Shown here: piece by piece, positions 1-40,579 of the stretch | How positions within the stretch are numbered: the first letter of the stretch is position 1 | How the letters are laid out: every line of letters begins with the position of its first letter | From: an uncultured archaeon | GTDB taxonomy: Archaea > Aenigmatarchaeota > Aenigmatarchaeia > CG10238-14 > SCSR01 | Assembly (NCBI GenBank): GCA_964590365.1 | Contig: CAZPVR010000001.1 | Location: forward strand, 1 to 40,579 | Length of the DNA: 40,579 nucleotides | Reading direction: 5' to 3' | Made by a program: the position numbers and the translations under genes | The notes under the pieces: generated by a model | Seen by the model: the letters and a program-made list of their open reading frames with translations, nothing else | Databases searched by the model: none | What the model was told of the DNA's origin: nothing

Positions 1-14
1 TCCCACCGGGGGCG
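1..14 (+). tRNA. possible 3' end of a tRNA truncated by the window edge
   Basis: tCCCAC-CGGGGGC-g resembles a T-stem 3' strand plus a GC-rich 7-nt acceptor 3' strand. The layout matches ...tCCCAG-CGGGGCC-a of the tRNA at 1013..1085. The 5' part is outside the window. Confidence 0.3.
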
Positions 15-118
15 CACCTAAGGATACTCCTTTCTTTCGGATTTATTTCAAAAAATCCGTGCAGCCTTAAAAAATTTTCTTCCCAAATATAGTAAAGTAT
101 TTAAAGACGAGTTGGTAG

Positions 119-778
119 TTGTATTTTGTGAAATTGAATAGAATTATTTACGTTCAAAGGAAAAGTGAAGATAAATTTTTTGCGCCTATTCAAGTAATAG
201 ACTCTGAAAAATTTTTAGATAAAAAGGTATATAGGGTTGTAAGCAAGGAGAAAGTTTTCGAGTATGGAATATACAAAATGAACCCAAATGCTTGGTACGT
301 TTTGGGTAAAGATAAAGAAGCTCGCAAAATTTTTGGAATGTATTTAAACCGGCATCATCCATCCTTAAAAGACCTTTTCATAAGGGCTACTACAGAAGAT
401 CCACCACTATTCTTCTACCAAGAACATGAAATAAAAAGAATTCTTCTCGAGAAGTTCCATAATAACTTGGACTATGGAATCTTCGATGTAAAAGAGGGGA
501 AAATAGTAGTAAGGAGCATGCCCAACAAAGAAATTATTCATAAGCTGAAAAATATAATTGGGGAAATGAACGAGACTCCTGAACTGAGAATTTTTAGTAG
601 TAAAATTAAATCTATGATGGAAGAGACACAAAAACTTAAGAGAAAATTAAATATCCTTTCAGACCAGAAGAACAACCTCCTTTCTACTTCGCTTACAGAC
701 CCCGAACACTTACAAAAAATTGAGGAGCTAAAGATGATCGAAAAGAAGTTACTTTATTCCCCCTTATGGGTTGAGTGA
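119..778 (+). CDS. hypothetical protein (219 aa; TTG start as given by the ORF track, true start uncertain)
   Basis: Long ORF with non-repetitive composition and a Lys/Glu-rich helical C-terminus. No motif recognised. Confidence 0.5.
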   Translation: MYFVKLNRIIYVQRKSEDKFFAPIQVIDSEKFLDKKVYRVVSKEKVFEYGIYKMNPNAWYVLGKDKEARKIFGMYLNRHHPSLKDLFIRATTEDPPLFFYQEHEIKRILLEKFHNNLDYGIFDVKEGKIVVRSMPNKEIIHKLKNIIGEMNETPELRIFSSKIKSMMEETQKLKRKLNILSDQKNNLLSTSLTDPEHLQKIEELKMIEKKLLYSPLWVE

Positions 779-1012
779 ATTTTAATTTTTTGCAGTAGTG
801 TATTTCGCCTTTTTTCCCATTCTAAAACTTTCCCATAATATTTAGCGTTAACATCAACTCAAGCTTTCCTCTCTACATTCAAAGACAATTTACTTACTCT
901 TTTCATAATGTAAATCGGAATGCGAAGAAAAACAGAAGTGGCATCAAAGAAAAATATTTAACTGTCCCAAAAATCTTTTAAGTAAAAATACTTGAAAATC
1001 CAAATTATTTTT

Positions 1013-1085
1013 GGCCCCGTGAGGTAATAGGATAGCCTGGCTGGCTTCGGACCAGCTCGTCTGGGTTCGAATCCCAGCGGGGCCA
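1013..1085 (+). tRNA. tRNA-Arg (anticodon TCG)
   Basis: Hand-folded cloverleaf: acceptor GGCCCCG/CGGGGCC, D stem AGGT/GCCT, anticodon stem GCTGG/CCAGC with loop CT-TCG-GA, T arm CTGGG-TTCGAAT-CCCAG, discriminator A. No CCA is encoded. Confidence 0.85.
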
Positions 1086-1118
1086 TAAATTTAAAGTTTA
1101 GGTAACATAATTTTTTCT

Positions 1119-1952
1119 ATGAAAGATTTAGAAAATTATCTCTACAATACAGCAGTAGTAATTCATCATGGAGGGGAGGCTAAAAGACTTTCTACACTAA
1201 CAAAAGAAAAATTTCCAAAAGGGATGATAGAGGTTGGTATAAATTCCAGGCCTATATTTGATTGGGTCTTGGCAAAGTACGTTGATTCTGGAATAAGAAA
1301 GTTTTACATTACACTTTGGTTTGAGCCTGAGGCTGTGAAGAAAAGATGCAAAGAAATAGAAAATTATAGTGGCATAGAATTTAAATTCATAGAGGAGCCG
1401 AAAGACAGAAGGTTGGGAAGGGGAGGAGCGATAAAATTTGGAATAAAAGAAGGTATAATAAACGAAGATAACATCCTTTCAGTTAATGGTTCGGATATAA
1501 TAAATTATGACGTTAAAAAGTTCGTAAAATTTCATGTTGATGGATTGGATAAGTATTCAGTCACTATACTCGGTAGCCCTTATGACAAAAGCATATTTGG
1601 GAGGATCGAATGCGAGAAAAATGAGGTAAAAAGGTTTGTTGAAAAGCCTTTAATTAGGCTTAGAGAGGGAGAATACACAAATACAGGAATATTTTTGCTC
1701 GATAAAAAGGTGAAAGATCATTTGCTAAAAATAGAAAGTTATCCTTTTAACTTAGAAGATAATGTTTTCTTATCGGAGCTCCTAAAAAGAAATGAGGTGA
1801 GATGTTATTCTCCTGAAAAAGAAATAGTTCCAGGAGAAAATTGGGTTTACTTTAAGGACAAAAAAGATTATGATGGGTGGAAAAATTTGGATTTTGAAAA
1901 ATTCTTGGAAATTAAAAACATAAACAATTTATTGGGTCCGTATAAAACTTAA
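1119..1952 (+). CDS. sugar-phosphate nucleotidyltransferase (NTP_transferase family)
   Basis: The N-terminal VVIHHGGEAKRLSTLT...PKGMIEV resembles the GxGxRL...PK signature of RfbA/GlmU-type nucleotidyltransferases. The size (277 aa) fits. Confidence 0.7.
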   Translation: MKDLENYLYNTAVVIHHGGEAKRLSTLTKEKFPKGMIEVGINSRPIFDWVLAKYVDSGIRKFYITLWFEPEAVKKRCKEIENYSGIEFKFIEEPKDRRLGRGGAIKFGIKEGIINEDNILSVNGSDIINYDVKKFVKFHVDGLDKYSVTILGSPYDKSIFGRIECEKNEVKRFVEKPLIRLREGEYTNTGIFLLDKKVKDHLLKIESYPFNLEDNVFLSELLKRNEVRCYSPEKEIVPGENWVYFKDKKDYDGWKNLDFEKFLEIKNINNLLGPYKT

Positions 1953-1976
1953 ATTTTAAATACAAATTTTATTTGT

Positions 1977-2065
1977 GCCCCCATCGTCTAGTCCGGCCAA
2001 GGATACGAGCCTCTCGAGCTCGGGACGCGGGTTCAAAGGCTAAGCTGAAAATCCCGCTGGGGGCA
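1977..2065 (+). tRNA. tRNA-Glu (anticodon CTC) with a 14-nt intron in the T-loop (position 59/60)
   Basis: Acceptor GCCCCCA/TGGGGGC, D arm GTCT-AGTCCGGCCAA-GGAT, anticodon stem CGAGC/GCTCG with loop CT-CTC-GA, T stem GCGGG/CCCGC. The T-loop is 21 nt instead of 7. Confidence 0.8.
2038..2051 (+). other. non-canonical tRNA intron (BHB motif) in the tRNA-Glu T-loop
   Basis: The outer helix is the T stem. The central 4-bp helix is UUCA (2032..2035) with UGAA (2046..2049). The 3-nt bulges are AAG (2036..2038) and AAU (2050..2052). The inner element is GC-UAA-GC. Cutting after the second nucleotide of each bulge leaves the canonical T-loop UUCAAAU. Confidence 0.7.
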
Positions 2066-2076
2066 CAAGCTTCTTG

Positions 2077-2235
2077 TTAATGTCGAATGTATAATTCCTC
2101 AGCAATTCCGCATATCCTCGAATATTTTTCCATATCCTCTTTATTTCTAAGAACTCTTTTAACTACTGAACAATAAAGTTCTGTTGGGTTCTCAGGATAT
2201 GGAATGCATGCATTACACTTTTCGCATTCTGGCAT
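2077..2235 (-). CDS. small Cys-rich ORF (52 aa, below the ORF-track cutoff), last ORF of the Ubl cassette
   Basis: My translation is MPECEKCNACIPYPENPTELYCSVVKRVLRNKEDMEKYSRICGIAEELYIRH*. It has an ATG start, begins 15 nt after the stop of the 278-aa ORF, and has a CxxCxxC...C...C pattern. No Shine-Dalgarno sequence seen. Confidence 0.25.
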   Translation of the reverse strand: MPECEKCNACIPYPENPTELYCSVVKRVLRNKEDMEKYSRICGIAEELYIRH

Positions 2236-2250
2236 AAAATTATTTTGTAA

Positions 2251-3087
2251 CTAAAACTTATTTCTTTTTCTCATTTTCCTTAAATAACCTTCTATTTCAT
2301 TCGAAAAAAGGAAAAAGTTTAAAAGGAGTGGCCAGTCGTAAACAAATTCTTCAACAATTTCCCTCGAATTTAAAATTTGTGTAAAAAATTTTAAGTTGTG
2401 ATTTGTGGGATAATAGCTATAAATTTCGATGCTGGCAGTGGGAGGAGAAAAATTAGTTTTAGCAGTAGAATATAAAAGCTTTGCTGAGAAGAAGAGAGAA
2501 TAGTAAGAAAAAAACAATTCGGGCATGATTTTATAAGGTCCTACCAAATCTCTTTTTACTCCAAGCATTAAGTTTATTTCCGAATAATTCTTCCCTTCAG
2601 AACATTCTTTCGAAATTTTATTTACCAATTCTTCCATATCCTTTTCGTTCCAATTTAAAAATTTTTTGAAGTTGTAATCCAATTCATCGCTAGAAAAGGA
2701 TAATCTTAAAGATGAGAGCAAATCTCTTTTGAAAGATTCTTTAATTTGGCTCACATGGAATTTTATTGAACTATCTTTTAATTTTCCTACTAAAAAACCA
2801 AACCATTGACTTGAAGGTTTTATCTCCTCTTTAGGCTTTTTTTCCAAAATTTCTTCCAACGCACTTTCAAAAGATTTATCTTCTTTTAAGGAAGGTTTGA
2901 AGAGCGAAGAAATTTTAATTATATCATTCCCCAAATTTTCTGCATCCCTCTCTCTTTTTCTAACCTCAACGTAGAATTTTCTGCAGAATCCCTTTAAAAC
3001 CTCTCTCTTATCTTCCACAATTAAATTTTGTAAATTAATCTTTTCTAATTTTTTGGAAGAAAATCTTGTTTTTTGAATTCGATTCAT
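2251..3087 (-). CDS. hypothetical protein (278 aa), fifth gene of the Ubl/E2/JAB/E1 cassette
   Basis: ATG start overlapping the E1-like gene by 53 nt. Charged N-terminal half and an aromatic/hydrophobic C-terminal third (FFSYYSLFFSAKLLY...WPLLLNFFLF). No recognisable motif. Confidence 0.6.
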   Translation of the reverse strand: MNRIQKTRFSSKKLEKINLQNLIVEDKREVLKGFCRKFYVEVRKRERDAENLGNDIIKISSLFKPSLKEDKSFESALEEILEKKPKEEIKPSSQWFGFLVGKLKDSSIKFHVSQIKESFKRDLLSSLRLSFSSDELDYNFKKFLNWNEKDMEELVNKISKECSEGKNYSEINLMLGVKRDLVGPYKIMPELFFSYYSLFFSAKLLYSTAKTNFSPPTASIEIYSYYPTNHNLKFFTQILNSREIVEEFVYDWPLLLNFFLFSNEIEGYLRKMRKRNKF

Positions 3088-4375
3088 ACCTTATTATCCC
3101 ATCAAAAGGCTCGCCATATCTTTCATCCAGAATTTTTAAAGTTTCGCTTGCTGAAAGAGCAGATGCTATTATATTAGTTGTTACTATGCTCGGATTCCTT
3201 TCCCATGCGCAGGATGCTCTCTTTACTTTAATAAGCCTACTTATTCCTAAAACTTCGTCCAAATCAGAAGTTTTTCCTGGATAAGTTGTTACAACGCGTG
3301 CAGAATCAAACGTTACACCACTGCTCACATAAGGAATTTTAAATTCAAGCGATTTTTTCAGAATTTCATACCTACTTTCAAAGCTGTCAACCCCTTCAAC
3401 TATGACGTTAGCTTTTTTAATAACAGAATCGTCCAATTCCTCAAATCTTTTCGCATAAGCTTCTATTTTCAACTTCGGATTAATTTTCTCCAGCCTTTCC
3501 TTCCCAACTTCAACTTTTCTTCTTCCAACGCTGCAATAGAAAAGCCATTGTCTGTTTAAATTAGTTGGTTCTATAAAATCAGGGTCCACTATGCTCATTT
3601 CCTTAACTCCTAAACATGCATAAACAGGGCCTTCCCAGCATCCTCCTGTTCCGAATCCTGCCATTAGAATGTTGGAATTCCCCATCCTTGGTTCTTCTGG
3701 AGGATTTTCAAACAGCTGGAATTCAAATTCTTTTTTATCATAAGCCAAATCGTCCTTTAAAGGATTGAAGAATTTTCTTACTTCATCTGCAATTATTCCG
3801 GCAGCAAGCTCAGCAGTTACTATATTTTGTTTTTTATTCTCAAAGTAGCTGAAATCAGGATTGCTATTTGAATGAAAATTGAAAAATATTTTTATTTTAC
3901 TTTTATCACAGCTCGCGCTTATCAAAGGCTTTCTGTTTTTGTTCGAGAATTCTACAATTTTCTCCTTAATTTTCAAATCGTTTGTTGCTTCTACTATTAA
4001 ATCTTCTCCGCCCAAAAAAGTTTCCATTCCTTCATAAAGCCAGTTCACTCCTTTTATGCTTAAATTAGGGTTCATTCTTTTTCCTATTTTTTCCAAGGCT
4101 AAAACTTTTTCCTCTCCTATCCTTGCTTCAAGATAGAAAGGATATTTTACTTTTTCTTCGCCTCTAACCTTCCCATTTCCAAAAATCATTATCCAACCGT
4201 TCTCTCTTTCATGCCCAATTCCCAATCCAGCAAAAGCAGCGAGCAAGAATTGAGAAATATAATCGCACCCTATTAAAGAAATTCTTGCTTTCTTAAGATT
4301 TCTTTGTTTCCAGCCTTTTATTCTTTCCTGCCTATCATAGATGTTTGCCCCATATAGGCATTCTTTCCAGCTCAT
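3035..4375 (-). CDS. E1-like (ThiF/MoeB/UBA-family) activating enzyme with a degenerate N-terminal and an active C-terminal adenylation domain
   Basis: The N-terminal YDRQERIKGWKQRNLKKARISLIGCDYIS..LGIG is an E1-type start with a degenerate G-loop. The second domain has ILMAGFGTGGC (GxGxxG), VDPDFIEPTNLNRQ (DxDxxExxNLNRQ), VGRRKVEV, VEGVDSFESR and a candidate catalytic Cys in KRASCAWERNPSIVTTN. Confidence 0.8.
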   Translation of the reverse strand: MSWKECLYGANIYDRQERIKGWKQRNLKKARISLIGCDYISQFLLAAFAGLGIGHERENGWIMIFGNGKVRGEEKVKYPFYLEARIGEEKVLALEKIGKRMNPNLSIKGVNWLYEGMETFLGGEDLIVEATNDLKIKEKIVEFSNKNRKPLISASCDKSKIKIFFNFHSNSNPDFSYFENKKQNIVTAELAAGIIADEVRKFFNPLKDDLAYDKKEFEFQLFENPPEEPRMGNSNILMAGFGTGGCWEGPVYACLGVKEMSIVDPDFIEPTNLNRQWLFYCSVGRRKVEVGKERLEKINPKLKIEAYAKRFEELDDSVIKKANVIVEGVDSFESRYEILKKSLEFKIPYVSSGVTFDSARVVTTYPGKTSDLDEVLGISRLIKVKRASCAWERNPSIVTTNIIASALSASETLKILDERYGEPFDGIIRYESNSKNKIFFQKIRKD

Positions 4376-5207
4376 TCAACCTCCTTTGAATTCTTGAAGT
4401 GGAGTAAACAATCCTTTCTTCCATATTCCTTCTTAAATCTTCTTCATCAATTTCTTTGCAATCTTCCAAAATTTCCATCCTTACTCTTTTTGCGCTTATG
4501 GGATAAGGCCCGCATCCTGGGCAAACGGGCTGGTATATTACTTCGGAATACCATTCCTTTGCCCTATTCATAATCATATAATAAGCATAATTTATGACCA
4601 AATTCAGCTTTAAATCCATAAAAGCATCCTTAAGCTCATCTTCTAAAAACTCGAACCCAACCATTTTCAATATCCTTTTAATCCTATCAAACCTAGTTCT
4701 TCTTTCAGCAAACCTTAATTCAACTTTTTCTAAGTAGTTTGATGGGATTTTAAGGCTTAATTTTTCCCCATCCTTACTTACTCCCTCAACCTTTCCGCTA
4801 ATAAGGGTTATATAGCAAGATTTCTTCAAAGGGCTGGCGCTTAATATTCTTGCTCTCTCCTTAATTTCCTCGTCTTTTGAAGAAGAAAATGCAGGAAATA
4901 TTCCATGATAATGAAATTCGCCTACAGCATCAAAGCCAAAAAGCTCTAGCTCTTTAGCTTTTACGATCTCTGAAATTGGCCTTAAATCAACTGAAGAATA
5001 TGTTGTTGATTGAAAGGGAAGATAAACATCCGTTATTATATCCTCTTTTTCAGCTTTTGGTTTAATTAAGCAACATCCAAACTCCCTCCCTCCAAAAAAA
5101 TTCTCAGAAATTTCAGCATACTTCACAATTTTTTGTAAAGCACTCTTCCTCATTCTCACAACTTTAAACTCCTTATTAATTATTCTCTCCAATTCCTTCT
5201 CAAACAC
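4335..5207 (-). CDS. JAB/MPN (JAMM) metalloprotease with an extra C-terminal domain of about 150 aa
   Basis: Exact JAMM signature H99-Y-H101-GIFPAFS-S109-SK-D112 (HxHx7Sx2D; nt 4872..4913) with an upstream Glu in GGREFGCC. Overlaps the E2-like gene by 8 nt and the E1-like gene by 41 nt. Confidence 0.8.
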   Translation of the reverse strand: MFEKELERIINKEFKVVRMRKSALQKIVKYAEISENFFGGREFGCCLIKPKAEKEDIITDVYLPFQSTTYSSVDLRPISEIVKAKELELFGFDAVGEFHYHGIFPAFSSSKDEEIKERARILSASPLKKSCYITLISGKVEGVSKDGEKLSLKIPSNYLEKVELRFAERRTRFDRIKRILKMVGFEFLEDELKDAFMDLKLNLVINYAYYMIMNRAKEWYSEVIYQPVCPGCGPYPISAKRVRMEILEDCKEIDEEDLRRNMEERIVYSTSRIQRRLNELERMPIWGKHL

Positions 5208-6384
5208 TTAGCACAACCTTCCTCTTAACGTTAGTTATAGGAATCCTTTCTTTGCTTATTTCCTCAAAACTAAATTTTTTAAATTCTTCATGCGTAATAT
5301 AAGTTCCATGGCTTATAGTAGAAGTTACAAGACCTCTTACCCCATTAATCAGCCAAAGCGCAATGTGCAATCCTCTTACCTTTAAATCAGAATCGTTAGC
5401 AGGAATTTGGCCTGTTTTAATTAAATAATCAACGCCGAAATCCCCAAAACATATTTCTAAATTACCACTCTCCTCCCAAACATGAGGATGCTTATAGGGC
5501 TTCGACATCCTCGGCATGGTATAAGTTAAATCGCTTCTTACCCTTATCTCTATCCTCCCTTTTCCAAAAACATGATAAACTGGTTTTTTATCCTCTTCTG
5601 AGCAAAGCCCGCAGTACAAGGCATATTTTTCAGGAGTTTCTGCATATATTTTGTAAGATTTGGACGATTCTCTTATTATACCCCTTCTCAACTTTTCATG
5701 CATAGCATTAAACTCCTCTATAGCCTTACCCAAGGCCTCGAATTCTGATTTTGGAGATTTTCTAACTTCCTCCAAAACTTGAGAAAAGAAAAACCTTCTT
5801 ATAGCCTTATCATATTCCTTACTCATTTCCTCAAAAGAATTTTCAAATTCTAAGAAGCAATATTTAACACCGTCTATGCTTACATGAATCTGGTCTTCCC
5901 CTATACTACTTTCTTCAAGCTTATAAATTCTTGGCCCTCCTATGTTCAGAAGGGCAAAAACATCCAAATCATAATCTCTATAATCGAGCATCCTTTTCCA
6001 TATGCTTTTTTCTCCCTCTTTCTCTTTTTCTACCTTTCTCCTTTCTTCCCTGAAAGTTGGATATACACCAAAATTAGGTATTACATTATAAACTATGAAC
6101 CTTCTTAATTCCAACTCCTCTTCATCAAATCTACTTAAATTTCCTTTTCCCAAAATTTCCTTAATCTTTTCTTCCTTCCATGCTTTAATATGAGAGGAAT
6201 ACTTTGTTTCATACAGTTTTTCTAAATTGGAAATTGTATCTTGCTTCCTCAAATAATGTGTTTTCTTAAGCCGGATATAGCTTGAAGAAGGTTCTTTAGT
6301 TATTCCAAAAATATCCTCATAACTAACAACTAAGTTTACTCCCCTTCTGGCAAGTTCAAAGAGAAAGTTGGACGGTAATTCCAT
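5200..6384 (-). CDS. E2 (UBC-fold)-like conjugating-enzyme domain fused to an uncharacterised N-terminal region of about 240 aa
   Basis: The C-terminal region reads ...YTMPRMSKPYK-HPH-VWEESGNLEIC-FGDF. This matches the E2 HPN flap followed about 10 residues later by the catalytic Cys (H299-P-H301, C312; nt 5449..5490). It is preceded by beta-meander-like segments (YKIYAET, YALYCGL, VYHVFGKGRIEIRVR). Confidence 0.65.
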   Translation of the reverse strand: MELPSNFLFELARRGVNLVVSYEDIFGITKEPSSSYIRLKKTHYLRKQDTISNLEKLYETKYSSHIKAWKEEKIKEILGKGNLSRFDEEELELRRFIVYNVIPNFGVYPTFREERRKVEKEKEGEKSIWKRMLDYRDYDLDVFALLNIGGPRIYKLEESSIGEDQIHVSIDGVKYCFLEFENSFEEMSKEYDKAIRRFFFSQVLEEVRKSPKSEFEALGKAIEEFNAMHEKLRRGIIRESSKSYKIYAETPEKYALYCGLCSEEDKKPVYHVFGKGRIEIRVRSDLTYTMPRMSKPYKHPHVWEESGNLEICFGDFGVDYLIKTGQIPANDSDLKVRGLHIALWLINGVRGLVTSTISHGTYITHEEFKKFSFEEISKERIPITNVKRKVVLSV

Positions 6385-6387
6385 CCT

Positions 6388-6780
6388 TCACCTCATCTCT
6401 CCTGCAGGCGCTATTAAAACATCTGCATAATAACAAATTCTTTCCTTCCCTTCAATCTCTTTCTTAGCTTTACCTCTTACATAATCGAAAATGTTTTTTC
6501 TTGGATCTATATTATACTTTTCGTTCACAATTATCTGATAATCTCCCGACTCAAGAAGGCTTTCAATTAAATTTGCCACACTCTTTTCCTTAATATCTTT
6601 AACATCCTCTAAGCAAAAATTTATAACATCCTCAACACTCATTCCTTTTGCTTTTTCTGAGTCAATCAGTTTTTTAATCGAATCTTCCCTTCCAAATCTT
6701 TTTAATTCCACGTAAAGAGGTATTCTCTCCTCGAACAATTCTCTCTCTTCTCTTCTTATAGCCCTTGGTAAATATTCCAC
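6388..6780 (-). CDS. small protein (130 aa), first gene of the cassette; candidate ubiquitin-like modifier (function speculative)
   Basis: GTG start; its stop lies 3 nt before the E2-like gene. It occupies the position held by the Ubl in Ubl-E2-JAB-E1 operons. The C-terminus ...CYYADVLIAPAG-EMR has a Gly three residues from the end. No GG terminus. Confidence 0.35.
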   Translation of the reverse strand: MEYLPRAIRREERELFEERIPLYVELKRFGREDSIKKLIDSEKAKGMSVEDVINFCLEDVKDIKEKSVANLIESLLESGDYQIIVNEKYNIDPRKNIFDYVRGKAKKEIEGKERICYYADVLIAPAGEMR

Positions 6781-6816
6781 TTTTTAAATTTGTTCTTCAA
6801 AAAATTAAAATTTTAG

Positions 6817-7911
6817 TCATATTTTCCAGTCCTTTAGCTTGTAATCGGAAAGAATAAAAACTTTTACAAAGGATGTTAAGTAGATTAATGTATTTAATGG
6901 AACGTAGAAGAAAAGGTAAACAAAAAATTCTTTAATATAGAATTCGTACTTAAGCTTCTTAGCTGCCGTGAAGAAAATGATTGAAAGAATAAAGAAAAGT
7001 ACAAAAATTAGAATTGTTTCCCAAATCAAGAGAGTTGGTAAATAAGAAAGGGTGAAATTTGCGCTCAAAAGGTTGGAAATAGAAGATTGGATGAATGTTT
7101 TTTTAACCATGTAGCCAAAAATTATGGAGGAGGAAAGAAGGAAGAAGAAAGCAGGGAGGATAAAAGGGAGAAAAGGGAAAAGCAGCTTAGGGGATTTTAG
7201 AAATGAGTGAACGATCTCTTTAAAATGCTTTTTTAACCAAAGTGCTACTCCAATCCCCCATCTCTCTCTTTGTCTAAACCAATGCTCCCAAGAAGTAGGA
7301 GCTTTATTCCATACCTCTATCTCTTTATCATACTTTAACTTTTTGTTCTCAATAAAAGCTCTTAAGCCAATTTCTAAATCCTCTGCTACAACCCTTCGAA
7401 ACATTCCTAGTTCATAAAAAACTTCTCGCTTTATACCGAAAGCTGGTCCATATACACCAAAACACTTTTTAAATTTCTCTGAGAAAAGCCATTCTACAAA
7501 ATTAAAGCTTATATAATCGTAATTAACTAGTTTAGAGATAAGGGATTCCCTGATTACTCTTTTCTTAATTTCAAGAATATCACAATCCTTTATGCTACTT
7601 GCTACTTTCTTTAAAAAACTTTTATATTTCCTTGGTATCTTTACATCAGAATCCAAAAAAAGTAGAATTTTTCCGCTCGATTTTTCCACTGCCTCATTAA
7701 GCGCTCTGGCCTTCCCCTTTCTTTTTTTATTGAGTATAAACTTTATTTTTCCCTTATATTTCTCAACCAAACCTAAGCTTTTCCTCGTTGGCTCATCTAT
7801 GATAACAAAGATTTCCTTATTCTTATAAGGATCTTCCAACAAGCTTTCGATTATATCATCAAGAAAATCGGATTCTCTGTAGACGGGTACGAAAACGCTA
7901 ATTTTTTCCAT
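6817..7911 (-). CDS. family 2 glycosyltransferase, processive type, with C-terminal transmembrane segments
   Basis: VFVPVYRE, IIDEPT, LFLDSDV (DxD), VVAEDLEIG and QRERW (QxxRW) motifs, followed by several hydrophobic helices. Confidence 0.85.
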   Translation of the reverse strand: MEKISVFVPVYRESDFLDDIIESLLEDPYKNKEIFVIIDEPTRKSLGLVEKYKGKIKFILNKKRKGKARALNEAVEKSSGKILLFLDSDVKIPRKYKSFLKKVASSIKDCDILEIKKRVIRESLISKLVNYDYISFNFVEWLFSEKFKKCFGVYGPAFGIKREVFYELGMFRRVVAEDLEIGLRAFIENKKLKYDKEIEVWNKAPTSWEHWFRQRERWGIGVALWLKKHFKEIVHSFLKSPKLLFPFLPFILPAFFFLLSSSIIFGYMVKKTFIQSSISNLLSANFTLSYLPTLLIWETILIFVLFFILSIIFFTAAKKLKYEFYIKEFFVYLFFYVPLNTLIYLTSFVKVFILSDYKLKDWKI

Positions 7912-7974
7912 AATTTTTATTTTTTCTCTATAGGATAAATTTTAAAACTTGATTGAGAACCTAACTTTAAGTTA

Positions 7975-8049
7975 TGGGGACGCTGGGATTTGAACCCAGG
8001 TCTGAGCCTCCCAAGGGCCCGATCCTAGACCAAGCTAGACGACGTCCCC
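7975..8049 (-). tRNA. tRNA-Pro (anticodon TGG)
   Basis: The reverse complement folds as acceptor GGGGACG/CGTCCCC, D arm GTCT..GGAT, anticodon stem GGGCC/GGCTC with loop CT-TGG-GA, T arm CTGGG-TTCAAAT-CCCAG, discriminator A. Confidence 0.85.
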
Positions 8050-8106
8050 GCTCAAACTTGATAATTAAATTTTTCCCTATAACCTAAAATTCTTGACGTT
8101 CGAGAA

Positions 8107-8192
8107 TGGGGCAGCTGGGATTTGAACCCAGGATTTCCACCGTTCCATGCTTCCCCAGGGTGGCGTCCTATTCCAAGCTAGACGACTGCCCC
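8107..8192 (-). tRNA. tRNA-Pro (anticodon GGG) with a short insertion of about 10 nt next to the anticodon (37/38 region)
   Basis: The reverse complement folds as acceptor GGGGCAG/CTGCCCC, D arm GTCT..GGAC, anticodon stem CCACC/GGTGG enclosing 17 nt (CTGGGG-AAGCATGGAA-C), T arm CTGGG-TTCAAAT-CCCAG. Only a relaxed BHB could be drawn by eye. Confidence 0.65.
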
Positions 8193-8222
8193 TTATATTT
8201 GATTATAACTTAAATTTTAATT

Positions 8223-9485
8223 ATGGTAATTGTTGGGAGGAGTAAAGAGGATTTAGAAGTTTTTGGGGAGGAATGTGCCGGCTACATAGGGAAGCATATC
8301 GTTGGAACAGGAGAAGAAGCACACCTAACAACAAAAGTTTTCCTCGATTTTCTCAAAACTCATGTAATTCTAATAACGGGAAAAAGGGGGTGTGGAAAAA
8401 GCTATGATGCAGGGGTTATAGCAGAGGAAATTGCTTTGCTTCCAGAAAAATACAGAAAAAATTTGGCAGTCGTTATAATAGATACTATGGGAATATTCTG
8501 GAGTTTAAAGAGACCAAACGAGCAGCAGAAAAATTTTTTAAAAGAATGGGGCTTAGAACCTAGGGGTCTTGATAATGTTAAAGTTTTTGTTCCATTTTCG
8601 CAGCTTGAAGAATTTAAAAATTCTGGCATTCCTGTTGATGAAGGTTTTTCAATTCTGCCCTATGAATTTTCAGCCGAAGAATGGAGGCTTGCCTTCAACC
8701 TAAAAAGGACAGAACCTGCAGGAATTTCTCTCGAGAAAGTGTTGAATCAACTTCTTGAATCAGGTCAGAAATTTTCCATAGATGATATAATAACTAAAAT
8801 CAGGGATGATGAAGAGATTTCGAAGGAAGTGAAAAGTGCTTTGGAGAATATGCTGAGTGTTGCAAAGCAGTGGGGAGTTTTTGGGGAAAAAGGAATTAAT
8901 ATAGATGATTTGGTCAAACCCGGGCAAATTTCTGTAATAGATGTTTCCCGCTTAAGGGCAATGGAAGCTTGGAGCGTAAGGAATTTTATAGTAGCTATAA
9001 TAGCGAGAAAGGTTTATGAATATAGAGTAATAGCGAGAAAGGAAGAAGAAATAGCGAGAATTGAAGGAAGGGAAATGGAAAAAAAGTATCCAATGGTATG
9101 GTTAATAGTTGATGAAGCTCATAATTTTTGCCCATCGGATTTTGAAACAATTTCTTCTCAGCCTTTCTTAACCATAGCAAAACAAGGAAGGGAGCCTGGA
9201 GTAAGCTTAGTTGTTATAACTCAAATGCCGAACAAAATTCATCAGGATATTTTAAGCCAATGCGATTTGATAATTTCACACCGTTTAACTTCCAAGGACG
9301 ATTTACAAGCTTTGCATGCAGTTTATCAAACTTATATGCAGGAGGAAATAGAGAAGATGATAAATAAGCTTCCTAGATGGCCTGGAGCTGCTTTAATTCT
9401 TGATGATAACTTAGAAAAGGCATTTACAGTAGCTATAAGGCCGAGGCTAAGCCATCATGCAGGTGGGACCGCAATTCTGATTTAA
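8223..9485 (+). CDS. HerA/FtsK-superfamily P-loop ATPase (DUF87-like)
   Basis: Walker A ITGKRGCGKSY and Walker B VWLIVDEAHNF. SLVVITQMP and the C-terminal layout are typical of archaeal HerA-like ATPases. Confidence 0.7.
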   Translation: MVIVGRSKEDLEVFGEECAGYIGKHIVGTGEEAHLTTKVFLDFLKTHVILITGKRGCGKSYDAGVIAEEIALLPEKYRKNLAVVIIDTMGIFWSLKRPNEQQKNFLKEWGLEPRGLDNVKVFVPFSQLEEFKNSGIPVDEGFSILPYEFSAEEWRLAFNLKRTEPAGISLEKVLNQLLESGQKFSIDDIITKIRDDEEISKEVKSALENMLSVAKQWGVFGEKGINIDDLVKPGQISVIDVSRLRAMEAWSVRNFIVAIIARKVYEYRVIARKEEEIARIEGREMEKKYPMVWLIVDEAHNFCPSDFETISSQPFLTIAKQGREPGVSLVVITQMPNKIHQDILSQCDLIISHRLTSKDDLQALHAVYQTYMQEEIEKMINKLPRWPGAALILDDNLEKAFTVAIRPRLSHHAGGTAILI

Positions 9486-9507
9486 ATTAAAAACTAAATT
9501 CAAATTA

Positions 9508-9711
9508 ATGGAAATAGAACTTATAAAGCAGTTGTTAATAATTTTTGGTGTGATAGCTCCTGTCATAATTGCTGTTTACATGCTAATCTTCCTCCTCAGA
9601 AAAAGATGTCCTTTATGCGGAGCAAAGATGAAATTTCTGTACAGAGGGAATAGCGTTGTTGGTTATTATTGTCCAAAGTGTAAGCATTATGAAGTAAAAG
9701 TTATAGAGTAA
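9508..9711 (+). CDS. small membrane-anchored zinc-ribbon protein
   Basis: One N-terminal hydrophobic helix (LLIIFGVIAPVIIAVYMLIFLL), then CPLC...x17...CPKC. Starts 22 nt after the HerA-like gene. Confidence 0.5.
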   Translation: MEIELIKQLLIIFGVIAPVIIAVYMLIFLLRKRCPLCGAKMKFLYRGNSVVGYYCPKCKHYEVKVIE

Positions 9712-11272
9712 CTATTCTTGTAACAGTACCTATCCCTTTTGTTTTCCCTTCCCTAAAAATGAATTTATCCCCTTCTTGAACAAAGCATGGAAAATATTTA
9801 AAAGTAAACCTAACTTTTCCGCTTTCCCCTGCCTTTAAATATTTTTTATCCAAACATTCTAATTTTGCGCTTTGGGATGCTGTTGAAAAGTGGAGAACTG
9901 GCTCATAACCAGAAGCTATGCGAGTAGGATGGGTCAAAACGAGTATTTCTGCCTCAAAGCTTTTTACTGCCTTTGGTTTAAGATCTTCTTCGCAAAGAAT
10001 CATACCCCTCCTTATTTCCTCATGTTTCACTCCTTTAATCGAGATACCAACTATTAGGCCTGCATTCGCTTCTTCTAAAGAGCAATAATGAGTCTGAATG
10101 CTTGCAACCTTCACTTTTCTAAATTCACCGCTTGAAAAGGGTCCTAGAAGTAAAGTAGAGCCTGATTTTATTTTTCCCTGCTTAATGGAACCAGAAACTA
10201 CTGTACCCACACCTTTAACGTTATAAACTTTATCTACGAACATAAGGAAAGGTTTATCAGTTTCTCTTTTTCTCGCAGGAAGCATGCCCAAAAACTTAAT
10301 TAATTTATCCATGCCTTCAAAAGTTTTGGAAGACACTTCAAATATAGGAACTAAAGTTTCAAGTTTATCCAAGATTATTCCCAAATCTCTTTCTTCTTTT
10401 ATTAAAAAAGGTATTCTTCCAACAAGCTTAATTAATCTTTCCACTTCCTCTCTAACTTCCTTCCTCTTTTTTTCTCCTACTTTATCTATTTTCGTTATAC
10501 AAACTATTATCGGAAGATTTAAGGCAAGAAGTATTCCTAGATGCTCTTTAGTTATGTGAGTAATTCCATCGTCGCAAGCTATTACTAACAAGCCATAATC
10601 TAGGCTTTGTCCTACCAAACCCCTAATAGTTGTTCTTAGCCATGGTTCATGGCCGACAGTATCTACAAAGCTTATTACTTTTGTAGAATCCCTAAAAACC
10701 GTTGCCCTTTCTCTTTTATCCAAAGGATTTTTTAAATGAATTGGCAAAGAGTCTTTAAAGCCGAAAAGAGTAAAATGCAAATCAGCAGACAATCCCCTTT
10801 CTATTTCATGGGGCAAAACATTCAAGTAGAGCCATTTGTTTCCTTCTTTATCCGGCTCCCCAGTTACTATTGTTGCAATTAAAGTAGACTTTCCATGAGA
10901 AACGTGGCCAGCAACCCCTATTATGATACTCTCCTTTTTCTCTAACCTTAAAACTTGTTTGATTATTATCCTTCCTATAATTTTATCATTTTCACTGAAC
11001 TTTTCAACTTTCTCTATTCTCGCATTATTCTCCATCGCTATTATTCTCAAAACGTTCAAGCTTTCTTCAAACTCCATCTCGCTTAAACCCTTGACCTCAC
11101 CATTTTCCTTTACACCTATTATATAAACAGCAACACCATTACCCTTTTCCAACCTAAATTTCATTTGCGTAGCCAATTGTTGCTTTCTCTCTTCCTTAAG
11201 ATGAATCTCAGAGATAAGCCTTTCTTTGAATTCTATATTCCTCTGTTCCTTCCTCGGAAGCTTAACCTTCAT
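9701..11272 (-). CDS. GTPBP1-like translational GTPase (EF-1alpha/EF-Tu superfamily)
   Basis: G1 GHVSHGKST, G3 DTVGHEPW, G4 TKIDK, followed by EF-Tu domain II/III-like beta-barrels (VKGVGTVVSGSIKQGKI...). The N-terminal extension is typical of GTPBP1-family proteins. Confidence 0.8.
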   Translation of the reverse strand: MKVKLPRKEQRNIEFKERLISEIHLKEERKQQLATQMKFRLEKGNGVAVYIIGVKENGEVKGLSEMEFEESLNVLRIIAMENNARIEKVEKFSENDKIIGRIIIKQVLRLEKKESIIIGVAGHVSHGKSTLIATIVTGEPDKEGNKWLYLNVLPHEIERGLSADLHFTLFGFKDSLPIHLKNPLDKRERATVFRDSTKVISFVDTVGHEPWLRTTIRGLVGQSLDYGLLVIACDDGITHITKEHLGILLALNLPIIVCITKIDKVGEKKRKEVREEVERLIKLVGRIPFLIKEERDLGIILDKLETLVPIFEVSSKTFEGMDKLIKFLGMLPARKRETDKPFLMFVDKVYNVKGVGTVVSGSIKQGKIKSGSTLLLGPFSSGEFRKVKVASIQTHYCSLEEANAGLIVGISIKGVKHEEIRRGMILCEEDLKPKAVKSFEAEILVLTHPTRIASGYEPVLHFSTASQSAKLECLDKKYLKAGESGKVRFTFKYFPCFVQEGDKFIFREGKTKGIGTVTRIVTL

Positions 11273-11339
11273 GATTTCACTTAAAAACTTTCTGATTTTA
11301 AAATTTAAAAGTTAACTAAAGAAATATAGTTTATAGAGG

Positions 11340-12305
11340 ATGGAAATGAGCATAGAAGTGTGGGCTGAAAAGTACAGGCCAAAGAGGCTGAGTGAAGTAA
11401 TAAACCAGAAGCATGTAGTGGAAAGAATAAAAGCTTTTGTAGAGGAAAAAAGCCTGCCCCATTGTTTATTTGCCGGTCCTCCTGGAACAGGGAAAACTAC
11501 TGTTGCTCTTTGTATAGCACACGAACTTTATGGTGAGAATTGGAAGGCCAATACTTTAGAGAAAAATGCAAGCGATGAAAGGGGAATAGACGTGATAAGG
11601 GGGGAAATAAAAGAATTTGCCAGGATAAAGCCCATAGGAGATGTTCCTTATAAATTGATAATATTGGATGAAGCAGATGCCTTGACAGCAGATGCTCAGA
11701 ATGCTCTGAGAAGAACGATGGAAAATTATACTTCTGTTTCCAGATTCATACTTCTTTGCAACTATTCGAGCAAAATCATAGAGCCTTTGCAGAGTAGATG
11801 TGCTGTTTTTAGGTTTAAGCCGCTTACAGAGGCTGATGTAAGAAAGTTTATTCAAAGAATAGTAACAGGAGAAAAACTTAAAATAACAGAGGATGGTATT
11901 CAAGCCATAGTTGAAATTTCTGAAGGAGATTTGAGAAAAGCTGCAAACTTATTACAAGCAGCAGCATCGTTAGAGAAGAAGATAACAGAAGAAGTAGTTT
12001 ACGATGTGGCTTCAAGGGCAAGGCCTACTGATGTAAAAGAAATGCTTGAATTGACTTTGAAAGGAAAATTTGAGGATGCTAGGAAGAAATTGCAGGAAAT
12101 GCTTTTGAGGCAAGGGTTAAGCGGGAGCGATATAATTTCAGAAATACATAAGCAAATCTATTCTTTAAATTTGCCCGAAGATGTTAAAATAGATTTAATA
12201 GCAAAATGCGGAGAATATGAGTTTAGGATAAGCGAAGGTGGGAATGAATTAATACAATTAGAAGCTCTTTTAGCTCAATTTTTAATTGCATCGCAACGAA
12301 AATGA
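11340..12305 (+). CDS. rfcS: replication factor C small subunit
   Basis: WAEKYRPKRLSEV, Walker A GPPGTGKTT, Walker B ILDEADALT, sensor SRC motif (QSRCAVFRF), 321 aa. Confidence 0.9.
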   Translation: MEMSIEVWAEKYRPKRLSEVINQKHVVERIKAFVEEKSLPHCLFAGPPGTGKTTVALCIAHELYGENWKANTLEKNASDERGIDVIRGEIKEFARIKPIGDVPYKLIILDEADALTADAQNALRRTMENYTSVSRFILLCNYSSKIIEPLQSRCAVFRFKPLTEADVRKFIQRIVTGEKLKITEDGIQAIVEISEGDLRKAANLLQAAASLEKKITEEVVYDVASRARPTDVKEMLELTLKGKFEDARKKLQEMLLRQGLSGSDIISEIHKQIYSLNLPEDVKIDLIAKCGEYEFRISEGGNELIQLEALLAQFLIASQRK

Positions 12306-12484
12306 AAGAAAAAATTAAAAAATATCCTCTCACTATTTATGAAACAAGCCTTTCTATTTTAGGTTATTCTTTAACACGAAACTATGATTTCATTTTAATC
12401 GGCTTGCCTTTAGCTTTTTTAACATTTTGTTTAGAGAAATTTTTCCCTTATGAAAAATTCAAAACAGGTATTAAATTGAGTTAG
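12302..12484 (+). CDS. small hydrophobic ORF (60 aa) coupled to rfcS by an ATGA overlap
   Basis: The ATG overlaps the rfcS stop. One predicted TM segment (FILIGLPLAFLTFCL). No other support. Confidence 0.3.
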   Translation: MKEKIKKYPLTIYETSLSILGYSLTRNYDFILIGLPLAFLTFCLEKFFPYEKFKTGIKLS

Positions 12485-12602
12485 AATTTTTAATTTTCCT
12501 TACAACATTCTAACTATAGCATAAGGCTTGAGCATTCTGATGTAATTCTAAATACAATGGCCATAAAATTCATTTTTTAAGACTTAAAAATATAAGATAG
12601 CT

Positions 12603-13796
12603 ATGTGGGTTGAAAAATATAGGCCAAAAAGCTTGAAAGAATTTGTGAACCAGAAAGAAGCTGTGGAAAAATTTTTAGCCTGGATAAGAAGCTGGAAGCC
12701 TGGAAGTAAAGCAATGCTTTTCTACGGCCCTCCAGGAACAGGAAAAACTGCCTTAGTTCATGCTTTTGCAAATGAAAACGATTTAGAGCTTATAGAGATG
12801 AATGCAAGCGATTTTAGAAGCAGGGTAGAAATAGAGGAAGTGTTTGGAAAAAGCATGACGCAAAAATCGCTTTTCAAAAAATCTAAAATTTTTCTAATAG
12901 ACGAAGTTGATGGAATAGTTGGGAGAGAAGATTTGGGCGGGGTAGATGCGATAATAGGAATAATAAAAAAATCTTTTTATCCTTGCGTTTTAACGGCTAA
13001 CGACCCTTATGAGCCTAAGTTAAAAAGTTTAAAAGAAGTTTGCATACTAGTTGAATTCAAGAAACTACATGTGTTTGATATAGAAAAAAAGCTTTTGGAG
13101 ATTTGTCTAAAAGAGAAAATAAAAGCAGAAAAAGAAGTTTTAAGGGAAATTGCTAAGAGGTCTAAGGGTGATTTGAGAGCTGCGATAAACGATTTGGAAG
13201 CTGTTTCAAGAGGGAGGGAAAAAATTACTCTAAGCGATTTGGAGGCCTTAGGATATAGAGAAACTGAAACAACTATATTTGATGCCCTCAAAATAATCTT
13301 TAAAACTAAATCAGTTTTGGCCTCAAAGGTTTCTATTGCCAACGTGGATAAAGATCCTGAAGAAATTTTTTGGTGGATAGAGAATAATTTACCTAAGGAA
13401 TATGAAAAACCTGAAGAACTTGCAAAGGCTTTCGATGTTTTAAGCAAAGCTGATTTGTTCAGAAGTTTTGTGACGCAAAGGCAAAATTGGAAGTTGAGAG
13501 GTTATATGATAGATTTAATGACAGGAGGAATTGCTCTTTCAAAAAAGGAGGCTTATAAGAAGTTTGTAAAGTATGAATACCCAACCAACTTAACTTTGCT
13601 TAGCTCTACGAAAACTGAAAGGGAGAAAGAGAAAAAACTATTTGAAAAGTTGAGGGAAAGGCTTCATTGTTCTACTCGAAAAATAAGAAAGGAATTTTTG
13701 CCTTACTTGAAAATAATTTTGAAAAGGGAAGAATTTAGAAGAAAAATCGTTGAAAGTCTTGGATTAAGCAAGGAAGAAATTTATTTTCTAAAATAG
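12603..13796 (+). CDS. rfcL: replication factor C large subunit
   Basis: WVEKYRPKSLKEFVNQ, Walker A GPPGTGKTA, Walker B FLIDEVDG, 397 aa with a charged C-terminal tail. Confidence 0.85.
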   Translation: MWVEKYRPKSLKEFVNQKEAVEKFLAWIRSWKPGSKAMLFYGPPGTGKTALVHAFANENDLELIEMNASDFRSRVEIEEVFGKSMTQKSLFKKSKIFLIDEVDGIVGREDLGGVDAIIGIIKKSFYPCVLTANDPYEPKLKSLKEVCILVEFKKLHVFDIEKKLLEICLKEKIKAEKEVLREIAKRSKGDLRAAINDLEAVSRGREKITLSDLEALGYRETETTIFDALKIIFKTKSVLASKVSIANVDKDPEEIFWWIENNLPKEYEKPEELAKAFDVLSKADLFRSFVTQRQNWKLRGYMIDLMTGGIALSKKEAYKKFVKYEYPTNLTLLSSTKTEREKEKKLFEKLRERLHCSTRKIRKEFLPYLKIILKREEFRRKIVESLGLSKEEIYFLK

Positions 13797-14201
13797 CTTA
13801 GTTAAGCCAAAGCTTTTAGTTAGGGTAATTTTTGGCGATTGGAGGATTATATAATTGAAGTTTACTTTTGCATAACTTGAATAGCATTCCTGAATTGTGT
13901 AATTGAAAGTTAAAAGATAGCCTTTCTTCTGAGCAAAATCCTCAGCAAAAACTTTAAATTCTTCCAAATTGAATGTTAGATCCTCGCAATTTTTACTTTT
14001 TTCCACAGTTTCCTTTGCTTTCTCAACTATATTGTTAAAGATGAAAGGTTCTTCGTTTATAGCAACGGTAGAAGTATCTGGAATTTTTATAGGCTCTATC
14101 ATTCTGCTAATCAAATAAGCAAAACCTATTATAACTACGGCAGAAATTATGAAAAATTCAGCTTTCCTAGAGCTTAATAAATTGTGCATGCGGAATTCCA
14201 T
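13788..14201 (-). CDS. membrane-anchored hypothetical protein, possible pilin-like (last gene of the pilus cluster)
   Basis: The N-terminus ...SSRKA-EFFIISAVVIIGFAYLI resembles a class III signal peptide plus hydrophobic helix. Overlaps the upstream gene. Confidence 0.4.
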   Translation of the reverse strand: MEFRMHNLLSSRKAEFFIISAVVIIGFAYLISRMIEPIKIPDTSTVAINEEPFIFNNIVEKAKETVEKSKNCEDLTFNLEEFKVFAEDFAQKKGYLLTFNYTIQECYSSYAKVNFNYIILQSPKITLTKSFGLTKLF

Positions 14202-14460
14202 TAATTAGAATAATATTTTCCCTATGTATAAAACCATTCTTTTCAGCAAGGCTCACTATTTCTTCGCCTATTAAGTTTCCTATAGTTGCCTTTTCCATAA
14301 GCTTTATTGCCTGATTTTCATCTATAAGCTGGCCGCCATAAAAATGCTTGCTTATTTTGACCTTCAAATCCTTTGTAACAATCTCTTTCTCGATTAAATT
14401 TTCGTCACATATTGCAACAACGATCTCAAACTTAGTATAAAAAACCTTTCCCCAGAACAT
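14167..14460 (-). CDS. DUF424-like small archaeal protein
   Basis: VAICDENLIEKEI...FYGGQLIDENQ...NLIGEEIV...INGIPHAQF matches my recollection of the conserved DUF424 pattern (aCDeeLlGk...FYgGe...vGe..v...i.gvPHAq). Confidence 0.45.
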   Translation of the reverse strand: MFWGKVFYTKFEIVVAICDENLIEKEIVTKDLKVKISKHFYGGQLIDENQAIKLMEKATIGNLIGEEIVSLAEKNGFIHRENIILINGIPHAQFIKL

Positions 14461-14513
14461 CTAATAAAATTTAGAAACAAAAGTATTAAAGAATGATGGA
14501 AAAAGCCAAAAAA

Positions 14514-14963
14514 TTAAGCAACAATTCCTGAAATCGTTCCGTAAGATACTAGATTATAAACTCTTCCTCCTGTGATATTGTATACAATTTTTACTCTTGC
14601 TGTATAGCAATCTCCAGATGGTTTATTAAAGTTAGGGCAGTGAATTGTAATATCTGTTCCTTCAACTCCTACATTATTTACTGTTACTTCATTGCAATCT
14701 CCACCGTCTACATTAGTGTTAATAATAGCACTTTCCACAATCTCTGGCTTTAGGTAAGCTAAAGTGAATGATAAGTCCTTCGTTCCTCCATCAAACTTTA
14801 CTTCTCCTACTTTAAAATCTCCGAACTCCCTTATCTGAGTTCCTGTCCATCTGCATGGCTTTGTTAGTCCTAGAGCATACAATGCACCTACTACTATTAT
14901 TACTACTATTATCGCCCATCCGTACGTCATCAAATACTCAAGAGCAGTTTGTCCCTTTCTCAT
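14514..14963 (-). CDS. archaeal type IV pilin (class III signal peptide), candidate major pilin
   Basis: MRKGQ-TALEYLMTYGWAIIVVIIVVGALYAL is a classic KGQ/xxLEYL prepilin cleavage motif plus hydrophobic helix. 149 aa with four Cys. Lies directly downstream of the platform genes. Confidence 0.8.
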   Translation of the reverse strand: MRKGQTALEYLMTYGWAIIVVIIVVGALYALGLTKPCRWTGTQIREFGDFKVGEVKFDGGTKDLSFTLAYLKPEIVESAIINTNVDGGDCNEVTVNNVGVEGTDITIHCPNFNKPSGDCYTARVKIVYNITGGRVYNLVSYGTISGIVA

Positions 14964-15006
14964 ATTCTCCCTTTAAAATAAATTTGCTTTTTATTAGCTT
15001 AAATAT

Positions 15007-15990
15007 TTAAATAAATCCTGAAAATATTGCCTTTATAGCCATTTGCGAAATAAGAAAAACTGCAAAACCAATGGGTATGAATAGAGGCAAATACTTTAAG
15101 CCTGCTTTTTCTGTCCCTTCTTGTACTAAGCCTATTAGCAAGCTACCAAAGAAAGTTGTTGCACCTATTGCTGCAAACGAATACAACCTTAAAAATTCTG
15201 AACTTATTCCAGAAATCCTTATAGTTCCAAGCGGTATTTTTGCTTGCATCTCAGGCATTCTTTCGATTTCCACGCTTCCCCCAAATTTTCCTAAGGTTTC
15301 AACCAAGAATATGGAAACTGAATAGAGTAAAGGTGCACCGATGCAAGCTGCAAAGAATATAAACATCCCGTACATCATAACATAAGATTTAATCTCCCTT
15401 TTCAAAATCCTAACTTGCCTTATATCCAAAGCAATGCTTTCGAGCAAAGCAGTTATGCTACCCCCTTTTTCCAAACCTTCTAAAAGCAAGTAAACAGTTC
15501 TTTCTAAAAGCTTCGACTTTATCCTTTTAGTAATATTTTTTAAAGCCTCTTCCAAAGGCTTTCCGGAAATCGTTTCCTTTGCAGCATTTCTAAGCTCCTT
15601 TTCCAGGGGACCGAATTCAGGCCTTGCTGAAGTCAATATTGCTTTATCATGCGTTAGGCCTGCCCTCATGTTTGAAGAAATTATTAAAAGGGCATCCGGC
15701 AAAATTTCCTCAACGTAATTAGCCCTACTATCTGCTACAAAAACTAAAATTCCATGGAAGATTAGTTGAAGAATTGAAAAAAGTAGGATAAAAGTTAAAA
15801 GGAGGTAGGGTAAGGCAAGCAATTCGAAAAGAAAGAGGAAAAAGGAAATGAAAAGGCTTATTAATATTCCAAAGGTTAGGAATGATGCAAAAAGGTTTTC
15901 TGGCGAAATTTTTAAATCGCAATATGCTACATGAGCCTCAAGCCATTTTTTATAATTTTTTGGAAGTATGGAATACAAAAACTTATACAT
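15007..15990 (-). CDS. T2SSF-domain pilus platform protein (TadC/FlaJ-half-like)
   Basis: Multi-pass membrane protein with a cytoplasmic helical T2SSF-type domain (SNMRAGLTHDKAI...GKPLEEALKNI...LLEGLEKGGSITALLESIA). Confidence 0.75.
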   Translation of the reverse strand: MYKFLYSILPKNYKKWLEAHVAYCDLKISPENLFASFLTFGILISLFISFFLFLFELLALPYLLLTFILLFSILQLIFHGILVFVADSRANYVEEILPDALLIISSNMRAGLTHDKAILTSARPEFGPLEKELRNAAKETISGKPLEEALKNITKRIKSKLLERTVYLLLEGLEKGGSITALLESIALDIRQVRILKREIKSYVMMYGMFIFFAACIGAPLLYSVSIFLVETLGKFGGSVEIERMPEMQAKIPLGTIRISGISSEFLRLYSFAAIGATTFFGSLLIGLVQEGTEKAGLKYLPLFIPIGFAVFLISQMAIKAIFSGFI

Positions 15991-16876
15991 ATATTTCCAC
16001 CGATGGTCTCCTGCTCTTTACTAAACCAAGGAAGTTGAACTTGAAGATTATTATGAAAACTAAGATAAGCCAGAAGAATAACGGCTTTATCTCAAAACCA
16101 GAAAATGATGAAAGGATTATCATCAAAGTTATTCCGAGGCTTGGAATTATTATACCGAACATCATGTAGAGAAATGCTAAGGGATTCAATTGTGAACCAT
16201 ACCTCCTTATCATTACTCTCTGCTCTTCTGCCAGATTTCTAACTATGCTTTCCAAAGTATCTCCTATATCCGCTCCTGTCTTTATTGCATTTGCTATCTG
16301 CCACAAAGTCCTTCGGAAATAGAGAGAAGGATTCTTCCTTCCTATTTCTTCTAGCGCTTCAACATCTTGTACACCAGTAGAAATTTTCCTCACACATTCG
16401 TTGAATTCTTCAGAAACTAAACCATAACCTGCTTTTGAAACGGATACCATTGCATCGAATAAACTTACTCCTGACCTTACCTGAATCAATAAATGCCTTA
16501 TGGCAAAGAGTAAGTTTTTCTCCAAATCTTTTATTCTCCTCATAGAAATTAGCTTTGGGTAGAGAATTATGTAGAAGAAGGAGAGGATGGAAAGAGAAAA
16601 GGAGGAAAGAATTAATATTAACATTAAGCCTTTTGTAGGGAAGGTTAAAAGGGAAAAAAGGCCGAGAAGGGAGAAGAAGAGCAGAAACCAGAAGAGGGAG
16701 GAAAAAAGGGCTATGGCTAAATACTCATTCTCGTCGTAAGGAAAATTCGATTCGAAGAGAGAATCTTTTAAAAAAGGAAAAAATTTTTTAATCCTTAAAG
16801 CAATCCCAAAAAGCCGAAGCTTCTTGGATAACCTTAAACTTTTTTCCAAGCTGAAAGGTACAAAAGGCACTCTCAT
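15983..16876 (-). CDS. T2SSF-domain pilus platform protein (TadB/FlaJ-half-like)
   Basis: IQVRSGVSLFDAMVSVS...STGVQDVEALEEIG...IKTGADIGDTLESI followed by TM helices. Overlaps both neighbours. Confidence 0.75.
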   Translation of the reverse strand: MRVPFVPFSLEKSLRLSKKLRLFGIALRIKKFFPFLKDSLFESNFPYDENEYLAIALFSSLFWFLLFFSLLGLFSLLTFPTKGLMLILILSSFSLSILSFFYIILYPKLISMRRIKDLEKNLLFAIRHLLIQVRSGVSLFDAMVSVSKAGYGLVSEEFNECVRKISTGVQDVEALEEIGRKNPSLYFRRTLWQIANAIKTGADIGDTLESIVRNLAEEQRVMIRRYGSQLNPLAFLYMMFGIIIPSLGITLMIILSSFSGFEIKPLFFWLILVFIIIFKFNFLGLVKSRRPSVEIYV

Positions 16877-18402
16877 ATTCTCAACAATTCTTCCGGAACT
16901 AATGAAGTTGCTTTTGCATTCCTCTTAACCAAATCTAAAACATAGCTCGGGTTTGTATAATACTCTACAACAACCTTTCCCACCCCATCTATAGTCTTTA
17001 TTTTATTCTTTACCATCCACTTCAAAACCTGCTTTTTTTCCTCCAAATCCTGCTTGAATTCTTGGTCTGTCATGCCTGTATGCATCTTCAAATCCTCTAT
17101 TAAACGCATGCTCTTTTCGCTCTCTATTATTTTATCTTGAGCAGGATACCATTTGTACAGTATTCTTATTCCGGTTTTCATGGCTTGCATAGGGCCTGAA
17201 ACTATTTCGGCTAACTGAAAAAGTCTTCTAAAACCCCTTCTCCTATCCCTAAACATAACTGCAATTAAATGTAACGCTTCCAACAAAGTTTCAGGAACGT
17301 TTATAGGAGGGTTTATTAGCCTTTTATAAGTTTGCGCAGCAGTATCTGCATGTAAGGTTGCGTAAACGCTATGGCCAGTATGCATAGCCTCGAACAAAAC
17401 CTCAGCCTGATCCCCTTTTCTTATTTCTCCTACTATTATCCTATCGGGCCTCATTCTCAAACTATTTACAAGCAAATCGAGCATAGAAACTTCCCCCTTT
17501 CCTTCAGGGTTTGGCTCTCTTGTAGTTAAAGGAACCCAATGCAAGAATTTTGGAAGCCAAATTTCCCTCGTATCCTCTATGCTTATTATCCTTTGGTTTG
17601 GAGGAATAAAAGTCATTAAAACATTTAAAAAAGTTGTTTTTCCTGAAGCAGTACCTCCTGAAACTATCATGTTCATTTCGTATTGAATTGCTGACCATAG
17701 CAAGGAAGCAACATCTAAGCTTAAAGTATTGTTTTCTATTAAATCGGTTATTACCCATGGTTTTCTTCTAAAAAGCCTTATGCTTATAGTATTTCCCTTT
17801 GTGCTTATTGGGAAGAGAGTTGCATTAACCCTATCTCCACTTGGCAAGTGAGCATCCATCAAAGGGTTTAAAGTTGTTATCTGCCTTCCAACTTTCCTTC
17901 CTATTATCGATGCATAATTCTGGATTTGGGCTTCGCTTGGAATGAAAACGTTTGTTTTAAGCCATCCGTACTTTTTATGATAAACCCAAACAGGCTCCTC
18001 AGCATTATTCACAACTATATCTTCCAGATTTCCATCAGCGAGCAAAAGCTCCAATTTTCCCAATCCAAGCATTTCATGCACTAAAGTTCCTGCTAAGTAT
18101 TCACAAACTTCAAGCGGAATTCCTACCAACTCTTTCCTTAAAATCTCAAAGGCTTGATCAAAAAATTTAATCTTCAATTCTTCCAAGGCTTTCGGGTTTA
18201 TGAGCTCAGAAGTTTTTATAGAAACTTGAGCCAATAGTTTTTCTCTTATCTGGTCCAGCAAGGCAAGGGTTCCTGCCTCTATTTCAGGAAGCTTTAATAC
18301 GTATAAAGGAACCAACTCTTTTGGAGATGTTTGAATACTTACCTCTCCTCTCACTCTATCGCATTCAACAAAATACTTCTCCAACTCTCTTTCCTCACTC
18401 AA
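16873..18402 (-). CDS. type IV pilus/archaellum-family secretion ATPase (FlaI/PilB/TadA, VirB11-like)
   Basis: Walker A SGGTASGKTTFLN, Asp box ISIEDTREI, Walker B RIIVGEIR, His box GHSVYATLHA. Confidence 0.9.
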   Translation of the reverse strand: MSEERELEKYFVECDRVRGEVSIQTSPKELVPLYVLKLPEIEAGTLALLDQIREKLLAQVSIKTSELINPKALEELKIKFFDQAFEILRKELVGIPLEVCEYLAGTLVHEMLGLGKLELLLADGNLEDIVVNNAEEPVWVYHKKYGWLKTNVFIPSEAQIQNYASIIGRKVGRQITTLNPLMDAHLPSGDRVNATLFPISTKGNTISIRLFRRKPWVITDLIENNTLSLDVASLLWSAIQYEMNMIVSGGTASGKTTFLNVLMTFIPPNQRIISIEDTREIWLPKFLHWVPLTTREPNPEGKGEVSMLDLLVNSLRMRPDRIIVGEIRKGDQAEVLFEAMHTGHSVYATLHADTAAQTYKRLINPPINVPETLLEALHLIAVMFRDRRRGFRRLFQLAEIVSGPMQAMKTGIRILYKWYPAQDKIIESEKSMRLIEDLKMHTGMTDQEFKQDLEEKKQVLKWMVKNKIKTIDGVGKVVVEYYTNPSYVLDLVKRNAKATSLVPEELLRI

Positions 18403-19256
18403 GGCTTAACCTCCTTTTTCTTAAATATAGGCTTTCCTATCGGGGGATAAACTATTTCTATTAAGTTGTGCTTTTCCAGAATTTTACCCCATTCTTCAAT
18501 TTTGCTTTCGGGAATATCCATCCTTTTCCTTATTTCTTCCACGCTTATAGAGCCCTCTCTTTCAACAATTTTTAAAATTTCATCCAAATAAGTTTCTACA
18601 AATTCTAATTGTTTCTCCGGTTCTTTAATTACTCTAATCAAAAAATCTTTTGAAAGCCCTTTAATTATATCCTTTTTAGTAACTATTCCAACGAGTTCTC
18701 CCCTTTCGTTTATTACAGGCAATCTTGATATGTTATATTTATTCATCAAATCCGCAGCTTTCGAAACCTTTGCTTTTTCATATATAGCTATAGGACTTTT
18801 ACTCATCGCCTCGCTAACCTTAATGTACTTAAGCTTTTTTAATCCAAGAGTATCAAGTTCTAAAATACTTTTTGACCCTATTATTTTTATTATATCCGAT
18901 TCGCTTATTACTCCAACAAACTTATTTCCCTCAACAACTGGCAGGCCGGAAAAATTTTTTTCTGAAAGCAACTGAACTACATAGCTTAAATTGTCATCAG
19001 GCCTAACTTTCACAACATTTCTAGTCATTATTTCTTCTACAGTACTTTCCCTTACAACTTGCTTTTCAGCTTTCTCTCTCTTTTCCAAAACTCTTTCAAC
19101 CTTCTTCCTAACTTTACTCTTTACTTTTTTCCCCGCACTTTTTTTCTTCCTTTTCCCAACTTTTTTGAAAATTACCTTTTCTATTTCTTCTAACTCCTTA
19201 ATCTCTTTTGCTTTTTCTTCCTTCTTAGCTTTTTTTGAGTCTTTAAGCAAGATCAT
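18399..19256 (-). CDS. CBS-domain pair protein with a Lys-rich N-terminus and a winged-helix-like C-terminus
   Basis: Two CBS repeats (IMTRNVVKVRPDDNLSYVVQLL...GLPVV; AMSKSPIAIYEKAKVSKAADLM...RLPVI). C-terminal ILKIVEREGSISVEEIRKRMDIPESKIEEWGKILEKHNLIE. Overlaps the ATPase gene by 4 nt. Confidence 0.8.
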   Translation of the reverse strand: MILLKDSKKAKKEEKAKEIKELEEIEKVIFKKVGKRKKKSAGKKVKSKVRKKVERVLEKREKAEKQVVRESTVEEIMTRNVVKVRPDDNLSYVVQLLSEKNFSGLPVVEGNKFVGVISESDIIKIIGSKSILELDTLGLKKLKYIKVSEAMSKSPIAIYEKAKVSKAADLMNKYNISRLPVINERGELVGIVTKKDIIKGLSKDFLIRVIKEPEKQLEFVETYLDEILKIVEREGSISVEEIRKRMDIPESKIEEWGKILEKHNLIEIVYPPIGKPIFKKKEVKP

Positions 19257-19294
19257 GCTTTCTATAAATAATTTAACTTATCAAATAATTAACA

Positions 19295-20008
19295 TTATAC
19301 TACAAAAAGCCAGAGTTTGCCGATATAGTAAAGATCTAAATCTTTTTTCAAGTAGAATTCTAACGAACTCCAATTTCCTGTTTTTTGAATGGAAGGATGA
19401 GCGATTAGAGGCAAGCTTACTATCTGTTTTGTAACGTTAAACTCTTGGGCTGAAGGTTCCCATATATTGATTAAATGATAATCTCCGAGGGAAAAATGAT
19501 CTTTTAAATCGCCAAAAATTTCAAAACCTTCCCATCCAGGAACTGTTAACAAATCCTGTATGAAAATATAGAATATTGTAACCGGTTGAGTAAAATTATA
19601 GGTTTCCTCGAATCCTTTTCCTTCGTAAAAGCTTGTGTTGAGGAAAGAATCAAATTTTTTTAAAATTATGTAGTAAGGAGGTTTTTCATTCAAACAAACT
19701 TTTATCCCTCCCTCCCCTATAGTTTCGCTTTCCTCCATTTTTCCAGAGCAAATATCGAAAATTTCTAGGTTAATTTTTCTGGAAACATTATAGTTTGAGT
19801 ATTCTGGATAGGCATAAGGAAAGGAAAGCTCTTTTTCAGTTACTTCAAAAGGCGGGGGTGGAATTTCAAGTAGGAATTCGCTTCTATTTTCTATTTCATA
19901 CCTTTCTCCAAACTTTGGTAAAGGTATGAAATAAGGCTTTTTAATAGATATTATTATGAAAATCAGGATGAAAAGTAAAATCAAGGCAATTACAACATAC
20001 TTTTTCAT
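19295..20008 (-). CDS. membrane-anchored hypothetical protein of the pilus cluster
   Basis: N-terminal signal anchor MKKYVVIALILLFILIFIIISI. Extracellular part contains NxS/T sequons. Confidence 0.5.
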   Translation of the reverse strand: MKKYVVIALILLFILIFIIISIKKPYFIPLPKFGERYEIENRSEFLLEIPPPPFEVTEKELSFPYAYPEYSNYNVSRKINLEIFDICSGKMEESETIGEGGIKVCLNEKPPYYIILKKFDSFLNTSFYEGKGFEETYNFTQPVTIFYIFIQDLLTVPGWEGFEIFGDLKDHFSLGDYHLINIWEPSAQEFNVTKQIVSLPLIAHPSIQKTGNWSSLEFYLKKDLDLYYIGKLWLFVV

Positions 20009-20036
20009 AAATTTAATTTGATTTTTGAAAAGAAAA

Positions 20037-21311
20037 TTATGTTTCTTCTAAGATTTCGCTCACTTGATAAATTTCTGCATGGCTTAAATCTCCACAAAGC
20101 TCAGAATCCATCCTCAACTCATAGCCAAAACCTTCTAAGTAAAAGCCTTTTACAGGCTTAGCTGTATGGGAAACTTCTGAAAAGTATAAATGATCTATAT
20201 TACTTTTCTCTCCGCTTATTGGCAAATCCAAACTTTTTAAGTAAACTTTATTTACTAAACTTTCCAAACCTATAACATTTTCGCTTTTGCTTCTATATTT
20301 TTCCTGAACTTCAAGCTTTCCCTCAAGCCTATCCAAAAAGCTTCCTCCTTTATTGCTAGTAATGTAGAAAGAATTCCTTAAATGATCTTTCAAATTTTCT
20401 ATGTACCAAACCTTCCTTTCATTTATTAGCAATTTCGTATTGTTAGGCAATATTTTAGTTGCATTATTTACTCCAGAAACGAAAGGAATGCTGAAATTTT
20501 CCTCGCATTCGCATATTACCCCTCCAAACTTCTGTTCAATTAAGCTTTTTACTCCAGAAACATCATCTATCACTAAGATTATGCTCTTATTTTCGTTTAT
20601 ACTTTCTACATAATCTCTTGAAGTTATTAAGGTTGGGCCATAAAAACTATAGTTTCCATAAGCTCCGGAAGCCAATAAGCTGGTGAAATTTGCAGAATAA
20701 GGACTTTTTGTTATTATGTTCGTTGCCCTTCCAAGAGTATTTAAAGGATAAATTGGATCTTCAAACCCTATTATCGAAATTAAATTCGATTTTTCAACTA
20801 TTTTATTTAAGGAGGCAATTCCATCCTTTTCGGTAATGTTTATCGATAAGTTTGCTTCGAACAACAAATTCCAGCTATCAAAAGGTTTTACTCCATAGCT
20901 CAAAAGAGAAATTTCAACTATAAAACCTCTTTCCATGCTCAGAAGCTTAATTTTCTCTATCCATTCAGGAATTGTAGTGCCCTCGAGCAAAACTTCTTTC
21001 TTACCGAACAAGCTTCCGTTAATAACAAGTTCTTCCAGCCTTTTATCCGCTTCATCCAAGCCAATTCCGTTTGTTATAACATAGCTTATTGCGGAAGAAA
21101 TTGCCCTTGGGAAAGCTATCATTTTAACTTCTTTATCCCAATCTCTCAAAATACTTTTGTAGAGGCTATACATTTCCCTAACTCTTACTTCGGTCCCGAT
21201 TATTTCCCTATGCCTAGAAATAGAAATTGAGTAAAAAATTATTACCGATAAAATCGTTCCTGCCAAAACCATCGTAACTAGTGAAAACATCATTCCTTTC
21301 ATCTTTCCCAC
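20037..21311 (-). CDS. large pilin-like/pilus-associated protein (424 aa)
   Basis: The N-terminus MGKMKG-MMFSLVTMVLAGTILSVIIF is compatible with a class III signal peptide. Overlaps the upstream gene. Confidence 0.5.
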   Translation of the reverse strand: MGKMKGMMFSLVTMVLAGTILSVIIFYSISISRHREIIGTEVRVREMYSLYKSILRDWDKEVKMIAFPRAISSAISYVITNGIGLDEADKRLEELVINGSLFGKKEVLLEGTTIPEWIEKIKLLSMERGFIVEISLLSYGVKPFDSWNLLFEANLSINITEKDGIASLNKIVEKSNLISIIGFEDPIYPLNTLGRATNIITKSPYSANFTSLLASGAYGNYSFYGPTLITSRDYVESINENKSIILVIDDVSGVKSLIEQKFGGVICECEENFSIPFVSGVNNATKILPNNTKLLINERKVWYIENLKDHLRNSFYITSNKGGSFLDRLEGKLEVQEKYRSKSENVIGLESLVNKVYLKSLDLPISGEKSNIDHLYFSEVSHTAKPVKGFYLEGFGYELRMDSELCGDLSHAEIYQVSEILEET

Positions 21312-23251
21312 ACTAATACTTTAAACAATGCTGGCCCCCAAGGATATCTTAAGCCATAAACAGTTTTATTCTCTATTTCTATATCCTCTGCTGAAACCCC
21401 TTCTGCTCCAATTTGCTCTATAAGCCTATTCTTTGCATCCTCTATTGCTAAATCTGAAGAATTGAAAACTTTTCCGTAGCCCACTAAAGCCTTAACTAAA
21501 TAAGTGAACTCGAAAGAGCTATAGTTTAAAATAAGGTTAGTTACGCTTAAAGAGCCTCCTGGCTGAAAATCCAGAACTTTTAAGTAATTTTTTCCAGGAG
21601 AAAATATCTTTGGTTCTATGAAAACTGAAGAAGGGATTGCTCTTACGGCTGGGGATGAAAAAACATCTATCCAATCACAAGTTTCATTCCTTGCAGAAAC
21701 GTTTATCATGCAGCTAAACCCTTGAGCCACGTGAGTAAAAGTTTGAACAAGCCTTGCTTGAGACTGATTCAAAGTAAAATTAAATTCTTTTGGGTTTGAA
21801 TGATTTCCTCCATATATCAATTCCTTCGTTATATCTATTTCTCCATATCCGTAAATTGGATTATCAAGCTCGTAATAAACTTCTACGTAAGAAGAATTGT
21901 CAGGATCGTTTAAAGGATCGGAATAAATCCTACTTTCTTTATCCCCCCAATGCCTATCGCCATAACAGTTAACATAAACGCTAACCACATTAGTTCCATT
22001 TTTTACTTTATCAGTGATGTTTAAATCTATTATTACATCCTTGGTTTCTTTTATCGTACAAGCATATTGATAAGGAAATTTTTTCCACTTGCATGCTGGA
22101 TAGCATTCTTCATCGTTTGAGCAAAACCCATCTTTGAAGTAAGCACCCTTAGAGTTTATATAGATTAAAATGTCGCTTGAATTCCTCCCATATCTATCAA
22201 AAGTATCTTCCACTTCTTTCAAATTCAAATAAAGCCTCGCGCTTACATTCTTTGCATTTTCTGGTATGAAGAAGGAGGCTGTAGCCCAGGAGCCTGTATA
22301 TCCAGAAACATCGTCAAAATAATACCTTTTCTTAAAAGCTCTTTCTCCTTCCCTACTCTCTTGAGTCAAGGAATAAGTCGCAACCAAACGCATTCCTGGA
22401 TGTAGATGGGAATGGTAATTTGGCGTTCCTATTGCAAGATAAATCGTATTATTTCCCGGTTTTATTTCTTTTGTTACATCTACAAACCCATAAGCTGCTG
22501 TTGTTATTTCACTTCCTTGATAGAGCTCTTCTAAGTAATTCCAAACAATATCATTCTCCTTTCGAACACCGTTAACAGAAAGATTTTGGAATTTTGCTTG
22601 TGTTTTGCTAGTACCGAAATGTACTGAGACCCAAAGAGTTGCGTTATAAATTATTGCATCTTGAGGTAAAGCAAATTTTTTTGTTACTTCAAGCCTATTT
22701 GCTGTCCATCCAGAGCCTTCGGGTAAAAATGGTATTATCTCAGTCGTATTTTTTCTTACTTTCCTTGCCCATGCTCTTGAAACATAGCCATAAACAGGCT
22801 TTCCCACTTCATAGCCAGACTCTATCATAGAGCTTATGGCAACGCTTCCCACCATTTCATCGCAAGAAGAATAGATTGTTTGATTCTCAACCTCAAGCCT
22901 TAGGCAGGATGAATTGAAAAACCCTAACATCTCTCTTGAAATATTTTCAGCTATAGAATAATTTCCGCTAAACCAAAAGCTTCCTATCAAATCTATAACA
23001 CTTCTATTCAAATCTTCTTCCTTTATAACCCCTTCCTCAATTAAAATTTTAATAGTTTCGCTTTTTGCTTCATAAACTCTTAGCTCAGCTAGAAGGTTTA
23101 AAGCATCTGCTGCAACATAACCTATTTGCTCATACTTTCTTTCAGGAATTGCGCTTTGGTATTTAAGCAGAATTAACGAAGTTATTAGAAGTATTATTAT
23201 GGATAAGGAAATTATAGCATCCAGGCTAAACACAAAACCTTTCACTCCCAT
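21299..23251 (-). CDS. very large pilin-like surface protein (650 aa), sequon-rich, candidate tip adhesin
   Basis: MGVKG-FVFSLDAIISLSIIILLITSL (KG/FxFSLDA class III signal). I count about 22 N-x-S/T sequons, plus multiple Cys pairs. Confidence 0.6.
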   Translation of the reverse strand: MGVKGFVFSLDAIISLSIIILLITSLILLKYQSAIPERKYEQIGYVAADALNLLAELRVYEAKSETIKILIEEGVIKEEDLNRSVIDLIGSFWFSGNYSIAENISREMLGFFNSSCLRLEVENQTIYSSCDEMVGSVAISSMIESGYEVGKPVYGYVSRAWARKVRKNTTEIIPFLPEGSGWTANRLEVTKKFALPQDAIIYNATLWVSVHFGTSKTQAKFQNLSVNGVRKENDIVWNYLEELYQGSEITTAAYGFVDVTKEIKPGNNTIYLAIGTPNYHSHLHPGMRLVATYSLTQESREGERAFKKRYYFDDVSGYTGSWATASFFIPENAKNVSARLYLNLKEVEDTFDRYGRNSSDILIYINSKGAYFKDGFCSNDEECYPACKWKKFPYQYACTIKETKDVIIDLNITDKVKNGTNVVSVYVNCYGDRHWGDKESRIYSDPLNDPDNSSYVEVYYELDNPIYGYGEIDITKELIYGGNHSNPKEFNFTLNQSQARLVQTFTHVAQGFSCMINVSARNETCDWIDVFSSPAVRAIPSSVFIEPKIFSPGKNYLKVLDFQPGGSLSVTNLILNYSSFEFTYLVKALVGYGKVFNSSDLAIEDAKNRLIEQIGAEGVSAEDIEIENKTVYGLRYPWGPALFKVLVWER

Positions 23252-23724
23252 ACTATTACCTCAATTATTATTGGAGATGAATTTAAAATTCCTATTCTCT
23301 CAACCTTCACAGCATTGGAAGCTTCATTTGGATTTAAACCAAAAAAGTATATCATGCTACTTTCATTCCTAAGTACAAAAGCGAAGTTAAAGTTAAAATT
23401 CAATTTTTTCTTAACATCCTCATAACCCATCTCGCTCAAAAATGAAAGTTTTGTGTAATTTATTCTATTTTTATTTGATAATCCAATAACTCTAACATTC
23501 TCTTTACTCCAATACTCCGGAACGCCTTCTATGAAAAATATTTCAGAAAGCGAAAGAGCAGAATCTGTTAAATCTTCCAACCTTCTCCTTTCAGAAATTT
23601 GTAAATTTGTGAAGTTCCAAAATAGCATGAGCAGAGAAAAACTTATTAAGAAGATTGTTAAAGCGATAAGAAAATCGAAAGAAAAAGTTTGACCTTTATT
23701 CAACATATATTTCACCATTCTCAT
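23242..23724 (-). CDS. pilin-like protein (class III signal peptide)
   Basis: ...MLNKGQ-TFSFDFLIALTIFLISFSLLMLF. Confidence 0.6.
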   Translation of the reverse strand: MRMVKYMLNKGQTFSFDFLIALTIFLISFSLLMLFWNFTNLQISERRRLEDLTDSALSLSEIFFIEGVPEYWSKENVRVIGLSNKNRINYTKLSFLSEMGYEDVKKKLNFNFNFAFVLRNESSMIYFFGLNPNEASNAVKVERIGILNSSPIIIEVIVWE

Positions 23725-24082
23725 TCTTTATAACATTCTTTCCTTTTTTTATTTCACCATTTATGCTTTCAGCCAAAGTAGAGCAAGAAGCAAACTTATC
23801 ATCAAACCTTACAATAACTGAATAGTTTTTGATTTCTACTGAATAATCTATTCCGCCAAAGAGCTTTTCTTCCAAAGAAAAATCTCTTTCGTAACCATCC
23901 CCAATTTTAATCGCTCTGTTGATTTCTGAGCTTACTTTCTTGCAAACCTCCATGGCACTCGAATAAACCCTTTCCTCAAAAACGTTAGTCTGAAAAGTTC
24001 CTGAAGTAAGGAATGTTACGGTTGCTACTAAAATTAGTACGGAAAGCAGAATTAAAAATTCCAAGCTTACTTGCCCTTTCAT
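23696..24082 (-). CDS. pilin-like protein (class III signal peptide)
   Basis: MKGQ-VSLEFLILLSVLILVATV. Confidence 0.7.
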   Translation of the reverse strand: MKGQVSLEFLILLSVLILVATVTFLTSGTFQTNVFEERVYSSAMEVCKKVSSEINRAIKIGDGYERDFSLEEKLFGGIDYSVEIKNYSVIVRFDDKFASCSTLAESINGEIKKGKNVIKNENGEIYVE

Positions 24083-24480
24083 TCAACCACGCTTATATTA
24101 ACAAAGTTATACTCTGCTACAATCAAGATGTTGTAATAACCCTCGTTTATGGGAAGAAATCCTGTAACGTTAGCTTTCGTTTTTCTCACTATAATTTGCT
24201 CGCTATCCTTGAATTTCAAAGAAATTTTGTAATCTGAAATGTTTATGTATTCTACAAGCTCTGGAATGTAAACGTTTATTTTAACTCTAGAAGGTGGGCC
24301 TAAGGAGTAGACCCAATCAGAATTTTCAGCTATCCTTTCTACAGTACTTTCCGCGAGCTTAAACCTTAATTCCTTTTTGGATGATGATATAATCGAATTA
24401 GCATACAATATTGCTGGGGTTAAAACAAGGAGAGCTATGCTAACTATTATTAAATATTCCAAAGATGCTTGTGTCTTCAT
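24079..24480 (-). CDS. pilin-like protein (class III signal peptide), first gene of the pilus cluster
   Basis: MKTQ-ASLEYLIIVSIALLVLTPAIL. Confidence 0.7.
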   Translation of the reverse strand: MKTQASLEYLIIVSIALLVLTPAILYANSIISSSKKELRFKLAESTVERIAENSDWVYSLGPPSRVKINVYIPELVEYINISDYKISLKFKDSEQIIVRKTKANVTGFLPINEGYYNILIVAEYNFVNISVVE

Positions 24481-24508
24481 AATTTAAGTTTAAGATTGGG
24501 AGAATAAA

Positions 24509-24910
24509 TTAAATCTTCCTTACCGGATACTTACAACCGCAAGCATCGCACTTTATGAAATAAAGCCTATCTTCTTTTACAATTTTCGTATCCGGGTTCT
24601 TACATTCTTTACAAATCACAAATTCATTAACGTAATCCGATATTTTCTTTTTTATTAGCTCCGGAGAAATCCTTCCCTGGAACATTAACATTCCGCTTTG
24701 AACATCTCCCATGGTAGCCAATTCTTTGAACAAGTAAGTTGAGAAGTGCCTTTCATCCCTTCTAATGACTGAAGCTATCTCGGAAAAATTCCTCAAAATC
24801 GTTTTCTTCTTACTAACTTCTATTATAGGCTCTGGAACTTCAAACCTTTCTTTCCTCTCGCTTTTTTGAATTTGTTGAAAAGCTTTTTCCAAAAGCTCTT
24901 CGTAATTCAT
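24509..24910 (-). CDS. eif2b: translation initiation factor aIF2 beta subunit
   Basis: YEELLEKAF...FEVPEP..., eIF2beta/eIF5-type core and C-terminal zinc ribbon CKECKNPDT...CDACG. 133 aa. Confidence 0.9.
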   Translation of the reverse strand: MNYEELLEKAFQQIQKSERKERFEVPEPIIEVSKKKTILRNFSEIASVIRRDERHFSTYLFKELATMGDVQSGMLMFQGRISPELIKKKISDYVNEFVICKECKNPDTKIVKEDRLYFIKCDACGCKYPVRKI

Positions 24911-25632
24911 TTATTCACCCTCTTCAAAACTCCTGGAGTTGGTTCGAATATTTCTCCTGAATTTAGCAAGCTATCCAAAGTTTTTTCTACCTCGCTTTCA
25001 GGCAAATTGCTTAACTCAAATATTCTTGCAACCTCCACCCCATTACCCTCGTCAAGCTCCTCTATAAGCTTTAATATAATTGGCTTGTAATCGATTTCCC
25101 TATCCCTATTTAGAACTTCTAAAATATATTTAACGCTCTCTTCTTCAAGCCCATACTTTTCCTTTGCATAATTTATTATCTCTCCTTCAGGCAATTTGCA
25201 AATACTTTTTATATCATCAACTATTCTTTTTTGGGTTATAATATCCTTTAAGACTTCAAGCCTCCTCATAATCTCAAAATTTGGCTCAACCTTTCTTATA
25301 ATTTCGCAAGAAACATAAATTTCACCATCGAACTCTTTCACCTTTCCTATGACTTGAACTAAATCGCCTTTTTCAAAATTTTTTAGCAGCTCAACCTTTT
25401 CACCAAAACCCTTAACTCTTATGCTTCCGCTTCCATCGTCCAAAAGCAAGAAAGAATAATTTTCAGTGGAGAACTTATCTATTACGCTCCCAACTAAATT
25501 AACCCTTGAAATTTTTTGGCCGAGAGGAGAAATTAAAAAACTTTCCTTCAAATCCTCTCTACTTCCATGAAAAAATTTTCCTTCAACTATGTCCTTAATC
25601 CTAACTTTTTTTGAAGGGGATCTTTCTTTCAT
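24907..25632 (-). CDS. OB-fold nucleic-acid-binding protein, RPA32/RPA2-like with a C-terminal winged helix
   Basis: OB-fold pattern ISRVNLVGSVIDKF...GSIRVKGF...VQVIGKVKEFDGEIYVSCEIIRKV plus a helical C-terminal domain. Starts immediately after the mcm stop. Confidence 0.55.
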   Translation of the reverse strand: MKERSPSKKVRIKDIVEGKFFHGSREDLKESFLISPLGQKISRVNLVGSVIDKFSTENYSFLLLDDGSGSIRVKGFGEKVELLKNFEKGDLVQVIGKVKEFDGEIYVSCEIIRKVEPNFEIMRRLEVLKDIITQKRIVDDIKSICKLPEGEIINYAKEKYGLEEESVKYILEVLNRDREIDYKPIILKLIEELDEGNGVEVARIFELSNLPESEVEKTLDSLLNSGEIFEPTPGVLKRVNK

Positions 25633-28600
25633 CTAAATCCTCTGTATGAAGCCTGGAGAAGGCTCAAAAACTACTCCTTCGCTCTTCATACTTCTTAATA
25701 TATCCTCAGCGTTATCTATTCCTCTTTCCCTTGCTGCTTTAATTATCTCATCAACAGGAATGTTCTTTCCAAAAACTTTTTCAAGCTCGTTTATTATGTC
25801 TATCATACTCCTTATCTTTCCTCTTTGGGAGCTTGGTATATGGCCTTCTGCCCTATCTATATCTATTTTACCAGTTTCTGGGTCGAAACCAAATTGCCTT
25901 AAGGATGCTTTCATGAGGTTTATTGCCCTTATAGCATCTTCGGGCAAAACTTCGTTTCTGATTTGAACTTTTGCGGATGCTTCAGCGAGCCTTATTAAAG
26001 CTTCATACTGCCTTAAAGTTATTGGAATTGGAGATTCTTCCCCACTTGCTTTTTCCCTCAACTTAACGAAAAAATCTTTTATTATTTCTCCTGCCTCCTT
26101 GGTGAGCTTTGGTTTGCAATTTTTTCTTGCGTAGGCTATATACTTCCTCATAAGGTTTATATCTATCTCAGGTTTTACCTCCTCTTCCATAAAGTGTCTC
26201 GCTTTAAGTATATGGTCTGCGATTTTTGCATCAAGCTCAGGATTTGGCACATCTCTTAAAGCAAACTTTAAGTCGAATCTTGCAAGCAAAGTTTCTGGAA
26301 CGTTTATTTGCTCTTTTATAGGCAAGAAAGGATCGAACCTTCCAAATTTTGGATTTCCTCCTGCCAATATAGCAGTTTCTGCAGGTAAAGTAGCAACTAT
26401 GCTAGCTTTAGCTATGCTTATCGTTTGCTGCTCCATAGCCTCATGCAAAGCAATCTGGTCAGTTTTTTCTATCTTCTCAAATTCATCTATAGCGCAAAGG
26501 CTTTTATTACACATAACTAAAGCTCCTGCTTCCAAAACCCATCCTCCCAAAAATTCTTCATCCCTTACAACAGTAGCAGTTAATCCTGCAGTAGTTACTC
26601 CTTTTCCTGAAACATATCTACCCCTAGGAATCAGGCTTGAAACAACCTTCATCAAAGCGCTTTTCGCAGTATTATGGCAGACTATTCCATTTGCGACAAA
26701 CCTATAATGGTTTGGAACTTCTATGTCATAAACAGTTTCTGGAGGATGATATATTATCTTAACAACTTTTTCCCAGCGTTTATAATGCTTTCTTCGTTTC
26801 AATTTTTTTACTTCTTCTACAAGTTTTTCTAGCTTTTCTTTTTTCTTTTTTGAGTTAAAGCCTATATGTTTAGCGAACTTCATAATAGAGTTCGCTTCTC
26901 TTATCATTAAGTTATTTCCATAAATTCTTGAGTGAATGCCAAATCTTAATAAGAGAATTTGGATATCACGCAATAATTCAACATCTTTAGCTTTATAAAG
27001 TATGCCTCTTCTACTCCCTTTTGAAATTACTGAGCCATCACCATCATAAAGCCAAGAAAGGAAATGAGCAACAACGCTATTTTTTGATTGTAAAATTAAG
27101 TCAGGAATTCTTTTAATTTTTATAAATTCCAAAATTTTCGCCAATCTAAAAGAATTAAATACCATTTCAATATTAACACCGTTTTTTCCTTTATGCTTTT
27201 TAACTCTTGGTTCTATATCAAAAATTTCCTTGAAAAATTCTTTCATTTTTGGTAATAAATCTAGCTCTTCATAGTTGAATGTACAACCAACTCTGTATTT
27301 TTGTACATAACCATCAGCCAACAAATAACCAAGAATGCTTGCCAATTTTTCATCTACCACTTTCGGTATTTTAATTTTCTTTCCTCTCTTAGAATTATCT
27401 TCGATATTCCATTTAGTTTCTACATATTTGTAGATTCTGCATGGTATCCAGTTGATGGTTCTAACTTTATCACCAATTTTTATTTCATCCAAACGTTTCC
27501 ACATAACTGGTAAGGGTTTACCAAAAGCACCCTTTCCACTTTCCTTAGCCAGAACAGGCTGGTTGAAAGTACCTTTTATACTTTTTCCACTTTCTGTAAC
27601 AATTTCTATTATAGGATGAAATTCGTACTTATGAAAGACTTTTGCCATTCCTCTTTTATAACCCTGTGCTAAATAAACTGGAACATTAATTTTCTGTAAA
27701 TGATGTGAGCCTAGAGAAGAAATTTTAACAATACTACCATTTGCAAGTATAACTCTTTCATCCCCAACCAAACAACTTGGGTCGCCGACTAATAAAATGT
27801 GAATATCTCCCCTTACTCTCGATTTGTCCTTTTGTATGTGAGGGACTCCACCAAAAAGCTGAAGCAAAATGGCCTCTTTTACTTCATCCATCCCATAAAG
27901 GCTTGGAGCGATTGAATTAACAAATTTTCTGTAAATTTCAGGATCTTTTGACAGCTCTAAAATCTTTTTCTCATCTTCAGGAGAAATTTCAATTTCTTCC
28001 CATTCAACCTCTATGCTCTCAATGTTATTCGCATCTAAATAAATTTCTATCTGTCTACTTCTCGTTCCTTTAACTCTTCTTGGCAATTGCTTCAAGATAC
28101 CAATTACTCTTATCCTATTTCCAGGGTCTGTTTTTGTCTGCATTTTTGGCAAAGTAAGGTCTTCTTTTAAGAAAACCATTATTTCAGAAGGCCTTTCTCC
28201 ACTAGTAATCTCAAAAGGCTCTTCTATCACTATCCATCTTGCATCGTAAAGCTTCTGATCGACAAACTTAAAACCTTTTTTACAACCACAATCGCATTCT
28301 GTGGGAGCCCTTATCATCCTTTCAGTTTGAAGCACAGAAATTCTTTTTCCACATTCTGGACATAAGAATACTGCCTCAGAAACCTCAGGCCTTACTTCAC
28401 TTGCTCTTTTAACTATGCCCTCTACAACTATAAGCTTACCTATATGGTTAGATCTTATGTTTCTTATTCTTATTTCCCTCTCTTCCGGTAAATTTACAAA
28501 CCTTATCCTTAAGACTTCTTCTCCTGGTAAATCCAGTTGCTTAAGCGCTTCCTCTGCAAGCGGTATAGTTTCTTCAGGATTTTCCACCACAAGATCGGCA

Positions 28601-28749
28601 ACTTCTGGATTAAACTTATCCAAAAGGCCAAAATCCACTATTAAAGATTTTTTTCCTTGGCTTAAGCATGAAATTATTTCTTGGTAATAATTCTCCTTTA
28701 GGAATTCCGCGAATATATCTATAATATCGTCTCTCTCCATAGAACCCAA
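25633..28749 (-). CDS. mcm: MCM replicative helicase, interrupted by an intein in the Walker A P-loop
   Basis: N-terminal Zn finger CPECG...CDCGC, Walker A split as LLVGDPS[intein]TAKS, Walker B CAIDEFEK, arginine finger SRFDL-like LLARFDL, C-terminal winged helix. 670 aa without the intein. Confidence 0.95.
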   Translation of the reverse strand: MGSMERDDIIDIFAEFLKENYYQEIISCLSQGKKSLIVDFGLLDKFNPEVADLVVENPEETIPLAEEALKQLDLPGEEVLRIRFVNLPEEREIRIRNIRSNHIGKLIVVEGIVKRASEVRPEVSEAVFLCPECGKRISVLQTERMIRAPTECDCGCKKGFKFVDQKLYDARWIVIEEPFEITSGERPSEIMVFLKEDLTLPKMQTKTDPGNRIRVIGILKQLPRRVKGTRSRQIEIYLDANNIESIEVEWEEIEISPEDEKKILELSKDPEIYRKFVNSIAPSLYGMDEVKEAILLQLFGGVPHIQKDKSRVRGDIHILLVGDPSCLVGDERVILANGSIVKISSLGSHHLQKINVPVYLAQGYKRGMAKVFHKYEFHPIIEIVTESGKSIKGTFNQPVLAKESGKGAFGKPLPVMWKRLDEIKIGDKVRTINWIPCRIYKYVETKWNIEDNSKRGKKIKIPKVVDEKLASILGYLLADGYVQKYRVGCTFNYEELDLLPKMKEFFKEIFDIEPRVKKHKGKNGVNIEMVFNSFRLAKILEFIKIKRIPDLILQSKNSVVAHFLSWLYDGDGSVISKGSRRGILYKAKDVELLRDIQILLLRFGIHSRIYGNNLMIREANSIMKFAKHIGFNSKKKKEKLEKLVEEVKKLKRRKHYKRWEKVVKIIYHPPETVYDIEVPNHYRFVANGIVCHNTAKSALMKVVSSLIPRGRYVSGKGVTTAGLTATVVRDEEFLGGWVLEAGALVMCNKSLCAIDEFEKIEKTDQIALHEAMEQQTISIAKASIVATLPAETAILAGGNPKFGRFDPFLPIKEQINVPETLLARFDLKFALRDVPNPELDAKIADHILKARHFMEEEVKPEIDINLMRKYIAYARKNCKPKLTKEAGEIIKDFFVKLREKASGEESPIPITLRQYEALIRLAEASAKVQIRNEVLPEDAIRAINLMKASLRQFGFDPETGKIDIDRAEGHIPSSQRGKIRSMIDIINELEKVFGKNIPVDEIIKAARERGIDNAEDILRSMKSEGVVFEPSPGFIQRI
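26671..27774 (-). mobile_element. intein (368 aa) with a LAGLIDADG homing-endonuclease domain
   Basis: Begins at Cys326 (CLVGDERVILANG, block A). LAGLIDADG motifs ILGYLLADGYV and FLSWLYDGDGSV. Block F/G VYDIEVPNHYRFVANGIVCHN, followed by +1 Thr (TAKS). Boundaries were checked against codons (TGT at 27774..27772; AAT at 26673..26671). Confidence 0.9.
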
Positions 28750-28806
28750 TACTTTTATAATTTACATTAATAAATCTTTTTCTAATTTCTGAAATGATTC
28801 AGAAAA

Positions 28807-29358
28807 CTATCTTTTAACTAATGCCCCTATCCTCTTAAGTTTTTCCGAAACCTTCTTCACAGCATCTTTTACGTCTTGTATGCTTCTTGCTCCTGTACAT
28901 ACTATTTTTCCTGAGCCGAAGAGAAGGAACGCTACTTTTGGAGACTCCATTCTATAAACTAAACCTGGAAATTGTTCTGGCTCGTATTCAGAATTTTCAA
29001 GGCTGAAGGCAATTTTATCCAAATTTAAGTTAGCATCCAGCTTAGTTGAAGCGACTATGTTTTCAACTTGTATTTTTGTATTCTTAGGTATTTTTACTCC
29101 AGCTTTCTTCACAAAATTTTTTACCTTTTCAAAAACTAAGTTTACGTCTTGTATGCTTCTTGCTCCTGTACATACTATTTTTCCTGAGCCAAAAATTAAA
29201 GCAGCTGCTTTCGGTTTATTAATTCTATAAACTAAGCCTGGGAATTGTTCTGGCTCGTATTCCACACCCTCCCCTTTAGTAACTATTTTTTCCAACGGAA
29301 TTTCAACACCCAGAGAAGCTGAAGCAACTATGTTTTCAATCCTTATTTTAAAATCCAT
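28807..29358 (-). CDS. tbp: TATA-box binding protein
   Basis: Two tandem TBP repeats (ENIVAS...EYEPEQFPGLVYR...FGSGKIVCTGARSIQDV appears twice). 183 aa. Confidence 0.95.
   Translation of the reverse strand: MDFKIRIENIVASASLGVEIPLEKIVTKGEGVEYEPEQFPGLVYRINKPKAAALIFGSGKIVCTGARSIQDVNLVFEKVKNFVKKAGVKIPKNTKIQVENIVASTKLDANLNLDKIAFSLENSEYEPEQFPGLVYRMESPKVAFLLFGSGKIVCTGARSIQDVKDAVKKVSEKLKRIGALVKR
28868..28917. repeat. 50-nt perfect direct repeat, copy 1 (inside tbp repeat 2)
   Basis: tttacgtcttgtatgcttcttgctcctgtacatactatttttcctgagcc is identical to 29141..29190. Confidence 0.9.
29141..29190. repeat. 50-nt perfect direct repeat, copy 2 (inside tbp repeat 1)
   Basis: Identical to 28868..28917. A second tract of about 42 nt (28949..28990 versus 29222..29263, approximate) differs at 2 positions. 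Confidence 0.9.
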
Positions 29359-29402
29359 CTCCCCACCTCTCTTAATATTAGAATTTAAAACTTAAATAGT
29401 AT

Positions 29403-29876
29403 TTATAAGTTTTTCGAAAAGCTTAAATAGTATTCCAAGTTGCAGAGAAAATTGTTCAATTTCCAAACAGGAATTACGAGTGTATTGCCTTCTTTAACAA
29501 TCTCTTCTTCTAGAAGCGTAATTAATACAGAGTAAAATTTTTTGCCGCTCAAATTAAAACTTGCGGAAACTTTTTTCAGTTCCCTCAACCTTTCCTCTTG
29601 GAGCAAGGCTGCCCTTCTTATCTCACTCTTCTTATACCTTCCCCTTGAAAGCATTTTGCAATCTATTCCAAGAACCAGATCTCCTTTGACAGCAAGAACG
29701 TCTATCTCAAACCTTCTTACTGTCTTGAACCTAAAATTATTAAACGAAGTGAAAGAATGAATTTCTAGAACTTCCTTAACAAAATTTTCAAAAAATTTCC
29801 ATCCAAACTTTTTAATAACATCTTCTAACTTTTTCCCAGAAATAATCTCTTTCTCAACTTCTTCTATTCCTATCAT
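29403..29876 (-). CDS. hypothetical protein, possible PD-(D/E)xK nuclease fold (Hjc/Mrr-like)
   Basis: E...(FENFVKEVLE)...FEIDVLAVKGDLVLGIDCK fits an E / D / (D/E)xK arrangement. This is weak, motif-level evidence only. Confidence 0.35.
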   Translation of the reverse strand: MIGIEEVEKEIISGKKLEDVIKKFGWKFFENFVKEVLEIHSFTSFNNFRFKTVRRFEIDVLAVKGDLVLGIDCKMLSRGRYKKSEIRRAALLQEERLRELKKVSASFNLSGKKFYSVLITLLEEEIVKEGNTLVIPVWKLNNFLCNLEYYLSFSKNL

Positions 29877-29910
29877 ATTTATTTTAAAAGAATTTAGAAG
29901 AAAATATAAA

Positions 29911-29916
29911 GGTGAT
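29911..29916 (+). promoter_or_regulatory. Shine-Dalgarno-like GGTGAT upstream of rnhB
   Basis: GGTGAT, then 3 nt, then ATC (29920). The same GGTGAT-N3-start layout occurs at 33064..33069 before the GTG of dph2. Confidence 0.4.
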
Positions 29917-29919
29917 TAC

Positions 29920-30657
29920 ATCTTAATTTGTGGAATAGACGAAGCAGGGAGAGGAGCTTTAATCGGGCCTTTAGTCATAGCTTGCGTTTGCATAGAGAAA
30001 AAGGATGAAAAAAAGCTTAAGGCTATTGGAGTAAAGGATTCCAAGACTTTGAGCCCAAGCAGGAGAAAAGAGCTTGTCGAAGAAATAGAAAAAATTGCTA
30101 AGAATGTAGTTGTCTTAAGAATTCCTGCATGCAAAATTCTGAGCTATAGTAAGAAAAAAATTAAGCTTGATGAGTTGGAAGCAATAAAAATTGCACAACT
30201 GATTGAAATGATAGATGCAAAAAAATTTTACATAGATTCCCTTGGCAATGCAAGAGAAAATCCTAGGTTCGAAAGGATGATAAGGAAAAATTTAAGCAAG
30301 GATGTTGAGCTTGTAGTTGAAAATTATGCAGATGAAAACTATCCGGTAGTTTCAGCAGCATCTATAGTAGCAAAAGTTGAAAGGGATAGGGCAATAGAGG
30401 AATTGAAGAAAAAAGTTAAGTTTGATTTTGGCGTTGGTTACAGCCATGATGAGAGAACGATAAAATTTTTGGAAAAGGTTTTTCTTGAGTATGATAAAAA
30501 ACCTGACTTCATAAGATGGCATTGGGATACTGTTGAAAGCGTGGCAGAAAGGCTTTGGAGAGAGGGAAAAAAGCTAAAACCATGGGTAAGGGAAGAAATA
30601 CTCAAGGGTAAAAGCCTGCAAAAAATTATAAAAGATTTCTTTAAGAAAATGAAATAG
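29920..30657 (+). CDS. rnhB: ribonuclease HII (start codon unresolved; the ORF track begins only at the internal TTG 30049)
   Basis: In-frame upstream codons encode (I)LICGIDEAGRGALIGPLVIACV...GVKDSKTLSP, the catalytic N-terminus of RNase HII. The track ORF continues with ...DSLGN...ADENYPVVSAASIVAKVERD...GYSHD. Confidence 0.8.
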   Translation: MLICGIDEAGRGALIGPLVIACVCIEKKDEKKLKAIGVKDSKTLSPSRRKELVEEIEKIAKNVVVLRIPACKILSYSKKKIKLDELEAIKIAQLIEMIDAKKFYIDSLGNARENPRFERMIRKNLSKDVELVVENYADENYPVVSAASIVAKVERDRAIEELKKKVKFDFGVGYSHDERTIKFLEKVFLEYDKKPDFIRWHWDTVESVAERLWREGKKLKPWVREEILKGKSLQKIIKDFFKKMK

Positions 30658-30664
30658 TGGTATT

Positions 30665-30904
30665 ATGGGGGAAAAGAGGCTGATTTTAATCTTTGGCTTT
30701 CTTGGAATATTTGCAGCCTTTCTCTCCCAAATTTTACTTAAAAATTTTCAAAGCTTACTCTTTCCACTTTTCCCTCCCATAATATTATTCCTTTTTTCAT
30801 TTCCTTTTTTAATTAAAGAGAAGAAAATTATTTTTGATTTAACAGCAACTTTTTTCCTTCTTTGGTTTGTTTTCTGGCTTTTGCTCTACGGGTTGGAAGC
30901 ATGA
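30665..30904 (+). CDS. small membrane protein (79 aa)
   Basis: Two to three hydrophobic helices. Its stop overlaps the aspS ATG (ATGA). Confidence 0.4.
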   Translation: MGEKRLILIFGFLGIFAAFLSQILLKNFQSLLFPLFPPIILFLFSFPFLIKEKKIIFDLTATFFLLWFVFWLLLYGLEA

Positions 30905-32184
30905 AGAAGAACTATACGAGTGAACTTAAAAAGCTGGTTGGAAAAGAAGTAGTTTTGGGTGGATGGTGCCACGACGTAAGAATACTTGGGAATATAAATT
31001 TTCTCCTTTTAAGGGACAAGGATGGTATTGCCCAAGTAACAGCGAAAAAAGGTGTGGTAAAGGATGAAATTATTGAAATTATGAAGAAACTGCATCAGGA
31101 GGATTGTGTTTTAGTAAAGGGGAAGGTTGTTAGAAGTAAGCAGAAAGAATTTGAAGTCATTCCTGAAGAAATAAAAGTTATAAGCAGAGCGAAAGTTCCG
31201 CTACCCTTAGATCCAAGAGAAGTTACAAAGGCCAATTTAGCAACAAAGCTGGATAATAGGCTTTTGGATTTGAGGACCCAAACATCAAGAGCGATTTTTA
31301 AAATACAAGCAAAGATAGCGGAAGCTTTTAGAAATTTCATGCTAAAAAATGGTTACATAGAAATTCAACCACCTATAATAATTTCTTCTGCAAGCGAAGG
31401 CGGTGCTGAACTTTTTTCTCTCCCGTACTTTGAACAAAAAGCTTTTCTTGCCCAATCTCCCCAGCTTTACAAGCAAATTTGTGCTTTAGCCTTTGAAAAA
31501 GTTTTTTGTATTACCCCAGTTTTTAGAGCAGAAAAATTCGACCAGCCAACTCACTTAAACGAAATAAGACAAATGGATATAGAGCAGGCTTTTGCTAACG
31601 ATGAGGATGTTATGAAAGTTTTGGAGGAGTGTCTTGTTTTCATACTGAAAGAAGTGAAAAGGTGTAGGGAAGAATTGGAAATTTTAAAGCAGGAAGTTAA
31701 GATACCAAAATTGCCTTTGAAGAGAATTACTTATTCAAAAGCTGTGGAAATTCTTTCTGAGAATGGGGAAGAAATTAAGTATGGGGATGATTTTTCAAAG
31801 ATTCAAGAGAAAAAGTTGTGGGAAATTCTGAAAGAGGATGCATTTTTCTTGACAGAATGGCCTGAGGAGCTTAAGCCTTTCTATGCTATGCCAGATGAAA
31901 AAAATCCTAAAATAGTTAGGGCCTTTGACTTGATATTCAAGGGTTTGGAAATATCTTCTGGGACGCAAAGAATTCATGACCCAGATTTGTTGATTAAAAG
32001 AATTAAAGAAAAAGGATTGGATACGAAAGATTTTGAATTTTATATAGACTGTTTTAGGTATGGGGGCGTGGAGCATGCAGGATGGAGCATAGGCCTAGAA
32101 AGAATTACTATGGCAATTGCAGGAAGGGAAAATATTAGGGAAGTTTGCTTATTCCCCAGGGATAGGAAAAGGATTTTTCCTTAA
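30901..32184 (+). CDS. aspS: aspartyl-tRNA synthetase (archaeal type, class IIb)
   Basis: OB anticodon-binding N-terminus (GWCHDVRILGNINFLLLRDKDGIAQV), QSPQLYKQ, motif 2 FRAEKFDQPTHLNE, C-terminus GGVEHAGWSIGLERI...FPRDRKRIFP. ATG 30901 is preferred over the track start at 30862. Confidence 0.85.
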   Translation: MKKNYTSELKKLVGKEVVLGGWCHDVRILGNINFLLLRDKDGIAQVTAKKGVVKDEIIEIMKKLHQEDCVLVKGKVVRSKQKEFEVIPEEIKVISRAKVPLPLDPREVTKANLATKLDNRLLDLRTQTSRAIFKIQAKIAEAFRNFMLKNGYIEIQPPIIISSASEGGAELFSLPYFEQKAFLAQSPQLYKQICALAFEKVFCITPVFRAEKFDQPTHLNEIRQMDIEQAFANDEDVMKVLEECLVFILKEVKRCREELEILKQEVKIPKLPLKRITYSKAVEILSENGEEIKYGDDFSKIQEKKLWEILKEDAFFLTEWPEELKPFYAMPDEKNPKIVRAFDLIFKGLEISSGTQRIHDPDLLIKRIKEKGLDTKDFEFYIDCFRYGGVEHAGWSIGLERITMAIAGRENIREVCLFPRDRKRIFP

Positions 32185-32406
32185 TTTTTCTAAAAGCATT
32201 TTGCATGCAAGAATGTGCGAGCAAGGCTTTTGCTTCAAGGAAAAAAACTTGCAATCGCAAATAAACTCCTTTTTAATTTTATCAAAAATGACGGAATGTA
32301 AATCCGTTTCGCCCCTAACCTTAAAATGAATTCTTCTCTCACTTTCCAAATCAATCTCAACCCTCTTTTTCCTAAATATTAAATATGCCTTTCTCTCTTT
32401 CTCCAT
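32149..32406 (-). CDS. small SWIM zinc-finger protein
   Basis: C-D-C-x10-C-S-H (CDCKFFSLKQKPCSH) matches the SWIM CxCxnCxH signature. 85 aa. Its 3' end overlaps the aspS 3' end convergently. Confidence 0.55.
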   Translation of the reverse strand: MEKERKAYLIFRKKRVEIDLESERRIHFKVRGETDLHSVIFDKIKKEFICDCKFFSLKQKPCSHILACKMLLEKLRKNPFPIPGE

Positions 32407-32443
32407 ATTAAATTTTTATTAAAAAATAGCAAAAAAATAAAAG

Positions 32444-33076
32444 ATGAAGCTCACAATTTTTTTGATTCTGCTAAACGTTTCAACTTTCCTACTAACTTCA
32501 AACGGGATTTTCATCAGCGAATATTATGCTAAAGAATATGGATTCAGCGTCAAAAATTTTCTCGAAGGAAAGTATTATACTTTGATAACATCCTTTTTCC
32601 TCCATGCACACATTTTTCATTTAATTTTCAACATGGCAGCTCTTTTCGTTCTTGGATGGGCAATCGAATCTAAAGTTACCAAGATTAAATATTTAATAAC
32701 TTATTTCTTGGGAGGTATATTTGGCAATCTTTCAATGTTTCTCTATCCTCCTGAATCGTTAGCAGTAGGGGCTTCTGGTGCAATATCTGCTTTAATAGGC
32801 TTAGGAACTTTCATATGTCCGGGAAAGTTTGTTTTCTTTCCAACCATAATACCAGTTCCTTTCATAGTAGCTGGAGCTATTTATTTTCTAGTAACTATTT
32901 CAAACCTTTTTCTAGTTTCGGAAATAGCATACCCAGCTCACTTTTTTGGCATGTTAACAGGAGGAATTCTAGGCCTTATTTGGGGGGAAAGAAGATTATT
33001 CAGGCTTCTCTTATTCATAATAATTTGCTTATTAATAATTTTTCTCCCATCTTTGATTTTAATGGTGATTGGGTGA
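32444..33076 (+). CDS. rhomboid-family intramembrane serine protease
   Basis: HAHIFHLIFNM (H..xN), GASGAISALIG (GxSG catalytic Ser), AHFFGMLTGGILG (catalytic His), six TM helices. Confidence 0.85.
   Translation: MKLTIFLILLNVSTFLLTSNGIFISEYYAKEYGFSVKNFLEGKYYTLITSFFLHAHIFHLIFNMAALFVLGWAIESKVTKIKYLITYFLGGIFGNLSMFLYPPESLAVGASGAISALIGLGTFICPGKFVFFPTIIPVPFIVAGAIYFLVTISNLFLVSEIAYPAHFFGMLTGGILGLIWGERRLFRLLLFIIICLLIIFLPSLILMVIG
33064..33069 (+). promoter_or_regulatory. Shine-Dalgarno-like GGTGAT upstream of dph2
   Basis: GGTGAT-tgg-GTG(33073). The GTG overlaps the rhomboid stop (gTGA). Confidence 0.4.
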
Positions 33077-33999
33077 AAGATGCTATTAAGAAATTGAAAA
33101 GAATTAAAGCGAGAAAAATTTTGGTTCAATTTCCAGAAGGCCTAAAGCTTAAAATACAAGAAATTGCTGAAGAGTTAGAAAAGAATGGTTTTGATGTACT
33201 GATTTGCTTAGAGCCTTGCTTCGGGGCTTGCGATTTAAGGGATGAAGAAGCTTTAAGGTTAGGATGCGATGCTATTCTGCACATTGGGCATGAAAAGTTT
33301 GTTAAAAAAGCGAAAATCCCCGTTGTTTACTGGGAATATTTCATAGAAGCAGATGCTTGCTCCTTGATCGAAAAAGAATATGAGAAAATAAAGGATTATG
33401 AAAAAATCGGCTTAGTAACTAGCATACAATTCGTAAAGCTTTTACCAAAGGTAAAGGATTTTTTGGAAAAGAGAGGGAAAAAAGTTTTTGTTCACAAGAG
33501 TTTAAATTATCCCGGCCAGGTTTTGGGTTGTAATATAAGTGCTGCGCTTAAGATTGAGAAAGAGGTTGATTGCTTTCTCTGCATTTCTGCAGGAGAATTC
33601 TATGCAGCAGGTTTAACCCTTTTTACAGAAAAGCCTGTTCTAAATTTGGATTTGGAAAAGAAGGAAATTAAAAGTTTGGAGGAATTTAAAAGGAGGACTC
33701 AAAAGATAATAGAGTGGAATAAAAGTTTAATAGATGGGGCAAAGAGGGTTGGAATATTAGTGAGCTGGAAAAAAGGCCAATTAAGAAAAGATTTTTTTGA
33801 AATTAAAAGAAGGCTAAAGAAAAAAGGGAAGGAAGTTTTTGTTTTTGCGATGGATGAAATTACTCCTGAAAAGTTGGAAGGTTTAAAGCTTGATTTTTTG
33901 ATAAACCTTGCTTGCCCAAGGCTTGGTATAGACGATTTGAGCAAGTTTAAAATTCCTATGTTAAATTTTGCATTCGTTGAGAAATATTTAAATTCTTGA
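33073..33999 (+). CDS. dph2: diphthamide synthesis enzyme Dph2 (2-(3-amino-3-carboxypropyl)histidine synthase)
   Basis: KILVQFPEGLKLKIQEIAEELEKNGFDVLICLEPCFGACDL...CDAILHIGH is the conserved Dph2 N-terminal block. The track ORF (from 32815) runs through the rhomboid gene, so I place the start at GTG 33073. Confidence 0.8.
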   Translation: MKDAIKKLKRIKARKILVQFPEGLKLKIQEIAEELEKNGFDVLICLEPCFGACDLRDEEALRLGCDAILHIGHEKFVKKAKIPVVYWEYFIEADACSLIEKEYEKIKDYEKIGLVTSIQFVKLLPKVKDFLEKRGKKVFVHKSLNYPGQVLGCNISAALKIEKEVDCFLCISAGEFYAAGLTLFTEKPVLNLDLEKKEIKSLEEFKRRTQKIIEWNKSLIDGAKRVGILVSWKKGQLRKDFFEIKRRLKKKGKEVFVFAMDEITPEKLEGLKLDFLINLACPRLGIDDLSKFKIPMLNFAFVEKYLNS

Positions 34000-34024
34000 A
34001 TTGAAAATTAAGATTTACGAAAAC

Positions 34025-34297
34025 ATGGAGTTAGTAGTTTTAAAGAAGGAAGAAAAAGAATTAATTTTGGAAGTTAGGGGGGAATCCTTAGGCTTCATTA
34101 ACGCGATAAGAGAAGAGCTTTGGAACGATAAAACCGTTTTAGAATCTGCTATGAGAAAAGAGCATCCTTACTTAGCTGAGCCTAAGATAGTACTCAAAGT
34201 CTATAGAGGCGAGCCGGAAGAGGCCTTGGAAAAAGCTTGCGATAGGATTATGGAAAAGATTGAGGAATTCGAAAAAAAGTTTAAAGAAGAGATTTAG
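34025..34297 (+). CDS. rpoL: DNA-directed RNA polymerase subunit L (Rpo11)
   Basis: MELVVLKKEEKELILEVRGESLGFINAIREEL...EHPYLAEPKIVLKV...PEEALEKA matches the RpoL pattern (E..l.i.geDHTl.N.lr.eL...HP....P.l.i). ATG 34025 is preferred over TTG 34001. Confidence 0.7.
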   Translation: MELVVLKKEEKELILEVRGESLGFINAIREELWNDKTVLESAMRKEHPYLAEPKIVLKVYRGEPEEALEKACDRIMEKIEEFEKKFKEEI

Positions 34298-34815
34298 CAA
34301 GTTTTTATGCCATATTTTTCAAGTATTTCTTCCTTAACGTAAACAGGAACTAAGTAATCTGTTCTTGCAGCTATGGCCAAAGCATCGCTAGGCCTTGAAT
34401 CTAAGCTTAAAATTTTATTTCCGTACCTTAAAACAAGGTCTGCAAAGTAAGTATTGTTTTTAATATCAACTATCTTTACCATCAAAACTTTAATTCCATA
34501 GCCTTCTATAATATCGCTCATTAGATCATGAGTTAATGGTCTGAAATACCTTATTTTATTTTCTCCATTTATTATCGAAACTGCCTGCTCTTTACTTATC
34601 TCCATCCTAAGCTCATGACAATCTGAATAAAGCTTCACTATACCCCTTTCTTCTTCCAACTCCAGATCAACAAAAACTCTTTTAAATCCTTGAATTTCAA
34701 CCACTTTCATAGTTAAAGGATAAAAGTTTTTGAAACTTGAAAGAATTGTTAGCAAAACTAAACCTATTATTATCAAAGCAGGTATTTTATCCTTCTTCAC
34801 CTTTTTCTTCGCCAC
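34294..34815 (-). CDS. bifunctional nuclease (DUF151/BFN domain) with an N-terminal membrane anchor
   Basis: RPLTHDLMSDII...YFADLVL...LDSRPSDALAIAARTDYLVPVYV is the BFN signature. N-terminal helix IPALIIIGLVLLTILS. Confidence 0.8.
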   Translation of the reverse strand: MAKKKVKKDKIPALIIIGLVLLTILSSFKNFYPLTMKVVEIQGFKRVFVDLELEEERGIVKLYSDCHELRMEISKEQAVSIINGENKIRYFRPLTHDLMSDIIEGYGIKVLMVKIVDIKNNTYFADLVLRYGNKILSLDSRPSDALAIAARTDYLVPVYVKEEILEKYGIKTC

Positions 34816-34844
34816 ATTTATTTTTAAGATTTTTATTTATAAAT

Positions 34845-35330
34845 ATGAGGATTTCAGAACAAATCTTTCCTCGTTGCACAGTTTTAATAGGAAGTGTTAA
34901 TAAAAAAGGGAAGAAAAATCTTATGACAGCAAGCTTTGTAATGCCAGTAAGCTTTGAACCAAAATACTTAGCATTCTCCATTTCTCCTGAAAGAGAAACT
35001 TTTAGAAATTTGAGAGAAACGAAGGAATTCAGCCTAAATTTATTGAGCAAGGAAATGAAGGAAGTTGCTGAGATATGCGGGAAATATTCTGGAAAGGATG
35101 TTGACAAATTCAAGCTTGCGGGCATAGAAGGGGAAGAAGGAGAAATTATAAAAGCTCCCTTGGTTAAAGAGGCTCCTATAAGCTTTGAATGCAAAGTTGA
35201 GTTCATGAAAAAGTTCGGGGATCATTTCATAGTTGTTGGAAAGGTTGTGAAAGAGCATGTAAGAAAAGAAAATTTTTCTCCCTTACTCCATAAAACAAAA
35301 AAAGAATTCATGGAAGCTCATGCTTTATAA
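34845..35330 (+). CDS. flavin reductase-like (FMN-binding split-barrel) protein
   Basis: FPRCTVLIGSVNKKGKKNLMTASFVMPVSFEPKYLAFSI...FSLNLL...SGKDVDKF...FECKV...GDHFIVVGKVV. The internal ATG at 34845 avoids overlap with the convergent gene. Confidence 0.75.
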   Translation: MRISEQIFPRCTVLIGSVNKKGKKNLMTASFVMPVSFEPKYLAFSISPERETFRNLRETKEFSLNLLSKEMKEVAEICGKYSGKDVDKFKLAGIEGEEGEIIKAPLVKEAPISFECKVEFMKKFGDHFIVVGKVVKEHVRKENFSPLLHKTKKEFMEAHAL

Positions 35331-36274
35331 AATTTCAATTCGCTTTCTTCCAAAATACATTCTTCAGGAGTTTTATCAAACCTAATTTTTTTAAAGCTTG
35401 GTGCTCTAAACTTTAAATCTTCTGTTAAATTCATAAAGCATACCTCAACGACATACTTAGGCCTAACCCAATGTATCTTTTCCAAAATTTCTCTATCCTC
35501 AAAATCCTTTATCGGACATTCCCCCGTTTCTATTTTCTTAAACAGTTTTGTTAAAAAAATTAAATCTTCCTCGTTAAATCCTGTCCCAACCCTTCCCAAG
35601 TACTTCAGTTCTTTCTTAAAGTAAATCCCGCATAGCAAAGAACCAAAATATTTTTCCCTCCATCCTGTTCCTTCAGTAAAGCCTATTACTATACAGTCCA
35701 AACTCTTCAAAAACTTAATCTTTAACCATTCCTTACTCCTTTTTCCTATTTCATACTTAGAATCTAGCCTTTTCGCCATTATACCCTCCAAACCTTTCTT
35801 CTTACATTCTTCAAAGAAATTCTTTCCTTTACCTATAACATAAGGAGATAAAATTATTCTATTGCTTTCCTTCACAACATCCTCCAAAATTTTCTTCCTT
35901 TTTATTAAAGGAAGGTCTATTAAATCCTCCCCGTTCAAATGTAAAATGTCAAAGGCCACAAAAGTTGCTGGTAAAATCTTTGAGAGTATTTCAATTCTTG
36001 CATAATCATCAACATGCTCCCTCGTTTGTAAAGAAGGGAAATCTGGCTTTCCCTCCTTGAAAACAACTATTTCGCCGTCCAAAATTACTTTTTCTCCCTT
36101 AACATCATCTATCAAGCCCTTAAGCTCAGGATATCTTTTTTCAAAGTAAATTCCCCTTCTATTCAAAAACCTTACTTCATTATTAACCTTATCCAAGTAG
36201 CAAATGGCTCTCGTTCCGTCGAATAAGACCATCTTTTGGCATTTCACCAAAAGATTTTGATCTCGAAGAGCCAT
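35318..36274 (-). CDS. ATP-dependent DNA ligase (LigD-type ligase domain), main body; as an uninterrupted ORF it lacks the motif I lysine
   Basis: ...FDGTRAI (second half of motif I), ILDGEIVV, FVAFDIL, EGIMAKRLDSKYEIGKRSKEWLKIK (motifs IV-V) and an OB-domain-like C-terminus. See the intron feature and finding. Confidence 0.8.
   Translation of the reverse strand: MALRDQNLLVKCQKMVLFDGTRAICYLDKVNNEVRFLNRRGIYFEKRYPELKGLIDDVKGEKVILDGEIVVFKEGKPDFPSLQTREHVDDYARIEILSKILPATFVAFDILHLNGEDLIDLPLIKRKKILEDVVKESNRIILSPYVIGKGKNFFEECKKKGLEGIMAKRLDSKYEIGKRSKEWLKIKFLKSLDCIVIGFTEGTGWREKYFGSLLCGIYFKKELKYLGRVGTGFNEEDLIFLTKLFKKIETGECPIKDFEDREILEKIHWVRPKYVVEVCFMNLTEDLKFRAPSFKKIRFDKTPEECILEESELKFYKA
36225..36256 (-). 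other. candidate 32-nt BHB intron interrupting ligase motif I
   Basis: Central helix GAUC (36262..36259) pairs with GGUC (36230..36227). The 3-nt bulges are AAA (36258..36256) and UUA (36226..36224). The inner perfect 9-bp stem is AUCUUUUGG/CCAAAAGAU (36255..36247 and 36239..36231) with a 7-nt loop. Excision joins EWLFEIK to FDGTRAI in frame. Confidence 0.55.
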
Positions 36275-36312
36275 TCTTTTGAATCAAATGGCTGTGAAAT
36301 TTGGGCGAGCAT
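36244..36312 (-). CDS. ligase N-terminal mini-ORF / putative exon 1 (MLAQISQPFDSKEWLFEIK...)
   Basis: My translation in a different frame from the main ORF is MLAQISQPFDSKEWLFEIKIFW*. MLA...PF...W.FE.K is the canonical start of LigD-type ligase domains up to the adenylated Lys. Confidence 0.6.
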   Translation of the reverse strand: MLAQISQPFDSKEWLFEIKIFW

Positions 36313-36338
36313 CGGTTTTATTTTTTTATCGAACAAGC

Positions 36339-37085
36339 TCACAACCCCATCACCTTCTTAAAGCTTATAGCACTATCTTTCATCCAAACGTTATTGAACA
36401 AGCAATAAACTTTTTTAACGTTTAAACTTTCTATTATGCTCTTAAGCTCTAAAAGCTCTTTTTTCTCATACTTATGCTTATAATTGATCCTTCCTTTCTC
36501 ATAGCTACCATGCATCCTAAAGTATGCAATTTTCTTCTTAGAGAACCATAAAGGCTTTGAAGCAAACGGGTCTACGCAAGAAATTAAATCAAATTCTTTG
36601 CAAATTTCTTTAAAGCCTTTTTCGCTCCATCCCCTTAACTCTAAGCATATAGAAATTCCATTTCTCTCTATCCTTTTAAAGAATTCTTTCGCATTTTTCA
36701 GATTTTCCTCTTCTTCCTTAAAACTTGGAGGAAGTTGGATCAAGCAAATTTTTGAACCCAAAAGCTTGCAAATTTCCAAATTTTTATTCCAGAATTCCAT
36801 AACCTCTTTAGTAGGCCTGAGAAAGCCTACTTTGTCTTTCAACTTTTCAATTTCACTCCTTTCCATTCCTGCTCTTTTCCATGTTGGTGAGCTTGTTGGA
36901 TGGGTAATTCCTTGGAAAGCTTTAACCGAAAATTCAAAATCCTTTGGAGCCTTCTCCCTCCATTTTTTAACCAAATCCAAGCTCGGAATCTTATAAAAGG
37001 TTGATTGAATCTCAACTACAGAAAACTCTTTAAAATATTTTTCCATACTCATCGGAAAGCCGCAACATCCTATATAAACTTCCAT
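36339..37085 (-). CDS. DUF72 (YecE-like, TIM-barrel) protein
   Basis: VYIGCCGFP...YFKEFSVVEIQSTFYKIPS...KKWREKAPKDFEFSVKAFQGITH fits the DUF72 pattern. ATG 37085, 1 nt after the ku stop, is preferred over the track start at 37112. Confidence 0.7.
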   Translation of the reverse strand: MEVYIGCCGFPMSMEKYFKEFSVVEIQSTFYKIPSLDLVKKWREKAPKDFEFSVKAFQGITHPTSSPTWKRAGMERSEIEKLKDKVGFLRPTKEVMEFWNKNLEICKLLGSKICLIQLPPSFKEEEENLKNAKEFFKRIERNGISICLELRGWSEKGFKEICKEFDLISCVDPFASKPLWFSKKKIAYFRMHGSYEKGRINYKHKYEKKELLELKSIIESLNVKKVYCLFNNVWMKDSAISFKKVMGL

Positions 37086-37086
37086 G

Positions 37087-37872
37087 TCAAGCTTTCTTCT
37101 TTTTCTTAACAAGCTCTACGGAAGCTTTAAGCTCTTCCAGCAAGCTTTTAGCCTTTTCAACAGGCTCTTCAACTTCTACTTTAAATTCCTTCCCTTCAGC
37201 TTTTGCCTTTATAAGCTTCATCAACTCTTCAGTGTAAGTATCTTTAAATTTTGAAACATCGAACTCTGGCTCTGTTAGCTTTGATATTAAAGCTTGAGCC
37301 AATTTCAGCTCCTCCTCCTTAACAGTTACCAAATTCTTTAGCTCGCTAAGCTCTTCTATGTCCTTAACTTCTCCTAAGTAGTGCAAAATATGCATAACCA
37401 ACCCTTTCTTGAAAGCCCTTAAAGCTACTAGGTATTCTTTATTCCTCATAACAACTTTTCCTATAGCAACTTTGTTGGAAACCCTTAAGGCTTCTACGAA
37501 CAAAGAATAAGCTTTGATCCCTGTTTCTTCCGGAACAACATAATAGCTTTTTTCTATGAATATAGGGTCTATTTGTGAAATGTCTACAAACTCTTGAATT
37601 TCAATTGCTTTAGTAGTTTTTAGCCTAAGTTTCTCCAAATCCTCTTTTTTTATTACTATATACTTTTCCTTAGTTAGCTTAAACCCCTTATCCACATCTT
37701 CATAAGCCACTTCCTTATTGCACTTTGGGCACCATCTCTTGTTTATTAAAGGAGTTCCGCACTCCTTATGCAAATTGTGGAAGGAAATTATTCTTGCTTC
37801 TGTTGCTGAATAAACTTTGATAGGAATGTTTACTAACCCGAAAGAAATGCTTCCGCTCCATATTGCCCTCAT
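37087..37872 (-). CDS. ku: Ku DNA-end-binding protein (prokaryotic type)
   Basis: MRAIWSGSISFGLVNIPIKVYSATE...FHNLHKECGTPL...C..C...V...KGF... is the conserved Ku N-terminal core. Lys-rich C-terminal tail (VKKKKKA). Confidence 0.9.
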   Translation of the reverse strand: MRAIWSGSISFGLVNIPIKVYSATEARIISFHNLHKECGTPLINKRWCPKCNKEVAYEDVDKGFKLTKEKYIVIKKEDLEKLRLKTTKAIEIQEFVDISQIDPIFIEKSYYVVPEETGIKAYSLFVEALRVSNKVAIGKVVMRNKEYLVALRAFKKGLVMHILHYLGEVKDIEELSELKNLVTVKEEELKLAQALISKLTEPEFDVSKFKDTYTEELMKLIKAKAEGKEFKVEVEEPVEKAKSLLEELKASVELVKKKKKA

Positions 37873-37875
37873 ACT

Positions 37876-37881
37876 TCCACC
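37876..37881 (-). promoter_or_regulatory. Shine-Dalgarno-like GGTGGA upstream of ku
   Basis: The minus strand reads TGA-GGTGGA-agt-ATG. The radical SAM stop, the SD and the ku start are contiguous. Confidence 0.4.
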
Positions 37882-38976
37882 TCAAACTATAAAATTTATC
37901 TTCAATTTTTTCGCATAATCAACTACTTCTTCAAATTCTTCTCTACTTATTCTCCTATTTATATCTATGTATTCTTTAGCCTTAAATTCAGGCCTATACT
38001 GGTCCATTAGGTTTACTATGCATTTCTCCCTAATATTCTTCACAATCCATTCCATTACCGGCTTGCTACAGCATTCGACATGATTTGGTAAAATTAAGTG
38101 CCTAACAACTACTTCAGCTTGCTTACAAGCAATTAAATGGTTTCTTGAAACAACTTCAAAATAATTTTTTACTTTCGACAATCTTAAAGCACATTCATCA
38201 TTTCCATATTTAAAATCTGATAAGTGTAAATCAACTATACCATCCAAAATTTTCATAGTTTTTTCGCTCATGTAAAAATTTGAGTTCCAAACTACTGGAA
38301 CGTTTGCTTCGCAGTACTTTAAGCTTTCAAGAATGTTCAAAAGATTTGGGGTGGGCTCGCCACCAACAAAATTAACGTTTCTACAACCCTGCTCCCTCCT
38401 CTTTTCAATAATTTTTGCCATTTGCTTCGGAGTAATGGCATAACCTTTTTCAAACCATTGGCTTATTGTATAATTTTGGCAATACTCGCAATGAAAATTG
38501 CAACCCATGAAGAAAATTGTATGGCTTGGGGAAATGAAAGGTTCCTCACCCAAATGAACGAATTCCGAGGAAATCAAGCATTCTGTTCCAACTTTGCACT
38601 CTCCCTTCAAACCTTCAAGCCTGTTAACTTTGCACTTTCTCTCGCACAATTCACAAGATTTTAAAATCTCTCTCGTTAAAAAAATTTTTAAATCGAGCAA
38701 AGAAAATCTTGGGATTTCTAGGTCGCTTAAATTCATTTTTCCTTTATCCAAAACCTCTTTTATTTCGTAAAATTTCTTCATAAGTTTTTCATGTTCCTTC
38801 CACAAATCTTCTTCGCTCAAACTTTCTTCAAAATCAAAAACTATCCTTTTCGCAATTTGAAAGTTCGAAGCTAACTTATTTTCAACAACTTTTACATAGC
38901 GGGGCAAAACTTTTTTAACTAAATTATCCTCTAAGGCATACAAGCAATCAGGCCTTACAAGATACCATTCAATCAT
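37882..38976 (-). CDS. radical SAM enzyme, PflX-like (pyruvate formate-lyase activase homologue)
   Basis: CNFHCEYCQN (CxxxCxxC) cluster motif, preceded by CELCERKCKVNR...GECKV, a Cys-rich segment typical of COG1313/PflX-like proteins. Confidence 0.75.
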   Translation of the reverse strand: MIEWYLVRPDCLYALEDNLVKKVLPRYVKVVENKLASNFQIAKRIVFDFEESLSEEDLWKEHEKLMKKFYEIKEVLDKGKMNLSDLEIPRFSLLDLKIFLTREILKSCELCERKCKVNRLEGLKGECKVGTECLISSEFVHLGEEPFISPSHTIFFMGCNFHCEYCQNYTISQWFEKGYAITPKQMAKIIEKRREQGCRNVNFVGGEPTPNLLNILESLKYCEANVPVVWNSNFYMSEKTMKILDGIVDLHLSDFKYGNDECALRLSKVKNYFEVVSRNHLIACKQAEVVVRHLILPNHVECCSKPVMEWIVKNIREKCIVNLMDQYRPEFKAKEYIDINRRISREEFEEVVDYAKKLKINFIV

Positions 38977-38996
38977 AATTCAAAGTTTAATTGTCT

Positions 38997-39731
38997 TTAT
39001 TTATACTTTGCGTTTAAGATTTTAACCATCAAATAATCTGCTCCGGATTGTAAAGTATAAATTATATCGTACTCAGCAAGCTCAGAGCTTATATGCACCA
39101 AAGCTTCTGCTTTTGGTAAATGATATCCTTCCCTTAAAAGCTTGGAATAGCCATAGCCATAAGAGGTTTCGGGGAAATCATCCAAAATTATTGAGGAATC
39201 TTCTGGTATAACAGTAGCATTGTTTTCCTTAAATATCATTATCTTTATGTTGTTTTTAGTATCTATTGGCCTGAAATCATCCTTACTCCCAACCTTTTGT
39301 ATTCCAACTTTTAAAATTTCGTTCTCCAAAACCAATTCATTTTCCCCATCATAATCCAAATCCTCCTCATAAGCCTTTGAATTAGCTCCGCATGCTAGAA
39401 TTAAGTTATTCTCTTTTACGTAAGTACCCGGTTCTATTATTCCATACTTTACTGGAAAAATGAACTCTATGCTATTGGTTTTTTCATCTACTCTATAAAT
39501 TCCATCGGAAACTTTAATGCTAATTTTTTTCATATTTCCAATTCCTTCCATTGCAGTTTTTCTTATGCTGTTATCCAAAAGCTTCATGTTTTGTATCGCT
39601 TCATTCACAACATTAGCTTCCCTAACCCTTTCAATAACTTCCTTTCCAATACCTACAGCTAAGCTTATAGAGATTATTAAAAGTAAAATTATTAGGGCTG
39701 TTGAAACGAAAGGGCTAACTCCTTTCAGCAT
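38997..39731 (-). CDS. archaeal type IV pilin-like protein (Pilin_N-type N-terminus)
   Basis: MLKG-VSPFVSTALIILLLIISISLAVG matches the (K/R)G-VSPVI... archaeal pilin N-terminal domain. Confidence 0.7.
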   Translation of the reverse strand: MLKGVSPFVSTALIILLLIISISLAVGIGKEVIERVREANVVNEAIQNMKLLDNSIRKTAMEGIGNMKKISIKVSDGIYRVDEKTNSIEFIFPVKYGIIEPGTYVKENNLILACGANSKAYEEDLDYDGENELVLENEILKVGIQKVGSKDDFRPIDTKNNIKIMIFKENNATVIPEDSSIILDDFPETSYGYGYSKLLREGYHLPKAEALVHISSELAEYDIIYTLQSGADYLMVKILNAKYK

Positions 39732-40579
39732 TTTCTCACCTCTACAACAGGCTTAGAAGCTTCGTTAATTTCAACTTTTTCTATACAAATTGAATGCAAA
39801 CCTTTTGAAAAGGTTGTGTTGCCTTTTAAGCTTAGCTTATTATAGCTTGCGATTATTTGGAAGATGTTTTGAGTTGGGAATGGGAAGGCAAAACTTGAAA
39901 AAGCTTTTGAAGGGATTGTTTGAGATTCAACTAGATACATTTTTTTATCTATTAATTCGCAAGTTCCTTTAGTGAAAGCTATTAAAAGGTTTGAGCTATC
40001 AATCTTTTGATTCAGCTCTAAAGTATAGTTTTGAGCTGAGGAAGAAGTAAATCTTACGTAACCCAAATCGCTTTTTCTATAAGAATGAACTAAGGATAAA
40101 AGTAAGCCCTCTGAATACTCTGTATCATCATGCGTACAAACGTAAGCATGGGTTAGTTGATTTGGGTATAGAGTATAAGATAAGTCTAATTCGTCTACGC
40201 TGCCGTTGAAATCTCCGATCTTATAAATGTCGTTGGATTTTGAATTTCCTAAGGAATAAGAGAGTTTAAAGGTTGCATAATTCGGAGAAAAGAAAATTAA
40301 AAGGGTTGTGTAATTTTCTCCATAAGCTCCTTCGTAGCTTGCATTTGCTTTTAAGGTATAAACTCCTTCCGAGTCTATATAAAAAGTGAAGGAATAAAAG
40401 CCTGAAGAATCTGTTGAATTGGTTCCAAGAAGCTTGCTGTCATAACTAAAGTTTATTAAGGTTAAAACAGGATAAGAGCCTGTCATGTTATGCAGGAAAG
40501 AATAACCGTAAATCAAAATGTCTTTTAGAGGATGGGAAATTATTCTGTTGTTAGATTTTCTAGGAGATTCTATTGAAAT
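39725..40579 (-). CDS. surface/adhesin-like protein, 5'-truncated by the window edge
   Basis: The reading frame stays open from the track start (a TTG at 40516) to the last base of the window. Ser/Thr/Tyr/Asn-rich beta-type composition with many NxS/T sequons. Overlaps the downstream pilin gene by 7 nt. Confidence 0.5.
   Translation of the reverse strand: MSIESPRKSNNRIISHPLKDILIYGYSFLHNMTGSYPVLTLINFSYDSKLLGTNSTDSSGFYSFTFYIDSEGVYTLKANASYEGAYGENYTTLLIFFSPNYATFKLSYSLGNSKSNDIYKIGDFNGSVDELDLSYTLYPNQLTHAYVCTHDDTEYSEGLLLSLVHSYRKSDLGYVRFTSSSAQNYTLELNQKIDSSNLLIAFTKGTCELIDKKMYLVESQTIPSKAFSSFAFPFPTQNIFQIIASYNKLSLKGNTTFSKGLHSICIEKVEINEASKPVVEVRKC

What the first reader, a model, noticed from the sequence alone, without database searches (positions are those of the whole stretch)
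2077..6780. Ubl-E2-JAB-E1 conjugation cassette (Bil-like / eukaryote-like) in an archaeal genome
Consecutive minus-strand genes are tightly coupled: a 3-nt gap, then overlaps of 8, 41 and 53 nt. They encode, in order: a 130-aa protein; a 394-aa protein whose C-terminus has an E2-type HPx flap plus Cys (KHPHVWEESGNLEICF); a JAMM protease with a perfect HxHx7Sx2D; an E1 with GxGxxG and DxDxxExxNLNRQ; then a 278-aa unknown and a 52-aa Cys-rich ORF. The order small protein / E2 / JAB / E1 matches bacterial Bil (ISG15-like) anti-phage operons. The component set is that of a full ubiquitin-type conjugation and deconjugation cycle. The known archaeal SAMP/UbaA system has no E2, and E2-containing systems in archaea are described mainly from Caldiarchaeum and Asgard lineages. 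This cassette has a large extra domain on the E2, an extra domain on the JAB and two unassigned partners, and I cannot map it onto a described type. There is no CD-NTase (so not CBASS) and no MoaE/ThiG-type sulfur-transfer partner. The function (defence, pilus/surface-protein modification, or host interaction) is open.
Basis: partly seen in the sequence, partly recalled or inferred. Interest (0 to 1): 0.9.

Follow-up and report, generated by a model that had tools for sequence, protein, structure and literature searches.

The report
Rare archaeal ubiquitin-like conjugation operon
A tiny symbiotic-type archaeon carries a compact operon that looks like a complete ubiquitin-style protein-tagging machine (tag, activating enzyme, carrier enzyme, trimming protease and a fifth unknown partner). 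Its carrier enzyme belongs to a very rare, previously unannotated family found almost only in a few other archaea.

Summary
The six minus-strand genes are real. Orthologous cassettes occur in three other Aenigmarchaeota genomes, and the same gene order occurs in distant relatives from Woesearchaeota and 'Euryarchaeota SM23-78'.

- **E1 (446 aa):** secure. It is a single chain with a degenerate N-terminal and an active C-terminal adenylation domain, and Cys389 sits at the MoeB Cys187 position.
- **JAB (290 aa):** secure. It has a complete JAMM site.
- **E2-like (394 aa):** moderately supported. It founds a very rare family (about 25 clusters among 1.84 billion representatives) with no Pfam, NCBIfam, PADLOC or PDB sequence match. 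Its core has UBC-like topology in a confident AlphaFold model. It aligns to eukaryotic E2s with HPx on HPN and Cys312 on the catalytic Cys (hhalign P=0.003, 0 of 40 shuffles as good). Foldseek is not significant. Its N-terminal extension is an internal duplication.
- **Small protein (130 aa):** circumstantial. It has no detectable β-grasp similarity. All 12 family members share a C-terminal strand followed by Gly/Gly-Gly and a 0–19-residue tail, as in precursors trimmed by a JAB.
- **Fifth gene (about 250 aa):** always follows E1.

This is most likely a Bil-like Ubl–E2–DUB–E1 cascade of a distinct archaeal type. Its biological role is unknown. One correction: the 53-nt overlap is probably a start-codon artefact.

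The parts
6388..6780 (-). Gene 1: 130-aa small protein, the putative ubiquitin-like modifier precursor. Invariant Gly127 (codon 6400-6402) is followed by a 3-residue tail, EMR.
   Evidence: ORF. Orthologues end PAGELR or GGELRS. Distant operon partners end ...GG plus 0-19 residues. No β-grasp similarity was detectable by sequence or profile, so the fold is untested.
5200..6384 (-). Gene 2: 394-aa E2-like protein.
- Repeat 1: residues 1-75 (6160-6384).
- Repeat 2: residues 130-205 (5770-5997).
- UBC-like core: about residues 229-394 (5203-5700).
- His299-Pro300-His301: 5482-5490.
- Putative catalytic Cys312: 5449-5451.
   Evidence: Close homologues and the distant family. AlphaFold model at pLDDT 83.8. 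hhalign vs E2s gives P=0.003 with HP and Cys in register, with controls. Internal duplication at hhalign probability 96%. Foldseek's best compact hit is Ube2W, which is not significant.
4335..5207 (-). Gene 3: 290-aa JAB/JAMM metalloprotease. The catalytic domain is about residues 1-140 (4788-5207). Site residues are E42 and H99/H101/S109/D112 (4872-4913). A roughly 150-aa C-terminal extension carries CPxCG.
   Evidence: Motif. Catalytic residues are invariant across orthologues and a 26%-identical relative. The profile hits PDB 2kks at 1.6e-4, followed by weak, non-significant hits (E 0.24-1.1) to Rpn11, JAMM1 and AMSH. The L008 partner matches Prok-JAB at 4.4e-8. PADLOC JAB E=0.02.
3035..4375 (-). 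Gene 4: 446-aa E1. The inactive adenylation domain is about residues 1-211 (3743-4375). The active adenylation domain is residues 212-446 (3038-3742). Catalytic Cys389 (3209-3211) lies in a short crossover loop. There is no CYS domain, no UFD and no rhodanese domain.
   Evidence: Pfam ThiF at 9e-47 with two stretches. PADLOC E1 models hit both halves. The best PDB hit is the Uba1 active adenylation domain at 1.4e-11, followed by MoeB and MccB.
2251..3018 (-). Gene 5: conserved partner of unknown fold. It is 255 aa from the GTG at 3018; the longest ORF would run to 3087 and give 278 aa. A gene of about 250-300 aa always follows the E1 gene in this operon family.
2077..2235 (-). Gene 6: 52-aa Cys-rich mini-protein with a conserved CxxC...C...C pattern, probably zinc-binding. 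It is specific to the Aenigmarchaeota version.
   Evidence: Present in L001 and in L012 without a canonical start codon. Absent from L013 and from the distant operons.
6781..6816 (-). 36-nt A/T-rich spacer upstream of gene 1. It holds a TATA-like element (TTTTAATTTTTT, about 6799-6810) roughly 19-30 nt before the GTG. This may be an archaeal promoter for a leaderless operon transcript.
   Evidence: Read directly from the sequence. L001 has TTTAAATA at the same distance. This is inference only; no archaeal promoter tool was available.

Best explanation
The cassette encodes a self-contained ubiquitin-like protein-conjugation pathway of the Bil type, carried by a DPANN archaeon.

Proposed mechanism (the steps are inferred; the catalytic equipment is shown):
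1. The 130-aa protein is made as a precursor. The JAB/JAMM protease removes the three residues after the invariant Gly127.
2. The E1 is a single-chain pseudo-dimer of a dead and a live adenylation domain. It adenylates the exposed glycine and takes it as a thioester on Cys389 in its short crossover loop.
3. The modifier passes to Cys312 of the E2-like protein. This cysteine sits 13 residues after a His-Pro-His flap in a UBC-like core.
4. The E2 conjugates the modifier to lysines of target proteins. It may act directly, or with help from its duplicated N-terminal module, the conserved fifth protein and, in this lineage, the 52-aa Cys4 protein. These may act as adaptor/E3 or be the target.
5. 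The JAB can also reverse the modification.

The biological role is not established. I rate a conflict or antiviral role (as for Bil) and a regulatory or protein-turnover role (a ClpX-like ATPase is linked in two distant versions) as about equally likely.
For: - E1: ThiF at 9e-47. The C-terminal half keeps GxGxxG, DxD, NLNRQ, the Mg-binding Asp and a Cys aligned with MoeB Cys187, while the N-terminal half has lost all of these. The same IAD+AAD layout is the hallmark of BilD and eukaryotic E1s.
- JAB: the complete E...HxHx7Sx2D site is conserved down to 26% identity. There is one significant PDB profile hit (2kks, 1.6e-4; Rpn11, JAMM1 and AMSH follow only at E 0.24-1.1) and a Pfam hit on a distant partner.
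- E2-like: H299, P300 and C312 are conserved in at least 90% of a 23-member family alignment. The AlphaFold model (pLDDT 83.8) has helix, four-strand meander, HPx loop, Cys and a long crossover helix in UBC order. hhalign against 11 eukaryotic E2s scores 25.4 (P=0.003) with HP on HP and Cys on Cys. Controls: 10.3 for the reversed alignment, at most 14.9 in 40 column shuffles, and 12.5-15.9 for unrelated profiles. The best compact Foldseek hit is the E2 Ube2W.
- Modifier: all 12 small proteins that sit immediately upstream of the E2-like gene end in a hydrophobic strand, then 2-4 residues, then G or GG, then a tail of 0-19 residues. One ends exactly in GG. Bil Ubls likewise carry up to nine residues after the conserved Gly, which the JAB removes.
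- Operon: the order small/E2-like/JAB/E1/about-250-aa recurs in seven sequence-distinct loci in addition to the window: L001 (refetched as L014), L012, L013, L015, L020, L021, L022. It also recurs on L017/L018/L019, three contigs carrying the identical E2-like protein P0013. The order equals the published Bil order Ubl-E2-DUB-E1.
Against: - The small protein shows no detectable similarity to ubiquitin, SUMO, ThiS, MoaD or SAMPs (hhalign P of about 0.3) or to any Pfam or PDB entry.
- Foldseek found no significant match for the E2-like model. The E2 hit has E=0.87 and TM 0.35.
- In the window's clade the modifier ends in Ala-Gly rather than Gly-Gly.
- The Asn of the canonical HPN is replaced by His, Phe or Tyr.
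- There is no biochemical evidence, and no target is identified.
- Nothing in the neighbourhood indicates a role. The window is archaeal housekeeping genes.
Confidence: 0.68

Rival explanations
1. The E1, E2-like and JAB proteins are a conjugation machine, but the 130-aa protein is not the modifier. It would be, for example, a winged-helix regulator of the operon. The moiety transferred would be another protein's C-terminus, as in CBASS, where Cap2 conjugates the CD-NTase.
For: There is a weak PADLOC match of the window protein to the AbiEi N-terminal (wHTH) region, E=0.0026, and a weak Mnd1 HTH hit in two members. No β-grasp signal was found.
Against: Only 1 of 9 family members gives the AbiEi hit. 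The fifth protein and the 52-aa protein do not end in or near a conserved glycine. The small protein is the only operon product with a conserved C-terminal Gly/Gly-Gly and a variable tail.
Confidence: 0.12
2. It is a sulfur-carrier or biosynthetic system of the CysO/Mec+ or QbsCDE kind. In those systems a small carrier with a C-terminal tail is trimmed by a JAMM protease, adenylated by a MoeB-like E1 and thiocarboxylated, with no protein conjugation.
For: The E1 scores well against the ThiF and MoeB NCBIfam models (1e-31 to 1e-28, all far below their cut-offs) and against MoeB and MccB in the PDB. JAMM-trimmed sulfur carriers are established biology (own knowledge).
Against: - All NCBIfam equivalog scores are far below threshold.
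- The E1 has no rhodanese domain and has an inactive second adenylation domain, which is typical of conjugating E1s.
- An E2-like protein with a conserved HPx...Cys is always present.
- No MoaE, ThiG, CysM or other biosynthetic gene was seen among the scanned window ORFs (about 128 aa or more) or in the Pfam domain lists of the related operons.
Confidence: 0.08
3. It is a degenerate or non-catalytic remnant. The E2-like protein would be only a scaffold, and its Cys and His residues would be structural, for example metal ligands together with Cys258/Cys261.
For: The window clade has an extra CxxC (C258, C261) near the core. Foldseek is not significant. The Asn of HPN is missing.
Against: The CxxC is absent from the wider family, whereas H299, P300 and C312 are conserved in at least 90% of members. 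All E1 and JAB catalytic residues are intact across lineages that share only 20-30% identity. This argues for selection on catalysis.
Confidence: 0.05

Closest known systems
Bacterial BilABCD operons (Type I, and Type II = CEHH/6C), as described in Chambers et al. preprint PMC10557695
   Same: - The gene order is identical: Ubl, E2, JAB DUB, E1.
[quoted passage not shown]
- The modifier carries residues after the conserved glycine, which the JAB removes.
- There is no recognisable E3.
   Different: - The E1 here lacks the roughly 80-aa helical CYS domain. Its Cys sits in a MoeB-length crossover loop.
- The E2 has HPx upstream of the Cys, as in canonical E2s, not the C...E.H....H (CEHH) pattern.
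- The E2 carries a duplicated 75-aa N-terminal module.
- A fifth gene is always present.
- All instances that carry an organism name from their source are archaeal (mostly DPANN); most of the distant metagenomic contigs are unnamed.
- No sequence-family link was detectable. No Bil-named chain appeared among E1 PDB hits at E<1e-3 or among E2-profile PDB hits at E<10.
Caldiarchaeum subterraneum / Asgard Ub-E1-E2-RING-Rpn11 clusters
   Same: An archaeal operon with an E1, an E2 with a catalytic Cys, and a JAMM protease.
   Different: According to the literature, those have a ubiquitin about 31% identical to human Ub, E2s structurally homologous to eukaryotic E2s, and a RING E3. Here the small protein, the E2-like protein and the fifth protein match no Pfam model, and there is no RING.
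Archaeal SAMP / UbaA / HvJAMM1 sampylation
   Same: A Gly-Gly-terminated small modifier, a ThiF-type E1 and a JAMM isopeptidase.
   Different: That system has no E2 and its E1 has a single domain. NCBIfam SAMPActivE1UbaA scores 56.5 bits against a cut-off of 450. Dispersed, non-operonic genes in that system are from my own knowledge.
Bub (6E/DUF6527) operons and CBASS Cap2/Cap3
   Same: Prokaryotic E1/E2/peptidase conjugation systems.
   Different: Bub uses Tyr/Ser oxyesters, fused proteins and a DUF6527 protease. Cap2 is an E1-E2 fusion that conjugates a CD-NTase. Here E1 and E2 are separate, both have Cys, and there is no DUF6527 or CD-NTase.
Human UBE2W-type E2 (own knowledge of its HPH motif)
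   Same: HPHV-aromatic...ICxxxx around the catalytic Cys. It is the best compact Foldseek hit (8a58_A).
   Different: The structural match is only weak (TM 0.35), and sequence identity is about 15%.

Membership tests
E1 / ThiF superfamily (PF00899) | Rossmann-type adenylation domain with GxGxxG, an Arg finger (NLxRQ) and a Mg-binding Asp; score above the Pfam gathering threshold | tested here: met
   159.7 bits against a cut-off of 28.1. Motifs mapped against MoeB.
Canonical-type (conjugating) E1 | Inactive plus active adenylation domains forming a pseudo-dimer in one chain or a heterodimer | tested here: met
   Two ThiF stretches. The N-terminal half lacks GxGxxG, DxD, NLxRQ and the Asp.
Canonical-type (conjugating) E1 | Separate catalytic-cysteine (CYS) domain inserted in the crossover loop, and a C-terminal ubiquitin-fold domain | tested here: not met
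   The crossover loop is about 26 aa, the same as in MoeB, with Cys389 aligned to MoeB Cys187. The protein ends right after the adenylation domain.
JAB/JAMM (MPN+) metalloprotease | E...HxHx7Sx2D zinc site on an MPN fold | tested here: met
   E42, H99, H101, S109 and D112 are invariant. The profile hits PDB JAB 2kks at 1.6e-4, and Rpn11/JAMM1/AMSH only weakly at E 0.24-1.1. The distant partner passes Prok-JAB. The window protein alone is below the Pfam threshold.
UBC/E2 superfamily | UBC fold: N-terminal helix, four-strand antiparallel sheet, active-site loop, long crossover helix | tested here: inconclusive
   The AlphaFold topology agrees and hhalign gives P=0.003, above all controls. However, Foldseek E=0.87 and TM 0.35 to Ube2W, and there is no Pfam UQ_con or Prok-E2 hit for any of 23 members.
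UBC/E2 superfamily | Catalytic Cys about 8-13 residues after an HPN-type flap | tested here: met
   H299, P300 and C312 are conserved in at least 90% of the family. The third flap residue is H, F or Y, not N.
Ubiquitin-like (β-grasp) modifier | β-grasp fold | tested here: inconclusive
   There is no profile similarity to Ub, SUMO, ThiS, MoaD or SAMP, Pfam or PDB.
Ubiquitin-like (β-grasp) modifier | Exposed or exposable C-terminal Gly/Gly-Gly after the last strand | tested here: met
   Twelve of 12 operon-linked small proteins have it. Tails are 0-19 aa.
BilABCD (Type I/II) | Gene order Ubl-E2-JAB-E1 | tested here: met
BilABCD (Type I/II) | Sequence homology of the four proteins to Bil families; CEHH motif in the Type II E2; IAD-AAD-CYS E1 | tested here: not met
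   There are no Bil-type hits in PADLOC, NCBIfam or PDB for the E2 or Ubl, and the E1 hits only generic models. The motif is HPx...C, not CEHH. There is no CYS domain.
BilABCD (Type I/II) | Anti-phage activity through Ubl conjugation to a virion protein | not testable with these tools
   This needs experiment. No defence genes are adjacent in the window.
MoeB/ThiF/MoeZ sulfur-transfer systems | Equivalog-level similarity, homodimeric single-domain E1 (with or without rhodanese), and a partner MoaE, ThiG or CysM | tested here: not met
   All NCBIfam equivalog scores are far below cut-off. The E1 has two domains. No partner genes were found.

The most novel reading that the evidence does not exclude
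This would be an undescribed, archaeal (largely DPANN) family of complete ubiquitination-like systems with an obligatory fifth subunit.

- Its E2 keeps the canonical 'HPx...Cys' active site.
- Its E1 is a single-chain IAD-AAD pseudo-dimer that still uses a MoeB-style crossover-loop cysteine. This architecture is intermediate between sulfur-carrier E1s and canonical eukaryotic or Bil E1s.
- The fifth protein (and, in other lineages, a ClpX-like unfoldase) would act as specificity factor and effector.

Together this would be a prokaryotic tag-and-process pathway, independent of Bil, Bub, CBASS and the Caldiarchaeum/Asgard systems.
Probability: 0.4. Interest if true: 0.85.

Novelty: new variant of a known kind. 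Interest (0 to 1): 0.72.

Why it matters
Complete E1-E2-DUB-Ubl pathways outside eukaryotes are known from a handful of bacterial defence operon families (Bil, Bub, CBASS-Cap2) and from Caldiarchaeum and Asgard archaea. They are central to the debate on where ubiquitination arose.

This cassette adds a sequence-distinct family. It is found in genome-reduced DPANN archaea, and its E1 architecture could represent an intermediate step: the pseudo-dimer has already formed but the catalytic Cys domain has not yet been acquired. Its E2 family is invisible to current profile libraries.

It gives a compact five-gene system with named catalytic residues that could be reconstituted directly. It also raises the question of what a host-dependent archaeon with a minimal genome tags, whether viral, host or its own proteins.

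Tried and rejected
- **AlphaFold with only the five close homologues** gave pLDDT 41 and was unusable. The 23-sequence alignment was needed.
- **Foldseek of the full-length model** against the PDB and BFVD gave no significant match.
- **BFVD's top hits** were uncharacterised phage proteins of 400-540 aa (probability 0.5-0.7). However, tblastn of two family members against 50,697 phage genomes found nothing, so a phage origin was not supported.
- **The word-indexed search with the family profile** returned almost only close relatives.
- **Back-translated pattern scans with the diverse alignment** failed.
- **hhalign of the small protein** against Ub/SUMO and ThiS/MoaD/SAMP sets gave nothing.
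- **The AbiEi/wHTH lead** was not reproduced in other family members.
- **The fifth proteins** of the Aenigmarchaeota/L015 type and of the L017/L021/L022 type show no detectable homology. 'Conserved fifth gene' therefore rests on position and size across subtypes.
- **The upstream GT2 glycosyltransferase** is not part of the system. It is absent in L001 and unrelated to the upstream gene of L013.
- **Literature searches** for this system in DPANN, Aenigmarchaeota or Woesearchaeota found no description. The library is incomplete, so this is not proof of novelty.

Full report
**1. The observation**

The window carries six consecutive minus-strand ORFs at exactly the stated coordinates: 130, 394, 290, 446, 278 and 52 aa. 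The spacings are also as stated: a 3-nt gap, then overlaps of 8, 41 and 53 nt.

All quoted motifs and residue numbers are correct:
- E2-like: H299-P-H301 and C312.
- JAB: H99/H101/S109/D112.
- E1: G240FGTGG, D264PDFIEPTNLNRQ and C389.

The genes are not chance ORFs. The window has 34% G+C. The same genes occur in the same order at 45-66% identity in other MAGs named Aenigmarchaeota/Aenigmatarchaeota.

One detail needs correction. The fifth gene almost certainly starts at the GTG at 3018 (255 aa), as in all orthologues and in a 99%-identical product called on another contig. That leaves a 16-nt spacer after the E1 stop instead of a 53-nt overlap.

**2. The host and the neighbourhood**

The window is an archaeal chromosome segment. 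It holds TBP, an MCM with an intein, RFC small and large subunits, RPA-like and aIF2-beta genes, AspRS/AsnRS, diphthamide synthase, a type IV pilus-like locus, and Ku plus DNA ligase. Among the ORFs scanned (about 128 aa or more) there is no CD-NTase, MoaE, ThiG, ThiS or proteasome gene.

The cassette lies between tRNA genes. Two tRNA-Pro genes are upstream. A tRNA-Glu(CUC) that ARAGORN missed lies 12 nt downstream.

The GT2 glycosyltransferase directly upstream is not part of the system, because it is missing in L001.

An A/T-rich TATA-like element lies about 19-30 nt before the start codon of gene 1, here and in L001. This suggests an own promoter and a leaderless transcript, but it is inference only.

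**3. E1**

The 446-aa protein matches Pfam ThiF at 9e-47 with two stretches. PADLOC E1 models also hit both halves.

- The C-terminal half keeps GxGxxG, DxD, NLNRQ, the Mg-binding Asp, and a Cys (C389) at the position of MoeB Cys187.
- The N-terminal half has lost all of these.

This is a single-chain inactive-plus-active adenylation pseudo-dimer. That is the layout reported as the hallmark of BilD and eukaryotic canonical E1s.

Unlike those, it has no CYS-domain insertion: the crossover loop is about 26 aa, as in MoeB. It also has no ubiquitin-fold domain and no rhodanese domain.

By sequence, its nearest solved relatives are the active adenylation domain of Uba1 (1.4e-11), then MoeB and MccB. 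No chain named Bil appears at E<1e-3. All NCBIfam equivalog scores for ThiF, MoeB and UbaA are far below their cut-offs. It is therefore not a plain sulfur-transfer E1.

**4. JAB**

The window protein alone is below the Pfam threshold (PADLOC JAB E=0.02). The evidence comes from the wider set:
- The full JAMM site (E42, H99, H101, S109, D112) is invariant among orthologues and in a 26%-identical operon partner from L008.
- That partner passes Prok-JAB at 4.4e-8.
- The family profile hits the PDB JAB protein 2kks at 1.6e-4. Rpn11, JAMM1 and AMSH follow only as weak, non-significant hits (E 0.24-1.1).

The roughly 150-aa C-terminal extension has no match.

**5. The E2-like protein**

It has only five close homologues among 5.8 billion clusters. 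An exhaustive HMMER scan of 1.84 billion representatives with their profile found 25 proteins at E of 1e-3 or better.

None of 23 aligned members hits any Pfam family, including UQ_con and Prok-E2. The profile finds nothing relevant in the PDB by sequence.

The family alignment shows a conserved C-terminal domain with the pattern 'P-x-V-[IM]-x(2-3)-Y-x-H-P-[FHY]-x(7-10)-I-C-x-G' and a terminal 'LPITN' motif. H299, P300 and C312 are conserved in at least 90% of members.

Structure:
- With the 23-sequence alignment, AlphaFold gives a confident model (mean pLDDT 83.8).
- The order of elements in residues about 211-354 is that of a UBC fold: helix, four-strand meander, HPx loop, Cys, short helices, long crossover helix.
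- Foldseek with the whole 394-aa model finds nothing significant. The best compact hit is the E2 Ube2W, at E 0.87 and TM 0.35 over 135 columns.

Profile-profile comparison:
hhalign scores 25.4 (P=0.003).
- The alignment puts helix 1, the strands, HP on HP, Cys312 on the catalytic Cys, and the crossover helix in register.
- Controls score lower: 10.3 for the reversed alignment, at most 14.9 (mean 11.3) for 40 column shuffles, and 12.5-15.9 for three unrelated profiles.

I conclude that a divergent UBC-like catalytic core is likely but not proven.

The N-terminal 205 residues are an internal duplication. Residues 1-75 match residues 130-205 at hhalign probability 96% (P=1.4e-9). Each copy is a small β-unit followed by a long helix. 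Its function is unknown. Standing in for the missing E1 UFD, or recognising targets, are guesses.

**6. The small protein**

No similarity to Ub, NEDD8, SUMO, ThiS, MoaD or SAMPs was detectable. The same holds for Pfam and the PDB.

The circumstantial case is nevertheless consistent. In all twelve loci where the gene upstream of the E2-like gene could be read, it encodes a 123-166-aa protein. Its last hydrophobic strand is followed by 2-4 residues, then Gly or Gly-Gly, then a variable tail:

| Locus | C-terminus (cleavage site marked) |
|---|---|
| window and close relatives | PAG\|EMR or PAG\|ELR |
| L013 | GG\|ELRS |
| L015 | GTGG\| + 19 aa |
| L020 | GKGG\| + 18 aa |
| L017 | EGG\|LKLYM |
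| L022 | EGG\| + 8 aa |
| L021 | YG\|LCY |
| L010 | VGG\| (end of protein) |

Bil Ubls behave the same way. They carry up to nine residues after the conserved Gly, which the JAB removes.

A weak AbiEi (wHTH) hit of the window protein is not shared by the other eight members tested.

**7. The operon family**

The order small / E2-like / JAB / E1 / about-250-300-aa protein recurs in three groups:
- Aenigmarchaeota: window, L001 (refetched as L014), L012, L013.
- A related type with a duplicated fifth gene: L015, L020.
- A more distant type with long JAB proteins (642-950 aa). Two of its three instances also have a ClpX-like AAA+ ATPase after the fifth gene: L017/L018/L019 (identical E2-like protein, named by its source 'Euryarchaeota archaeon SM23-78') and L021 ('Candidatus Woesearchaeota archaeon'). 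L022 lacks the ATPase.

Fragments with the same beginning occur in L008 and L010.

The fifth protein is homologous between the first two types. It has no detectable similarity to that of the third type. It has no Pfam match and is equally rare.

The 52-aa CxxC...C...C protein is confined to the Aenigmarchaeota version, in three of four loci.

All named sources are archaeal. No match was found in 50,697 phage genomes.

**8. Mechanism**

The catalytic equipment is shown. The steps are inferred by analogy with Bil and eukaryotic pathways.
1. The JAB trims the precursor after Gly127.
2. The E1 adenylates the glycine and forms a thioester at Cys389.
3. The modifier is transferred to Cys312 of the E2-like protein.
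4. It is conjugated to lysines of unknown targets. The fifth protein, the E2's duplicated module and the Cys4 mini-protein are candidate adaptors or targets.
5. The JAB can reverse the modification.

Role: a patchy, rare distribution and the analogy with Bil favour a conflict or antiviral role. The housekeeping context here and the ClpX-like ATPase in distant versions favour regulation or turnover. I cannot decide between them.

**9. Comparison with what is known**

The system works like BilABCD: same order, IAD-AAD E1, tail-trimmed modifier and no E3. It fails membership of that family on three counts:
- There is no detectable sequence relationship.
- The E2 has HPx...Cys rather than CEHH.
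- The E1 has no CYS domain.

It also has a fifth core gene and is archaeal.

It differs from other systems as follows:
- Caldiarchaeum/Asgard clusters: no Ub-like sequence, no UQ_con-detectable E2 and no RING.
- SAMP/UbaA: that system has no E2.
- Bub: oxyester chemistry, fused proteins and DUF6527.
- CBASS Cap2/Cap3: an E1-E2 fusion with a CD-NTase.

Literature searches found no description of this family. The library is incomplete.

**10. Verdict**

It is a new variant of a known kind of system. E1 and JAB are secure, the E2 assignment is moderately supported, and the Ubl assignment is circumstantial. Interest is high for specialists in ubiquitin evolution and prokaryotic conjugation systems, tempered by the untested Ubl fold and the unknown function.

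Noticed in passing
window 1977-2065 (+): This is a tRNA gene that ARAGORN missed. Rfam tRNA scores 46.2 bits, and the anticodon loop reads CUCUCGA, so it is probably tRNA-Glu(CUC). A roughly 15-nt insertion sits in the T-loop region, which suggests a non-canonical intron. It lies only 12 nt downstream of the 52-aa gene, so the cassette is bracketed by tRNA genes.
   Followed up: partly
window 25633-28749 (-): This is a 1038-aa MCM helicase interrupted by an intein that carries a LAGLIDADG homing-endonuclease domain (Pfam MCM, Intein_splicing, LAGLIDADG_3).
   Followed up: no
window 35318-37872 (-): A Ku70/80-like protein (261 aa) and a short ATP-dependent DNA ligase (318 aa) lie close together, separated by a DUF72 gene. 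This looks like an NHEJ-type pair in a small archaeal genome.
   Followed up: no
window 15007-18402 (-) and 23242-24480 (-): This is a type IV pilus/archaellum-like locus with a T2SSE ATPase and two T2SSF membrane proteins. It also has small proteins, at least one with a class III signal peptide. Nearby large ORFs at 20037-23251 (424 and 650 aa) have no Pfam match.
   Followed up: no
window 6817-7911 (-): A GT2 glycosyltransferase sits between the two tRNA-Pro genes and the cassette. It is absent at the equivalent place in L001, where DUF87, tRNA-like sequence and the cassette are contiguous. It therefore looks like a local insertion, not an operon member.
   Followed up: partly
L017 14307-15911; L021 15580-17043: In two distant versions of the operon, a ClpX-like AAA+ ATPase (AAA_2 plus ClpB_D2-small) directly follows the fifth gene. 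In L017 it is followed by two paralogous proteins of about 310 aa with SH3-like repeats, and two Ser/Thr kinases lie upstream. This hints at a link between tagging and unfolding or signalling.
   Followed up: no
L008 638-2695 and 3012-3470: Another distant version lies next to a 685-aa protein with a vWA domain and an HExxH-like motif, and next to a GNAT acetyltransferase. This context differs from the archaeal chromosomal one.
   Followed up: no
window 3035-4375 vs L015 2615-3976 / L017 12141-13541: The Aenigmarchaeota E1s have lost both CxxC-type zinc-site motifs of the adenylation domain (they read TSDLDE instead). The distant E1s keep them (TACLDC or TSCMDC, plus a C-terminal CxC).
   Followed up: partly
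window 7972-8049 (-): The tRNA-Pro(UGG) region gives a sub-threshold Rfam tmRNA match (30.6 bits against a gathering score of 47). This is almost certainly a clan artefact of the tRNA-like domain.
   Followed up: no
window 5449-5490 and family alignment A3: The E2-like family ends in a strongly conserved '[IL]P[IV]TN' motif about 10 residues from the C-terminus. In the window clade there is also an extra CxxC (C258, C261) inside the β-sheet region. Neither has an explanation.
   Followed up: no

Follow-up and report, generated by a model that had tools for sequence, protein, structure and literature searches.

A fused inactive/active E1 in the Aenigmatarchaeota

An uncultured archaeon of the Aenigmatarchaeota (SCSR01; assembly GCA_964590365.1, contig CAZPVR010000001.1) encodes an E1 in which two homologous adenylation domains are joined in one chain, and these are predicted to pack as a single-chain inactive/active pseudo-dimer. 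We regard it as very probable that the gene is the E1 of a ubiquitin-like (Ubl) protein-conjugation cascade and that its product acts as an intramolecular pseudo-dimer. The gene lies in a stretch of 40,579 nt (here called the window), within a very small archaeal genome (0.58-Mb assembly, 92.9% complete) in which a six-frame search found no other ThiF-family gene at the Pfam ThiF gathering cut-off of 28.1 bits. It belongs to a cassette in the order Ubl-E2-JAMM-E1, all on the minus strand, with a gene for a 278-aa protein last (Table 1).

Table 1. Features of the E1 gene and its cassette in the window
Feature	Position (nt)	Strand	Basis
E1 gene, 446 aa, ATG start	3035..4375	-	ORF; Pfam ThiF; AlphaFold; Foldseek
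Inactive adenylation domain (IAD), residues ~8-212	3740..4354	-	ThiF score, hhalign, residue census
Active adenylation domain (AAD), residues ~225-446	3038..3703	-	ThiF score, residue census, family-profile matches
Short crossover loop, residues ~372-396, candidate catalytic Cys389	3188..3262 (codon 3209-3211)	-	Conservation, MoeB alignment
Ubl modifier precursor, 130 aa, ends ...APAG + EMR tail	6388..6780	-	Family alignment, AlphaFold, Foldseek
E2-like protein (candidate), 394 aa, C-terminal motif Y297-x-H299-P300-...-I-C312-x-G314	5200..6384	-	Conserved E1 neighbour, residue census
JAMM/JAB metalloprotease, 290 aa, E42; H99-x-H101-x7-S109-xx-D112	4335..5207	-	Motif in translation, cassette position
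278-aa protein, no assigned function	2251..3087	-	Homologues beside E1 in several loci

Two homologous halves in one chain

The whole E1 matched Pfam ThiF in two stretches (E = 9e-47, 159.7 bits), and in the six-frame search of the host genome each half passed the cut-off alone, the C-terminal half with 120.2 bits (nt 3044-3691) and the N-terminal half with 42.8 bits (nt 3875-4327). The ThiF score and the C-terminal catalytic set described below make the protein a member of the ThiF/MoeB adenylyltransferase superfamily. Because direct BLAST of the N-terminal against the C-terminal half was too weak to stand alone (E = 0.019), the family alignments of the two halves (residues 8-212 and 225-446) were compared as profiles with hhalign, which found the halves to be homologous (99.9% probability, E = 3.6e-33, 184 columns). 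The AlphaFold model (pLDDT 94.3, pTM 0.94; pLDDT <50 only at residues 388-391) found the single chains of Uba1, UBA6 and UBA7 as its best Foldseek hits among the matches listed (E ~1e-23), with superpositions of ~580 columns over both halves (TM 0.65-0.72, query-normalised). The fused inactive and active pair proposed in the initial annotation is therefore borne out by the alignment of the halves and by a model that resembles Uba1, UBA6 and UBA7. That the N-terminal half might be an unrelated domain is ruled out by its own ThiF score, by the MoeB match of its profile and by its superposition on the same three enzymes.

The same inactive/active pseudo-dimer, with a YxRQ motif on the inactive side, is found in Uba1, UBA6 and UBA7 and in the NAE1-UBA3 and SAE1-SAE2 pairs. 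Compared with eukaryotic E1s, however, the protein in the window is less than half as large and lacks the FCCH, SCCH/CYS and ubiquitin-fold domains.

The active half and the crossover-loop cysteine

The motifs quoted for the C-terminal half were all present in the 446-aa ORF, namely GFGTGG (240-245), VDPDFIEPTNLNRQ (263-276), RRK (285-287), VDSFESR (329-335) and C389. The catalytic set of the AAD is complete (G240xG242xxG245, D264, N272-L-N-R275-Q276, K287, D330 and R335), and a residue census of 90 family members found its residues conserved in 85-90 of them, with the exception of N274 (76/90); G240, G242, D264, Q276, K287 and D330 occurred in all 90 and R275 in 89. Against PDB sequences the family profile matched MoeB, Uba1, SAE2 and UBA3 (E = 1e-26 to 1e-31; MoeB, with the profile of the whole family, at 5.7e-31), so that the AAD resembles MoeB and ThiF, which act in sulfur transfer, about as much as it does ubiquitin E1s.

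C389 was invariant (90/90) and aligned with the crossover-loop Cys of Escherichia coli MoeB, 12 residues past the MoeB CxxC. The loop that itself bears C389 is short and flexible, with ~24 aa in the window and a range of 20-36 residues across the 90 family members, none of which has a CYS (SCCH-like) domain inserted there. In place of the CxxC zinc pair the window's E1 has D-L-D-E, and its clade has lost both zinc Cys pairs; the first pair is kept by 63 and the second by 61 of the 90 relatives. A candidate catalytic Cys on a short loop is shared with MoeB, ThiF, UBA5 and ATG7, and with MoeB, ThiF and archaeal UbaA the window's E1 has in common both the short loop and a Cys at the MoeB position.

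These likenesses bear on another reading of the gene, as an activator of sulfur carriers of the MoeB/ThiF/UbaA type, with a beta-grasp thiocarboxylate serving cofactor synthesis or tRNA thiolation and the fused dead domain merely replacing the second subunit of a homodimer. Among the matches listed, both halves are nearest to MoeB and ThiF among solved structures, and C389 occupies the place of the crossover Cys in MoeB. The host genome also encodes an 88-aa ThiS-family protein ending in ...SGG (contig C54), and no second ThiF-family E1 to serve it was found in the 92.9%-complete assembly. However, MoeB, ThiF and UbaA are symmetric homodimers with two active sites that carry out sulfur transfer (UbaA also SAMPylation) and use no E2, whereas here the protomers are fused, one of them is dead, and E2-like and JAMM genes adjoin. 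About 80 loci keep a Cys-bearing E2-like gene and a JAMM gene beside the E1, and sulfur chemistry needs neither. A rhodanese domain is neither fused nor adjacent to the E1, and MoaE was not found in the host genome. The ThiS-like gene occurred in none of the five other genomes of the genus and the E1 in four of them; therefore the two are not co-inherited, and the ThiS-like protein was set aside as an alternative substrate of the E1. We consider the sulfur-carrier reading very unlikely.

The inactive half

The N-terminal motifs were likewise found where they had been reported (YDRQERIKGW at 13-22, ARISLIG at 30-36 and GCDYIS at 36-41). In the hhalign comparison of the halves, the degenerate loop G36-C-D-Y-I-S41 pairs with G240-F-G-T-G-G245, and G66, K77/Y78 and N132 face the catalytic D264, R275/Q276 and D330, respectively. 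The loop has lost two of its three glycines, and neither the ribose Asp nor the NLNRQ block nor the Mg-binding Asp is left, which upholds the view that this half has no working ATP site. Across the 90 family members the catalytic residues of the AAD have no conserved counterparts in the IAD, the NLNRQ region is gapped or unconserved, and the stretch leading into the AAD is without an RQ motif. What the IAD retains, with the ATP and Mg ligands gone, is the motif RYDR15Q16 (R15 in 87/90, Q16 in 78/90); at the position of the Mg-binding Asp it has N132 (78/90). The RYDRQ motif would be an arginine finger, and the dead half probably contributes this finger and a scaffold. A profile of the IAD alone matched MoeB (E = 1.2e-27), ThiF and Uba4, and also the inactive domains of UBA6 and UBA7 as well as SAE1 and NAE1.

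Many relatives have a less degenerate N-terminal loop of the form GSGxLA, and 44 of the 90 still have the ribose Asp. With these residues, and with an IAD far less eroded than that of BilD and still above the ThiF threshold, it could be argued that this half still binds nucleotide, or else another Ubl, and serves for regulation or for additional loading, and that the protein is not a strict inactive/active pair. Against this stand the GCDYIS loop of the window, the Gly in place of the ribose Asp, the Asn in place of the Mg Asp and the family-wide absence of the NLNRQ block, and we hold a second functional site to be highly improbable. The full erosion of these residues in the window's IAD is specific to its clade, a point on which the initial annotation is corrected.

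Partner genes and a proposed pathway

The Ubl family has a conserved (Q/E)(E/Q)GG followed in most members by a tail of 1-13 aa, and the member in the window has AG before its tail where the family has GG. Its AlphaFold model (pLDDT 85) gave modest Foldseek matches (E = 5e-3 to 0.08, TM ~0.4), the best 50 of which all contain a beta-grasp (ubiquitin-like) domain, e.g., GABARAP/LC3, FAT10 and the Ubl of TBCB. The 394-aa protein is a candidate E2-like protein by its motif and gene context; among 70 members (HMM-aligned columns) C312 was conserved in 69, H299 in 58 and P300 in 61. Its profile found no match among PDB sequences even at E 10, and the protein matched neither a Pfam family nor BilB. 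In the JAMM family, HxHx7-10[ST]xxD is kept in 64 of 67 members, and the 290-aa protein, in which the motif is intact, matched the PADLOC JAB model weakly (E = 0.02). None of the Ubl, E2-like and JAMM proteins matches any Pfam family, so that in public genomes the cascade as a whole goes practically without annotation.

The four-gene core (Ubl, E2-like, JAMM, E1) was found in DPANN archaea, Desulfobacterota and Chloroflexota, and the E1 is kept beside E2-like and JAMM genes across ~80 archaeal and bacterial loci. Only one locus, from Latescibacteria (L005), has a Ubl ending exactly at GG, and it has no JAB gene between E2 and E1. Within the phylum the E1 is patchy: of 301 genomes sampled, 6 have a match to both domains over the full length and one more has a partial match. 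A literature search that covered few subscription journals turned up no account of this operon family from DPANN archaea or Desulfobacterota. The start of the 278-aa gene overlaps the stop of the E1 by 53 nt, and its product matched nothing in Pfam, NCBIfam or PADLOC. Only in L001/L011/L012/L013, in L007, which has two copies, and in L004/L025 do homologues lie immediately after the E1, so the gene is restricted to Aenigmatarchaeota-type cassettes and a few others.

In the pathway that we propose, the JAMM protease would trim the EMR tail and expose Gly127 of the Ubl, which the AAD would adenylate. The ATP site would be completed from the other side of the pseudo-dimer interface by Arg15 of the IAD, a part played by an arginine of the partner subunit in MoeB homodimers, NAE1-UBA3, SAE1-SAE2 and Uba1. 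The invariance of Cys389 suggests that it accepts the Ubl as a thioester, and an invariant Cys in a conserved neighbouring gene points to Cys312 of the E2-like protein as the next putative carrier. The E2-like protein would then conjugate the Ubl to target proteins, and the JAMM protease may reverse the modification too. The pathway may serve in antiviral defence, as Bil does, or in the turnover of proteins.

Comparison with Bil and other conjugation operons

The operon order Ubl-E2-JAB-E1 is shared with type II Bil (BilD of Ensifer aridi; Chambers et al., bioRxiv 10.1101/2023.09.26.559546). As here, the type II Bil Ubl has a short tail after a conserved Gly, which in Bil is trimmed by the JAB protease, and neither type II BilD nor the window's E1 has FCCH or UFD domains. 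The cassette might on these grounds be a true member of the antiviral BilABCD group with a divergent BilD as its E1, a possibility to which the common gene order (bioRxiv 10.1101/2023.09.26.559546), the common inactive/active E1 architecture, a Ubl requiring tail removal and the patchy distribution (6 full-length and 1 partial match in 301 genomes of the phylum) all lend weight. However, hhalign gave a single hit to E. aridi BilD, which spans 138 columns within the active core (probability 88%), so that the likeness is confined to generic core sequence. The IAD of the window's E1, for its part, is still recognised by ThiF. Type II BilD carries a helical CYS domain of ~80 aa in its crossover loop, which has no counterpart in the Cys-bearing loop of ~24 aa in the window or in the 20-36-aa loops of all 90 relatives, and it holds zinc through two Cys pairs, both of which are missing from the window's clade. 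The E2-like family has no detectable sequence relationship to BilB, a CEHH-type E2 (hhalign probability 0.3%), its protein being ~200 aa longer, and there were no matches to Pfam Prok-E2 or Prok-JAB. No BilD-type chains appeared among the 50 Foldseek and 60 PDB sequence matches listed. For type I Bil the comparison was with published descriptions: in the 6d operon of Iyer et al. (2006), taken as type I Bil, the E2 is described as having no classical His upstream of the Cys and a conserved one downstream, and the JAB as having a JAB-N domain with conserved Arg and Trp (PMC1779556), whereas the classical His-Pro before the Cys is kept here.

Membership of Bil is, in our judgement, unlikely. By sequence, the cassette appears to work like Bil without being a detectable member of type II Bil, type I having been compared by description only. 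The term "Bil-type" in the initial annotation accordingly stands as a description of the E1 architecture and fails as a family assignment, since type II BilD aligns over the C-terminal core only and the CYS-domain insertion is lacking here.

The operons of Caldiarchaeum subterraneum and Asgard archaea (Ub-E1-E2-RING-Rpn11; PMC3082918, PMC5654768) also combine a modifier and a JAMM protease with E1-like and E2-like proteins, the latter with an HPN-type loop. Their modifier is recognisable as ubiquitin, their E2 belongs to the UBC family and they include a RING E3, whereas in the window the partners have no Pfam match, the E1 is a fused pair and a RING was not found; the E1s were set against each other by description. 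Two further systems were ruled out. The Bub pathway (6E/DUF6527) has a homodimeric peptidase-E1 fusion without a catalytic Cys, a Ser E2 and a DUF6527 serine protease (bioRxiv 10.1101/2024.11.21.623953), whereas here an invariant Cys is present in both the E1 and the E2-like protein, and the protease, of the JAMM type, has a gene of its own. In CBASS type II Cap2 an E2 is fused N-terminally to a single homodimerising E1 domain, whereas the N-terminal half of the window's protein has an E1 fold. The PADLOC E1-E2 models matched the window's E1 through the E1 core only (E = 1e-13 at best).

Significance

A fused inactive/active E1 was held to be a eukaryotic hallmark until 2023, when BilD showed a bacterial case. 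The E1 family described here extends the fused architecture to ultra-small DPANN archaea and several bacterial phyla, and does so in the simplest version to date, with ~450 residues that comprise two adenylation domains and a cysteine on a loop. That ~4.7 kb of a 0.58-Mb genome is devoted to the cassette suggests that it is important to the cell, whether in defence or in protein turnover. The family could be a surviving minimal stage in the evolution of canonical E1s, in which MoeB-like protomers had fused and the dead half donated its arginine finger before any CYS or ubiquitin-fold domain was acquired, a scenario that we think decidedly unlikely. If rooted phylogenies were to make the E1 and its HP...C partner sisters of the E1s and E2s of eukaryotes and Asgard archaea, the inactive/active asymmetry and the precursor processing of ubiquitin would go back to widespread archaeal operons and not to bacterial Bil or eukaryogenesis. 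The family also offers a tractable model for why one active site was sacrificed, what the dead half supplies and how a short-loop Cys could serve an E2.

A fused inactive and active E1

The E1 gene opens with ATG, a start codon supported by homologue N-termini, which align from residue 1, and all motifs quoted for it in the initial annotation were located in its translation (see table). Both halves of the protein are E1 domains by four independent lines of evidence. Pfam ThiF matched the whole E1 over two stretches (E = 9e-47), and in a six-frame ThiF search of the window's genome (Pfam cut-off, 28.1 bits) the C-terminal half scored 120.2 bits and the N-terminal half 42.8 bits. The two halves matched weakly in a direct BLAST comparison (E = 0.019); half profiles cut from the 90-member E1 family alignment were homologous at 99.9% probability (E = 3.6e-33, 184 columns). 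The N-terminal-half profile alone matched E. coli MoeB (E = 1.2e-27), as well as ThiF, Uba4, SAE1, NAE1 and the inactive domains of UBA6 (residues 11-155) and UBA7; with the ThiF score, these matches refute an unrelated fold for this half. AlphaFold2, given the 90-sequence alignment, produced a confident model (mean pLDDT 94.3, pTM 0.94) in which residues 388-391, around Cys389, were the sole stretch with pLDDT <50. The best 50 Foldseek matches in the PDB were all single-chain eukaryotic E1s (Uba1, UBA6, UBA7; E ~1e-23; TM 0.65-0.72 normalized to query) aligned over ~580 columns, so that both halves are covered and superpose on these proteins. Profile, Pfam and model evidence agree with the earlier proposal of an inactive and an active adenylation half in one chain.

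Residues were paired from the half-to-half alignment, and conservation was counted on the 90 family members. The degenerate nucleotide loop and missing NLNRQ block first noticed in the N-terminal half were verified by this count: two of the three loop Gly, the ribose Asp and the Mg Asp are replaced, no retained ATP site was seen, and NLNRQ has no counterpart. The degree of erosion varies by clade, with a GSGxLA loop in the inactive half of many DPANN relatives and the ribose Asp retained there in 44/90 relatives; family-wide, the inactive half has lost its catalytic Arg, Gln and Mg Asp. The inactive half retains an N-terminal R-Y-D-R15-Q16-x-R-I-x-G-W-x-Q24 motif (R15, 87/90; Q16, 78/90; Q24, 85/90), and no RQ of the R15-Q16 kind is present in the segment that precedes the active half. 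In MoeB, NAE1, SAE1 and Uba1, the Arg of this motif crosses the dimer interface and completes the partner's ATP site. The dead half retains this putative cross-interface Arg motif and the live half is without it; the asymmetry is therefore complementary. Judged by residue conservation, the inactive half appears to retain only what the active half requires.

Cys389 is invariant (90/90) and, as the initial annotation expected of a crossover-loop Cys, aligns by profile with that of MoeB, 12 residues past MoeB's CxxC. The loop is 20-36 residues long in every family member (n = 90), with no counterpart of the eukaryotic SCCH domain or of the ~80-aa CYS domain of BilD, the E1 of the bacterial Bil conjugation system. 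Of two CxxC/CxC zinc pairs, one is kept in 63/90 members and the other in 61/90. The Desulfobacterota clade has lost the two pairs, as has the window's clade, where GKTSDLDEV replaces GKTSCLDC and the C-terminal pair is missing.

Features of the cassette, its surroundings and related loci (E1 conservation in brackets)
Feature	Position	Strand	Remark
tRNA-Arg(TCG)	1012-1086	+	flanks cassette
52-aa Cys-rich ORF	2077-2235	-	
278-aa protein	2251-3087	-	no library match
E1, 446 aa	3035-4375	-	
JAMM protease, 290 aa	4335-5207	-	
E2-like, 394 aa	5200-6384	-	
Ubl, 130 aa	6388-6780	-	
GT2 glycosyltransferase	6817-7911		flanks cassette, with tRNAs
tRNA-Pro (TGG, GGG)	7975-8049, 8107-8192	-	flank cassette
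HerA/DUF87-type ATPase	8223-9485	+	Pfam DUF87, E 3e-12
67-aa protein	9508-9711	+	follows ATPase; hydrophobic N-terminal stretch, two CxxC pairs
YDRQERIKGW	E1 13-22		
GCDYIS	E1 36-41		
GFGTGG	E1 240-245		
VDPDFIEPTNLNRQ	E1 263-276		
RRK	E1 285-287		
VDSFESR	E1 329-335		
Crossover-loop Cys	E1 Cys389		
Gly loop G1	G240 (90/90)		inactive half G36
Gly loop G2	G242 (90/90)		inactive half D38
Gly loop G3	G245 (85/90)		inactive half S41
Ribose Asp	D264 (90/90)		inactive half G66
ATP-phosphate Arg	R275 (89/90)		inactive half K77
Gln	Q276 (90/90)		inactive half Y78
Lys	K287 (90/90)		inactive half K90
Mg Asp	D330 (90/90)		inactive half N132 (Asn in 78/90)
ThiS/MoaD-family protein, 88 aa	contig C54, 161-427		window's genome, locus L091; 2.6-kb contig
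L005 cassette	1948-2253, 2274-4956		Latescibacteria
L021 E2-like genes	1612-3294, 3291-4991, 7466-9133		Woesearchaeota
L018 E2-like genes	2012-3631, 3628-4998		Woesearchaeota
Large JAMM proteases	L004/L025 2508-5342; L026 3038-5986; L028 3131-5983		

Partner proteins and possible substrates

The cassette genes lie on one strand, with junctions that overlap or are separated by a few bases. Pfam and NCBIfam gave no match for any E1 partner protein; with iterated HMMs over 80 related loci, the Ubl, E2-like and JAB families were seen to travel with the E1. Most archaeal loci have the order Ubl-E2-JAB-E1, and those of Desulfobacterales E1-Ubl-E2...JAB. At the C-terminus, most Ubls have a conserved (Q/E)(E/Q)GG and then a tail of 1-13 variable residues; that of the window ends in APAG+EMR. 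Its model (pLDDT 85) has beta-beta-alpha-beta-beta-beta order, and its best 50 fold matches, all with a ubiquitin-like beta-grasp domain at modest E values (5e-3 to 0.08), include GABARAP/LC3, FAT10, the TBCB Ubl and Ras-binding domains. Near its C-terminus the E2-like family carries Y-x-H-P-F/H-...-I-C-x-G (Cys312, 69/70; His299, 58/70; Pro300, 61/70), the classical E2 HPN...C arrangement. The protease has an intact JAMM motif (E42; H99xH101x7S109xxD112), retained in 64/67 family members. In L005, a bacterial three-gene version of the cassette, the tailless Ubl ends exactly at ...HAGG, and the interval from E2-like to E1 contains no JAB gene (n = 1), a single case that fits tail removal as the JAB's first job.

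The 278-aa gene begins inside the 3' end of the E1 gene, and the 52-aa ORF comes next; neither product had a match in any library searched, and both are candidates for an adaptor, E3-like factor or target. The 278-aa protein is conserved only in Aenigmatarchaeota-type cassettes, L007 (two paralogues) and L004/L025. Some Woesearchaeota cassettes (L021, L018, L036) have two or three paralogous E2-like genes (~450-570 aa) and one E1, a layout resembling eukaryotic cascades. The JAMM protease is 944-982 aa, three times the window's, in cassettes from MAGs labelled Methanosarcinales or Euryarchaeota, where it has long, acidic, low-complexity extensions. No NurA-like gene was seen near the window's HerA/DUF87-type ATPase, and ARAGORN called no intron-bearing tRNA-Glu at 1977-2065.

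An unlikely alternative is that the E1 serves as a sulfur-carrier activator. The window's genome (0.58 Mb, 92.9% complete) encodes a ThiS-family protein (Pfam ThiS, 36.5 bits) that terminates exactly at ...IISGG. The E1 gene is the sole ThiF-family gene to score above threshold in this genome, and neither a single-domain UbaA/MoeB-type E1 nor MoaE was found. Of the five other genomes in the genus, four carry the E1 and none was found to have the ThiS-like gene, so we do not think that its product is the main E1 substrate. The E1 may serve this protein as well; the protein may be a SAMP-like orphan, another client of the E1, or the client of its own E1 in the unassembled part of the genome. Proteasome alpha and beta subunits are also encoded, so a role in degradation is possible.

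Distribution and relation to known systems

In a representative library the E1 matched 54 clusters at E < 1e-30 and 647 at E < 1e-10, nearly all of the best 150 aligning over residues ~10-440. In species-level genomes 311 E1 loci were confirmed, and 76 of the best 80 span both halves; hosts are Aenigmatarchaeota, Woese-, Pace- and Nanoarchaeota, Chloroflexota, many Desulfobacterota, one Patescibacteria and MAGs labelled Methanosarcinales. FastTree, a quick tree with long branches to be read with caution, grouped the window's E1 tightly with Aenigmatarchaeota sequences, as one clade within the DPANN part, and put the Desulfobacterota E1s in a separate clade. Of the phylum's genomes, 301 were sampled, and full-length two-domain matches were found only in 5/6 of the window's genus (window genome included) and one other, with a partial match in one further genome; remaining matches were single-domain ThiF proteins. 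The gene is patchy, like accessory or defence systems, a likeness of correlation only.

Bil operons have the gene order Ubl-E2-JAB-E1, a fused inactive/active E1 and a tail-trimmed Ubl (bioRxiv 10.1101/2023.09.26.559546), and the window's cassette shares the order, the fused E1 and a tailed Ubl. However, the E1 family profile aligned with E. aridi BilD over the active core only (138 columns, 88% probability), the E2-like profile showed no similarity to the Bil E2, BilB (0.3% probability), the BilD CYS domain is absent, and the window's clade is also without the BilD zinc site. The likeness to Bil-type E1s thus holds for architecture but not for BilD homology beyond the active core. E2s of operon type 6d (Iyer et al. 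2006; PMC1779556), taken here as type I Bil and compared by description alone, are described as being without the classical His that the E2-like family conserves. In Bub pathways the E1 is a homodimer fused to a peptidase and has no catalytic Cys (bioRxiv 10.1101/2024.11.21.623953), and identity with Bub was rejected on these features, as was Cap2, an E2-E1 fusion. No description of this operon family was found in the literature searched, itself incomplete. The evidence supports a minimal pseudo-dimeric E1 in a predicted conjugation cassette, whose catalytic steps we infer. The cassette is predicted to work like Bil yet probably belongs to a distinct family, as judged against type II Bil, and its E1 family bears on both E1 evolution and DPANN biology.

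What the first reader, a model, noticed from the sequence alone, without database searches (positions are those of the whole stretch)
5200..5658. E2-like catalytic core fused to a large domain of unknown function
Residues of about 243..394 of the 394-aa protein look like a UBC fold: beta-meander segments, then YTMPRMSKPYKHPHVWEESGNLEIC, with His299-Pro-His301 and Cys312 (TGT at 5451..5449). The preceding 240 or so residues have no motif I recognise. Stand-alone prokaryotic E2s are usually much smaller. The extra domain could be a substrate-recognition or E3-like module, which would make this a single-chain E2/E3.
Basis: partly seen in the sequence, partly recalled or inferred. Interest (0 to 1): 0.65.

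Follow-up and report, generated by a model that had tools for sequence, protein, structure and literature searches.

The report
Divergent E2-like enzyme, archaeal ubiquitin-like operon
The 394-residue protein is most likely the E2 (carrier and conjugating) enzyme of an apparently undescribed ubiquitin-like protein-tagging operon found in small-genome (DPANN-type) archaea, though its E2 fold is supported by sequence motif and gene context rather than by a clear structural match.

Summary
The minus-strand ORF 5200-6384 encodes 394 aa with His299-Pro300-His301 and Cys312 (TGT 5451-5449).

Cys312 is kept in 25 of 26 family members, Pro300 in 23 and His299 in 21. His301 is specific to the Aenigmarchaeota clade and is Phe or Tyr elsewhere.

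No Pfam, NCBIfam, PADLOC, PHROGs or PDB sequence match exists. A confident AlphaFold model (pLDDT 84) gives no significant Foldseek hit; the only E2 listed is Ube2W, rank 3, E = 1.4.

A profile-profile comparison with canonical E2s does align strand 3, strand 4, HPx and Cys in the expected register (P = 0.0014; 0 of 400 shuffles reach it).

Every one of 11 loci examined has the same gene order:
- a small protein with a C-terminal Gly plus a short tail
- this protein
- a JAMM peptidase
- a tandem-ThiF E1
- a gene of about 250 aa

This is the Ubl-E2-DUB-E1 order of bacterial Bil operons.

The N-terminal 230 residues are a tandem duplication of a new strand-plus-helix module, with no E3 features.

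Verdict: a divergent E2-like enzyme in an archaeal Bil-like system. The single-chain E2/E3 idea is unproven.

The parts
6388..6780 (-). 130-aa candidate ubiquitin-like modifier precursor. The invariant Gly127 (codon 6402-6400) is followed by a 3-residue tail (EMR).
   Evidence: It is always the gene just upstream of the E2-like gene. The C-terminus is I[AS]PAGE[ML]R in the window, L001 and L002 and in L004, and ATGGELRS in L005. More distant operons end in ...EGG or ...YG plus 3-8 residues. The beta-grasp fold is NOT shown: there is no similarity to a ThiS/MoaD/SAMP/Urm1 profile and no PDB hit.
5200..6384 (-). 394-aa E2-like protein, the finding itself.
   Evidence: Intact ORF. There are 4 close and about 20 distant homologues, where named all from archaeal MAGs. 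AlphaFold model pLDDT 84.4.
6061..6384 (-). N-terminal module 1 (residues 1-108): a short helix, four strands (18-50) and long helices (51-106).
   Evidence: Secondary structure from the model. Residues 16-60 are homologous to residues 144-193 (hhalign probability 94.9 %, E = 4.4e-8).
5689..6015 (-). N-terminal module 2 (residues 124-232): a repeat of module 1, ending in two long helices (184-228) that lead into the catalytic domain.
5203..5688 (-). C-terminal E2-like catalytic domain (residues 233-394).
   Evidence: Five strands at 234-283, then HPx, Cys, a 3-10 turn and a long helix at 334-354. The hhalign match to canonical E2 strand 3 - strand 4 - HPN - Cys gives P = 0.0014 with 0/400 shuffles reaching it. 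It is the only operon protein that matches.
5482..5490 (-). His299-Pro300-His301, the counterpart of the E2 HPN motif.
   Evidence: H in 21/26 (Asn in 3), P in 23/26. The third position is F 13, H 5, Y 4 and never Asn.
5449..5451 (-). Cys312 (TGT), the predicted thioester-forming catalytic cysteine.
   Evidence: Conserved in 25/26 family members and the only Cys conserved family-wide. It aligns with Cys85 of UBE2D2.
5230..5244 (-). C-terminal I-P-I-T-N motif (residues 381-385). Its role is unknown.
   Evidence: Asn385 is present in all 21 sequences that reach this position; P and T are each in 18/21.
4335..5207 (-). 290-aa JAMM/JAB metallopeptidase, the predicted modifier-processing and deconjugating enzyme.
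   Evidence: Glu42, His99-x-His101, Ser109 and Asp112 are conserved in the 2-sequence alignment with L001. PADLOC JAB E = 0.02. BLASTP to the Prok-JAB domain of the L011 protein gives E = 2e-7, and that protein passes the Pfam threshold. The gene overlaps the E2-like gene by 8 nt.
3035..4375 (-). 446-aa E1 with a tandem inactive plus active adenylation domain. Cys389 (codon 3211-3209) is the candidate catalytic cysteine.
   Evidence: Pfam ThiF E = 9e-47 in two stretches. PADLOC E1-E2 models match residues 12-145 and 230-327 separately. Invariant residues are G240/G242/G245, D264, D266, NLNRQ 272-276, K287, D330, C389 and an N-terminal Y13-x-R15-Q16.
2251..3087 (-). Fifth operon gene (278 aa as listed; homologues are 241-301 aa). 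Function unknown.
   Evidence: A gene of 241-301 aa follows the E1 in the window and in 9 of the other 10 loci; in L016 a NUDIX gene stands there instead. Identity is 45-46 % within Aenigmarchaeota but only 12-17 % to distant operons. No family hit.
2077..2235 (-). 52-aa Cys4 ORF (CxxC...C...C). Possibly an Aenigmarchaeota-specific accessory component.
   Evidence: Conserved after the fifth gene in L001 and L004 and absent in L005. Not studied further.

Best explanation
The 394-aa protein is the E2-equivalent enzyme of a five-gene archaeal ubiquitin-like conjugation operon. The gene order is modifier, E2-like, JAMM peptidase, pseudo-dimeric E1, then an unknown gene.

Proposed mechanism:
1. The JAMM peptidase removes the three residues after Gly127 of the 130-aa modifier.
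2. The E1 adenylates Gly127 in its C-terminal active ThiF domain. The N-terminal degenerate ThiF domain acts as the structural partner and probably supplies Arg15.
3. The E1 takes the modifier onto Cys389.
4. The modifier passes by transthioesterification to Cys312 of the E2-like protein.
5. The E2-like protein transfers it to target amino groups.

The C-terminal domain (residues 233-394) is a strongly diverged UBC-type core. It keeps the His-Pro of HPN and the Cys, but has an aromatic residue or His instead of the catalytic Asn. The two duplicated N-terminal modules are integral to the family. They most plausibly bind the target, the E1 or the modifier, taking the place of a separate E3.

What is shown: motif conservation, gene order, the E1 and JAMM signatures, the internal duplication and the profile alignment to E2s.

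What is inferred: thioester chemistry, the beta-grasp nature of the modifier, the processing site, the role of the N-terminal modules and the biological purpose (defence or proteostasis).
For: 1. Cys312 is kept in 25/26, Pro300 in 23/26, His299 in 21/26 and Gly314 in 23/26 members that are only 16-31 % identical to the window protein.
2. hhalign against canonical E2s gives P = 0.014 with 5 sequences and P = 0.0014 with 10, with 0/60 and 0/400 shuffles reaching those scores. The alignment is in the exact register strand 3 / strand 4 / HPN / Cys. The best hit of the full-length profile is residues 274-313. Other operon proteins score at background. The comparator sequences were verified as true E2s.
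3. The model's element order (helix, strands, HPx, Cys, 3-10 turn, long helix) is that of a UBC core. Ube2W, which itself has HPH...C, is the only E2 listed by Foldseek, at rank 3.
4. The operon is conserved in 11 loci from Aenigmarchaeota, Woesearchaeota, 'Euryarchaeota SM23-78' and unnamed metagenomes.
5. The E1 has tandem ThiF domains, intact ATP-binding and Arg-finger motifs and an invariant Cys.
6. The JAMM motif is intact.
7. The small protein has a conserved Gly followed by a short tail, as in BilA, which BilC trims (PMC10557695).
8. The order Ubl-E2-DUB-E1 equals that of Bil operons (PMC10557695, PMC11601596).
Against: - A confident model (pLDDT about 90 across the domain) returns no E2 at a significant Foldseek E-value. 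The best E2 is at E = 1.4, probability 0.16, TM 0.34, although hundreds of E2 chains, including bacterial ones, should be in the PDB.
- No E2 HMM in Pfam or PADLOC matches any of the 26 members or the family consensus.
- A PDB profile search finds no E2.
- The hhalign probability is only 17.5 %, and the significant stretch is 37 columns.
- The catalytic Asn of HPN is absent.
- The domain has five strands plus an inserted helix rather than the four-strand meander.
- The modifier shows no sequence similarity to known beta-grasp modifiers.
- No biochemical data exist.
Confidence: 0.65

Rival explanations
1. The protein is a functional carrier or ligase with a fold of its own. It accepts the modifier from the E1 on Cys312 and conjugates it, but its catalytic domain is not descended from UBC. 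The H-P...C resemblance would then be convergent or coincidental. It would be a new class of E2/E3-like enzyme.
For: Foldseek finds no significant E2 match for a confident model. No E2 HMM hits. The domain has five strands and an inserted helix. The Asn of HPN is missing, and a family-specific invariant Asn385 sits in a C-terminal PITN motif unknown in E2s.
Against: The profile alignment to E2s is colinear across strand 3, strand 4, HP and Cys and beats all 400 shuffles. With relaxed settings the long helix after Cys aligns with E2 helix 2. The only structural neighbour of known function is an E2.
Confidence: 0.18
2. The system is a sulfur relay rather than a protein conjugation system. The E1 would thiocarboxylate the small protein, as with ThiS, MoaD, TtuB or SAMP, and Cys312 would carry a persulfide.
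For: The E1's nearest named families are ThiF and MoeB. Archaeal SAMP systems combine sulfur transfer and conjugation without an E2 (established knowledge; PMC2948915).
Against: Known sulfur-carrier E1s are homodimers of one ThiF domain, not tandem inactive plus active domains (PMC10557695). There is no rhodanese domain, cysteine desulfurase or biosynthetic gene in any of the 11 loci. The modifier carries a tail that needs JAMM trimming. AAA+ unfoldase genes follow the operon in three lineages.
Confidence: 0.06
3. The protein is a thiol peptidase or deconjugase using a His299/Cys312 dyad, or a non-catalytic scaffold or target of the system.
For: A conserved His and Cys could form a protease dyad. 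One family member (P0017) lacks the Cys.
Against: The operon already has a JAMM peptidase. A His 11-13 residues upstream of the Cys, on the same loop, is not the layout of known Cys peptidases (established knowledge). Without this protein the operon would lack any E2-type component despite having a eukaryote-like E1. Cys conservation of 25/26 argues against a purely structural role.
Confidence: 0.06

Closest known systems
Bacterial Bil (BilABCD) ubiquitin-like conjugation operons, Types I and II (rows 6d and 6c of Iyer et al. 2006; Chambers et al., PMC10557695)
   Same: - Identical gene order: Ubl, E2, JAB, E1.
- The E1 has tandem inactive plus active adenylation domains and an N-terminal Arg.
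- In distant members of the window's family the E1 has CxxC...CxC zinc ligands, as in BilD.
- The modifier has a conserved Gly followed by a short tail that needs JAB trimming.
- There is no E3 gene.
- Row 6d also has a fifth, fast-evolving uncharacterised gene (PMC1779556).
   Different: - The host is archaeal (DPANN-type).
- There is no detectable sequence match of the E2-like protein to PADLOC or Pfam models.
- The E1 lacks the roughly 80-aa CYS domain; only about 20 residues separate PGKTS from Cys389.
- The E2-like protein keeps the classical His-Pro upstream of Cys, whereas Bil E2s lack it and use a His downstream of Cys (PMC1779556, PMC10557695).
- The E2-like protein carries about 230 extra N-terminal residues as two repeated modules.
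- Distant operons add an AAA+ ATPase.
Canonical eukaryotic UBC-fold E2s, especially UBE2W (HPH...C)
   Same: Strand 3, strand 4, His-Pro-x, a 7-10 residue loop, [IV]-Cys and then a long helix, with a colinear profile alignment. UBE2W shares the literal HPHV...ICL motif and is the top E2 by Foldseek.
   Different: - There is no significant structural or HMM match.
- The catalytic Asn is replaced by Phe, Tyr or His.
- There is an extra strand and helix insertion.
- The C-terminal part differs, with a PITN motif.
- There is a large N-terminal extension.
Eukaryote-like Ub/E1/E2/small-RING/Rpn11 operon of Caldiarchaeum subterraneum and Asgard archaea (PMC3082918, PMC5654768)
   Same: An archaeal operon combining a modifier, an E1, an E2-like enzyme and a JAMM peptidase.
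   Different: Those operons also encode a RING E3. By my recollection, not checked here, their ubiquitin and E2 are recognisable by standard sequence models and their E1 has a single ThiF domain. Here none of the three E2, modifier or RING features applies, and the E1 is a tandem pseudo-dimer.
Archaeal SAMP/UbaA sampylation
   Same: An archaeal modifier with a C-terminal Gly activated by a ThiF-type E1, and JAMM deconjugation.
   Different: Sampylation has no E2, the E1 is a single-domain homodimer, SAMPs end in a free GG, and the system doubles as a sulfur carrier.
Bacterial Bub (6E/DUF6527) operons (PMC11601596)
   Same: A prokaryotic Ubl/E2/E1 set with a diverged E2.
   Different: Bub enzymes work through oxyester intermediates, their E1 lacks a catalytic cysteine, and they use a DUF6527 serine protease and fused architectures. 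Here both the E1 and the E2-like protein keep an invariant Cys, and the peptidase is a separate JAMM protein.

Membership tests
UBC / E2 superfamily | Conserved catalytic Cys on the loop after the beta-meander | tested here: met
   Cys312 is kept in 25/26 members. It follows strands 234-283 and aligns with Cys85 of UBE2D2.
UBC / E2 superfamily | His-Pro of the HPN motif about 10 residues upstream of Cys | tested here: met
   H in 21/26 (Asn in 3) and P in 23/26. The H-to-C distance is 11-13 residues, against 10 in UBE2D2.
UBC / E2 superfamily | Catalytic Asn of HPN | tested here: not met
   Position 301 is F 13, H 5, Y 4, K 2, A 1 and never Asn. UBE2W has His at this position, and Iyer et al. 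report bacterial E2-like proteins that lack even the conserved His of the motif (PMC1779556).
UBC / E2 superfamily | UBC alpha/beta fold by structure comparison | tested here: inconclusive
   A confident model gives no hit at E <= 0.001. Ube2W is at rank 3 with E = 1.4, probability 0.16, TM 0.34 over 130 columns. The domain could not be searched on its own.
UBC / E2 superfamily | Match to an E2 sequence model (Pfam UQ_con, Prok-E2_A to E; PADLOC E2 models) | tested here: not met
   None for the window protein, for 26 members or for two consensus sequences. Pairwise hhalign to an E2 profile gives P = 0.0014 but probability only 17.5 %.
UBC / E2 superfamily | Forms a thioester with the modifier, received from the E1 | not testable with these tools
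   Needs biochemistry.
Bil (BilABCD) operons | Gene order Ubl-E2-JAB-E1 | tested here: met
   Window 6780 down to 3035 on the minus strand. The same order holds in the 10 other loci.
Bil (BilABCD) operons | [quoted passage not shown] | tested here: met
   Two ThiF stretches. The N-terminal domain lacks GxGxxG and NLNRQ, while the C-terminal domain has them.
Bil (BilABCD) operons | Helical CYS domain of about 80 aa inserted in the E1 crossover loop | tested here: not met
   Only about 20 residues lie between the PGKTS motif (366-370) and the invariant Cys389.
Bil (BilABCD) operons | E2 with Cys followed by a conserved His (Cys138/His151 of the CEHH motif) and sequence homology to BilB | tested here: not met
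   The conserved His lies upstream of Cys. No PADLOC or Pfam hit. No BilB sequence was available for a direct profile comparison.
Bil (BilABCD) operons | Modifier with a conserved Gly followed by up to nine non-conserved residues | tested here: met
   Gly127 plus EMR in the window, and G or GG plus 3-8 residues in relatives.
Bil (BilABCD) operons | Modifier has a ubiquitin-like beta-grasp fold | tested here: inconclusive
   No similarity to a ThiS/MoaD/SAMP/Urm1 profile or to the PDB.
JAMM/JAB peptidase (neighbouring gene) | E...HxH-x7-S-xx-D metal-binding motif | tested here: met
   E42, H99, H101, S109 and D112. Homology to a Pfam-passing Prok-JAB protein.
RING / HECT / RBR E3 (for the N-terminal 230 residues) | Cys/His zinc-binding pattern, or a second catalytic Cys | tested here: not met
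   The only Cys in residues 1-232 is Cys176, and it is not conserved. No family hit.

The most novel reading that the evidence does not exclude
DPANN-type and related archaea carry a previously undescribed, self-contained ubiquitin-like conjugation system. Its E1 already has the eukaryote-style inactive/active pseudo-dimer. Its E2 keeps the classical His-Pro...Cys core but has acquired two repeated N-terminal modules that select targets without an E3. In several lineages the system is coupled to an AAA+ unfoldase, which would suggest tag-dependent unfolding or degradation, or antiviral tagging, in archaea.
Probability: 0.45. Interest if true: 0.8.

Novelty: new variant of a known kind. Interest (0 to 1): 0.66.

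Why it matters
Complete E1-E2-modifier-deubiquitinase systems outside eukaryotes are known from a few archaea (Caldiarchaeum, Asgard) and from bacterial defence operons (Bil, Bub, CBASS Cap2).

This operon would add an archaeal lineage with three unusual features:
- a pseudo-dimeric E1
- an E2 that standard annotation cannot see
- a new repeated module in place of an E3

It gives a defined and testable set of five small genes. With them one can ask how E2s recognise targets without E3s, whether the HPN Asn is dispensable, and what protein tagging does in organisms with minimal genomes.

It also shows that E2-like enzymes can be missed by all current family models.

Tried and rejected
- **Family scans.** Single-sequence and family-wide scans of Pfam, NCBIfam, PADLOC and PHROGs gave no match for the target.
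- **PDB sequence searches.** phmmer and a profile search gave only chance hits to kinases and Arl8.
- **First AlphaFold run.** With 5 close homologues the model was unusable, pLDDT 41.
- **Foldseek.** Searches of the good model against PDB and BFVD gave nothing at E <= 0.001. The best viral hits are uncharacterised phage proteins at E = 0.03-0.15, and I could not retrieve their sequences.
- **Word-indexed homologue searches.** Searches with the broad alignments added almost nothing or nothing.
- **tblastn against phage genomes.** No match for the window protein or for P0012.
- **Fishing for Bil operons on plasmids.** Using the E1 as query matched only its active half. The Bacillus locus I inspected was not a Bil operon.
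- **BilB sequences from the paper's supplements.** Not held.
- **Modifier against a ThiS/MoaD/SAMP/Urm1 profile.** Negative; 175/200 shuffles scored higher.
- **False positives.** P0020 and P0028 from the exhaustive search are Big_3 repeat proteins and were excluded.
- **Papain-like or permuted-peptidase reading.** Rejected because the His-Cys spacing is 13 residues on one loop and a JAMM peptidase is already present.
Full report
**1. Observation**

The window is low-GC (about 34 %) archaeal DNA. It carries the RFC small and large subunits and an EF-Tu-like GTPase, and the closest homologues of the target are annotated as Candidatus Aenigmarchaeota.

The ORF 5200-6384 on the minus strand is intact and 394 aa long. 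The first 230 residues, and in fact the whole protein, match nothing in Pfam, NCBIfam, PADLOC, PHROGs or PDB sequences.

**2. The family**

The 5.8-billion-protein index holds only four close homologues, 61-66 % identical. An exhaustive HMMER search with their profile found about 20 more distant relatives of 318-512 aa with the same overall layout. Two Big_3 repeat proteins in that list are false positives. Where sources name the organism, it is Woesearchaeota or 'Euryarchaeota archaeon SM23-78'.

In the 26-sequence alignment:

| Position | Conservation |
|---|---|
| Cys312 | 25/26 |
| Pro300 | 23/26 |
| His299 | 21/26 (Asn in 3) |
| Gly314 | 23/26 |
| Asn385 (in a C-terminal [IL]P[IV]TN motif) | 21/21 of those that reach it |

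His301 is specific to the Aenigmarchaeota clade and is Phe or Tyr elsewhere. The other three cysteines of the window protein are not conserved.

**3. Structure**

With five close sequences AlphaFold failed, at pLDDT 41. With the 26-sequence alignment the model reached pLDDT 84.4, with about 86-96 over most of the C-terminal domain. The model has three parts:

- Residues 1-108: a short helix, four strands and long helices.
- Residues 124-232: the same pattern again.
- Residues 233-394: five strands (234-283, with a short clade-specific helix at 259-265), the HPx loop, Cys312, a 3-10 turn, a short helix, a long helix (334-354) and a short C-terminal helix.

Profile-profile comparison shows that the first two parts are a tandem duplication. 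Residues 16-60 match 144-193 at hhalign probability 94.9 %, E = 4.4e-8. Neither part resembles the C-terminal domain.

**4. Is the C-terminal domain an E2?**

The evidence is mixed.

Against:
- Foldseek of the confident model finds no PDB chain at E <= 0.001.
- The only E2 in the top 50 is Ube2W (8a58_A) at rank 3, with E = 1.4, probability 0.16 and TM 0.34 over 130 columns.
- BFVD gives only uncharacterised phage proteins, best E = 0.03.
- No E2 HMM matches any member or the family consensus.
- A PDB profile search finds no E2.

For:
- hhalign of the family's C-terminal profile against canonical E2s gives one local alignment, in exactly the predicted register: RIEIRVR with strand 3, P-x-V/M with strand 4, HP with HP, and Cys312 with Cys85.
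- With five E2 sequences the score is 20.6 (P = 0.014), and 0/60 column shuffles reach it.
- With ten E2 sequences the score is 26.5 (P = 0.0014), and 0/400 shuffles reach it; the maximum is 19.7.
UBE2W and the five sequences of A8 were then checked against the PDB; the other four (UBE2K, UBE2C, UBE2S, UBE2T) were not checked.
- Using the full-length profile, the best E2 match is again residues 274-313. The modifier, JAMM, E1, fifth-gene and N-terminal-module profiles score at background, 10-14.
- With relaxed settings the alignment extends colinearly, so that the long helix after Cys pairs with E2 helix 2.
- Ube2W, the Foldseek hit, has the literal motif HPHV...HICL.

I read this as a real but very distant UBC relationship, not as proof.

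**5. Genomic context**

This is the strongest evidence for function. In the window the genes are tightly packed on the minus strand, with 3 nt of spacing and then overlaps of 8, 41 and 53 nt:

| Coordinates | Product |
|---|---|
| 6780-6388 | 130-aa protein |
| 6384-5200 | the target |
| 5207-4335 | 290-aa protein |
| 4375-3035 | 446-aa ThiF protein |
| 3087-2251 | 278-aa protein |

The same order is found in all ten other loci I could inspect. They are four Aenigmarchaeota or closely related MAG contigs (L001, L004, L005 and the truncated L002), an intermediate relative (L013) and five distant ones (L007, L010, L011, L014, L015, L016).

*The 446-aa protein* has two ThiF domains.
- The C-terminal domain keeps GxGxxG, D264/D266, NLNRQ, K287, D330 and an invariant Cys389.
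- The N-terminal domain has lost these motifs but keeps an invariant Y13-x-R15-Q16.
- This is the inactive/active pseudo-dimer described for BilD and for eukaryotic E1s, where the inactive domain donates an Arg (PMC10557695).
- It lacks BilD's 80-residue CYS domain.

*The 290-aa protein* has the full JAMM motif: E42, H99-x-H101, S109 and D112. It is homologous to larger operon proteins that pass the Pfam Prok-JAB threshold.

*The 130-aa protein* is homologous across operons. It always ends in a conserved Gly or Gly-Gly followed by 3-8 variable residues. BilA behaves the same way, and BilC trims it (PMC10557695). Its beta-grasp fold could not be confirmed.

*The fifth gene* is of unknown function and evolves fast. 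Iyer et al. (PMC1779556, row 6d) also noted a fast-evolving fifth gene in the bacterial Ubl/JAB/E1/E2 operon type.

In three distant lineages an AAA+ (AAA_2 plus ClpB_D2-small) gene follows the operon.

**6. Mechanism proposed**

1. The JAMM peptidase trims the modifier after Gly127.
2. The active E1 domain adenylates it.
3. A thioester forms on E1 Cys389.
4. The modifier is transferred to Cys312 of the E2-like protein.
5. It is then transferred to targets.

No E3 gene is present. As proposed for Bil E2s (PMC10557695), target choice would lie in the E2 itself, and here the duplicated N-terminal modules are the obvious candidates. Nothing marks those modules as a RING, HECT or RBR E3: they have no metal-ligand pattern and no second conserved Cys. 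'Single-chain E2/E3' therefore remains a hypothesis.

**7. Comparison and novelty**

The system works like a Bil operon but fails several membership tests for that family:
- It has no CYS domain in the E1.
- Its conserved His lies upstream rather than downstream of the Cys.
- It has no sequence match to Bil or other defence-system models.
- Its host is archaeal.

It also differs from the Caldiarchaeum/Asgard operons, which include a RING E3 and, by my recollection (not checked here), a Pfam-detectable E2. It differs from E2-less sampylation too.

Full-text searches for an archaeal or DPANN system of this kind found nothing. That shows only that it is absent from the held library.

I rate it a new variant of a known kind, with interest 0.66. 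The biological role, defence or proteostasis, is open. The Aenigmarchaeota cassette sits among housekeeping genes and tRNA genes, with partly conserved synteny.

Noticed in passing
window 2077-2235 (-); L001 11529-11690; L004 about 7419-7589: A 52-aa Cys4 ORF (CxxC-x14-C-x18-C) lies directly after the fifth operon gene. It is conserved in three Aenigmarchaeota loci. In L004 it has no canonical start codon. In L005 it is absent, and a 16S rRNA 3' end abuts the operon instead. It may be a small zinc-binding accessory factor of the system.
   Followed up: partly
L007 14307-15911; L010 15580-17043; L015 7019-8506: In the Woesearchaeota and 'Euryarchaeota SM23-78' type operons, an AAA+ ATPase (AAA_2 plus ClpB_D2-small) follows the fifth gene, and the JAB proteins grow to 640-950 aa. 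This hints at a link between tagging and unfolding. The window's operon lacks the ATPase.
   Followed up: partly
window 5806-6339 (residues 16-60 and 144-193 of the target): The 'domain of unknown function' is an internal tandem duplication of a module made of two beta-hairpins plus a helix. The module has no match in any library searched.
   Followed up: yes
window 1012-1086 (+), 7975-8049 (-), 8107-8192 (-): tRNA-Arg(tcg) and two tRNA-Pro genes bracket the region that holds the operon, a GT2 glycosyltransferase (6817-7911) and an NTP-transferase (1119-1952). The tRNA-Pro(ggg) is 86 nt long and may contain an intron. The GT2 gene is absent from the syntenic L001 locus. I did not examine whether the region is an insertion.
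   Followed up: no
window 8223-13796: A block of a HerA-like ATPase (DUF87), a 67-aa CxxC...CxxC membrane protein, a 523-aa EF-Tu-family GTPase and the RFC small and large subunits is syntenic with L001 at 74-81 % protein identity.
   Followed up: partly
L014 1-5600: The locus carrying the distant member P0022 has a long run of small same-strand ORFs (45-168 aa) upstream of the operon. This is reminiscent of a viral or mobile element.
   Followed up: no
window 4335-4600 (C-terminal part of the JAMM protein): The JAMM protein has a conserved C-terminal extension with a YQP[VI]CP[GA]CGPYPI motif. The extension is shared with L001 and, at lower identity, with the L013 and L014 homologues over nearly its full length. 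Its function is unknown.
   Followed up: no

Follow-up and report, generated by a model that had tools for sequence, protein, structure and literature searches.

A putative bulge-helix-bulge intron in the catalytic lysine codon of a Ku-associated DNA ligase from Aenigmarchaeota

The window analysed here, a stretch of 40,579 nucleotides from an uncultured archaeon of the Aenigmarchaeota, carries a DNA ligase gene whose catalytic motif is split by 32 nucleotides. Is this insert a lesion, an assembly error, or an intron that is removed from the mRNA? The long open reading frame (ORF) of the ligase (35318..36274, minus strand, 318 amino acids) starts with MALRDQNLLVKCQKMVLFDGTRAI and has no KxDG, and the frame upstream of it, which reads MLAQISQPFDSKEWLFEIKIFW, ends at a stop codon within the insert. 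Deletion of 36225..36256 from the minus strand yields an ORF of 963 nt, or 320 amino acids, that contains EWLFEIKFDGTRAICYL. The short upstream ORF is thereby joined to the 318-amino acid ORF and motif I is recreated as E-I-K-F-D-G-T-R; its K-x-D-G is present only when the 32 nt are removed. Based on comparison with orthologues, we conclude that the element is very likely a true archaeal bulge-helix-bulge (BHB) intron in the coding sequence of an ATP-dependent, Ku-associated DNA ligase of the Aenigmarchaeota (DPANN). Splicing itself is inferred, as there is no evidence from transcripts, junction reads or a circular intron.

At the sequence level, and without transcript data, the gene can be described as an exon 1 of 86 nt, an intron of 32 nt and an exon 2 of 907 nt. 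The intron is inserted between the second and third bases of the codon that specifies the adenylation lysine of motif I. A first-pass annotation, made from the sequence alone, had described these reading frames and the restoration of motif I by the 32-nt deletion, and each of its statements about the sequence held. Its ATG start at 36312, which gives 320 amino acids, is corrected here, as this codon is the internal methionine of a conserved PMLA. Because the N-termini of the orthologues read MSLW..KIKPMLA...FE[IV]K, the start is likely the GTG at 36342 (VSLFDKKIKPMLAQ), from which the protein would have 330 amino acids. The spliced product matches the Pfam families DNA_ligase_A_M (PF01068, 8e-40) and DNA_ligase_A_C (PF04679, 7e-23). 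The presence of both the adenylation and the OB-fold domains, together with the linkage to Ku, meets the criteria for membership of the LigD-type ligases of non-homologous end joining (NHEJ). In an alignment to the ligase domain of M. tuberculosis LigD (1vs0), FEGKWDGYR lies opposite EIKFDGTR of the spliced ligase. The nearby Ku gene provides the NHEJ context, and the gene order radical-SAM, Ku, ligase and BFN is also seen in other Aenigmatarchaeota metagenome-assembled genomes (MAGs). The features are listed in Table 1.

Table 1 Positions of the ligase gene, the parts of its BHB element and other features in the window.
Feature	Position	Strand	Description
Exon 1, NHEJ DNA ligase	36257..36342	minus	From the probable GTG (VSLFDKKIKPMLAQISQPFDSKEWLFEI) to AA of the catalytic Lys codon; based on orthologue N-termini
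BHB intron, 32 nt (AAUCUUUUGGUGAAAUGCCAAAAGAUGGUCUU)	36225..36256	minus	Phase 2 in the motif I Lys codon; deletion restores EIKFDGTR; covarying insert in 15 orthologues; identical in L081
Exon 2, ligase, 907 nt	35318..36224	minus	Base 3 of the Lys codon, followed by FDGTRAICYL... up to the stop
Central 4-bp helix, 5' strand GAUC	36259..36262	minus	Last base of the Glu codon and the Ile codon; pairs with 36227..36230
Central 4-bp helix, 3' strand GGUC	36227..36230	minus	Within the intron; covaries with the exon codon
5' bulge AAA	36256..36258	minus	Predicted cut between 36257 and 36256; AAA in 15/15 carriers
3' bulge UUA	36224..36226	minus	Predicted cut between 36225 and 36224; third base A or G in 15/15 carriers
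Inner hairpin h'	36231..36255	minus	9-bp stem AUCUUUUGG / CCAAAAGAU (36255..36247 / 36239..36231); 7-nt loop
Outer exon-exon helix, 5' strand UUCGA	36263..36267	minus	Phe and Glu codons
Outer exon-exon helix, 3' strand UUCGA	36219..36223	minus	Phe and Asp codons
Ku gene	37087..37872	minus	Pfam Ku, E = 2.7e-49; 813 nt upstream of the ligase
DUF72 gene	36339..37112		Between Ku and the ligase
tRNA-Glu(CUC) BHB intron, 14 nt, in the T-loop	2038..2051	plus	H UUCA/UGAA; bulges AAG and AAU; the T-stem is the outer helix

As a sequence fold, the removed RNA and its exon flanks form a BHB. The 3' end of the intron base-pairs with the final G of the Glu codon and with the Ile/Val codon to make the central helix of 4 bp, next to which lie the two bulges and a stable inner hairpin. 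The loop of this hairpin, UGAAAUG (36246..36240), contains a UGA in the frame of exon 1 (36246..36244). The outer exon-exon helix is weak. In the strict register, 36263..36267 with 36219..36223, it consists of A-U, G.U, a CxC mismatch, U.G and U-A. RNAalifold favours a shifted register, UCGA/UCGA, that leaves a 3' bulge of 4 nt, and a 3' bulge of 3 nt requires that the CxC mismatch at the third position be accepted, as it must be in 14 of 15 carriers. The exception is carrier L024, whose outer helix is fully paired in the strict register. The motif is thus relaxed on its 3' side, except in L024, and would need a tolerant enzyme. The 3' strand of the outer helix is invariant across the carriers since it is coding, so that covariation provides no evidence for or against it. 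The anatomy given by the first-pass annotation, including the helix, bulges, inner stem, stop codon in the loop, cut rule and weak outer helix, held.

The fold alone is not evidence of an intron, because loose BHBs are not enriched in the window (893) over dinucleotide shuffles (about 974); those with an inner stem of at least 7 bp number 29 and 24, respectively. Folding of a single sequence was rejected as a criterion, since shuffles yield BHB-like motifs as often as the window does. A search of the window for further BHB candidates able to fuse ORFs was likewise uninformative, returning dozens of matches at gene boundaries and missing the true case. The chance of a BHB at the exact position and of the exact length that restore the frame is roughly 1e-4 to 5e-6, and finding it again, with covariation, in 15 orthologues far exceeds chance. 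As loose BHBs are equally common in shuffled sequence, it is the comparative evidence, not the fold, that is decisive.

An assembly or sequencing artefact could be proposed, in which the 32-nt hairpin is spurious, and some library artefacts can indeed yield short palindromes. However, an independent Logan assembly (L081) has the identical 32 nt at the DNA level. The same truncated 304-amino acid call occurs in four separate assemblies (NCBI, Logan and two ENA) of the species or of near-identical strains; the two ENA cluster members start inside the 3' end of the insert. Homologous inserts are moreover found in fourteen other species. These independent assemblies answer the concern about misassembly raised by the first-pass annotation, and we regard an artefact as all but excluded.

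Inserts of 17-35 nt are present in 15 distinct orthologues from independent assemblies (56-67% amino acid identity to the ligase of the window), all in phase 2 of the same Lys codon. All carriers belong to DPANN archaea. About 20 gene calls in databases begin with MxxFDGTR and lack E-x-K. All cells of the central helix (60/60, 15 carriers) are paired, with compensatory changes at three of its four pairs; its variants are GAUC/GGUC, GGUC/GACC, GGUC/GGCC, GCCG/CGGC, GAUU/GAUC and GAUC/GAUU. At the foot of the inner stem, which comprises three base pairs, 45/45 cells are paired and all three pairs show compensatory changes. The inner stem as a whole, of 9 bp in the window and 3-12 bp in the other carriers, also covaries. 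The covariation score is 0.438 compared with 0.217 in shuffles, none of 500 shuffles reaching 0.438, and when the helix is slid to other registers merely 7-51% is paired. RNAalifold run without constraints arrives at this core too, and 10 of 15 pairs show compensatory changes. These counts are drawn from related sequences and do not represent independent events. In 15/15 carriers, cutting both bulges behind their second nucleotide produces AAR (Lys) and E-x-K-[F/L]-D-G-T-R, even though the insert lengths span all three classes modulo 3.

The simplest rival explanation is a pseudogene, in which the ligase was inactivated by insertion of a small palindrome and its gene is now in decay. In its favour, the insertion shifts the frame and takes the catalytic lysine out of the long ORF, and annotation pipelines call a truncated protein. 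The comparative data contradict it. The spliced ORFs have 311-323 codons in all 15 carriers, both exons being intact in these diverged lineages without a second lesion, and they are under purifying selection, with a dN/dS of 0.06 for the pair L083/L085 (0.057, at a dS of about 1). The introns of this pair differ at 3 of 32 positions, all of them unpaired. The paired positions of the inserts are conserved or covary, and the lysine is precisely restored in every carrier. Furthermore, the synonymous codons of the exons are biased toward keeping the helix. The Glu codon is GAG in 15/15 carriers and in 19/35 intron-less relatives; codon x of E-x-K ends in C in 13/15 carriers, while it is ATA in 20/35 intron-less relatives. 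The energy of the exon-exon duplex is -12.0 kcal/mol in carriers and -8.8 kcal/mol in intron-less relatives (p = 0.004). A pseudogene is therefore very unlikely. Decay of the orthologues was named in the first-pass annotation as an outcome that would refute its reading; the opposite is found, with BHB, lysine and exons all kept in 15 carriers. Its reading of an endonuclease-spliced mRNA intron is supported by these comparative data, with splicing itself inferred in the absence of transcript evidence.

A second rival is translational recoding, in which ribosomes would bypass the 32 nt, in the style of phage T4 gene 60, or shift frame without any splicing. The stable hairpin and the stop codon just 3' of the Lys codon are superficially similar to a bypass element. 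Translational bypass depends on a take-off codon that is matched by the landing codon. Take-off here would be at AAA, but the landing triplets among the carriers are UUA, UCA, ACA, AUA, GUA, UGA and AGA, so this criterion is not met. The gap also varies in length, from 17 to 35 nt, and the exon codon covaries with the 3' end of the insert at an exact spacing of 3 nt and 4 bp, as is expected of the splicing endonuclease EndA and not of hopping. In addition, a tRNA of the same genome uses the same geometry. We consider recoding very improbable.

This tRNA is tRNA-Glu(CUC). Its Rfam match (1977..2065) has an insertion of 15 nt in the T-loop, and the bulge cut rule restores a T-loop of 7 nt; the first-pass annotation had stated that this intron follows the same geometry, and this held. 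The genome hence uses BHB splicing at non-canonical positions with the cut rule of the ligase element. Neither EndA nor RtcB is encoded among the genes of the window. That the host has both is inferred, given that tRNAs on the contig bear introns and that EndA occurs generally in DPANN (PMC5829648). DPANN EndAs bear loops that are associated with a broad substrate range (PMC5829648). The first-pass annotation had also suggested an epsilon2-type enzyme; taken as a requirement, this has no supporting data.

From the established mechanism of archaeal BHB splicing, EndA would cut after the second nucleotide of each bulge and RtcB would join the exons, GAGAUCAA to AUUCGACGG. The intron would probably be circularised by RtcB, with a predicted junction of GGUCUU to AAUCUUUUGG. 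Only the spliced mRNA would encode an active ligase with E-I-K-F-D-G-T-R. Translation of the unspliced mRNA would end at the UGA of the intron loop after about 32 residues, and downstream products of 304-318 amino acids would lack the catalytic lysine. An in-frame stop codon is found inside the intron in 14/15 carriers. Since the intron lies in the codon of the catalytic lysine, we infer that the activity of the enzyme would be strictly dependent on splicing.

It could be argued that the BHB is real and cleaved by EndA but that the exons are not re-ligated, the outcome being destruction or down-regulation of the mRNA or release of a small RNA, with a lysine-less protein or another ligase doing the work. 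In rRNA processing and in a 5'UTR (PMC7714728), BHBs are known to be cleaved without productive splicing of an mRNA, and the ligase intron is conserved beyond synonymous sites, which could hint at a function of the excised RNA. Against this, exon 1 is conserved as coding sequence, and restoration of lysine and frame in 15/15 carriers in spite of variable intron length is explained only by translation of joined exons. This alternative is very unlikely as well.

Searches for further cases or traces of splicing gave the following results. The insert is absent from all of about 130 other archaeal and bacterial loci examined, and a metagenome scan for additional carriers returned 80 loci with no interrupted copy. 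An intron covariance model without exon flanks, run on 316 kb of DPANN sequence, found the ligase introns only and one extra match (L016:807-838), which was rejected as a chance E-V-K codon string with a hairpin in an intact methyltransferase ORF. Gene calls of 283 amino acids starting with MNRRG, considered as a third intron site, are site-1 carriers in a read-through frame with a stop. No full-length spliced ligase product of this species was found in the protein collection. P0245, the only protein in a carrier cluster that has full length, comes from an intron-less genomic allele and is not a trace of a spliced transcript. The RNase HII ORF (30049..30657) is not a second split gene, as its N-terminal catalytic motif lies in frame upstream, uninterrupted, and merely a canonical start codon is missing. 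In the window, a distal exon-exon helix (AAUGGCUCU/AGAGCCAUU) pairs perfectly; its enrichment in the carriers is only weak (6.3 vs 5.4 of 10 pairs), and we do not claim that it is conserved.

The introns form a sequence family. Twelve of them have a mean identity of 0.67, which reaches 0.84 between hosts that are 57% identical, while four-fold synonymous sites of the hosts are saturated at an identity of 0.40. Presence of the intron differs between close relatives (80-91% identity), even within one metagenome, and where it differs the identity of exon 1 is 0.39, compared with 0.78 in controls. Between L083 and L174, nucleotide homology is lost across the exon-1/intron segment and picks up again at the 3' end of the intron. 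A second site is located 7 nt downstream, where a sister gene (86% identical) has an unrelated intron, and a divergent ligase has an intron of 17 nt at site 1. The intron is old and polymorphic in the ligase family, gained or lost apparently by recombination that also replaces exon 1. A bolder reading, which we regard as no more than possible, sees in the intron a unit that spreads laterally and either targets the motif I region of NHEJ ligases or is retained there by selection.

Previously, a BHB intron of a pre-mRNA has been described in cbf5 of Crenarchaeota (Watanabe et al. 2002; Yokobori et al. 2009, PMC2738675). Like it, the ligase intron is a short ORF intron defined by a BHB, with removal by the tRNA splicing endonuclease shown for cbf5 and inferred for the ligase; both have a patchy phylogenetic distribution with lineage-specific loss, and both lead to gene mis-prediction. 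However, cbf5 encodes a pseudouridine synthase of Desulfurococcales and Sulfolobales, while the present host is an NHEJ DNA ligase of DPANN/Aenigmarchaeota. The ligase intron further differs in lying in a catalytic-lysine codon, in having a second site 7 nt away and in varying in presence among copies about 90% identical. Splicing of cbf5 has been demonstrated experimentally and that of the ligase has not. In Haloferax volcanii, HVO_1309 has a BHB intron in its 5'UTR and the mRNA is processed by the splicing endonuclease (PMC7714728). A BHB in an mRNA is a substrate of this enzyme in both cases (predicted for the ligase), but that intron lies in an untranslated leader and leaves the frame uninterrupted, whereas the ligase intron interrupts a catalytic motif and shifts the frame. 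Non-canonical BHB introns are known in archaeal tRNAs, including those of DPANN (PMC5829648; Marck and Grosjean 2003). Their hBHBh' geometry and cut rule are identical to those of the ligase element; the differences are that the host RNA here is an mRNA and that its outer helix is built from codons (UUCGA...UUCGA), with one side relaxed. In eukaryotic HAC1/XBP1 mRNA, IRE1 and RtcB carry out splicing (the XBP1 intron has 26 nt), and this system is a proven stress switch. By analogy, the ligase would share with it a short structure-defined intron, a cut by a protein endonuclease, sealing by RtcB and a change of frame. Neither IRE1 nor the motif that it recognises is related to those of the archaeal system, and regulation of the ligase has not been shown, so this is an analogy and not membership; the splicing-dependent regulatory switch suggested in the first-pass annotation has no supporting data.

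A 2020 study gave cbf5 as the sole reported archaeal mRNA example before adding one 5'UTR case (PMC7714728), and our search of the literature on archaeal mRNA BHB introns found only crenarchaeal cbf5 and this Haloferax 5'UTR; the novelty claimed in the first-pass annotation fits it. For more than twenty years, endonuclease-spliced introns in archaeal ORFs rested on cbf5 alone. The ligase would be the second ORF-interrupting case in the literature searched, in a superphylum (DPANN) and a pathway (Ku-dependent end joining) that both differ from those of cbf5. In public databases, at least 20 protein clusters carry these ligases as catalytically dead proteins with a truncated N-terminus, which suggests that BHB introns in coding genes of DPANN are systematically missed. 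If the bolder reading is true, a laterally spreading intron would imply a mechanism of mobility or co-conversion for BHB introns in protein genes; alternatively, there may be selection for gating ligase synthesis on EndA/RtcB activity. The polymorphism, the second site and the co-replacement of exon 1 make this ligase family a tractable system for the gain and loss of BHB introns.

On the minus strand of the window, the ligase gene reads ...GAA UGG CUC UUC GAG AUC AAA AUC UUU UGG UGA..., which translates to ...EWLFEIKIFW and a stop codon. The 318-amino acid open reading frame (ORF) at 35318..36274 starts with MALRDQNLLVKCQKMVLFDGTRAI and has no K-x-D-G. With 36225..36256 removed, a single ORF begins at the ATG at 36312, runs for 320 codons and reads EWLFEIKFDGTRAICYL. 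With the GTG at 36342 as the start, the spliced ORF has 330 codons, which agrees with the conserved N-terminus of the orthologues, MSLW..KIKPMLA. The spliced protein contains both an adenylation and an OB domain, as in ATP-dependent DNA ligases, and aligns over its full length with the ligase domain of M. tuberculosis LigD, where FEGKWDGYR faces EIKFDGTR. The first-pass annotation had described a 32-nt split of motif I, and its anatomy held exactly throughout. The Ku gene is a short distance upstream of the ligase, with a DUF72 gene (36339-37112, minus strand) between them; the DUF72 stop codon and the ligase GTG start overlap by 4 nt. At other loci from Aenigmarchaeota, Ku adjoins the ligase or a 74-aa ORF lies between the two.

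The insert is part of a bulge-helix-bulge (BHB), the fold cut by the archaeal splicing endonuclease EndA. By itself, this fold is no more than chance: a loose definition gave 893 matches on both strands of the window, compared with about 974 in dinucleotide shuffles, and inner stems of at least 7 bp gave 29 in the window, compared with 24. A BHB whose position and length are exactly those needed to restore motif I has a chance of roughly 1e-4 to 5e-6, and the comparative evidence far exceeds the improbability of this coincidence.

Coordinates of the ligase locus, its BHB element and related inserts.
Feature	Position	Strand	Description
Ku gene	37087..37872	-	
Ligase exon 1	36257..36342	-	
Candidate intron	36225..36256	-	32 nt, in the motif I Lys codon
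Ligase exon 2	35318..36224	-	
Central helix	36262..36259 with 36230..36227	-	GAUC base paired with GGUC
Bulges	36258..36256; 36226..36224	-	AAA; UUA
Inner stem		-	9 bp; 7-nt loop with UGA in the exon-1 frame (36244-36246)
tRNA-Glu(CUC)	1977..2065	+	14-nt BHB intron in the T-loop, 2038..2051
Site-2 insert	L001 454..474; L013 3068..3088		7 nt downstream of site 1

The spliced protein, used as a query, matched NHEJ ligases of Aenigmarchaeota. In about 20 of 120 clusters, the gene calls begin at 'MxxFDGTR' or have read-through junk before it, and lack E-x-K. Such truncated, Lys-less annotations (protein-collection entries P0001, P0004, P0009-11, P0016, P0018, P0031, P0035, P0038, P0042, P0057, P0058, P0063, P0068, P0081-84, P0088 and P0093) are a systematic error, since the intron misleads gene calling; some are still labelled 'bifunctional NHEJ protein LigD' in public protein collections. 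At the DNA level, 15 distinct loci carry the insert: the window (together with L081), four GTDB representative genomes (L016, L020, L024 and L027) and ten metagenomic contigs within L082-L092. Of about 130 ligase loci examined from bacteria and from archaea outside DPANN, none was interrupted. In all 15 carriers, the Lys codon is split by the insert after its second base (site 1); insert length varies (17, 25 and 31-35 nt, with all three classes modulo 3 represented). The 5' bulge is always AAA and the 3' bulge always has A or G as its third base, so the canonical cut between nucleotides 2 and 3 of each bulge restores AAR, a lysine codon, and E-x-K-[F/L]-D-G-T-R in 15/15.

Base pairs were counted in the 15 carriers on loop-trimmed constructs in a fixed register. 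For the central helix, 60/60 cells are paired and three of the four pairs show compensatory changes; A-U, G-C and C-G are all present at position 2. At the foot of the inner stem, pairing is complete (45/45 cells) and each of the three pairs has compensatory changes. The covariation score is 0.438, compared with 0.217 for shuffles (0/500 attain 0.438), and pairing falls to 7-51% when the register is slid. RNAalifold, run untrimmed and unconstrained, found the same core, in which 10 of 15 pairs are compensatory. The motif is relaxed on its 3' side, since the outer helix either has a CxC mismatch (strict register, 14/15 carriers) or takes the shifted register UCGA/UCGA favoured by RNAalifold, which leaves a 4-nt 3' bulge. 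Its strict pairing is complete only in L024, because Phe UUC is replaced there by Leu UUG. This divergent ligase (FEPK/LDGTR) has a minimal 17-nt site-1 intron (~3004-3020) with a GCCG/CGGC helix and a 3-bp inner stem, which could represent an independent gain.

Comparative and assembly evidence speaks against three alternatives for the ligase insert. The first-pass annotation held that misassembly, or decay in orthologues, would refute its reading. Against an assembly artefact, the independent Logan assembly L081 has the identical 32 nt, and the same 304-aa call is made in four separate assemblies of this species or of near-identical strains. Against a pseudogene, in which the insert would be a mark of decay, the BHB is conserved and the spliced ORFs (311-323 codons) have no other lesions in 15/15 carriers; dN/dS is 0.057 at dS ~1 for the closest carrier pair, L083/L085, whose introns differ at 3/32 positions, every one unpaired. 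A recoding site, at which ribosomes would bypass the insert, is unlikely, as candidate landing triplets mismatch AAA and the gap length is not constant. Codon use differs as well: the Glu codon is GAG in 15/15 carriers versus 19/35 close intron-less relatives, and codon x is NNC in 13/15 carriers and ATA in 20/35 of these relatives. The codon-biased bases are precisely those that form the central helix. The exon-exon duplex is stronger in carriers, at -12.0 kcal/mol versus -8.8 kcal/mol in intron-less loci (p = 0.004, uncorrected for phylogeny).

The window is archaeal, encoding TBP, RFC, aIF2-beta, RNase HII and an MCM with an intein. It belongs to the Aenigmarchaeota, since every named relative of its EF-Tu-family GTPase comes from Aenigmatarchaeota, and its radical-SAM / Ku / ligase / BFN gene order is shared with Aenigmatarchaeota MAGs. 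The tRNA-Glu intron, found by Rfam and overlooked by ARAGORN, has a UUCA/UGAA central helix, AAG and AAU bulges, and the same cut rule as the ligase intron. No gene for EndA or for the exon-joining ligase RtcB was found within the window; DPANN endonucleases are reported to have loops linked to a broad substrate range (PMC5829648). Elsewhere on the contig, tRNA-Pro(GGG) (8107-8192, minus strand; 86 nt) has an insert of about 10 nt beside the anticodon. The MCM helicase gene (25633-28749, minus strand) is interrupted by an intein with a LAGLIDADG homing-endonuclease domain (residues ~334-693), which is a second type of intervening sequence among the DNA-metabolism genes of this contig. RNase HII (29900-30657, plus strand) is uninterrupted through its catalytic GIDEAGRG motif, upstream of which there is no in-frame ATG, GTG or TTG; its start codon is probably non-canonical.

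Carriers are dispersed across the ligase tree amid intron-less sisters. Two loci with an intact site 1, L001 and L013, have an unrelated 21-nt in-frame insert with a stop codon at a second site, between FDG and TR (FDG/KK-stop-KLP./TR). Its geometry resembles a BHB: a CGG/CCG helix of 3 bp is followed by an AxG mismatch, the bulge is AAA or AAU, and the stem is GAAG(U)/(A)CUUC. L001 and one site-1 carrier have ligases that are 86% identical. Twelve site-1 introns form one sequence family (mean identity 0.67, maximum 0.84; conservation set: window 36225-36256, L020, L027 and L082-L092), compared with 0.40 at saturated four-fold synonymous sites of the host and 0.44 between unrelated introns. 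This conservation is greater than base pairing alone demands, and its cause is unexplained. In metagenome 3300043541, carrier L083 occurs beside an intron-less allele, L174, whose exon 2 is ~90% identical. Nucleotide homology is 90% across Ku and 87% across exon 2, is lost over the spacer, 74-aa ORF, exon 1 and intron (L083 853-1283; L174 1492-1581), and restarts at the 3' end of the intron. Carrier L092 also has an ORF of this length (74 aa) before the ligase (419-643). Over exon-1 positions 4-16, at 80-95% exon-2 identity, carrier/intron-less pairs are 39% identical versus 78% for intron-less pairs; this divergence is seen in at least three lineages, with L089 an exception. Because of this drop in identity, intron gain or loss seems to accompany replacement of the 5' segment, although lateral gain and recombinational loss are not distinguished.

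The anatomy, conservation, covariation and restoration of the coding sequence are shown. The established BHB pathway suggests that EndA would cut the ligase pre-mRNA at both bulges, that RtcB would seal the exons and circularise the intron, and that only spliced mRNA would yield a ligase with the adenylation lysine. In 14/15 carriers (the window and 13 others), the intron contains a stop codon in the exon-1 frame, mostly in or beside the loop, so unspliced mRNA would terminate a few codons past the lysine. The splicing-dependent 'switch' of the first-pass annotation has no supporting data, and a regulatory use remains speculative. Its reading of the element as an endonuclease-spliced mRNA intron is supported by the comparative evidence and is likely correct, although splicing is inferred and RNA-level proof is lacking. 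In the literature searched, the only archaeal mRNA BHB introns on record are those of crenarchaeal cbf5 and of the Haloferax HVO_1309 5'UTR (PMC2738675, PMC7714728), with no report of such mRNA introns in DPANN, Aenigmarchaeota or ligase genes. The inferred mechanism would be the same as in cbf5; however, the ligase intron differs in gene, in lineage and in its position in the catalytic lysine codon, and these features are new; the polymorphism and the second site come in addition.
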